The notes under the pieces are model-generated. The model was not told where the DNA came from, made no database searches, and saw only the letters and a program-made list of their open reading frames with translations. The translations under genes and the position numbers were made by a program. A stretch of DNA of 42,607 nucleotides from Octopus bimaculoides (lineage: Eukaryota). The stretch covers positions 50,383,970 to 50,426,576 of the forward strand of contig NC_068985.1 of assembly GCF_001194135.2 (NCBI RefSeq), given 5' to 3'. Below, in pieces: positions 1 to 42,607 of this stretch (position 1 is the first letter of the stretch; every line of letters starts with the position of its first letter).

Positions 1-45
<45 letters not shown>

Positions 46-83
46 TATATACATACATACATACATACATACATACATACATA
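1..83. repeat. (AT)n followed by (ACAT)n microsatellite
   Basis: Directly visible simple repeats at the window start. Confidence 0.95.
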
Positions 84-1174
84 CAACAACGTGGCATCAA
101 AAAGTTCTCAGACTATTTCTGCAGCGCGCCAACAGACGGCAGCACACAGTTGCATGCGCAATGAGAGCTAGCAGAGAACTTCATGAGGCAGTGTGCCGAG
201 TCACATCGCAGTATTCACTCGGCAAGTTGTGAAATTTATGTTTTGTGATCATGTGTAGTCTACGATTTTGTCATGGGCATGAAGTTGGAACAAAGAGCAA
301 ACGTGAAATTTTGCGTTAAACTTTGGAGGTCTGCTACAGAGACATTGTGCATGCTTCGGCAAACTTATGGTGACAAGGCAATGGGTTGTGCGCAATTTTT
401 CGAGTGGCATAGGCGATTCAAAAGCGGAGAATGTCCCAGGAAGGTGATGAGCAATCTGGAAAACCTGTCACGAGCGTCACCCCCGGAAATGTGGAGAAGA
501 TTCATCAGCTTGTGCATGAGGATCGTCGCAGGACAACCCACGACATTGCTGATGTTGTTGGTCTGTCGTATGGCTCCGCACAAGCAATCCTAACGTCTGA
601 ATTGAACATGTGACGTGTCTGTGCCAATTTTGTCCCCCACCTGCTGAGCACCGATCAGAAAGAACATCGCGTCGAAGTCTCTCTAGATCTCCGTAGGTGT
701 GCCGCTGGTGACCCATCCTTTCTGTCGTGGATCATCACCGGAGACGAGAGCTGGGTTTACAGGTACGACCCTGAGACGAGGCAGCAGTCGTCACAATGGA
801 AGAGGTCTTCATCTCCTCGACCAAAGAAGGCACGACAGAGTCACAACTCAATCAAGAACATGCTCATCGTTTTTATCGACATCCGCGATCGTCAATCAAG
901 AGTTCTACTGCGACGTTTTGAGGCGTTTGAGGGAGAACATTCGGCGAAAGTTCCCGGATCTGTTCAGCCCGAAGAATTGGATTCTTCACGACGACAATGC
1001 ACCCTGTTACCGAACTCTCCTCACTCAGTGGGTTTCTCGCCAAAAAAAAATATAGTATCACTTCCGCACCAGCCCTATTCACCAGATTTAGCACCTGCGG
1101 ACTTCCATCTCTTCCCCGAGATGGAAATGGAGCTCAAAGGTCGACGTTTTAACACCGCTGTCGAGAACAAGAAC
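84..1174 (+). mobile_element. Decayed Tc1/mariner (mariner-type, DD34D-like) DNA transposon; 3' end lost in the gap
   Basis: TIR-like sequence ...GTGGCATCAAAAAGTTCTCAGACT at about 84-115 after a TA-containing repeat, followed by transposase fragments. No right TIR is visible because the gap starts at 1175. Confidence 0.88.
273..1174 (+). pseudogene. Mariner transposase pseudogene (frameshifts, internal stop)
   Basis: Fragments across three frames: MKLEQRANVKFCVKL..FEWHRRFKSG (HTH), EDRRRTT..IA..VGLSYGS, IITGDESWVYRYDPET (first D), ILHDDNAP (second D), PYSPDLAPADFHLF (third D; mariner YSPDLAP motif). Confidence 0.9.
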
Positions 1175-2043
1175 NNNNNNNNNNNNNNNNNNNNNNNNNN
1201 NNNNNNNNNNNNNNNNNNNNNNNNNNNNNNNNNNNNNNNNNNNNNNNNNNNNNNNNNNNNNNNNNNNNNNNNNNNNNNNNNNNNNNNNNNNNNNNNNNNN
1301 NNNNNNNNNNNNNNNNNNNNNNNNNNNNNNNNNNNNNNNNNNNNNNNNNNNNNNNNNNNNNNNNNNNNNNNNNNNNNNNNNNNNNNNNNNNNNNNNNNNN
1401 NNNNNNNNNNNNNNNNNNNNNNNNNNNNNNNNNNNNNNNNNNNNNNNNNNNNNNNNNNNNNNNNNNNNNNNNNNNNNNNNNNNNNNNNNNNNNNNNNNNN
1501 NNNNNNNNNNNNNNNNNNNNNNNNNNNNNNNNNNNNNNNNNNNNNNNNNNNNNNNNNNNNNNNNNNNNNNNNNNNNNNNNNNNNNNNNNNNNNNNNNNNN
1601 NNNNNNNNNNNNNNNNNNNNNNNNNNNNNNNNNNNNNNNNNNNNNNNNNNNNNNNNNNNNNNNNNNNNNNNNNNNNNNNNNNNNNNNNNNNNNNNNNNNN
1701 NNNNNNNNNNNNNNNNNNNNNNNNNNNNNNNNNNNNNNNNNNNNNNAAGAGGGGAAAAAGGAGAAAGAAGAAAGGTCAGAAATAGAAGTCGCACGGATAT
1801 ATAACTAACTGTTAATAAAAACCAGGGTGCGTTGCGTTCCGTTAACCCCCACCCCCCATACACACCCATAAAGTCGTTTTTATGTTTTGGTTGAAACAAC
1901 AAGCATGGAACTCAATACGTTTTGTAGAGAAACAAAAATATATTTATTAAGGCTGTATAAAGAATTCACTCGCCATTCCGTTCTTCAGGATGTAGATGCT
2001 TGAAACTTGCATTTGAAGGGTTTTGTACGTGGGAAAAAAATAA

Positions 2044-2082
<39 letters not shown>

Positions 2083-3154
2083 TTTGTTGGGGATATTTTC
2101 CGTATAGATTACATCTTTTACTCCATGCATTGTACTTTTCTGGTCTAGCACTTGACATGATAGATAGGTTTCTCAAGCTGCGATCCTTCAGGTTCTAGGT
2201 GAATTTTAAAAGTGATATGGAATTAAGTTCATATTTTTTTTTCTGTTCCTGAACAAGGCGATGTTGTATGTCTCGGCCTTAAAGATATCCCCTGTAAGGC
2301 TGTCCTGTTGACACTAGGGACTCATATTTTTCAGAACGCAGTGGTCGATACATCTAAAGTTGCAAATTGGAGTACTTTGGTTTTGTCCACATTATTGTCA
2401 CTAAAAGTTTATAATCCAATGCTACTGGCTTTCACAGTGTTTCTACTAACTGACTGAATATTCTTATAAGCTTCTTTCTGAAATTGTCCCTGTTGCGTTC
2501 ATTTCTATTATGCACTTCCAAGCATGTTGTCTCTAACAATGCTATAACAGAAGTTCATATATTATTTTTTTATCCTGTTCATAATAGAGAAGACCGTGAG
2601 TTCTGAGATTTCTACCCCGTTAAAAATACCTGTATATATGTCAAAGATCCCTTAGCGGTCCTTCTTCACCCAGTAGGATTCGTCGTTAGATAACAATGAT
2701 TTTGACATTATATGAATATCGAACTCTGTAATGGTGGCGTACTATTTGCCGAAATCCGGGACTTGCAGAAGATTTGTACAAATCGGGGGTAGTATTTTAC
2801 TATAATTTTCGTTATTTAGTTGATGTTTTTTTCCAACGGTTGTAATGGATCCTATCGCAGACTAGGGCATGTCGTGCCCTTTCCACTACTCTTCTAACTT
2901 TATATGAATCCACTGGTGTCATTATATTCAAGCCAGGTGGTATCAGCTTTGAGTCTCTACATTTACACAGGAAAGTCAGATGGTTTGAAAGATGAGCTAG
3001 TTTTGATGGAGTTTCTCTATATGTCTCCATTGAAGTCTAATGTTGGCTCTGTTCTGATTAGATAATACGGTTCTATATTTAAGAGATGAGGAATTATGTA
3101 CATTATTTACATTATTTATATCTGATGGATATTTGTCCTCATCTTGTTTGTTGC

Positions 3155-3198
3155 TAACACGTTTCGGCTGATACCCTCCAGCCTTCATCAGGTATCTT
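3155..3198 (-). ncRNA. Minimal type I hammerhead-ribozyme-like motif (probably degenerate)
   Basis: Minus strand reads CCTGATGA-A-GGCTGG-AGGGTA-TCAGCC-GAAA-CGTGTT: CUGAUGA core, 6-bp helix II and GAAA core. Helix I/III pairing is poor in this copy. Confidence 0.6.
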
Positions 3199-3245
3199 GG
3201 GGAAATTTTGAACCTGGGTTCTCATTCCTAAGGTATTTTTTGATG

Positions 3246-3247
<2 letters not shown>

Positions 3248-3293
<46 letters not shown>
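3248..3293. repeat. (ATT)n microsatellite
   Basis: Directly visible; it produces the spurious poly-Leu ORF at 3144-3392. Confidence 0.95.
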
Positions 3294-3294
<1 letters not shown>

Positions 3295-3316
3295 GGTCAC
3301 TGCCTGGAATCGAACC

Positions 3317-3750
3317 AATAAGACACTTGATGGAAATGTTGACCTTCTGTGTAGAAACTACCTACTTCAGTATGGACACTGATATATATTGACAGGAATA
3401 GAGTTCAGCTATGGGTTCACCATTATCACCAATAATAGCCAATATATTCATGAAATACTTTGAGAATTTGGCTTTAGGATTAACATTACTAAAACAAACC
3501 CAATGGCTGCGATATGTTGATGGCACCTTCATACTCTGGTCCCACCAGGAAGATGTCCAAGTGCTGTTGGATCATGTGAACTCAATAAAGCCATCCATAC
3601 AGTTCCCAATAGAAAAAGGAAAAAACAATCAGCTAGCATTCCTGGACATATTAATAACATGCACCAAGTATGAATTCAGGACATCCGTATACTGCAAGCC
3701 AATCTTCACTGGACGATACCTCAACTTCAACTCCCACTATCCATGCAGTG
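3317..3750 (+). mobile_element. Penelope-like reverse transcriptase fragment (pseudogenised)
   Basis: AMGSPLSPIIANIFM, WLRYVDGTF (YVDD decayed), IQFPIEK..NNQLAFLDILI, SVYCKP..TGRYLNFNSHYP are PLE RT/thumb motifs. Stops lie just upstream of 3411. Confidence 0.9.
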
Positions 3751-4440
3751 TAAAGATATATGATATATATAGTAACAGTTACACATTTTGTGATAATAGT
3801 ATTTTCACCAATACGTAAAAATACTATTTGTAATAAAGATATGCATTACTGAGTAATCAGTCCCATTCTTGTAACTATTAAGTATATTTTCATTAAAACT
3901 ATTGTATTTTGGCCTTTTTGTTGTATTTAGATGTGTATGTGAAAGAACATGCTTCTAATACATACATGATTCCTTTATAAAAAGAGAGAAAGGACAAGAA
4001 AGACGAGTCACTGTTTTAATTTGCTGTTTCTGAATAACACATATTCACCACTGTCTTTTACATACCTAGAACTTTGCCAAATTGGAAAGTAAAATAATGC
4101 ACACCTAAATGGTACATATAGTAGACAAATATTTCCCAAATGACCAGCCTACCATCTTAAAAAAATGAAGAGTATATCGGATGATACAGTCCTAGATATA
4201 TGATTACTGAACAATGAAGGTGGATGTTTACAGATGTCATGTCGTTGACTATAGTTTTATATCTTCTACACCAGGAATGCCCAGGGATTAAATAGAATGT
4301 ATGGAAATAAAGCTGTTACAATTGTTTAGTGCTATAGAAACAGCAAGTACCATTCATCTCAGAGGTAATAATGAAAGATGTAACGATGGATATTTTATGA
4401 ATTTGATGATGAAAGGAACAAATATGAAACAAAATTGGAG

Positions 4441-4446
4441 TTTATT
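4441..4446 (-). promoter_or_regulatory. Candidate polyadenylation signal (AATAAA) for the STEAP gene
   Basis: TTTATT on the plus strand about 150 nt downstream of the STEAP stop. The region is AT-rich, so support is weak. Confidence 0.3.
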
Positions 4447-4593
4447 AAACTTGAAATTCAAGATTAATTTAAATTTTAATAAACGCTTGATGAAACTGTT
4501 TGTCAGTACAGATCAATACTTAATGTTCATAGAAAAATATATTCATTTATCAAATGAACAGATTTAGTTTTTGACAGATTTGTTGAAATTTCA

Positions 4594-5958
4594 TTACAAA
4601 GGAATATCATTTTCAATTTTCTCAGGTTTTCTTCTCTCCCAGCCTGCACGTATATTGTCAACATAACAACTAACCCCTGGTAAGCACAAAACAAGTTTTA
4701 AGAATAATGTCAACAAAGGAAGTATGCAACATGTGAAGGTATTTGAGTAAAAAAAACTCGAAGGGTGTTTTAGCCAGTTTGGCATGCCTATGATAAAGAC
4801 ATGCATAACTGAGAAAAACACTGTTACATATCCTAAGTGACTTTGAGTAAAACGCCATTCTTTCCAGTTGAGTATTTCACTAACACTTGGAAGAGAGGAA
4901 ATTCCAACAAGAAGCATTAAGAACAGGGCTATAAATCCAGTACTTATTAAAGATTCGCCTTTGAGGTTCAGATGTACTTCATAAGGGGAGATAACTGAGG
5001 AATTAGCATGTGGACTAGTAAGGTACCATGAATTAGCATAGCCAGGGGAAATAAGTACCAGAGACATCCCAGCATGCCAGAAACTGAAAAGAAGAGCATA
5101 AAGTCCTATCATTTTGCGAGATTTCATCCATTTGTCCATCCATTTAGGGAAATCTTTGTATTTTGTTCCATTGTAAATTTGTAAAAATCCTGCTAAGCAA
5201 CCTGGTAAATAAGAAGAAGCTAATAATGTAATGGCTGTCAAACAGACTATTTTGTTCAAAAACGTCAGTGGCATTCTATACCAGGATATTTGAAGATTGT
5301 GGCTAGTGTAGTATATTACAATCTTTGCAGTTACAACTATGAACCAAACCAGAAAAGTCACTAATGTATAAATACTAGGTATACCCCATCCTGACATAAG
5401 AGTTAGGGGATAAGCTTCCAGTTTCCTTGCAGCACCTAAGTTACCACAGTCAACGGGAGGAATCCCAATATCACGTGACAATTGCATAATTCTTTCTCGT
5501 GCATGTCTGTTATTTCCAGCGACGAAATTTTTTATGCTACCACCAAAGTTCTCACTTTCAACAGCATAAGCAGACAATGTGTTAAAAGATTTTACAAACT
5601 GAATATCTGGGAAAATGATAGCTAAATTTTCTGCATTTGATTCAAATTTACTTGGTTTAGTGCGATTTGAGATATCAACGAAAATTTTTCCCACCAAATC
5701 ATTCTTATGTGGTCGAAGACAGGATTCCATGCTAGAATAAGGAATTGCCAGGATAAAAATTTCAATTTCCTTGTTTGTAAGAACATTTTTAACAGAGTCC
5801 ACTTTGACGTTGCTCAACTGTTTATCTCTGGTGATAAAGGATCGTTGAAGTGGATTTCGACTACCAAAAACGGTTTCATATCCAGCTTGTAAAAGTCTTT
5901 TCCCTAATGCTGTTCCATAGTTTCCTGTACCAAGAATGCCAATTGTTTGGTTTTCCAT
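4594..5958 (-). CDS. STEAP: STEAP-family metalloreductase (STEAP2/3/4-like; NADPH oxidoreductase domain plus 6-TM ferric/cupric reductase), 454 aa, uninterrupted CDS
   Basis: Rossmann GILGTGNYG, VFGSRNP, IFVDISN, ESNAENL, VKSFNTLSAYA, VDCGNL.AARKLE. TM region NGTKYKDFPKWMDKWMKSRKMIGL, heme-ligand His in FWHAG and VMHVF, and SLPSV..LNWKEW.F.QS. The exact vertebrate paralog cannot be assigned from sequence alone. Confidence 0.97.
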   Translation of the reverse strand: MENQTIGILGTGNYGTALGKRLLQAGYETVFGSRNPLQRSFITRDKQLSNVKVDSVKNVLTNKEIEIFILAIPYSSMESCLRPHKNDLVGKIFVDISNRTKPSKFESNAENLAIIFPDIQFVKSFNTLSAYAVESENFGGSIKNFVAGNNRHARERIMQLSRDIGIPPVDCGNLGAARKLEAYPLTLMSGWGIPSIYTLVTFLVWFIVVTAKIVIYYTSHNLQISWYRMPLTFLNKIVCLTAITLLASSYLPGCLAGFLQIYNGTKYKDFPKWMDKWMKSRKMIGLYALLFSFWHAGMSLVLISPGYANSWYLTSPHANSSVISPYEVHLNLKGESLISTGFIALFLMLLVGISSLPSVSEILNWKEWRFTQSHLGYVTVFFSVMHVFIIGMPNWLKHPSSFFYSNTFTCCILPLLTLFLKLVLCLPGVSCYVDNIRAGWERRKPEKIENDIPL

Positions 5959-5969
5959 AGTTTCTGTAT

Positions 5970-6000
5970 CTGTTAAGAAATAAAAAGTAAAACTTAATTA
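5970..6000 (-). promoter_or_regulatory. 3' splice acceptor 11 nt upstream of the STEAP ATG (implies an upstream non-coding exon)
   Basis: Minus strand: TAATTAAGTTTTACTTTTTATTTCTTAACAG|ATACAGAAACT-ATG; polypyrimidine tract plus CAG, with AG at 5971-5970. Confidence 0.75.
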
Positions 6001-6449
6001 AGATTACATGTGTTTGTACAGGAGAGTAAAGGATTATATGCAATACAAACATAAAATGAATGAATTGCAGAGCTTCTCTATGGCTACTCATTCTGTTAGA
6101 CATAGTAGTCAAATTCCTTCAAATCAGGTTCTTGAACTAAAAAAAAAAATGGAAGTAATTATTTGCTAATATACTTCAAGATATAAAAGGAATAGTCAAG
6201 GATAGACTGTCTTTGATGACGGGTTTGCTTGATCAAGGCTGAATTGGAGATGAACAATAGTATAAACATTCATAGATGAAAAGCTCACAATAATTATGCC
6301 ATTTTCTAAAAATTTCAAATTCTGCATGCCATTATTTTGAACCAGAGCAGAGATTGTCTGGATATCTCCAGACATCTCATTTCCTTCAGTGCCAGTATGG
6401 AAGGAGAGGACCATGAAGTGATGAGTGTACAGCTGATACTCACACAAGT

Positions 6450-6827
6450 TGGTACTCCATTGCTTACGACATTGAGGGTTCCAGTTGATCCGATCAACAG
6501 AACAGCCTGCTTGTGAAATTAACGTGCAAGTGGCTGAGCACTCCACAGACACGTGTACCCTTAACGTAGTTCTCGGGAATATTCAGCGTGACACAGTGTG
6601 ACAAGGCTGGCCCTTTGAAATACAGACACAACAGAAACAGGAAGTAAGAGTGAGAGAAAGTTGTGGTGAAAGAATACAGCAGGGTTCGCCACCATCCCCT
6701 ACTGAAGCCTCATGGAGCTTTAGGTGTTTTCGCTCAATAAACACTCACAACACCCAGTCTGGGAATTGAAACCGTGATCCTATGACCGCGAGTCCGCTGC
6801 CTTAACCACTGGGCTATTGCGCCTCCA
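6450..6827 (-). mobile_element. tRNA-derived SINE, near full length
   Basis: Head TGGAGGCGCAATAGCCCAGTGGTTAAGG...GGTTTCAATTCCCAG (A/B-box-like). The 3' tail is shared with the element at 15620. Confidence 0.8.
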
Positions 6828-8079
6828 CACTCACACAATAGCCAACATAGAAGAAGAAGGATGAAGTAAACATTTAATGAAGAAAGGTTTAAGCACTATC
6901 AGTATAGATTAATCAGCTCTATGGCATGGAGGATTTAGTTAGAAGAGGAAAAAACAGAACCCATTACTATTTACAGTGTCTTTGAGACAGGTGGGAAGAA
7001 GGGATGAAGATATTCACAGATTAGAGGTATGACTTGGATGTTTGCAACTGATTGTACTCCATAAAAAACAAAGGTAAGGGTAGTCATGTTTAACCAGATA
7101 AAAGTTGATTATGTTTACCATTAAAAAGCAGGAACTATCCTACTAACTAACTACCAACTATCCAACACAATTTCCATCTACTAAATTTCACACACATGAC
7201 TTTGATGAAGCTGAAGTTATGGTAAGAGACATATGTCCAAAGTGCCACATAGTGATTAAATCTGAAAACCATGTAGTCAAGAGGCAAACTTCTTTAGCCA
7301 TGCAGGTACATGCAACCCACACATTTCTCCACCTCACATCACCCTTATGTCCTACCTATAAGCACCATATTAACCACAATATCCAGTCCTTTCTTCCTAA
7401 AACATTGGCCTCTGGTATCTCCTCCCTGCTCATGTTCATGCCTTTCCTGAAGGTGTTGACCTGTGAGTTTATCTTCTTTTGTTATCATATTTTTATTGAA
7501 AATCACTGTCTTTGTTTCAGTTAATTATGAAAATTATAAAGAATTTAGTAAAGTAACTCTGCCATTATTAAGCTGGTGCTTGGAACATAACTTAACATTT
7601 TGATGGAAGGTTTTAATTCAGATCACTTTAAAACAAAAAGTCTATATCATAGAATTTGAGGCATTCTCAGGTGAATTAGTATCAAAAAGGTTATATGGAA
7701 ACTCAATCTGACCAGTTTTGGAGGTTCTACAACAGTCAGAAGAACTGCTTTTCTTTCAGAACCAGCAAGTAAAAATTCAATAAATAAAAAAAAAAAAAAT
7801 ATCTGCAAGCATGTTTATACATAATGTTCATTTTTTTTAACATTTAATTTCCTGTTATGCCTGGTTTTTCATCCTTGAAATTTTCAGCTTGTTCCAACAA
7901 AATAAACCTTCGACTAGTATTGATTTCACTCTTCAAAACATTCAGAACCTTTCATTCATATAAAATCAGTAAAGGATTCTTGACATTAATGTTGATTTCA
8001 AATTTTAGCATAAAGCCAGCAATTTTGGGGAGCAGGTAAGTTGATTACATCAGCTCCAGTCCTCAACTGATACTCATTT

Positions 8080-8216
8080 TATTAATCTTGGAAGGATGAA
8101 GAGTAAAGTTGGCCTTGGTAGGGTTTGAACTCAGAACATAAAGATGGTGCAGCCTACTGGCTTGCCAGTCCTCAGTCAAACCGTCCAACCCATACCAGCA
8201 AGGAAAATGGATGTTA

Positions 8217-8255
<39 letters not shown>
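8080..8255. mobile_element. Composite relic: SINE fragment (minus) joined to an RTE-like 3' tail (plus) ending in (GAT)n
   Basis: GGAAGGATGAAGAGTAAAG..TTTGAACTCAGAACATAAAGA resembles 19170-19232. CCAACCCATACCAGCA..ATGATGATG is the reverse complement of the tail at 9908-9960. Confidence 0.6.
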
Positions 8256-8989
8256 TAAGGTGCCAATCCACTACAGTTGTTTCCAACAAATTTTTAATTG
8301 ATTAATAGAGCCATTACATCATTAGAAAAACAAAAAAAAACTGTTTTCATCAGGTGAATATATGGATTACAACATTCAAAAACATTTTTAGGAAACATTC
8401 CACCCTCTATCCTTCCCTACCCACTCACTCTGTGTAATTCTCTGTACCACTTATTGTACCTTGTAGGCATGTCCTATTGTACCTTGTAGACAATGGCATG
8501 TGCCCCTTCATGATTCTATGACCCTTGCTGGTCACAGAATGAATTTGTTAGTATTATAGGAGAAAATAATGTGATGTCATGCGTGGGTAACGAAGATTTA
8601 TAGCAATGAAGAAGGTTAGAGGATGAGGTATGGGGGAATCAGATAGTGAAGCATCTTGCCCCTACAACTAAGATAGAGTGAATTTCTTTTCTCTTTTAAT
8701 TCTGTTCAATAAGCTGTTTTAGAGCTAAAGTAGAAATGGTTATTTATATAGTTATTTATTTAACAGTAATTTATATATATATATTTATTTAACAGCCTTC
8801 ATGACCCCTTTATGGCTATATAGATACGTTCAGAGTGCTTCTTTCATCATTGTCTTCATTGCTTTAATGTTCATTTTTACATGCTCACATGAATGGGCAG
8901 AATTTGTTAAAGTGGAATTTTCTATGACTCGATGCCTTTTCTGTCATCACCCTTGCCTATTTACAAGTAAGGTAATATTTTTCCCATGA

Positions 8990-9385
8990 CTCTCTTTACT
9001 CTTTTTACTCTTTTACCTGTTTCAGTCATTTGGCTGTGGTTATGCTGGAGTACCGCCTTTAGTCGAGCAAATCGACCCCAGGACTTATTCTTTGTAAGCC
9101 TAGTACTTATTCTATTGGTCTCTTTTGCCGAACCGCTAAGTTACAAGGATGTAAACACACCAGCATCGGTTGTCAAGCGATGTTGGGGGGACAAACACAG
9201 ACACACATACATATATATATAAACATATATACGACGGGCTTCTTTCAGTTTCCGTCTACCAAATCCACTCACAAGGCTTTGGTCGGCCCAAGGCTATAGT
9301 AGAAGACACTTGCCCAAGGTGCCACGCAGTGGAACTGAACCCAGAACCGTGTGGTTCATAAGCAAGCTACTTACTACACAGCCAC
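8990..9385 (-). mobile_element. Full-length tRNA-derived SINE (CORE-like family) with internal (TA/TG) microsatellite and short-repeat tail
   Basis: Head GTGGCTGTGTAGTAAG..GGTTCAGTTCC, central CCTTGGGCAAGTGTCTT, then GTGAGTGGATTTGGTAGAC; tail ends in (AAAAGAGT)n. Several related copies occur in this window. Confidence 0.85.
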
Positions 9386-9489
9386 TTCTAAACATCTTTT
9401 CATAAAAGACTGGAAACAAAAGACACCACTTGCATGATGGTGACACACATTTACAACTATCCCAATGTCAATACAAAGAGACAGCTACA

Positions 9490-9548
9490 CATACACACAC
9501 ATCACACACACACACACCTACACACACACACACACACACACACATATG

Positions 9549-9608
<60 letters not shown>

Positions 9609-9611
9609 CAA
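9490..9611. repeat. (CA)n microsatellite
   Basis: Directly visible; source of the His/Thr-repeat pseudo-ORFs. Confidence 0.95.
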
Positions 9612-9764
9612 TAGGCTACTTTCAATTTGTTAAACAAATTCTCTCACAAGGCTTTGGCTAGCCTAGGGCTATAGTAGAAGATACTTGCCTAAAATACTAT
9701 GCAGTGGGATTGAACCCAGTATCATGTAGTCAGGAAGCAAATTTCTTACCACAAAGCCATGCCT
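9612..9764 (-). mobile_element. SINE head/body copy (same family as 8990-9385)
   Basis: CTCACAAGGCTTTGG..GCTATAGTAGAAGATACTTGCC..GATTGAACCCAG aligns to 9265-9385. Confidence 0.8.
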
Positions 9765-9907
9765 GTGCTCATTCTTTCTTCATTATACTTAGACGTCAAA
9801 ATAAATTTTAAAATATCCTAAATTTCTTCTTCATATTCAGACTTTTGACCATGACTATGTTCATATACATTATATATTCACATATATTCACATGCTATAC
9901 ATACTCA

Positions 9908-10140
9908 TCCTCATCATCATCATGTAATGTTCATCTTCCATGCTGGTATGGGTTGGACAGCTTGACAGGAGCTGGCAAGCCACAGGGCTGTGCCAGGTTC
10001 CATTGTCTGCTTTGGCATAGTTTCTCCAGCCATATGCCCTTCCTAACGCCAATCACTTTACTGGGTGTACTGGGTACTTTTTACCTGGCACCAGCACCAG
10101 CAGGGTCACCACATAACCTGCAAGACAAAGATCCCTGACT
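9908..10140 (-). mobile_element. RTE-like LINE/SINE 3' tail ending in (TGA)n
   Basis: CATCATCATCAT..CCATGCTGGTATGGGTTGGAC..ATGCCCTTCCTAACGCCAA; matches the inverted copy at 8170-8255. The family assignment is pattern recognition only. Confidence 0.55.
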
Positions 10141-10606
10141 GAGTAGGAGAGTAGTGTTGGGGGAGGTGGCTTCATGCCACATGACAGGTTAAAGTATAAT
10201 AGAGTGATGAAAATAGGTATCTAGTTATAGAGGAGATACCTGTCTACCCCAGCTGGAAATGAAAGGAAAGAAAAATAGAGTCAGAGACAAAGACAGGCAA
10301 ACAAAGTGAGAGAGAGAAAGATAGATGATGGTGGAGATGAGTTGGGTCATGCCTACAAGGTACAAAGGGACATACCTACAAGGAACAATAAGTGGTACAG
10401 AGAATTATACAGGGTGAGTGGACAGGGAAGGATAGAGGGTGGAATGTTTCATAAGAGTGTGATTAATATTTTATATATTCACACATATGGCATTAATAAT
10501 GTTGTTGGTAAAAGAGCACATTAAAACACAACTTTTTTTATGTTTTAATCAACAGAGAAACAAGAGTGCTCATGACTGTTTACAGGACCTCCAAGACAGA
10601 TGGCAG

Positions 10607-10712
10607 AGGGAGAGAGAAAGGGGGGAGGAAGAGAGAGAGGGAGAGGGAGAGAGAGGGGGAGAGGGAGAGAGAGGGGGAGAGGGAGAGAGAGGGGGAGAGG
10701 GAGGGAGGGGGT
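10607..10712. repeat. GA-rich polypurine tandem repeat (about 18-nt unit GGAGAGAGAGGGGGAGAG)
   Basis: Directly visible; source of the EGEREREG pseudo-ORFs. Confidence 0.9.
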
Positions 10713-10844
10713 TTATTATCAGACCAGAGATTTAGACTGAATTTTTGCAATAAAGTGGACTCCATTAAGAGCATCCAAGAACCATGTTATAGTTAAACAG
10801 GACAACAGATAGATAAAACTATTCAGAAATATGAACAGCTCCTT

Positions 10845-11005
10845 TGATGGGCTCCTATATAGAGTTTCTGTCAATCATATTTCACCTAAAAGGCTTTGGT
10901 CAACTCAAGTCTATATAAGAAGATATTTGCCCAAAATGCTGTAAGGTGGAATCAAACCTGAAGCCATGAAGGTGCCAAGCAAACTTTTTAGTCATACATA
11001 ACTAT
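10845..11005 (-). mobile_element. Degraded SINE copy (same family as 8990-9385)
   Basis: AAGGCTTTGGTCAAC..AGAAGATATTTGCCCAA..GGAATCAAACC aligns loosely to the family body. Confidence 0.6.
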
Positions 11006-11493
11006 GTCTAAGAAGTGATGCTAATTGGCTGTTACATGCAAATGGGTGTAATGGAAAGTCGATTCTGTACTAAAAAATTGAAACCCAACGCAGTATGCAC
11101 AAGCATAACCAGGATTTCAACCTTATGTTCATAGATTTAAAACAATATGTACACATGTGTATTTTGCATACACATGTGTAACCCAGTGAGTGTGTGTGTG
11201 AGGGGAATAGTTAAACCTGTCAAACTCCTAATAGCTATGTATGTAGTCTGTAAACCAAACACTAGTATGGGAATATATATTATTTTATAGTATATAAATA
11301 AGATATCATTTGTACTTGCCATGACAAAATGGACAATCATCTGAATTCAGCAAAATTTCATAACTGCTCATTTTTACTATAAAATACAAAGAAATATTAA
11401 AGCATTTACACAAACTGAATGCTTAGGGAGTGACTCAACGATTCCTGTACTTAATCTTTTTCATCAGGCCAGAGCAATCAAGCTAATTTATTA

Positions 11494-13958
11494 CACTAGG
11501 CAACGAAGATTTTGTTACAGAAGACCAAATAGGTGTTCCTTGCTAATTTCAGTATGCTGATTTCAAATTTATAATTGGATTTTTTTCTTAACTTTGTGTA
11601 GAATGCAAATCACTTAGTAAAATTTCCTACTACCTCCAGATTTTGGTTTTAATTGACTTAACGCCAATAATATGAAACTTGCTTCTCAAGTTTAAAGCAA
11701 GTTTTGTTTGCCAACTATATACAAATTCTTACAATTTTGATCAATAAAATTTATCCTGAGTTGGTAGCACTGAGTCAAGGGCATAGTAATGGCCCAATGG
11801 TTAGTTGCTATATGACAGTCAAGAAGGGCAGTTGTTGAAGTTCTCTGTTGGTAAACAAGTAATAGGCTGTGGTAACTTGGTGTGTTTTTATAGCATTTGT
11901 TTTGTACTACGGTGTGTATTTCTTTTATTTTCTACATTGTGATTATTACTTTCCACATTTTTTTTCCAAATATTGTATGGTAATTAAAATGCAATCAAAT
12001 AGATGTGCTTGTGTAAATCACCCAGACAACTTTTACTATATATGTGGACAATATACACCAAATTCACAACATAGAAACATAACAACAAACTTGCCTACAA
12101 AGATTATTTTGACTGTAAGTTAGGAAAGCAAGAGCGGGACTGGGAACCACATATCTGCTGTGCACAGTGCAATGCAATGCTAATAGCTTGGATGAATGGT
12201 AAAAGAAAAGTGATGCCATTCTCAGTCCCCAAGGTTTGGTGTGAGATGAAAAATCTCTTCAATGGTTGTTATTTTTGTTTGACAAAGATTGCTGGTTTCA
12301 CAAAGAAAAAAACAAATCAAAAATCATGTACCCAAACTACAAATCAGCAATAAACCAGTACCACACAATGAAACAAATCCACCATCAGTTCCACCAGTTC
12401 ATCTGAAGATTCTACTAATGATATAGAAATAGGGAAAGATGGGGTATATGTTCCAGATGCAACTAGTTCCCCACATTTGTTAAGTCAAGCAGAATTAAAT
12501 GACTTGGTGTGCAATTTGGAATTACCAAAAGTAAAACCAGAGTTGCTTGGTTCCAGACTTCAAGAATGGAATTTCTTCCAGCTAAACAAAGTTTCCCATT
12601 TCTGCCATTGCCATCTACAGTTTTCATCATTTTACTTACAGGAGGAAAACATTTTGTTTCTGCTATGATATTAGCGAACTAAGGGAAAGGATTGGCTTTC
12701 ACTATGATCCAAAAGAATGGAGACTGTTCGTTGACTCTAGTAAAGCTAGCCTTAAAGCTGTATTACTGCACAATGGCAATGAAAAGCCTTCAATACCTGT
12801 AATACATGCCACTTGCCTTAATGAGACTTATGAATCAATGGAACTGCTGCTAAGACTCATCAAATATAAGGACCACATATGAAATATTTGTGGCAGCCTT
12901 GAAGTTGTATTATTACTTCTTGGGTTACAGCTGGGCTACACAAAGCCTATGTGCTTTTTGTGTCTACGGAGCAGCAGAAATGACAAGAACCACTACAAAA
13001 AACATTACTGACCATCTAGAACTGAGCATGTTATAGGTAAACGCATTCACCCTTGGAAAGTACATCTTTCATCACTCCACTTTAGACTTGGTCTTATGAA
13101 AAATTTTGTGACGAGTATGAATCATCAAAGAAGTGGTTTCCAATATTTAAAGGATAAATTCAAAAGAATATTGACAAATGCTAACCTAGAAACTGGAGTT
13201 TTCACTGGGCCACATACCCACAGTGTCATCCACGATTCCTTGTTTCCATCTAATGTAAATGAGATTGAACTAGGAGCATGAACATCTTTTATTGAACAGG
13301 TCAAAAAAGTTTCTTGGAAACTACAAGACTAAAAACTGGGAACTTGAAGAAAACATCCCAAAAAATGGGATGCAGAATGTCTTTGAAAATACAGTTTTAC
13401 ATTCTCATCTTGACTTCTTCCCAGCTAGTGATGAGCATGGTGAGCACTTTCATCAAAAGATTTCAGTAAAAGAAAATAGATACCAAGGTGATTTCAACCC
13501 AAATATGATGAGAGATTATTGATGGTTCCTGCAGAAGGAGAGCTCATCATCCTACAAGTATTAAAGGAAGAGGAAACACCAAAGTTTCACTTAAGAACAG
13601 GAAGTTGCCTTTCGGTAATAACAACAAAATACTAATGCCCTTCAAGGGGGTGGTTGGGCACAGGGGTGGTAATTCTCCCAGCAGAATTCCACTATCTTAT
13701 CTTAAGCCAGAAATCTCTGTTCATCAATTATTTAAGTATGTTTAACATAAAATGTGGCACAGAAAAGTAGCTTAAACAACTTTTGTAATAAAAGCGGGTG
13801 AGAAAAAAATGAAAATTAAGGGTTTTCAGTTACACAAAATCTGGACATAATTGAGAAATTTATAAATCAGATCTGAAATTAGCACCAGAAATTTGATAGG
13901 AATCAGTAGTTTATGTGTCTGTAACACACACAAAAAAAGTTGAAATTGTTGCCTAATG
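11494..13958 (+). mobile_element. Chapaev3 (CMC superfamily) DNA transposon with both ends, non-functional
   Basis: Left end CACTAGGCAAC (11494); right end reverse-complemented CATTAGGCAAC (ends 13958); 3-bp TTA TSD at 11491-11493 and 13959-13961; subterminal inverted TGCTAATTTCAG; decayed transposase inside. Confidence 0.85.
11990..13523 (+). pseudogene. Chapaev3-type transposase pseudogene
   Basis: Fragments CVNHPDNFYYICG, W.PHICC..C, CYFCLT, LSQAELNDLVCNLEL, EWRLFVDSSKASLKAVLLHNGN, LGLQLGYTK.MCFLC, RLGLMKNFV, LHSHLDFFP.SDEHGEHFHQKI..ENRYQG; many stops and frameshifts. Confidence 0.88.
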
Positions 13959-15065
13959 TTATCAAAGACATTCTAGCTGTGACACCTAATCAAAAGATGA
14001 GGTGATCAAAGCTAGGAATGGCTTATGTAGAACTACATTATTTGTATGTCCTTCCCTTTTTCAAGGAATGTGATTGAGATTTGGTTGCTATTTCATAGCA
14101 GTGTAATTAGTAATTTAAGCAAATAGAAATCAAAAATTTTAAACTACCCAAATTAATAGAAACTCTTCTTACATCCAGCAGATATAAGAATAGTTTCTAT
14201 TAATGGATGTAAGAATAGTTTCTGGTTGTAAGTCTGAATAGTCAGCTGGATGTAAGAACAGTTTCTATTAATTTGGCAACAAAATGAATATTAGTAGTGG
14301 TATTATAGCAACTACACTTTATATCTAAAGTATGACATCTTAATATTACTTCTCTGGTTGATAGGAAATGTTCTCTCCAGACAAAGTGAACTCTAGATTA
14401 TGTAAGAAATATAATTCTGCATGACAGTGAAACAGAGTAGTAATTCCTAAATTTATTTTGGCAATGAACCCTTATACAATTTTCCAAAAATCACAGAAGC
14501 CATACCTATATTTTACAGACAACCCCTAACACCTTAATTTTAATTAGGCATTAATGAATCAAAAGTTGCTGCACATAAGAATGTATTATTTTGAAAATGG
14601 TGAATAGCATTGTTTTTCATAAAATTAAATTTTTATAAAAATTTATTGAAAAACACCTTATTTCATGGAACCTCAGAATTTTTTTTTTTTAGAACCTACT
14701 TTGAGAAACATTGTAATAAGGAATCTGTTACAATAGGATAGCTATCTGGAAAGTCTATAAGTCTGAATTTAAATTTGCTCAAATTATCACATATTTCACT
14801 GCAAGTGATGCACCTAAGCTTTTGATTGATTGTTAGTTTAAAAGAAATTGCTCCAAATCTGTTCAGATCCATTATTTTCACTTTTTTCTTTCTTTGCTTT
14901 TTGGGTTTTTTTTCTCATTTACTTAGAAGGAAAGGCCATGTCTATGGATCTTTACAATGACTCTGAATAATGGTTGGTGGGAGGGAGGAAGGTATTCCTA
15001 AACAGGTAAAATAGCCTGAATGTGTGCAACAGAGTGGACTCCACCAAAAGCCTTAAAAGTGTTTG

Positions 15066-15120
15066 ATTAAACCAGGTGGGATTAAACCAGCTGATGGATT
15101 AAACCAGGTGATGGATTAAA
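15066..15120. repeat. Short tandem repeat, about 3.5 copies of GATTAAACCAG(G/C)TG(AT)G
   Basis: GATTAAACCAGGTGG-GATTAAACCAGCTGATG-GATTAAACCAGGTGATG-GATTAAA is directly visible. Confidence 0.85.
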
Positions 15121-15619
15121 TTTAGCAACAAGTAAATCATGGCAGGATTTGAACTGAGAACAAAAAAAGCCAGAATAAATGCTGCAAGATATCCTGTCCA
15201 ATGCTCTAATGACTCTGCCAATATACCTTAGACTGGTATTTATCAACCCTGGATAGGATGAAACAATGGGATTTGGACTCAGAACATAAAAAGCCAATGT
15301 TCTAATGACTCAGCTAATTCACTGCCCTAATAGTATGAGTTCCTCTTATATACTTGGCTATAGCTACTATAGCATCTAAGTAGACTTCAGTATTCAATGT
15401 CAATCTTCAAAGTTGCAAACTTGTGTAATTCTAAATAACAATTTGCAATAATAACCAGGTTGTTAACATGCACATATTGTCACGGACTTCTACACTTGAA
15501 ATCCATAAACTTCATCAAAGAGAGAACTGAAGATAGAGTACTCATCTGGACAATATATTCTTCATTTACTAAACTGCCAATCATAATTCTCCTTTTAATA
15601 CTCCCACACTGACACTCTG

Positions 15620-15900
15620 TCAGTTATGATGCTGAAAGTTCCAACAGAACAACCTGCTCGTGAAATTAGTATGCAAGTGGTTGAGCATTCCACAGACACA
15701 CGTACCTTTAATGTAGTTCTCAGGAGGATTCAGCATAGTAAGGCTTGCTCTTTGAAATATGAGTACAACTCATTTTTGACAGCTGAGTGAACTGGAACAA
15801 TGTGAAATAAAGTGCCTTGCTCAAGGAACCAACACACTTCCAGGAATCGAACTCATGACCTTACGATCATAAGCCAAATACCCTATCCAACAAAGCCACC
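15620..15900 (-). mobile_element. tRNA-derived SINE of a second family sharing its 3' tail with 6450-6827
   Basis: Head with B-box GAGTTCGATTCC, body GAGCAAGGCACTTTATTTCAC, tail CAACAGAACAACCTGCTCGTGAAATT..TGCAAGTGG.TGAGCA.TCCACAGACAC. Confidence 0.75.
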
Positions 15901-15919
15901 TCCCATACATAGTTTAGAC

Positions 15920-17873
15920 CAGGGTTTCTCAACAGGAGCCATATGGCCCGGGGGGGGGGGGCATGGAATATTTCTTGGGTCCACNNNNNNNNNNGAGGGG
16001 GGGGGGGTGCTCAAAAAATTTGGGAATCATAAAATATTAACATGTAGGTATGTATATTTATTTGTAAAATGCACATTACACATATAAGAAACACATGTAT
16101 ATGCGTTTATAATTATGATGGATGAACAGCTACATATTGCATCATACCAAATTGCTCCAATTGCAAAAGCTGGTAAGTCTTACACCATTGGTGAATCTTT
16201 GATCATACTTGCAGTGGCTGTAGTGCTTTCAACAGTCATGGATCAGAGTCCACAAGAGCTTACTTCCTCTGAACAACTCATTGGTATCATGACGGATTGA
16301 TGAAATGGCAGCTGATGTTGAAAGCCAATTAGTTTCAAAACTTAGGGTAAATGAATTCTCACTTCAAATAGATAAATCAACTCTACCTGATAATTCTGCT
16401 TTTTTAATGGCATCTGTTGGGTTTCTTAATGTTAATGATATATGTCAAGAATTGCTTTTTGCTTTGAAATTAATGACTGACACAAAAAGGGAATCCATCT
16501 TCAAAAACTTGAGGCCTATTTTGAAGAGGACAACATTTCATTGAAGAACATTGTGGCCTGTGCAACAGATGGGACTGCTGCTATGATTGGAAGATATTGG
16601 GAATCCAGTGCTTACTTAAAAAAAACTGTTCCGAATGTGCTTTGTATGCACTGTTTTCTTCATCAACAACAACTGGCTGCCATACACATAGCAGGATGTG
16701 TGAAGGATGCACTTATAAATGTTACCAAAGCTGTCAACTTGATAAAAAAGATGGCACTGCAAGATTGCCTCTTTAAGTAATTATGTGAAAATAACGTAGA
16801 AGTTGAAGGACTTGTGTTGCATACTGAAGTGAGATGGCTAATCGAGGGTAATTGCCTGCATTGCTTTGTTGCACTTGGGGACACTGTTATCTCTTTTTTT
16901 TGAGTGAAACAGAAAGAAATTTGTTGATGCAAAGAGTGATATTTTTTACTCGTCTGACATACTTGAAAAGCTAAATATACTTAACAAAGAACTTCAAGGA
17001 AATAACTCCACTCTGTTTTCTTGCAAAGAGAAACTTAAAGCCTTCAACGGGAAGCAAAAGTTATTCTGGTTGAATCTTGGAAGACAGGAATTTGCACAGC
17101 TTCCTTCCTTAGCAAGCATATCCACCGAGCAGCTTGATGATGGCTTAGCAGTTAATGTTGATCATTTGAAGTAGTTATATAATGATATGGAAATTCACTT
17201 CTCTGATCTACTCCAAATAATGATGTCATAGTGGTTTGTGGATCCCTTCATTGTTAATCTATTTGAAGTCAATACTGACATACAAGAAAGCTTCATTGAA
17301 CTTCAAAATAACACAGCAGCTCTAGCAAGGTTCAAGTATGGAGGATACCAGAAGCTGTGGATGAATGAAGAGATCTCTAAAAAGTACCCATTACTCCGGA
17401 AAAACGTCAAGTTGTTTTTACTCGCTTTTCCCACACCTTATGTTGTTGAGTCAGGTTTCAGTCGGGCAATGTGTCTGCTGTCAAAGACTTGAAATTGCCT
17501 TGATGTAGAAAGAAGAGGAGATTTACATCTTTCACTGATGGCTTTGAAACCAAACATTGACAAGTTGGTAACCCTGCATCAGTCACAGGGATCCCATTGA
17601 AATCAGGCAATATAAACTGAAATTATTATATTTTATTCTTTGTAAATGTAAATAAATTTATTTAAATGAAATATTTATTCAACTACTTTTTAAATTTACA
17701 AGTGGGGTAGATGTTTGATGTAAAACTACAACTTTTAATGTTTCTTTCTACTTCTCTAGATGCATTAAGTTGAGGGACAGAGTGGGGATAAAAGCTTAAA
17801 TTAGCATGGGGGCCATAATGATTTTGTGTTGAATTAAAGGGGGACACAGCCAGAATGAGGTTGAGAAACACTG
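15920..17873 (+). mobile_element. hAT Charlie-type DNA transposon with both ends, non-functional
   Basis: TIRs CAGGGTTTCTCAAC and CAGTGTTTCTCAAC (13/14); 8-bp TSD GTTTAGAC (15912-15919) vs GTTTTGAC (17874-17881), 7/8 identical. Confidence 0.9.
16115..17600 (+). pseudogene. hAT/Charlie (ZBED5/SCAND3/GTF2IRD2-like) transposase pseudogene
   Basis: ASYQIA..AKAGKSYTIGESLI, FSLQIDKST, ACATDGTAAMIG, MHCFLHQQQLA, LHTEVRWL.EG, LLAFPTPYVVESGFS (C-terminal dimerisation domain); fragmented by stops and frameshifts. Confidence 0.88.
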
Positions 17874-18030
17874 GTTTTGACAACCATCAGAAGATTTTAA
17901 ACTATACACCCATATACACATGCATATACATATTCACACGCATACATATACACACACATATATGTACACTCACACATACATACATACACACACATATGTC
18001 TGTGTGTGTGCGTGTGTGTGTGTGTGTGTA

Positions 18031-18162
18031 CACGGAGGGCTTCTTTCATGTTCAGTCTACTAAATCCACTCACAAGCCTTTGGCCAGTTCGAGGCTATAG
18101 TAGAAGACACTAGCTACCCAATGGGACTGAACCCAGGACCATATGGTTGGGAATCAAACTTC
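18031..18162 (-). mobile_element. SINE copy (8990-family head/body)
   Basis: GGGCTTCTTTCA..CTACTAAATCCACTCACAAG..GGCTATAGTAGAAGACAC..GGGACTGAACCCAG; adjacent to CA/TG repeats. Confidence 0.8.
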
Positions 18163-18596
18163 TAATTTAACTTATTTACATTTATGACTTAATTAAACCG
18201 GAAGTATAAGCAGCAGTAGTGTTTTGGAGACAAGCTATTTAATTTGTGTGCATAAATTTAAAGTTTTGAGAAGGAAACTGAAATTTTCTACTTTATAAAA
18301 TAAATGTATAGACATATATTTCAGTGGATATTAAAATATGTACAAAAGCATGTCAGCAAATCCCCCAAAATATATAAAGCACACAGTACGTGTGTGTGTG
18401 TGTGTGTTTTACGATTTGAAACTAATACCTTTCAATTTACCAGTAATTACGGTTTACACATAATTCTTGAGAATTTAAAAGCAAGAAAATATGATTAGCT
18501 GTATTATATATGAAACAATTTCCTATTTCACATATAAAAACAAAAGTAAACAAATGAAAAGCACAGAGAAATTGGTAAAACTAAAATTAACTGCTA

Positions 18597-18745
18597 TTCG
18601 AGCCCTGATCGAGCAGACCTACGATCAACAACGTTCCAATCATGACTGTCTTTTTATTTTTTAGGCTTACAAATATAAATCATCCCTTTCTTAAAGTAGG
18701 TGGGTGTGATTTGTGGGAGACTTGGCGCTGCTATCTCTAGCAAAG
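18597..18745. repeat. Old interspersed repeat (SINE-like) copy; relatives at about 14010-14100, 19600-19790 (inverted), 40790-40820 and 40965-41010
   Basis: Shared GTGTGATTTG.GGGAGA.TTGGC..GCT(A)TCTCTAG and CATGAC(C/T) motifs; copies are strongly diverged. Confidence 0.5.
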
Positions 18746-19079
18746 AATGTGCTTACGTAGAGGTTCCCCCTCCCGAACATTGCTCGCTGTAGATTTACTT
18801 CCCAACGTACTTTAAAAAATTAACTGCGAGCAACCAGAGGAACCCCTACTTTTCCAAAACACTACAGCTGCTTATAATTCAGGTTTAAATAAACTAAGAA
18901 AGGAATATGAAGCAGCGAACATTAAAGATATCGGAAAAACGAAATAGCTTTGTTTGGTAATATATTAAGCTTCTTTCACGATAATTTTCATAACTGATAT
19001 TAATTACAAGTTAAACAATAAAAACGTGAGCAGAGAGAAGAAAAATACATTGTTTGCTTTTGTATGCAATGATTAATAA

Positions 19080-19289
19080 TCTTTTCTACTCTAGGCACAA
19101 GGCCCGAAATTTTGGGGGAGGGAGCAGTCGATTAGATCGATATCAGTACGCAACAGATACCTAATTTATCGACCCCGAAAGGATGAAAGGCAAAGACGAC
19201 CTCGGCGGAATTTGAACTCAGAACATAAAGACAGACGAAATGCCGCTTAGCATTTCGTCCGGAGTGCTAACGTTTCTGCCAGCTCGCCG
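19080..19289 (-). mobile_element. tRNA-derived SINE of a third family (central GCCTTTCATCCTTTCGGGGTCGATAAA domain)
   Basis: Head CGGCGAGCTGGCAGAAACGTTAG..GAGTTCAAATTCC (B box). The central motif resembles conserved Deu/Nin-type SINE domains (recalled, not verified). Fragments occur at 8080 and about 15230. Confidence 0.75.
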
Positions 19290-20484
19290 TAATAGCAGTT
19301 TAATAATAAATACCAAGAGAGTTGAAACTGTTTCGTATCGTATTCCCTTATAACTGATATAAATTTGAAAGTCTGCATTATAAAATACTTGTAAGTGCTT
19401 TGAATAATTAGAAGAAATTATTAAATGTCGTGATAATGTATGGAAATAATGAAGATCGTTAATTTCTCGTTTACTAACTTTTCGAAACTTATCTTTACCT
19501 ATCGGAATTCAGAATTAAAGAGAGTAAAAACTATTTTTCTTTAACAATTGTTTTACTGGCTAATATTTTGAAAAAAAAAACAAAAAAAGAAAAAAAACAA
19601 CGCAGTTGTTTCTAACAAGGACCAACGAAAGAAGCGGTACGTTCGACCTACTAGAAATAGCTGACAAGTATCCTCAATTACACCCAACCGTTTTTGTTTT
19701 TTTAATAAAAAAAATAAAGTCACATTAAATAATGTAGTTCTACATAACCCTAAAATGACAGGATGGTCATGGCCAAGGGCTAAACAAAATGTAATGTTTA
19801 TATTCAAATGAATTTTTGAATATGGGTATTACCCACAGAACATTAACGGGTAAAAATAAAAGTAAACAACGAAGGAAGTTCGCAGTTAACATTAGTTAAG
19901 TTAGTGTTCGCATAATATAGGAAACAATAATAATAATAATAATAATAATAATATACAGTAACATCAATATTAAAAGCTTTACTGTATAAACATCTACCAA
20001 GACGGCTCTAAAGCGATATATAACAAATGGCTCGGCCTGAAATTCATGAATCGAAAACATTTCTGAATGAGGCTCTCTTAACATTATTTTATTTTACTAG
20101 GTTTACCTTGAGTTTTTTCTGATTGTTTAACCACAGATTAGCGCTGATCTAGCAGATTTATCCTCAAAAATGGCTCTAACCGTAATTTTCCTGATTACGT
20201 ATATATCAGGCACTTTACACTGGTCGAGTGACACACGCACTGTTTTCGTCTTACATGTCTCTAGTGGTTGGGCAAGTCTAGTTCATCGGTGCACCATACA
20301 GGACACAATCACTTTTCGTTCGACAGCTCAGAATTCTGCATCTTTACGCTTTCTTTTTCTGACACTTAGGCTTTCACTAAAAATATTAGTCAAATATTCT
20401 TCCGCAGATGATAGAGATCGACTAACTTTTAATATCCTCATTTTTGGATATTTTCTGTTAAGCTCACACTTTTCAAATTTCTTT

Positions 20485-20847
20485 TTTTATCTTTTACTTG
20501 ACTGCGGCCATGCTAAGGCACCACCTTGAAAAGTTTTAGTCGAACAAATCGATCCCTGAACTTACTTTCTCAAGCCTATTATTCTATCGGCCTCTTTTGT
20601 CGAACAGCTAGGTTACGGGGGCGTAAACACACTAACATCGGTTTTTAAGTGGCGGTGGTGGTGGTGGGAGACAAACACACAAACACACACACACACGATG
20701 GGCTTCTTTCAGTTTCTGTCTACCAAATCCACTCAGAAGGCTTTGGTTGGCCCGAGGCTATAGTAGAAGACACTTGCCCAAGGTACCACGCAGTTGGACT
20801 GAACCCAGAACCATGCGGTTGGGAAGAAGGTTTCTTACCACACAGCC
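20485..20847 (-). mobile_element. Full-length SINE (same family as 8990-9385)
   Basis: Colinear with 8990-9385 across the head, the CCTTGGGCAAGTGTCTT core, the internal (TG)n and the tail. Confidence 0.85.
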
Positions 20848-21349
20848 GTTCCAATTGATATCCAATTTGGTGTACTGGTGTAATATTGTATGCTAATTAT
20901 AGAAATGAAATTTATTTTTGTCCTAAATTAATAAACAAAAAGTTAATATCTTTTAAAGTTTGCAAATATCGGGTAATTTTAGCTAATCGAGGCCACAGAC
21001 ATATTGGTGTCTGCTTGCACGGTAACAAGCCAAGGTAGAGTTTGCTAACCGAGGAAGGGTGCTACCTGTTCAATCATAGCTAACCCGGAATTAAATAATA
21101 GCAACAAACAGCAGTGTTAAGAACAATGAAGCTCGCTCATTCAGCTGCAAGTATCAGTCGCAAAGTAACTTTAACAATCTTTTCAGTATGTCTATGCGGA
21201 GAAGATAGCAATAGTAGCAGCTTGTAACTAGTGATGATGTATTTATGCATGGCTCCCTTTCTTTTTTCATATTAGAATCCTCAGAAAGAAAATGTTGATT
21301 TCTAACAGAGAAGCAGAAGTTCCAAGTGGAATTTTGATAACGATAACAA

Positions 21350-21830
21350 GTGTTACATGTTTTTGTGAAGGGCAAGAATGAAGTGTCCTGTCTCTGCTAT
21401 TACAGCTTTGTGACACTATTCTCAATAATCTCTTGAAAGGAAAGGGTACTGGCTGCGTAAACGTCGATCTTGCTAAGGCGTTTGACATGATTGATCATGG
21501 AATCATCTATCATAAAGTAAGGGATCTTGGTATCAAGAAAACTTGTAGATGGCTCTTTGACTTCTTACAGGGTAGGAATCAATCTGTTGTTGCAAACGGT
21601 TTTCTCTCTGCGAAGTTACCTGTAGTAAGTGGTATGCCCCAGAGAACGGTTTTAAGACAATTACTATTTATCATCATCACCCTATCAGGTGCACTCAGCC
21701 AACTTGACGAGCTACACCAATAACACAAAAATATCGATGGCTATCCAAACTCCAGAAGATACCGCCATACCCCAAAATTACTAAACCTAATTTATAAATG
21801 GGCAGCTAAAAACAATTTGAAATTTAAAAA
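21350..21830 (+). mobile_element. Non-LTR (LINE) reverse-transcriptase fragment, pseudogenised
   Basis: VDLAKAFDMIDHGII.HKVRDLGI..WLFDFLQGRNQSVVANG.LS....VVSGMPQRTVL; same family as the minus-strand LINE at 25880-30000. Confidence 0.88.
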
Positions 21831-23946
21831 AAAACGTGCATTGAATACAGAATTACTGCACGGATAAAGTCCATGTAACAATGATTAAGCAATAATTTTG
21901 TAAGAAATGCAAAGCATTGATATGAACACTGGATAATGCACCTGCTGCAGAATTTTCCGTACCCTTGATATGACGTATATCCACAGTAAACTGTGCAACA
22001 CAACCAAGATGTCTAATGTCTCTTGGGGAGTACTTATCTGTCTTAGATTGTAACGTGTAGGCTAATGGTTTATGATCAGTATAAACACTGAAGGTTCCTC
22101 CTTCCAGATGGCAGAAGCGCTTTACCGATAAATAAGCTGCTCCCGTATTTTCCAGGAACCGATATTTGGAGACTGTGTCGTAAAAGACGCAGCTTACTGA
22201 AGATACGCCAAGAGATGTGGTCGCGCTTAATCTCTGGCGCTACCGGTTTTCCGCTAATTTGAAAGAACATGGTTGAGTACATCTGTGTGCGTTAGCACCA
22301 AAACAGTTGTGATACTAACAAACTATCGTGGGTGTCTCGTGAGGTAAGTGCAATTTCATGAGACTATCTGTCAGAGCCTGAATTTTGACTTCAGTTGTCT
22401 TATGAAAGGTTGCCAGTTCAGAGGAAATAGAAAAGACAAAGGTAGGATGAGTTTATGTGTTAGAAGTATTGGAAGAGGAAATATCTATCCCATCTGCAAG
22501 TCAGCTTAGCAGTAGAGTTCTGCTCTCTTATAAGTGTTAAAACTGCTTGCACGTTTGATATTAAGTGAGAGAAAAAAATCGTCTCAACATCGACTTTTCA
22601 AGTGGCTCATACTCTACTAATTCTTTCATTCTTCTCAACAGTTGGGAAGGCGTTTTACCACCAAAGATCTTATGAAGAAGTTGGTGAAAATGCTTTTATT
22701 TGGATGTAGAAGCTAGTCGCAAAGTCTTTTTCATATTCTGATAAGATGTAGAGTCGGAAGGTCTCGGAAGATGATCTTTGACTTCACTGCATAAACCAGG
22801 AGGAACATTGACTAAAATGTGAAGTTGGTGCGTATGCGAAGAAAACACAAGATAAGGTAAATTTGTCACTTCAGCTCTCCAGAAAACAGACTCATACACA
22901 TTAAAATCCACTCCTAGACATCAGAAAGAGCAGAAATGAAAAAATAAAAAAAAAGAAAATTGAATATCTCGCTCAAATAAAAGAGGATCGGGGGGAAATG
23001 GCACAAGATATGAAATTAAAGAAACTCGACTGGACAAAAAAAAAAAAAAAAAAAAAAAAAAACTTCACATAACGTATTCTCAATAGGTTCTTCACGATCT
23101 CCTGGAGATATATTTACGCTCCATGCAGTTTAAGAGAAATTATTGAAATTAGTAATTACTCATTTTACCTCATTCTAGACATCGTTTTTTGAAACTTGAA
23201 CGTTACCAAATTGGACTGAAATCAGAAGTTACCACCACCTCATATAAATTTACTTTCTTGTCTAGGCAAGAAAGTAAATTTTGAACGCAGTATAGCTGTG
23301 AAAACAATAGAAAGAGTGGGTATTCAAAAAGTTGCCAACAAATACCTGCACCCCTCAGATATTGGCCGAGTGCTCTATCATCAAATTAAACGGTCCTATA
23401 ACAACAGATACCGCCAATTTTGAAGCTAAACAATAACTTTTTCGAATGCGACAACATTTTATAAACAAACTTTGGAAGTGATGCGTTTGGTATTTTACAG
23501 GCAAGAATGTAAATTTCAAACGCAGTATAGCTATAAAAACAGCAGAAAGATTGGTATATATATATACAAATNNNNNNNNNNNNNNNNNNNNNNNNNNNNN
23601 NNNNNNNNNNNNNNNNNNNNNNNNNNNNNNNNNNNNNNNNNNNNNNNNNNNNNNNNNNNNNNNNNNNNNNNNNNNNNNNNNNNNNNNNNNNNNNNNNNNN
23701 NNNNNNNNNNNNNNNNNNNNNNNNNNNNNNNNNNNNNNNNNNNNNNNNNNNNNNNNNNNNNNNNNNNNNNNNNNNNNNNNNNNNNNNNNNNNNNNNNNNN
23801 NNNNNNNNNNNNNNNNNNNNNNNNNNNNNNNNNNNNNNNNNNNNNNNNNNNNNNNNNNNNNNNNNNNNNNNNNNNNNNNNNAAAGAACGATTCTTTATCA
23901 GTTGTCGGTTGTCCATCTACTCCTCATTTCGAGCGTTTGTTCGAAA

Positions 23947-23983
<37 letters not shown>

Positions 23984-24830
23984 CAATAAGAAAATGGAGG
24001 GGAATATGAAGTACTCATCAACTTGCAGACACTATATTCCGTTGATTAATCTGTTTATAAATGACAAAAAAGACAATATACCGACACTTATGACATACCA
24101 TGTCATATCAACAATTAAGATTTCAAATTTAATGGACATCTAGCAACTGGAGAAGGGACAAAATCTTACAGCTGTTTCGGCCTAGTGTTGGCATGCCCCA
24201 TTCTATCTATATAACTCCAGTACGCTGGAGTAATTAGTAGATGAAAATGATGTAATGGGGGTACATTCATGATTCACTAGGCCTCTTCAGAGATTTAGAA
24301 AATTCAATTCATGAATTTTGCAAAATTTACATACAAATATAAACTAACAATAAAAAATAAAAAATAAAAATATGAAAATATAAGGCATATAAAAACATAC
24401 AAAAAGTATATAAAAAAACCATATAGAGTTATAAAAACTCATATATACATGCATATGCATGTTTACATTACCATATACAGATATACATGGATACAAAGGC
24501 ACAAACATGCGTACATATATGTGTGTTCAGATGCACATACATAGATGGCAGTACGTGCATACCAAAATAGTCAACAGTCACTGTTACCATATGTGAGGGG
24601 GACAGACATATATATTCGCCTACACATACATACATGATGCCTGGTATGAACGTTTTTCGTTGCGTTTGGAAAGCTATTTATATGCTAAATCAGTGGGGTA
24701 CGTGCGTGTCAGTTCTGTATGTGGTGGAGGGGGTCTGTGTGGAAATTCTTTATTAATGTTGTTATTATTATATCAATAACTCCTCAAGAAATAATACAGT
24801 ATGTATGTATACACACACACGCACACACAC

Positions 24831-24895
<65 letters not shown>

Positions 24896-25879
24896 AAACA
24901 TTGATCGAAAAACAAACATCAAATTCGAGTCAACGACTTTAGATATAACACCACGCCCCCAAACATTTGATCATATATAAATATTATCATTAAACATATA
25001 AAGTATACAGATATAAAAAAAAACACAGAAGATAAAAAATATATATGCGACTAAAAATGCAGATATATAGAACGGCCTATCAAGAAGGTAAATACATACA
25101 AACTTAATGTGTATGAAAGAGAGAGACACAAAGAAAGATGATAGTTTACAGAAAATTACTTACAGATATTTTCTTCTCGAGTCACACTACGATATCCAAG
25201 AAATTACTGTCTAGCATTAACTGTCCCCGAATTCAACTTATGAATTTATATTATAGTACACACCTTGTTGAAGGATGATCACGAGTTGCTTTTGTTTTCG
25301 TTACAATCATATGAGATGAATGCAACGAGGTTTTTACCATCGCTATTTTGGTTTACTAAGTACCGGATATGAAGATGCCAGTCAACAAACAAACTTGATT
25401 TGTTGTGAAAAGACATTAAAGAAAAACTCGTAACATGATTGGTCAAATTTACTCAAGTTAAAAGAAAAGAAAAACTTACGTTGGATTAAGTTAATCTTTT
25501 CATCCTTTTCTGTGACACAAAAGTATTTATTCATCGGATATGAATATACATGAGACAGAAGTAAATGACCTTATGGGAGTGGTGAATTCGGAAAATTTCA
25601 ATATACTCACCAAATTCTACGTATGTGTAATAGGTCATATAGTTTGTTTTTTTTTAAGAATTAATCTTGTCGCAATGTTATGGGGTACTTCTTCTACAGC
25701 GCATTAGATAGTGATGCTGATTGTGATAAACGAATGTGGTGAGGAAATTTGTTCGAAATGCGTAAGTTTATATTCTTTTATTCTTCTAATAGTTTTAGTC
25801 GTACGACTGCGACCATGCTGGAGCACTGCTTTGATTTATTTTCATTCAGTTTTGTTGTCGCTTTATAGCTGGAAATTGG

Positions 25880-27303
25880 TCTATGATTGAGTTTGATCTT
25901 CCCCGAGTATATCATTGAATGATTGGCTGGTCCGGTATCGACGTTAGGAGTTTATCCTGTGTTGTTGTTGTTGTTTTTAATGTTTCAGTGGAGGTTATTT
26001 TTGTATTTCGGATTTTTTTAGGTAAGCAGTTGAACAATTGAATAATCTAAATATCAGACTGGTACAGTAAAATGTTTTTGATCGTGATTTCTAAGGTGTA
26101 TATTTAGAAGCTGACTACCATTTCGTGTATTAAATTTTTATCTAATGCCGAAGTTTGGAACATGTCCCGTCAGGATTTTCCATATGTATATGGTAGTATA
26201 TCTCTTTCTTCAGCCTTCAAGAGAGTAGAGAGGCAGAGTTTTCTGATGTTCCCAGTAATTAAGGTATTTTAACCGAAGGTATTTTATTGGTGAACGTTCT
26301 TTGTAACCCTTCGATTTCTTCCATGAGACCGGATGAGTTAGGAGACCAAAGCTGTGAGCAGTAATCTAATCTGCTCAGATTAGCAGCATACCTACCGGTT
26401 CTCTAGTCACGAAGGTTCGCAGGCTCTATCCTATGAGATGTTAGTATTTAGAGGTCAGTTTGGAAGTATGGCTGATGCATCATTTGACATGATTACTCTT
26501 AAGTTCCGTATGGTATTAACGCTCTGAATTATTGTGTTATTTGGTGTCAAATATTTTGATTTGTGTGTATTCACTCTGTAACGATGAACCTGAAATTTTG
26601 ATGTATTAAATTTCATATTGCTTTTATCTGCCCATTGATAAATGAGGTTTTGTTCATTTTGGAGTATGACGGTATCTTCTGGGGTTTGGATAACATTAAT
26701 ATTTTTGTGTCATCGGCATAACCCGTCAGGCTGGCCAAGTGCACTTGCGATCCTATATCTGATGAGGTGATAATAAATGATAATAGTCTTAGAACCTTTT
26801 CTTGGGGTATACCATTTATTACAAGTGACTTAGAAGAGAGAAAACCATTTGCAGTAAGAGATTGACTCCTACCGCATAGGGAGTCAAATAGCCATTCTCT
26901 GAGTTTTCCTGTGATATCAAAATCCCTTAACTTGCGACAGATAATTTCATGATCAGTTTTGTCAGACGCTTTAGCAAAATCGAGGTATACACATGAAATG
27001 TCCTTTCCTCTCAAGAGATTATTGAGAATAGAGTTACGGTGCTGTAATAATTTTGACAAGGCAACTTCGTCCAGTCTAAAAACCATGCCATGTGTCATCT
27101 AAGATGCTGTTTTCCTCAAAGTATGAAATTATTCTTTTTCGGACAATGTGTTCGATAACTATTGATGTGTGAGATGTGAGAGAAACAGATCCGTAGTTTT
27201 TAGTTTCAGTCCTGCTACCTCCCTTGTATATAGATGTTACTGTTGCATCTTTTAGTAGTTCTGGAAATATGCCGGAATCAAGCAACAACTTTGAAATAGT
27301 ATC
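25880..27303 (-). mobile_element. LINE (CR1/L2/Jockey-group-like) ORF2 relic, 3' part, interrupted by an LTR element
   Basis: LDSGIFPELLKDATVTSIYKGG...NY.SVSLTSH, WHGF, VYLDFAKASDKTDH, SGIP-like NGIPQEKVL, GYADDTKI. The 3' boundary is approximate. Confidence 0.9.
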
Positions 27304-27592
27304 TGTAGCGTGATGGAGGAAAAAGACAACAGAAAAAGAAGCAAAAGGGAGAAAGAAACACAGAGACCTTACCTGTTGACCGTGGCGGGATGAACGATCA
27401 CTGACCAGATAAAAACACGACCTTTCACACGCGCCGTCTATCATCGAACTGCCCGCACGTGCTCCGTGTCCACGCATGCTCCCGTGGCTCTTCCGCCGAT
27501 CCCTGCAGTCTTCACTTCAGTTTGCCTCATCTGCAGTCCTCTCCACCAACACCACATAGTTCATAACAGCCCATAACACCACAAGCACCACA
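27304..27592 (-). repeat. 3' LTR
   Basis: Aligns to 29573-29861 without indels; 20 mismatches in 289 nt by manual count. Confidence 0.95.
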
Positions 27593-27655
27593 CGCCCCAC
27601 TGACTGATCTACAGATCACTCAACCGGCTTTCCAACTCACTCCTCGCTCCCGAAT

Positions 27656-28620
27656 TCATATCTTAATTGGTTTCATAATCAGCCAACCAGGGAGGAGGGT
27701 GTCGCTCCCTCTGTGGTCGCTGTGCGACCCCGGACTGGCCTGAGTTCCTGGCATGCTGTTACTGACTTCATCTTCTTGCCTACTGCTGCTGTCTCCATCT
27801 TCTTGCCCACTGCTGCTGGTTTCATCCTCTGAGGCATTGACAATCTTCCGCACATCCAAAACAATGCGTGGCATACCATCGACAGAGACGTTGTTCTTCA
27901 AATTGATGGAGGTTATTGTTCCCTTTCCCCATTGTGATGTATACCGTGCATTTGGGGGTTTTAACCAAATTTCTTCCCCGACCTGCACGAAGGCGTGCTC
28001 TTCCTCTCCCACGGGTCGCATTGATGCAGTACACGGATACCTCCATTCGTACCTGAATATTGCCCTGTGTAGCACCGACTTCTCAGCCTGTCCTGACCTG
28101 GGCGACATATTGTACCAAAATACGGTCTCGATTGGTGAAATGTGGCCCATCTCTGCCATGGTCTTGATGTTGCCTTTCCACCACTCCACTGTCCATCTCT
28201 GGCCGTCGAAGACAACACGAAAGTCCTGGTCTTCAATGGTGTGCGCAGCATAGTCTTCTTCGCGGTTCTCACCAATGCACGGTCTCGCCATACATGGTTT
28301 CCCCGAAACCCCGAATGTTACACCGGCCTCGTTGACAGTGACACCTCCTAAACGGGTGATTGCATCCATCCCCATCACCACGTCAATCTCGTCCACCAAG
28401 TGGCCAACTACAATTGCTTGCAGCGTCAGCTTTATTCCCTGCACCACAATCTGCGCATCTATAATGCCTTCACAGCGTACCTCTCTTCCGTCGATTGCCT
28501 TCACACTGCTTTCTCCACTCCATGTCTCTACCACTTCTGGAGTCATCAGGGTCGTCGTACAGCCCGTGTCCACAAGGGCTCGCGACATCTTTTCCTCCAC
28601 CAGAATGTCGACTACAGGTA
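27656..28620 (-). CDS. Gypsy pol remnant: aspartic protease fused in frame to the integrase C-terminus (RT, RNase H and most of IN deleted); open to the gap
   Basis: RALVDTGCTTT (retropepsin D-T-G), MDVVMGMD-like IDVVMGMDAI, then FDGQRWTVEWW joined directly to IKTMAE..ISP.E.VFWYN.SPR and VGEEIWLKPPNAR.TSQWGKG (IN end/GPY-F-like). No YxDD motif. Confidence 0.8.
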
Positions 28621-29560
28621 NNNNNNNNNNNNNNNNNNNNNNNNNNNNNNNNNNNNNNNNNNNNNNNNNNNNNNNNNNNNNNNNNNNNNNNNNNNNNNNN
28701 NNNNNNNNNNNNNNNNNNNNNNNNNNNNNNNNNNNNNNNNNNNNNNNNNNNNNNNNNNNNNNNNNNNNNNNNNNNNNNNNNNNNNNNNNNNNNNNNNNNN
28801 NNNNNNNNNNNNNNNNNNNNNNNNNNNNNNNNNNNNNNNNNNNNNNNNNNNNNNNNNNNNNNNNNNNNNNNNNNNNNNNNNNNNNNNNNNNNNNNNNNNN
28901 NNNNNNNNNNNNNNNNNNNNNNNNNNNNNNNNNNNNNNNNNNNNNNNNNNNNNNNNNNNNNNNNNNNNNNNNNNNNNNNNNNNNNNNNNNNNNNNNNNNN
29001 NNNNNNNNNNNNNNNNNNNNNNNNNNNNNNNNNNNNNNNNNNNNNNNNNNNNNNNNNNNNNNNNNNNNNNNNNNNNNNNNNNNNNNNNNNNNNNNNNNNN
29101 NNNNNNNNNNNNNNNNNNNNNNNNNNNNNNNNNNNNNNNNNNNNNNNNNNNNNNNNNNNNNNNNNNNNNNNNNNNNNNNNNNNNNNNNNNNNNNNNNNNN
29201 NNNNNNNNNNNNNNNNNNNNNNNNNNNNNNNNNNNNNNNNNNNNNNNNNNNNNNNNNNNNNNNNNNNNNNNNNNNNNNNNNNNNNNNNNNNNNNNNNNNN
29301 NNNNNNNNNNNNNNNNNNNNNNNNNNNNNNNNNNNNNNNNNNNNNNNNNNNNNNNNNNNNNNNNNNNNNNNNNNNNNNNNNNNNNNNNNNNNNNNNNNNN
29401 NNNNNNNNNNNNNNNNNNNNNNNNNNNNNNNNNNNNNNNNNNNNNNNNNNNNNNNNNNNNNNNNNNNNNNNNNNNNNNNNNNNNNNNNNNNNNNNNNNNN
29501 NNNNNNNNNNNNNNNNNNNNNNNNNNNNNNNNNNNNNNNNNNNNNNNNNNNNNNTTATGT

Positions 29561-29572
29561 GCCGAAATAGCT
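29561..29572 (-). promoter_or_regulatory. Candidate primer-binding site AGCTATTTCGGC abutting the 5' LTR
   Basis: It lies immediately inside the 5' LTR and is the exact complement of nt 1-12 of metazoan tRNA-Phe(GAA), GCCGAAAUAGCU. Confidence 0.6.
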
Positions 29573-29861
29573 TGTAACGTGATGGAGGAAAAAGACAACA
29601 GAAAAAGAAGCAAAAGGGAGAAAGAAATACAGAAACCTTACCTGTTGATCGTGGCGGGATGAGCGATCACTGGCCAGATAAAAACACGACCTTTCACACG
29701 TGCCGTCTCTCCTCGAACTGCCCGCACGTGCTCCGTGTCCACGCATGCTCCCGTGGCTCTTCCGCTGGCTCCTGCAGTTTTCACTTCCTTTTGCCTCATC
29801 TGCAATCCTCTCCACCAACACCACATAGCTCATCACAGCCCATAACACCACAAACACCACA
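29573..29861 (-). repeat. 5' LTR
   Basis: TG...CA termini on the minus strand; followed on the plus strand by the GTATC TSD. Confidence 0.95.
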
Positions 29862-30000
29862 GTATCTTTAATGGTTTTGCACGTCTTTAACAGTATGACA
29901 GGGAGATCATCTGGTCCAGATACTGAGTTTGAATATAGGTCATTAGTAATAAGTATACATCATCTTTCATAATGTCATTAATTTTTAGACTAGCAGTACC
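29862..30000 (-). mobile_element. LINE ORF2 relic, 5' continuation of 25880-27303
   Basis: Removing the LTR element and one TSD restores one frame: NSVSGPDDLPVILLKTCKTIK|DTISKLLLDSGIFPELLKDA, the typical pre-RT 'GPD.IP..LLK.C' segment. Confidence 0.85.
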
Positions 30001-30444
30001 TGTGGAAATTCCACGCTAAATATAAAATTTTTTAGATTGTTGTAAGTTTCTATAGAGCCACAAAAATTAGTGTTCCTTTATAAATTGTACATTCTACTTT
30101 TATTTTTATTTAAAAACACCTTTCAGCTCTTCTGTATAAGGCTGTAATTGAAGATATCCCCCGAGGAAACACAACTCGAACTCATTATGCAAACAAACAG
30201 TTGCATAATTAAATATATTTTGGAGAACCACGTTGGGTGGAAACAGTTGTAGTGATTACAAAATAACTGTACAACCGTACTCCTTGTTGACTCCAATTTC
30301 TTCAATTTTATATTCACATACTACGAATGCTCAAATATAAACATGGAAGTATATAATAATGCTACCGGATAGTATTGGGTAATTCTGAGGGTGGACGAGC
30401 TTTAAACTGTACACTCCCACGTTCCTAACGGAATATATCATAAT

Positions 30445-30579
30445 TACACACACACACACACACACGCTACCATACACACACACGCTATCACACACATGTC
30501 ACCACACACACACACGCTACCACACACATACACGCTATCACACGCATGTCATCACACGCATGTCATCACACGCATGTCA

Positions 30580-30612
<33 letters not shown>
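30445..30612. repeat. (CA)n-derived minisatellite with CACGCTACCA and CACGCATGTCAT units
   Basis: Directly visible. Confidence 0.85.
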
Positions 30613-30615
<3 letters not shown>

Positions 30616-30763
30616 ATACCAACCATTCTTCACACTCTCCTGTTCCAGAAAGCAATTTCTCTTTGTCCATCTACTTCCGGTCATTTCAAAAATGTAACTA
30701 CACATGGACTGTTGGTGATTTTCTCCTCCTTCTTCCTTTTCTTCTGGACTTTACTATGTCTCC

Positions 30764-30800
30764 TTTTTCCGAAGAAGAGCTATGCTCGAAACGTAAAACA
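30764..30800 (+). ncRNA. Minimal hammerhead-ribozyme-like motif (Penelope-type, core mutated)
   Basis: TTTTT-CCGAAGA-A-GAGC-TAT-GCTC-GAAA-CGTA-AAACA: C(U>C)GAAGA core, 4-bp helix II, GAAA, ACGU palindromic helix III, GUA cleavage triplet, and 3-4 bp helix I. Confidence 0.55.
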
Positions 30801-30926
30801 ACCACTCTTTCCTTCTCTGAGCGTCTTATTAATACTTTGCATGTGCTACGTCCTCGTGTAGTTGGTTTTTCTTGTCTTTTTCTCTCCGTTTTTTTTTATA
30901 AACTATATATATATATATATATATAT

Positions 30927-30965
<39 letters not shown>

Positions 30966-31409
30966 ATATATGGTAAAAATGCCTAAAATGATCGTCTTTA
31001 CCATTATCGAAGGCTTTGGAATTTGCCTTTTTATAACCTAACCTAACCGATTTTCAAAGGCAGTGACCAAAACGTGCACTTTAGTGAATTTAGTCATGCG
31101 CGCGTGTGTGTGTGCGTAGGTATTTTAAGTTCAAATAATGTTATGCATCAAAATTATTATATTGCCGTGCAATTTATAAGTATTTCCTTCTTTCAAAAGC
31201 GTTTTCTATTGACCCACACATACACACAAATAAAATATTAATAATAGAGGTTAATTATATACATTAATCTTGAGAATGCAACAACATCAGAATCTGGTAA
31301 CTACTTCTTGGTCCATGGCAGTTCACGTGATTGTTCTTGCCTTACTCATGTCGGCTGTTCCGTTCAGGAATTTTTTCCCACGAGAGTTCCGGACCCCAGT
31401 TATGAACTT

Positions 31410-31430
31410 ATTTGCATACAGCCAATCAGA
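31410..31430. promoter_or_regulatory. Candidate promoter module: octamer ATTTGCAT plus CCAAT box AGCCAATCAG
   Basis: Exact motifs 2 nt apart in a locally CpG-containing, non-repeat-looking segment; E-box CACGTG at about 31324. No transcript evidence. Confidence 0.3.
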
Positions 31431-32563
31431 GCTCAACTATCAAACTAACTTATGAGCGCATATCGACTGATAGGCGATAAGATAAAGCCACTTGGGTAAG
31501 GAATGACCATGCTTCTTTTCCCTTTTAAGAATGTTGTTCTTGTTCTTGTTTCAACCGTGGCTGCATCTGCATAGTTATTTGTGTTGCTGTTTACTTTGTA
31601 AAACAGTAAGGGGAGAGGGTTGCTAGCACATAACCCTCTACCTACATTTTTCCCACTACTATACTGCTAACTTTTGAGGAATCAGTCAACAATCACAATT
31701 CCTCCCAATAGACACCATCACTGAATTAACATCTTTGCAAAGCACCATCATTAAAGAAATATTTTCATGGTAGCTAAGAAAAATACAAACTTTATCGTGT
31801 TGTAGTAGACTCCAAGCCGTTAAGCTTGGATCTAAAACTTCAGCCAGTCTCTTAGTTTCAAATCATGTACTAGGTTATTCAGATATCCTTGTGACAGCAA
31901 ATGTGATTCATTGGAGAAACAGGTAGCCTGTAATGTAGGATTAGATATGTTTTTATCATTTTCTTCATATGTTCCAGCTTGGTTTGATTCCTGTTTGTAG
32001 TTATAACACGTTAAACAACAAGTATGTGTGGTCGTTTAAATCCAAAATAAAGTCCATAGCTTGTCTTAAATAATGGTGTAAAGTTACATTTCTGAGATTT
32101 TTAAAGTTGGATCCTCACATAAATAGAAGGAATTTAAATGATTCACAGCTCCACAGTTTCACAGAAAACACACACTACTTGTTAACACTGACATTTACAA
32201 GTTGATTAACTTGCAGTTGCTCTACATACAGGCTCTTGACTCATATCCGAACAGGTCTAAATATGAATAGTCTGCTGTCTTGACCGAATTTATCCTAGCA
32301 GTATTATCATACTGGAAAAAGGGAGTAGAACTTTCGTTGCTGTTGTGAATATTCCCTTTGTTGACTAAAAATTATGTGCTCGCAATTGAGGGAGTATTTA
32401 ATTAAATTAGCGACCTATGTGTCATACTTGATGAATACACGCAGTCGCTAGGTCAGCTACTGTATTGCTGTATTACTGAATAGAAAAAAAAAACATCTAC
32501 TGTATTGCTGTATTACTGTATTGAAAAAAAAAACATCTCTTATGGACTAGCTAAATACAATAA

Positions 32564-32622
<59 letters not shown>

Positions 32623-33331
32623 NNNNNNNNNNNNNNNNNNNNNNNNNNNNNNNNNNNNNNNNNNNNNNNNNNNNNNNNNNNNNNNNNNNNNNNNNNNNNN
32701 NNNNNNNNNNNNNNNNNNNNNNNNNNNNNNNNNNNNNNNNNNNNNNNNNNNNNNNNNNNNNNNNNNNNNNNNNNNNNNNNNNNNNNNNNNNNNNNNNNNN
32801 NNNNNNNNNNNNNNNNNNNNNNNNNNNNNNNNNNNNNNNNNNNNNNNNNNNNNNNNNNNNNNNNNNNNNNNNNNNNNNNNNNNNNNNNNNNNNNNNNNNN
32901 NNNNNNNNNNNNNNNNNNNNNNNNNNNNNNNNNNNNNNNNNNNNNNNNNNNNNNNNNNNNNNNNNNNNNNNNNNNNNNNNNNNNNNNNNNNNNNNNNNNN
33001 NNNNNNNNNNNNNNNNNNNNNNNNNNNNNNNNNNNNNNNNNNNNNNNNNNNNNNNNNNNNNNNNNNNNNNNNNNNNNNNNNNNNNNNNNNNNNNNNNNNN
33101 NNNNNNNNNNNNNNNNNNNNNNNNNNNNNNNNNNNNNNNNNNNNNNNNNNNNNNNNNNNNNNNNNNNNNNNNNNNNNNNNNNNNNNNNNNNNNNNNNNNN
33201 NNNNNNNNNNNNNNNNNNNNNNNNNNNNNNNNNNNNNNNNNNNNNNNNNNNNNNNNNNNNNNNNNNNNNNNNNNNNNNNNNNNNNNNNNNNNNNNNNNNN
33301 NNNNNNNNNNNNNNNNNNNNNNNNNNNNNTG

Positions 33332-33386
<55 letters not shown>

Positions 33387-34021
33387 CAAAGGCTTCAACG
33401 ACAGAAGAAAGATATGAAGCCATAGTAAATCAGTTCATGTATGTTCGCAGGAGATGTGTGTGTCAGCAATGATTGATGCCGTCGAATTTTTCTAGCCAAG
33501 CAAGAATTTGACATAAATTCTTACAGCAAGTTATAGTTGTGCCACGGCCACAGGTCTGTTACGAGACAATCTGAGGAGAAATTCTCTCCCCTTTGATGTC
33601 ATGAGGGCAAATCATGTCTTTCAATCTCTTTATACCTAATGGTCTCTCAAAGAAAAGTAAATAAAGAAAAGTAAATAAATATCGTTAATGATATCTCATT
33701 ATGTTGTTTATCCCAAAATGGTTATTTATAATGACTGGGATTCTAATGAGCTACGATTCTGTAATTTCTATTGTTTATTCTTGTCGTCAAATAGCTGCTG
33801 TTAAAACAAATTCTCAATGTTTCTACAAGAGCTCTGAATGGCTAGCGACATGTTGATGTCATCAATTCCTAACAAAATCTTATTTGGTGCTTAGTTATTT
33901 CCCGTGTGAATATAGGGATTCAGGTTCTGTTCCTAGGTAGTTGGTTTTGGGGACACTGCCAATATTCTTGCTGCAATACATACATACATACATACATACA
34001 TACATACGTACATGCATACAT

Positions 34022-34333
34022 ACAGGATAACCCCGAAGCTAAGGAGATGAAAACCCATAATGAGGTAGAGGCCATTACCACTCACAATATCAAAGAGTAT
34101 TGGTGGAATGTCCCAATAAAAACCTCAATAAAGTGCAGACATAACAGACCGGATATAGTAATCTGGGACAGAGAAGAGAAACTCTGTACAGTAGTAGAAA
34201 TCAGCTGTCCTGCGGATGTCAACATCTCACTAAAGATTAGAGAAAAAGAGAACTACGCCGAGCTACTGAGAAATTTACAGATACTCCACCCAGACTACAA
34301 GTTCAAATTCATACCCGTGATTGTTGGGGTATT
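34022..34333 (+). mobile_element. Restriction-like-endonuclease (R4/Dong/NeSL-type) non-LTR retrotransposon C-terminal fragment
   Basis: YWWNVPIKT..KCRHNRPDIVIWD....CTVVEISCPAD.N...K..EK..YAEL...L.IL.P......IPVIVG, a PD-(D/E)xK endonuclease signature; runs into the gap. Confidence 0.85.
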
Positions 34334-34738
34334 NNNNNNNNNNNNNNNNNNNNNNNNNNNNNNNNNNNNNNNNNNNNNNNNNNNNNNNNNNNNNNNNNNN
34401 NNNNNNNNNNNNNNNNNNNNNNNNNNNNNNNNNNNNNNNNNNNNNNNNNNNNNNNNNNNNNNNNNNNNNNNNNNNNNNNNNNNNNNNNNNNNNNNNNNNN
34501 NNNNNNNNNNNNNNNNNNNNNNNNNNNNNNNNNNNNNNNNNNNNNNNNNNNNNNNNNNNNNNNNNNNNNNNNNNNNNNNNNNNNNNNNNNNNNNNNNNNN
34601 NNNNNNNNNNNNNNNNNNNNNNNNNNNNNNNNNNNNNNNNNNNNNNNNNNNNNNNNNNNNNNNNNNNNNNNNNNNNNNNNNNNNNNNNNNNNNNNNNNNN
34701 NNNNNNNNNNNNNNNNNNNNNNNNNNNNNNNNNNNNNN

Positions 34739-34801
<63 letters not shown>

Positions 34802-34854
34802 GAGTAGATGTAAGGATAAGATCTTTCCCTCAAGGGCTCGGTGTGAAGAGTTGC

Positions 34855-35241
34855 CTATCTAAGGTAGAGTTGGTGAGGTGTAAATTCATTTTTCTCCTTA
34901 CATGTTATTGTTGTAGTTAACCATGCGATATGGTGATGAACGTTGTTGATATTTTCTACAAGTTTTGTTTCCCACGTAGGTTGTTTCCGTTCAGTAATTT
35001 CGTTCCATTGTTCACAATATATTTCTCCTAGGCGTTCTTTAAGAGTAATAGCGGCTCTGTATATAAGAGTATTTATATTCCAGTAATTAATATCCCATAA
35101 TTCCATGTGCTCTCCTGCAACATCGTTGATAACTTTAAACATTAGATCGGTCGGAGTTTTTCTCACTCTTGTTGGAAATGGTCTGTTGCTGAAAGAATGC
35201 TTCGAGAAAGTAGCAAATTTTTTGCGAATTGTATTACGCAA
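34855..35241 (-). mobile_element. Probable N-terminal ORF fragment of an R4/Dong-like non-LTR element
   Basis: INTLIYRAAITL and KQPTWETKLVENIN...IAWL resemble the 'IN.LIY.AA' and 'P.W..RL...I...R..I' segments of this group. Weaker than the 34022 call. Confidence 0.5.
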
Positions 35242-36992
35242 TCTTCGCTACTGAGTCAGTTAAATTTGGAGACACTCGAATTTAGCGATGGCGGGAGCGG
35301 TGGACTGTTTGCATTATTTTTTTACGCCGCTTCTAGCAGATGTTGGCCCATTCTCATTGTTTCACAGTTAAGAGTAAAGAATACTCTATTCTGATTTTCA
35401 GCTAAATATTCTAATAAATTTGTTAATGTCTAAATAACTCACGTTAATTTTGACCATGTGAACATCAATACCACGTGAGGAAGACGTTAAGAAATTTATC
35501 GGCCAGTGAGTTCAAAATCCCTCGCCCTAATGAATTCAATTCAGTGTGCATCATAAATAGTCCCGCATAGAAAAGAGACCCGTACGAACTTCCTGCGGNN
35601 NNNNNNNNNNNNNNNNNNNNNNNNNNNNNNNNNNNNNNNNNNNNNNNNNNNNNNNNNNNNNNNNNNNNNNNNNNNNNNNNNNNNNNNNNNNNNNNNNNNN
35701 NNNNNNNNNNNNNNNNNNNNNNNNNNNNNNNNNNNNNNNNNNNNNNNNNNNNNNNNNNNNNNNNNNNNNNNNNNNNNNNNNNNNNNNNNNNNNNNNNNNN
35801 NNNNNNNNNNNNNNNNNNNNNNNNNNNNNNNNNNNNNNNNNNNNNNNNNNNNNNNNNNNNNNNNNNNNNNNNNNNNNNNNNNNNNNNNNNNNNNNNNNNN
35901 NNNNNNNNNNNNNNNNNNNNNNNNNNNNNNNNNNNNNNNNNNNNNNNNNNNNNNNNNNNNNNNNNNNNNNNNNNNNNNNNNNNNNNNNNNNNNNNNNNNN
36001 NNNNNNNNNNNNNNNNNNNNNNNNNNNNNNNNNNNNNNNNNNNNNNNNNNNNNNNNNNNNNNNNNNNNNNNNNNNNNNNNNNNNNNNNNNNNNNNNNNNN
36101 NNNNNNNNNNNNNNNNNNNNNNNNNNNNNNNNNNNNNNNNNNNNNNNNNNNNNNNNNNNNNNNNNNNNNNNNNNNNNNNNNNNNNNNNNNNNNNNNNNNN
36201 NNNNNNNNNNNNNNNNNNNNNNTTAACGTGAGTTATTTAGACATTAACAAATTTATTAGAATATTTAACTGAAGATCAGAATAGAGTATTCTTTACTCTT
36301 AACTGTGAAACGATCGTACTAAATTAACTAAAGGCAGGTGGGTTTTTTTACTCTTCTCTACTGTTTTTGTTCTGTGTGTATCAAAAATATCGCTATCAAT
36401 CTGGAGTAATAATTTGTAGTTTTGAAATCAGTAGTTCTTTGACTGCTATTTCTGAATTCTCAGTATGTTGGAGAAGCAGGTTACTGTCAATCCCTATATA
36501 TTTATGATTATATATATATATATATATATATAAATCCACGCTAAATAAATAACTGTCTTAGCTTCTACAAATTCCATAACATAGACTTGTTGCTTAGTTC
36601 AATGCGAATAAAGTCAGACTACTACTTCTAAATATGTATTTTTTGTATGTGGAAGTGAATTATCGGTTGTGTGACCTTGATAATGCATTATAATACATGA
36701 TTTAGAAACTTGAGAAATATATTTCACTAAAAATGTTTTGAAACTTATTTAAAAATAGAACAGTCCAATACCTCAAAAGGGAAATACAAGTTGTTTCTTA
36801 CAAATGAAGTAGCTTATCTTGATTTCACACAAATCGACCAGATAGTTCTCGATTGACTACAGCGAAGTCTATGACTTTGAAGTAGTGATTTATCTTAATG
36901 TTGAACTTTGTTCAAGATAAAAGTTTTACTTACATTTTCGATTTCCCGGAAAACGTATTTCTACAAGCTGTATTTTATTATATACATTAACT

Positions 36993-37700
36993 ATGTACAC
37001 CATACTATCTCCCAGTGAGATCCGCTATACTCAAGATTCTATTTCTTCATGCTTCCAGAATGGAAACGATATAGAAGATCTTATTTTAGATATTATCAAT
37101 GGTCAAACCAGATCTGACGAAATTCGAACAATCAGAGTTTTCTTTAATGATGGAAAATATTATAGTGAGGACAATAGGAGACTTTACGTGTTCAAAGCAG
37201 TGCAAGAGTTAAGTGAGCCAAACTTGACAATTAAGGTTAAATTAACTTCATATTCTGATTTTCAAGAAAATAAGTTCACTACAAGGAATGGTGGTTTCAG
37301 AATAAGAGTAAGAAGAAAGATGAATGATACGAAGGAACGAAGGAATGTGAAACATCATCTATCTGAATACTTTCCGAGCCTTACCTCTGGAGGTCCTACG
37401 AAAACTACATATACAAGTCCCAGAACTACCACTGTAAATGCTGCTAAAACTAAATATAAAAGTGTCAGAACTACAGTTAAAACAGTTACTGGTCATAGCA
37501 ATATATTACCTTCATCATCGAGCCTTACAACCGATGACGTTTTCAGACGGAACGCTTCAAGTGCTACGAATGTTCCAAGGAATGCTCCACGTAAAATTTG
37601 CATAACGCCGAAGCCAAGTGCTCCGTATGTTCCACCTCAAACTCACATAATGTCGAAGCGAAGTCCTCCAAAGGAAATATGTTGCTGTGTAATCCTTTAA
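36993..37700 (+). CDS. Uncharacterised 235-aa protein: N-terminal ParB/Srx-like (Tox-ParBL1-type) domain, low-complexity linker and C-terminal CaaX (CCCVIL)
   Basis: Intact ATG-to-TAA ORF in very AT-rich DNA. Motifs LSPSEIRYTQDSI, IRTIRV, YSEDNRRLYVFK and KFTTRNGG; ends KRSPPKEICCCVIL*. Confidence 0.8.
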   Translation: MYTILSPSEIRYTQDSISSCFQNGNDIEDLILDIINGQTRSDEIRTIRVFFNDGKYYSEDNRRLYVFKAVQELSEPNLTIKVKLTSYSDFQENKFTTRNGGFRIRVRRKMNDTKERRNVKHHLSEYFPSLTSGGPTKTTYTSPRTTTVNAAKTKYKSVRTTVKTVTGHSNILPSSSSLTTDDVFRRNASSATNVPRNAPRKICITPKPSAPYVPPQTHIMSKRSPPKEICCCVIL

Positions 37701-37742
37701 ACAGTTACTCTGATGCTACTGACAAAAATCAATGTAAATTTT

Positions 37743-37866
37743 GGCACTATCATGCTATTAGCTGTCAGAAGTGAAAGTGCTCACTGCTAGTGAAGTATCT
37801 GTCTGTCTGCCTGTTGATTCTTTGGCTACTGACAGCTAATACCATGACTGGCCGGATCGAGCTATA

Positions 37867-37899
<33 letters not shown>

Positions 37900-38495
37900 A
37901 TCTATCTATCTATTNNNNNNNNNNNNNNNNNNNNNNNNNNNNNNNNNNNNNNNNNNNNNNNNNNNNNNNNNNNNNNNNNNNNNNNNNNNNNNNNNNNNNN
38001 NNNNNNNNNNNNNNNNNNNNNNNNNNNNNNNNNNNNNNNNNNNNNNNNNNNNNNNNNNNNNNNNNNNNNNNNNNNNNNNNNNNNNNNNNNNNNNNNNNNN
38101 NNNNNCTATTACTCGAAAGTTCGCGCGTCCGCGCTAGCTAGTCGTGAGTGGTCGATCCTATTATTTTTAAACTTCAAACTTCATTTGTTTTCTATTTTGA
38201 TAAATTCTCTCTGTTGAAAATTATATTTTTATATTTTAAATAATTTGCAATTTCAGGAAATATGTTTTTATATTAAATTTGTGTTTTCTACTCACGACTA
38301 GCTAGCGCGGACGCGCGAACTTTCGAGTAATAGATAGATAGAGAGACAGACATATAGCTCGCTCCGGCCAGTCATGGTATTAGCTGTCAGTAGCCAAAGA
38401 ATCGACAGGCCAGCAACAGGCATGCAGGCAGACAGACAGATACTTCACTAGCAGTGAGCACTTTCACTTCTGACAGCTAATAGCATGATAGTGCC
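37743..38495. mobile_element. Foldback MITE with long TIRs (GG-termini) and 8-bp TSD TAAATTTT; Merlin- or MULE-like
   Basis: 37743-37914 plus 38106-38149 is the reverse complement of 38290-38495, with a 140-bp AT-rich spacer. TAAATTTT occurs at 37735-37742 and 38496-38503. Confidence 0.88.
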
Positions 38496-39062
38496 TAAAT
38501 TTTAATTTCGTTGAATTCTGCCTGTTTTACTTTAGGTGAAAATAGAACTTACATTTAAAACTCTTATTCTGTGGATGTGAAGCATGGAACTTCTACAATT
38601 TAATTTTTGTGAAATCCTTTAATATTTTTACGGATAATATCCGTAGATAAACTTAGAACTATCCGAAACAAACGAAAATGAGGTAAGTACAGAATCTGTT
38701 GTTATACTAAATGTTTGATAAAACTCGTTACAGTGTACACAAACAATTGAGGAAGTTTTTTTGAAAAAGAAAAAAAGTGAGAGAATGATAGATAGATAGA
38801 TAGATAGATAGATAAACAAAGAGAAGCGGGGGAACGAGATTATGATTTCCATTAACAAGTTAATCTGGCCATTTTAAAGACTTTGCAGGTAAGTTCGACC
38901 AAGAGAATTAAAAGCGAAATTAATCATCAGAGAACAAAGTTCACCCGTTAATGCCTGAATTTGTTTCCTTCCCTTTTTAAGATTTTCATACTATGCTGAA
39001 AGCTGAGATTATAGTGTTGCCAATATTCAAAAAAATGTAGGTTATTATCTAAAAGACACTTA

Positions 39063-39208
39063 GGTGTGGCTGTGTGGTAAGAAGCTTGCTTCCCAACAAC
39101 ATGGTTCCGGGCTCAATCCCACTACGTGGTACCTTGAGCAAGTGTCTTCTACTATACTCTCGAATCTTCTACTATACTCTCGAACCGACCAAAGCCTTGT
39201 GAGTGGAT
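39063..39208 (+). mobile_element. 3'-truncated SINE (8990 family) with an internal 20-bp tandem duplication
   Basis: GGTGTGGCTGTGTGGTAAGAAG..CCTTGAGCAAGTGTCTTCTACTAT; TCTTCTACTATACTCTCGAA occurs twice at 39145-39184. Confidence 0.85.
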
Positions 39209-39574
39209 AAGCCTAACTTTAGGGTCAGAATAAAAATTATCTTTATGGTCTTTTAAAGTAATTCTAGGGTGCATCGGTACATAAGGTTCTGTCTTACTAT
39301 CAAGTTCGTATTTAAACATTATTAATTTAGAGGCCTTATTAATCAAATTTAAAGTATTTTCTGGAACTATCTTATATTTCTTATTAATTTCTTTCTCTAA
39401 TAAATAATCATATAGTTTTACATCTAGTTTATATAAGTTCCTAGTTTTATCAGATTGTACAATAATACCATCCATATTTCTAAATTGTTTAATTTTAATG
39501 GCTAAATTTCTTAAATAATCATTATGTCTATTTGGATATTTATGAAATTTAATATTTTCCACTACTTTCCAAAT
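39209..39574 (-). mobile_element. Penelope-like element pre-RT ORF fragment
   Basis: SDKTRNLYKLD, INKKYK..., RITLKDHKDNFYSDPKVRLI matches the PLE 'ADKT.N.Y...ITLKDHK.NF...P.CRLI' segment; runs into the gap. Confidence 0.82.
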
Positions 39575-41099
39575 NNNNNNNNNNNNNNNNNNNNNNNNNN
39601 NNNNNNNNNNNNNNNNNNNNNNNNNNNNNNNNNNNNNNNNNNNNNNNNNNNNNNNNNNNNNNNNNNNNNNNNNNNNNNNNNNNNNNNNNNNNNNNNNNNN
39701 NNNNNNNNNNNNNNNNNNNNNNNNNNNNNNNNNNNNNNNNNNNNNNNNNNNNNNNNNNNNNNNNNNNNNNNNNNNNNNNNNNNNNNNNNNNNNNNNNNNN
39801 NNNNNNNNNNNNNNNNNNNNNNNNNNNNNNNNNNNNNNNNNNNNNNNNNNNNNNNNNNNNNNNNNNNNNNNNNNNNNNNNNNNNNNNNNNNNNNNNNNNN
39901 NNNNNNNNNNNNNNNNNNNNNNNNNNNNNNNNNNNNNNNNNNNNNNNNNNNNNNNNNNNNNNNNNNNNNNNNNNNNNNNNNNNNNNNNNNNNNNNNNNNN
40001 NNNNNNNNNNNNNNNNNNNNNNNNNNNNNNNNNNNNNNNNNNNNNNNNNNNNNNNNNNNNNNNNNNNNNNNNNNNNNNNNNNNNNNNNNNNNNNNNNNNN
40101 NNNNNNNNNNNNNNNNNNNNNNNNNNNNNNNNNNNNNNNNNNNNNNNNNNNNNNNNNNNNNNNNNNNNNNNNNNNNNNNNNNNNNNNNNNNNNNNNNNNN
40201 NNNNNNNNNNNNNNNNNNNNNNNNNNNNNNNNNNNNNNNNNNNNNNNNNNNNNNNNNNNNNNNNNNNNNNNNNNNNNNNNNNNNNNNNNNNNNNNNNNNN
40301 NNNNNNNNNNNNNNNNNNNNNNNNNNNNNNNNNNNNNNNNNNNNNNNNNNNNNNNNNNNNNNNNNNNNNNNNNNNNNNNNNNNNNNNNNNNNNNNNNNNN
40401 NNNNNNNNNNNNNNNNNNNNNNNNATTTTAATTGAGTTTTTTACCTGTAATTTTGGATTTTGTCCCTAATAATATTATATATATATATATATATATACAC
40501 TCATACAATCAAGTAAAGGCAATAAACCTCATTAAGGGATCATAAATCCAATGAAAATACTGGTTAGTTGGCTATCTATAGGAAGTTCGAATAAGGAGAA
40601 AATAGAGAGGTAATTAATAAAATTATTTATTAACTATAAAATATAACATCTCGGATCTTTTTGGTTTGACGGGCAACACTTGTTTTCTTAACGAAACACT
40701 TTCAAACTTGGGATACTGGTAGAATGTGTCATATAAAACAACTTTTCTCTTAGCCTTCTTAACAAAAGAATTGTACATCGCACTAGTTTGATTTGAAGAA
40801 GATTTGGCTGCTATTTCTAGGAAATGAAGCACTTGGTGAAGGTGCATTAATAATTCTGCCAGCTCCAATAACAAGTGCAGGCAATATTCAAGTATTTTGA
40901 TGGCTTTTCCCCCCTTATTAGCTATTATTCAATCAACTGAAACAAGTATAATAGTGTAATTCAAGCATAGTAGCAGCCAAATCTTCAAATCAAACTCTAC
41001 CATCATTTAGAAAGTGTGTTACTGAGTACTAGCGAAAAATTGTTACAAACACAGACACGCACAGCGTAATTCATTATATAAACAATATATGCGTATACA

Positions 41100-41290
41100 C
41101 ACACACACACACATATATATGTATATATTTGTGTGTCTGTATGTCCTCCCACCATCATTTGACAAACGATGTTGGTGTATTTATGTCCGCATAATTTAGC
41201 GGTTCAGCAAGACAGCGATAGAATAAGTAAGTACTCGCACAGCTGCAGTCAAAATGACAGAAAGAAGTAAACGAATGAAAGAATAAAAGA
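41100..41290 (+). mobile_element. 3' half of a SINE (8990 family), following a CA/TA microsatellite
   Basis: GTGTCTGT.TGTCC..CA(T)CATTTGACAAACGATGTTGGTGT.TTTATGTCC..TTAGCGGTTC.GCAA..GATAGAATAAGTA is colinear with the reverse complement of 9000-9210. Confidence 0.75.
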
Positions 41291-42607
41291 ATATCTCTAT
41301 AATTACAATTGTTGTTGAAATATCAATTACTGTTGTGGTTCTCGTAGAAAAAGGACCGCGACTGCCACGTTCAGTACATGTTCGAAAACGTCGCATAAAT
41401 TGAAAATTTATTTGTCAAACTTGAGAACATATCTCTCTCTCCATCTCTCTCTTTCTCCGTCTCTCTCTCCGTCTCTTTCTCCGTCTCTCTCTCTCCCTCT
41501 ACGCACGTACACACACACGTGTGTGTGTGTGTGTGGATATGTTTAAAAAAATTGACTATTAATTTTTTTTTTTTTTGCATTAATTCCTAGCTTCATATTC
41601 TTTCGCCGAAAGGGCATCGTTTTATATACAACTGAAAAAAAATTATCGGCATATTCGAGTGTGAAACAAAAATGTCTACGTAATCATAATTTGGCAATTT
41701 TCTCATACAACACGAGTGTTTCCAGTGACCAATATTTGATGGAGAGACTTTCTCATTTGGTTTGGCCTAAGACAAATAAATTGGATTGTGAAATTATAGA
41801 CGAATGTTTTCTGATGTCAACGCATGGTATTTTTTCTACGTTCTATTATATTAACCTAATTTTATTTGTCATTCAATTTCCAGCAGTTTATAACTTGTAA
41901 ATATAAACAGTAGTAAGTAAAAGTTGGCTGCTGGCTAACTAAAATAACGGTGGTTTAGCGAGATTTAGAGGGAGAGTAGTCACTTAACCTGCTAGAAGTA
42001 CCCGACCGGCTAGGAGTAGGTAATTGAATAATGTAGTACAAAACCTACATATAAGAAAGACGAGATGAGTATAGTTGGATTGATTTTAATACAAATATAT
42101 TTAGCCTAAACTGATCTGGCGATAAATAACATCAAAGTTGTTTTGTACGTTAAGATCCGGATCCTAATAATGAATAGAATATATATAATACAAACTTGCA
42201 TATATATGTATAGGGCTTTCCTATAAGGTGTTATCCACCCCTGATTGGAACTCTCCCGTATGACATGTAAGCATGCTCAGTGACTTGCTTTAACAGTTGC
42301 AATCAGCTGAATGCACATTGCCAGTGACATTTGACATAATTACCCACACTCTGTGGTCAGGATTCTTTTTTTGGTTTGATGTCGGCATCGAAGGGATTAC
42401 CAAACACCGGACAATACAGTGAGAGCAGCTTTCACTCACATCGTGGTATTCGATGCTGTGTACGTGTCTGTCGTGGTAAAATATGCCACTCCTTAATTGT
42501 TGCTTTGCTTTCATCCGTAGCACGAGGTAATTATGTCATTATCTGTGAAATCCGGCAACTTACAAAGATCTTTAGATCAGGCAATACTTCACCGAGAGGA
42601 GATATAA

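Follow-up and report, generated by a model that had tools for sequence, protein, structure and literature searches.

Introduction

The Tox-ParBL1 domain, with N. gonorrhoeae NGK_2271 as its type member, was defined by a ParB-like fold, an N-terminal Ser/Thr that is missing from classical ParB, and an [NT][RT][RT] motif, mostly N-R-R, which was taken as the equivalent of the DGHHR/GERR arginine motif (Zhang et al. 2012, Biol Direct 7:18). The same study listed Imm-SUKH and Imm44 as its immunity genes and already included metazoan occurrences of the domain (Biol Direct 7:18). Literature searches found no experimental work on any Tox-ParBL1 member, the 2012 definition being the only account.

Here we report the analysis of a window of 42,607 nucleotides from Octopus bimaculoides (contig NC_068985.1, positions 50,383,970 to 50,426,576), the window being the whole stretch of DNA that was analysed. 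One gene in it encodes a ParBL1 domain followed by a leash and a lipid-anchor signal; the occurrence of the domain in metazoans has been known since 2012. An earlier note on this DNA knew of no characterised animal protein with this architecture, and our literature searches agreed.

Results

An intact reading frame at a collinear locus

An unbroken 235-codon open reading frame (ORF), running from ATG to TAA, was read directly on the forward strand at 36993..37700, as the earlier note had claimed, and its product ends in KRSPPKEICCCVIL, that is, CCCVIL. The motifs quoted in that note (I10-RYTQDSI-17, Y57-SEDNRRLYVFK-68 and K94-FTTRNGG-101) and the stretch rich in S/T/P/K/R were all present in the product. 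The gene had also been described as intronless, which held for the coding region, where no break was found; introns may still lie in the untranslated regions.

The stop-codon probability in the window was 0.069 per codon, at which rate chance alone would give approximately 3e-4 open runs of 235 codons over both strands of the window. Because of this expectation and the clear homologues of the product (best E-value down to 1e-104, in Octopus sinensis), the frame lies far beyond chance, and a chance ORF in an AT-rich window was rejected. Elsewhere in the window two N-free ORFs exceeded 200 aa, a STEAP-like gene and a retroelement fragment. No identical copy of the protein is on record in public assemblies, and no transcript-type contig was linked to it; contigs of relatives were present in Logan.

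The surroundings of the ORF are rich in transposable elements. A gene carried by such an element was considered and rejected, as the orthologous locus in O. sinensis is collinear over approximately 11 kb and paralogues have in common the ORF and about 70–90 bp upstream alone, with similarity beginning at 36921. Alignment of the orthologue and diverged paralogues delimited a conserved upstream block of approximately 90 bp (36900..36992, forward strand), which could represent a 5'UTR, a core promoter or a splice acceptor.

An N-terminal domain with the ParB/Srx fold

Residues 1–112 (36993..37328, forward strand) form a Tox-ParBL1 domain of the ParB/Srx fold, assigned from an AF2 model, Foldseek comparisons and HMMER relatives. 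The AF2 model of these residues reached a pLDDT of 93.9 and a pTM of 0.87, and nearly all of the approximately 45 top Foldseek matches in the PDB belonged to the ParB/Srx superfamily, namely Noc, ParB-CDP, Atu1540, the Arabidopsis and human sulfiredoxins, KorB, PadC and SerK. Noc (7ol9) was the top match (E = 3.6e-3, probability 1.00) and ParB-CDP (6sdk) the next, with TM-scores against the PDB matches of only ~0.5. Matches of the domain model in BFVD, a viral structure library, were ParB/Sulfiredoxin phage proteins. Sequence searches of Pfam, NCBIfam and the PDB with the ORF protein gave no match even at E ≤ 10, and a 70-sequence family profile returned chance matches alone from PDB sequences (levansucrase and beta-lactamase, E ~1). 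Since the sequence searches came back empty, the link to ParB/Srx needed fold comparison; the superfamily resemblance proposed in the earlier note was thus upheld by structure (AF2, Foldseek against the PDB, and BFVD) and not by sequence profile, which gave noise.

Three blocks are conserved in this domain. The first, I10-R-Y-T-Q-D-S-I17 (37020..37043, forward strand), carries T13 and S16, which match the Ser/Thr expected near the N-terminus of Tox-ParBL1, as well as Q14, which is nearly invariant; among 69 relatives, Q14 and I17 were each conserved in 94%, D15 in 81% and S16 in 77%. The second, D60-N-R-R-L64 (37170..37184, forward strand), is the proposed counterpart of the ParB GERR and Srx GGCHR arginine patch. 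In the same relatives N61 was conserved in 99%, R62 in 100%, R63 in 96% and L64 in 100%, and N61-R62-R63 (96–100%) fits the [NT][RT][RT] motif of the family. The third is the loop K94-F-T-T-R-N-G-G101 (37272..37295, forward strand), with G101 conserved in 100%, T96 in 91%, N99 in 86% and K94 in 78%.

Weak hhalign alignments and a matching place in the topology agree with the placement of DNRR on the arginine patch, which had been suggested from the sequence pattern. In the AF2 model the motif sits at the N-terminus of helix 61–73, after a hairpin at 47–58, where the ParB, Noc and KorB clamps have their GxxRxxA arginine motif. With B. subtilis ParB, hhalign set DNRRLYVFKA on GERRFRAAK over 9 columns at a probability of 0.2%; with human Srx it set the motif on the CHR of GGCHR, weakly, at a probability of 40%. 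Because the second alignment pairs E-D-(gap)-N-R-R with G-G-C-H-R-Y, N61 stands opposite His and the catalytic Cys of Srx opposite the gap. The sole Cys of the folded domain is C20, and no conserved Cys was found in the domain among the 69 relatives; a sulfiredoxin orthologue was rejected because the catalytic Cys is absent.

Bacterial relatives are C-terminal toxin domains

HMMER returned 1265 relatives at E ≤ 1e-3, counted as clusters at 50% identity, a large family that runs from bacterial warfare toxins to eukaryotic proteins and to which no activity has been assigned. Outside animals, the nearest kin of the octopus domain are the killing domains at the C-termini of RHS/CDI-type polymorphic toxins in bacteria. 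The octopus domain was 35–47% identical to C-terminal domains behind RHS and PT-HINT modules, and the modules found upstream on bacterial homologues were PT-HINT, RHS, PT-TG and YD-shell. A pattern-based genome scan for relatives, seeded with a bacterial-only alignment, gave 59 bacterial loci and returned no Neisseria locus. In 25 bacterial loci the domain stops 0–9 residues short of the end of an ORF of 120 to >1400 aa, and in approximately 20 of these 25 a gene of about 85 aa encoding DUF7660 lies directly downstream. The pairing makes DUF7660 a candidate immunity protein and lends itself to a toxin-antidote assay of this fold in bacteria. With homologues placed C-terminally behind PT-HINT or RHS, a small immunity-like ORF next to them and motifs that fit the published definition, the earlier assignment to the Tox-ParBL1 branch stands.

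An ancient bacterial origin had also been proposed, and a tree of the family agrees with a bacterial origin of the animal domain. A virus-borne origin was rejected, as scans of IMG/VR gave a single contig, of bacterial type. A tblastn search with the bacterial immunity proteins, covering the window as well as the octopus loci, gave chance matches only, and no inhibitor or immunity homologue was found nearby. In dinoflagellate members the order is different, with a hydrophobic Cys-rich N-terminus and a linker preceding the domain at the C-terminus.

A basic linker predicted to be disordered

Residues 113–229 (37329..37679, forward strand) form a basic linker rich in S/T/P/K/R that is predicted to be disordered and is homologous to the repeat-expanded tails of the O. 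sinensis and O. vulgaris orthologues. The pLDDT was below 50 for residues 115–122 and 124–235. S/T/P/K/R made up 56% of residues 109–229, which carry a net charge of +15, compared to 33% of the domain. The tail of the O. vulgaris orthologue contains six 33-aa repeats, and coding repeats of 99 bp (2.9 copies) and 45 bp (3.1 copies) were found at the orthologous locus; linker length shifts quickly via coding tandem repeats.

A tail with this charge bears on the question of what the domain does. With the same architecture, the domain could be a DNase or RNase tethered to membranes and directed against foreign or mislocalised nucleic acid, in which case the highly basic linker (+15) would aid the capture of polyanions. 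As nucleases are the prevailing activity among polymorphic toxins, Zhang et al. 2012 preferred to see the ParB-type toxin domains as nucleases too (Biol Direct 7:18), and the bacterial homologues enter the target cytoplasm and come with dedicated immunity proteins, like nuclease toxins. However, according to the same study the nuclease label of ParB rested on erroneous assumptions (Biol Direct 7:18). The nearest solved structures are NTP-binding clamps, phosphotransferases and kinases, and no acidic metal-binding cluster of the kind typical of nucleases was found among the conserved positions beyond D15 and D60. We therefore rate a nuclease as a possible, though rather unlikely, alternative to a nucleotide-dependent enzyme.

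A CaaX ending kept across molluscs and tunicates

The linker is followed by C230-C231, candidate sites of palmitoylation, and by the CaaX box C232-V-I-L235 (37680..37697, forward strand), in which C232 is precisely the fourth residue from the C-terminal end, the a1 and a2 positions are aliphatic and X is Leu, directly before TAA. A CaaX box with X = Leu is a substrate of GGTase-I, which attaches a geranylgeranyl group, so the CVIL ending predicts geranylgeranylation of the product. The CVIL end was kept in all octopus copies (O. bimaculoides, O. sinensis and O. vulgaris); five octopus proteins besides the one analysed here carry it. Ciona relatives end in CCCVIL and CCCCVIL, a Styela relative in CKCTIL and one from the chiton Liolophura in CCVIC, and the pattern C-[VTAIN]-I-L was found in octopus orthologues and paralogues, Ciona, Styela and further relatives. 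The conservation proposed for the CaaX ending was therefore found in orthologues, paralogues, and tunicate and chiton relatives.

Of 109 animal-type members, 17 end in a CaaX box, compared to 0 of 94 bacterial-type members. Among the other animal-type members, 4 carry Cys clusters and 6 tail-anchor helices, and a recognisable anchor is absent from the remaining 82, many of which are fragments. Molluscs and sea squirts both have members with the design of domain, linker and CaaX, and in molluscs and tunicates the ending persists even though the tails defy alignment.

At the N-terminus, where the fold starts at residue 2, no hydrophobic segment is present, which is consistent with exposure to the cytosol; within the last 45 residues, hydropathy over 18 residues peaked at 0.39. 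These features also bear on the notion that the product is a toxin that is secreted or belongs to a venom, and that its C-terminal Cys form disulfides and do not carry lipid anchors. The domain has toxin ancestry, and cephalopods make proteinaceous toxins. Against this, no signal peptide was found, the folded domain holds a single Cys (C20), and in many lineages the C-[VTAIN]-I-L ending takes up precisely the last four positions of the protein. We consider a secreted toxin extremely improbable.

Rapid evolution that spares conserved positions

The octopus copies are fast-evolving and tandemly duplicated, with coding regions that lack introns. The O. vulgaris orthologue is intact, encodes 441 aa and ends in SCCVIL; the O. 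sinensis orthologue carries a frameshift within the repeat region, and the NCBI gene models of O. sinensis relatives lack UTRs. Compared to the O. sinensis orthologue, dN/dS was 1.06, a figure with few changes behind it; it was 3.8 between tandem copies and 0.43–0.62 between paralogue groups. As pairwise dN/dS (~1, with few changes) was not decisive by itself, we asked where the substitutions fall with respect to the sites conserved in the family. Among four octopus copies, 5 of 43 variable sites fell at the 34 family-conserved positions, where 13.5 were expected (P = 2e-4). As to neutral evolution, which the earlier note had named as contrary to its proposal, an orthologue dN/dS near 1 also fits neutral drift, although the substitutions avoid conserved sites.

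These data bear on whether the gene is a decaying relic, left over from a bacterial transfer long ago, unexpressed and drifting neutrally, with a CaaX box that has no function. The dN/dS of 1.06, the frameshift in O. sinensis, the gene models without UTRs and the TE-rich neighbourhood would all suit such a relic. Against it stand the substitutions sparing family-conserved positions, a frame of 235 codons that chance would rarely produce, the intact O. vulgaris orthologue, the CaaX ending retained in molluscs and tunicates despite unalignable tails, and the upstream 90 bp conserved among paralogues. We therefore hold a relic to be highly unlikely. Tandem intronless duplicates, dN/dS values of 1.06 and 3.8, and tail repeat-length variation together read as a conflict-gene signature.

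Discussion

The explanation that we judge best, and moderately probable, is that the gene encodes a geranylgeranylated, membrane-tethered, nucleotide-dependent enzyme with a ParB fold and an origin in bacterial toxins, which probably serves as an effector in conflict or immunity. For this product we infer prenylation, membrane location, nucleotide chemistry and an immune role as follows. The protein, which would be cytosolic, has three parts, a Tox-ParBL1 domain of ~110 residues, a basic linker of ~120 residues and the CVIL CaaX box, with a few basic residues and two cysteines preceding CVIL. C232 would be geranylgeranylated by GGTase-I, after which -VIL would be cut off and the new C-terminus methylated, and C230 and C231 would be palmitoylated. 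These two putative lipid modifications would keep the protein at the cytoplasmic side of a membrane, from which the catalytic domain would reach out on a long leash. In the manner of ParB, Noc and Srx, the patch N61-R62-R63 and the loop Q14-D15-S16 may bind a nucleoside triphosphate, which would then be hydrolysed or would donate its phosphate to a substrate near the membrane. The chemistry of the domain is guessed from the superfamily because literature searches found no measured activity for any Tox-ParBL1 protein. As the domain descends from toxins and its genes are duplicated in tandem and evolve fast, the most likely role would be that of an innate-immune or conflict effector.

The architecture of the animal branch predicts the site of enzyme action, and function can be tested by localisation and mutants. 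If the product is an NTP-dependent enzyme of invertebrate innate immunity, it would be a further case of eukaryotes recruiting bacterial toxin domains, and ParB-fold nucleotide chemistry (CTP switches, Srx/SerK phosphotransfer) would reach eukaryotic membranes. A bolder reading, which we regard as distinctly unlikely, is that animals, at least molluscs and tunicates, possess an unrecognised class of lipid-anchored, nucleotide-dependent ParB-fold enzymes or switches with a Ras-like layout (nucleotide domain, hypervariable basic region, palmitoyl-Cys and CaaL), in which a domesticated contact toxin became a membrane innate-immune executioner or a CTP/NTP-gated signal. Such proteins would act on cytoplasmic membrane faces, for example on pathogen-containing vacuoles.

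Comparison with known systems

The bacterial Tox-ParBL1 toxins resemble the octopus domain in the ParB-like fold, the N-terminal Ser/Thr, the N-R-R motif and direct homology by HMMER. Unlike in these toxins, the octopus domain is N-terminal and predicted to be intracellular, lacks trafficking or repeat modules and an adjoining immunity gene, and continues into a linker of predicted disorder and a CaaX signal, an architecture not mentioned in Zhang et al. 2012 (Biol Direct 7:18). The immunity gene in most bacterial loci examined here encodes DUF7660, and not the Imm-SUKH or Imm44 of that study's list.

Sulfiredoxin (1xw3/1xw4, 6ky4) is likewise a eukaryotic single-domain ParB/Srx fold of ~110 residues. 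It came from bacteria independently, and its counterpart of the arginine motif binds ATP. Compared to sulfiredoxin, the octopus domain lacks the catalytic Cys of FGGCHR and has blocks of its own, RYTQDSI and KFTTxNxG; sulfiredoxin has neither linker nor CaaX box.

The ParB/Noc/KorB clamps (6sdk, 7ol9, 8qa9) are the best structural matches. They share with the octopus domain the order of strand, helix, hairpin, arginine-motif helix and strand, with DNRR apparently in place of the GERR of ParB, and Noc is also membrane-associated, through an N-terminal amphipathic helix as opposed to the predicted C-terminal lipid of the octopus protein. HMMER detected no sequence similarity to ParB, Noc or KorB, Pfam gave no ParBc or HTH in the ORF protein at E ≤ 10, and the folded part is residues 1–112 alone. 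A regulatory switch, that is, a ParB/Noc-like module gated by NTP (possibly CTP) that signals at membranes in the manner of a small GTPase, would suit the order of the structural matches, in which Noc, a ParB paralogue that binds membranes in a CTP-dependent manner, comes first and ParB-CDP next, and the Ras/Rho-like layout of domain, hypervariable region, polybasic stretch and CaaX. However, ParB box III (ENLQR), the C-terminal dimerisation domain and the HTH are all absent from the octopus protein, the bacterial family members are toxins with immunity proteins, and fast evolution with copy-number change is unusual in core signalling switches. A switch of this kind therefore seems to us improbable to a high degree compared to the conflict or immune enzyme that we prefer.

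Ras/Rho GTPases (RhoB, ending in CCKVL) share with the octopus protein a flexible basic region, upstream cysteines and a CaaL ending for which modification by GGTase-I is predicted, but their catalytic domain is unrelated (P-loop G domain vs. ParB/Srx) and the octopus linker is approximately six times longer. Guanylate-binding proteins (GBP1, ending in CTIS; GBP2, CNIL; GBP5, CVLL) are prenylated, fast-evolving, tandemly duplicated membrane immune effectors. They have no homology to the octopus protein and would offer, by analogy, a precedent in deployment alone.

An intact octopus ORF with a ParB/sulfiredoxin fold

Translation of 36993–37700 (+) gave 235 uninterrupted codons from ATG to TAA with the C-terminus ...SKRSPPKEICCCVIL* and the motifs I10-RYTQDSI-17 (residues 10–17), Y57-SEDNRRLYVFK-68 (residues 57–68) and K94-FTTRNGG-101 (residues 94–101), and thus agreed with the earlier note, which had described an intact ORF with these motifs, a low-complexity C-terminal region and a CCCVIL ending. 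Residues 109–229 were indeed S/T/P/K/R-rich (56%), with a net charge of +15. The window is AT-rich (~37% G+C; 11% N) with a stop probability of 0.069 per codon, such that a 235-codon open frame is expected ~3e-4 times per window; besides this ORF, only two N-free ORFs of >200 aa were present. Elsewhere, 4594–5958 (−) holds an intact, intronless 454-aa ORF (single exon) for a STEAP-family metalloreductase, which has an NADP oxidoreductase domain (F420_oxidored, E = 4e-13) at its N-terminus as well as a ferric-reductase transmembrane domain. Transposable-element debris (one mariner/Mos1 fragment with HTH_48, several pieces of reverse transcriptase and a retroelement ORF that includes a gag-type aspartyl protease) lies at 273–1100, 3411–3818, 21433–21723, 26613–28600 and 29555–29860, among many N gaps and CA/GA/TC microsatellites.

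Sequence-only methods left the domain unnamed, since Pfam, NCBIfam and PDB sequence searches with the ORF protein returned no match at E ≤ 10 and a profile of 70 sequences gave only chance matches to PDB sequences. Residues 1–112 were therefore modelled with AlphaFold2 using an alignment of 46 sequences (pLDDT 93.9, pTM 0.87), giving, in order, a strand, helix 27–35, hairpin 47–58, helix 61–73, strand 80–85 and a terminal strand. When this model was compared with the PDB using Foldseek, nearly all of the first ~45 matches belonged to the ParB/Srx superfamily, as had been predicted from sequence; these included Noc (7ol9; E = 3.6e-3, prob 1.00), Atu1540, ParB-CDP (6sdk), Arabidopsis and human sulfiredoxin, KorB, PadC and the free serine kinase SerK, and matches in a viral structure library were likewise ParB/Sulfiredoxin proteins. 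TM-scores were ~0.5, and the octopus domain is therefore a divergent member of this superfamily. DNRR occupies the N-terminal end of the helix following the hairpin, the place in the fold of GERR in ParB and GGCHR in Srx, consistent with its proposed equivalence to the ParB arginine patch; hhalign, with comparison sequences matching PDB 6sdk (ParB) and 1xw3 (Srx), set it on the same motifs, albeit with weak statistics.

Relationship to bacterial polymorphic toxins

An exhaustive phmmer search identified 1265 cluster representatives at E ≤ 1e-3, every one matching through residues ~1–110, in which the domain was either N-terminal (often followed by a low-complexity tail) or at the extreme C-terminus. 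In the latter type it followed PT-HINT, RHS repeat, RHS core, PT-TG or YD-shell modules, all of them characteristic of bacterial polymorphic toxins. Scanning genomes for the domain returned 59 bacterial loci from taxa including Microbulbifer, Shewanella, Burkholderia, Streptomyces, Nocardia, Paenibacillus, Bacteroidota and Planctomycetota. At the 25 loci whose neighbourhoods were inspected, ORFs ranged from 120 to >1400 aa and the domain ended 0–9 residues before the stop. Directly 3' of or overlapping the toxin ORF in ~20 of these 25 (~4300–4600 of each locus) was an ~85-aa ORF with the signature WEN..L..FLEA...YE, corresponding to Pfam DUF7660 (E down to 7e-33); Firmicutes loci (L015, L025, L026) had a different ORF of ~130 aa. 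Judged by gene order, this is a toxin-immunity arrangement, with DUF7660 as the candidate cognate immunity protein. DUF7660 is absent from the immunity proteins given for Tox-ParBL1 by Zhang et al. 2012 (PMC3482391), and our literature search found no mention of it. The same study set three defining features for Tox-ParBL1, namely a ParB fold (predicted), an N-terminal Ser/Thr that is conserved and an [NT][RT][RT] motif, and reported it in metazoans and other eukaryotes. All three features are present in the octopus domain, which, together with the RHS/PT-HINT-type homologues and immunity-like downstream ORFs, upholds the suggested placement in this branch. Many bivalve and tunicate members (P0010, P0011, P0014, P0018, P0033, P0039 and others) carried 2–3 tandem ParBL1 domains per polypeptide.

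Octopus copies and evolutionary constraint

The best-matching proteins were uncharacterised Octopus proteins, the closest being O. sinensis LOC118763415 (full-length identity 63–65%; C-terminus SCCVIL) and LOC115211823 (RCCVIL) and O. bimaculoides A0A0L8FR60 (SWCVIL); O. vulgaris CAI9723621 (441 aa, SCCVIL) was a further orthologue. Window 31006–42212 is collinear with the LOC118763415 locus (L001) at 82–93% nucleotide identity, and the ORF is therefore its orthologue. Octopus coding regions were single ORFs. The LOC115211823 locus (L002) contains two intronless tandem copies (10001–10648 and 13529–14272, ~3.5 kb apart), which the NCBI model joins, taking its start from copy 1 and its end from copy 2. 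LOC118763415 (L001 10001–10959) has a frameshift within a 99-bp coding tandem repeat, which the NCBI model spans by excising 131 bp as an 'intron'; the frameshift may be an assembly indel. The O. vulgaris ORF is intact and contains the 33-aa repeat six times, and the window ORF has it once.

Approximately 90 bp 5' of the ATG (36900–36992), containing TTGTTCA, GATTTCC and a potential splice acceptor or initiator, CACAAG/CTACAAG, were kept between the orthologue and diverged paralogues (coding dS 0.35–0.45). A block 3' of the gene (38500–38859 (−)) was 83.5% identical to L001 10998–11337; it holds a 76–79-aa ORF (MLMEIIISFP...) in both species and more likely represents a repeat or conserved non-coding sequence than a gene.

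Pairwise dN/dS over the domain was 1.06 between the window ORF and its O. sinensis orthologue (dN 0.075, dS 0.071), 0.43–0.62 between paralogue groups, and 3.8, from few changes, between the two tandem O. sinensis copies. The gene being a neutral relic is improbable, as only 5 of 43 variable sites in four octopus copies fell at the 34 family-conserved positions relative to 13.5 expected (hypergeometric P = 2e-4). Such avoidance of these positions is what a functional, fast-evolving gene would show, as opposed to a decaying one. In a neighbour-joining tree, bacterial members (C-terminal type) and animal members (N-terminal type) formed separate blocks, with CaaX-bearing members dispersed over the latter. 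Named animal members were from cephalopods (Octopus, Argonauta), bivalves (Tegillarca, Mya, Mercenaria, Potamilus), a chiton and tunicates (Ciona, Styela, Phallusia, Clavelina). Carriage by viruses seems unlikely, as two scans of IMG/VR matched one contig.

A conserved CaaX box at the end of a disordered tail

In the full-length model, residues 115–235 had pLDDT <50. The product ends in a CaaX box, C232-V-I-L; CaaX boxes with X = Leu are geranylgeranylated by GGTase-I. The two preceding cysteines, C230 and C231, are palmitoylation candidates, and the basic residues K222, R223 and K227 lie close by on the N-terminal side. The ORF product has neither a signal peptide nor a hydrophobic segment, and a secreted toxin is a very remote prospect. 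The ending was kept across relatives whose tails do not align, bearing out the anchor signal expected by the earlier note: all octopus copies end in CVIL, Ciona intestinalis proteins in CCCVIL and CCCCVIL, a Styela clava protein in CKCTIL, one from the chiton Liolophura in CCVIC, and other relatives in CAIL, CIIL, CTIL, CNIL or CIIM, often just after polybasic patches. Styela XP_077973299 has two full ParBL1 domains and CTIL at its end. CaaX endings occurred in 17/109 animal-type and 0/94 bacterial-type members; among the former, four had Cys clusters at the C-terminus (CCNIL in two) and six a hydrophobic tail anchor. Two Amphidinium carterae proteins (P0006, P0007) have the reversed layout, in which the N-terminus (MGVIATAIATGATCACVEFLASYFLAKCL) is hydrophobic and Cys-rich and a Q/P/A-rich linker leads to a ParBL1 domain at the C-terminus; this suggests convergent origin of membrane tethering. 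Taken with the animal CaaX and tail anchors, this layout makes the combination of a putative membrane tether, a leash and a ParBL1 domain a recurrent design.

Discussion

The ORF product is cytosolic and combines a Tox-ParBL1 domain of ParB/Srx fold with a basic, disordered linker and a CaaL box that is conserved; its bacterial relatives are toxins with immunity genes, and the octopus copies are under site-specific constraint. The initial interpretation was thus supported wherever it could be computed. The domain family and its metazoan presence are known from comparative genomics. The lipid-anchored architecture conserved in molluscs and tunicates appears to be undescribed, and literature searches found neither mention of a CaaX-anchored Tox-ParBL1 nor experimental work on any Tox-ParBL1 protein. 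This matters since the family is large, biochemically uncharacterised and bridges bacterial toxins and animal proteins, and the predictions are easily tested.

Geranylgeranylation, with or without palmitoylation, would hold the protein on a membrane at its cytoplasmic face. A probable role as a conflict or innate-immune effector is indicated by the toxin ancestry, the tandem duplication and the rapid change. A membrane-tethered nuclease, following a guess made in 2012, is a less favoured, rather unlikely activity, and a switch gated by CTP/NTP is more doubtful still. ParB has HTH and dimerisation domains and Srx a catalytic Cys, all of which are absent from the octopus protein; it can thus be classed neither as a partition protein nor as a sulfiredoxin. 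By analogy with Srx, SerK and the ParB/Noc CTPases, we suggest that NTP would be bound via N61-R62-R63 and the Q14-D15-S16 loop, and then hydrolysed or its phosphate transferred.
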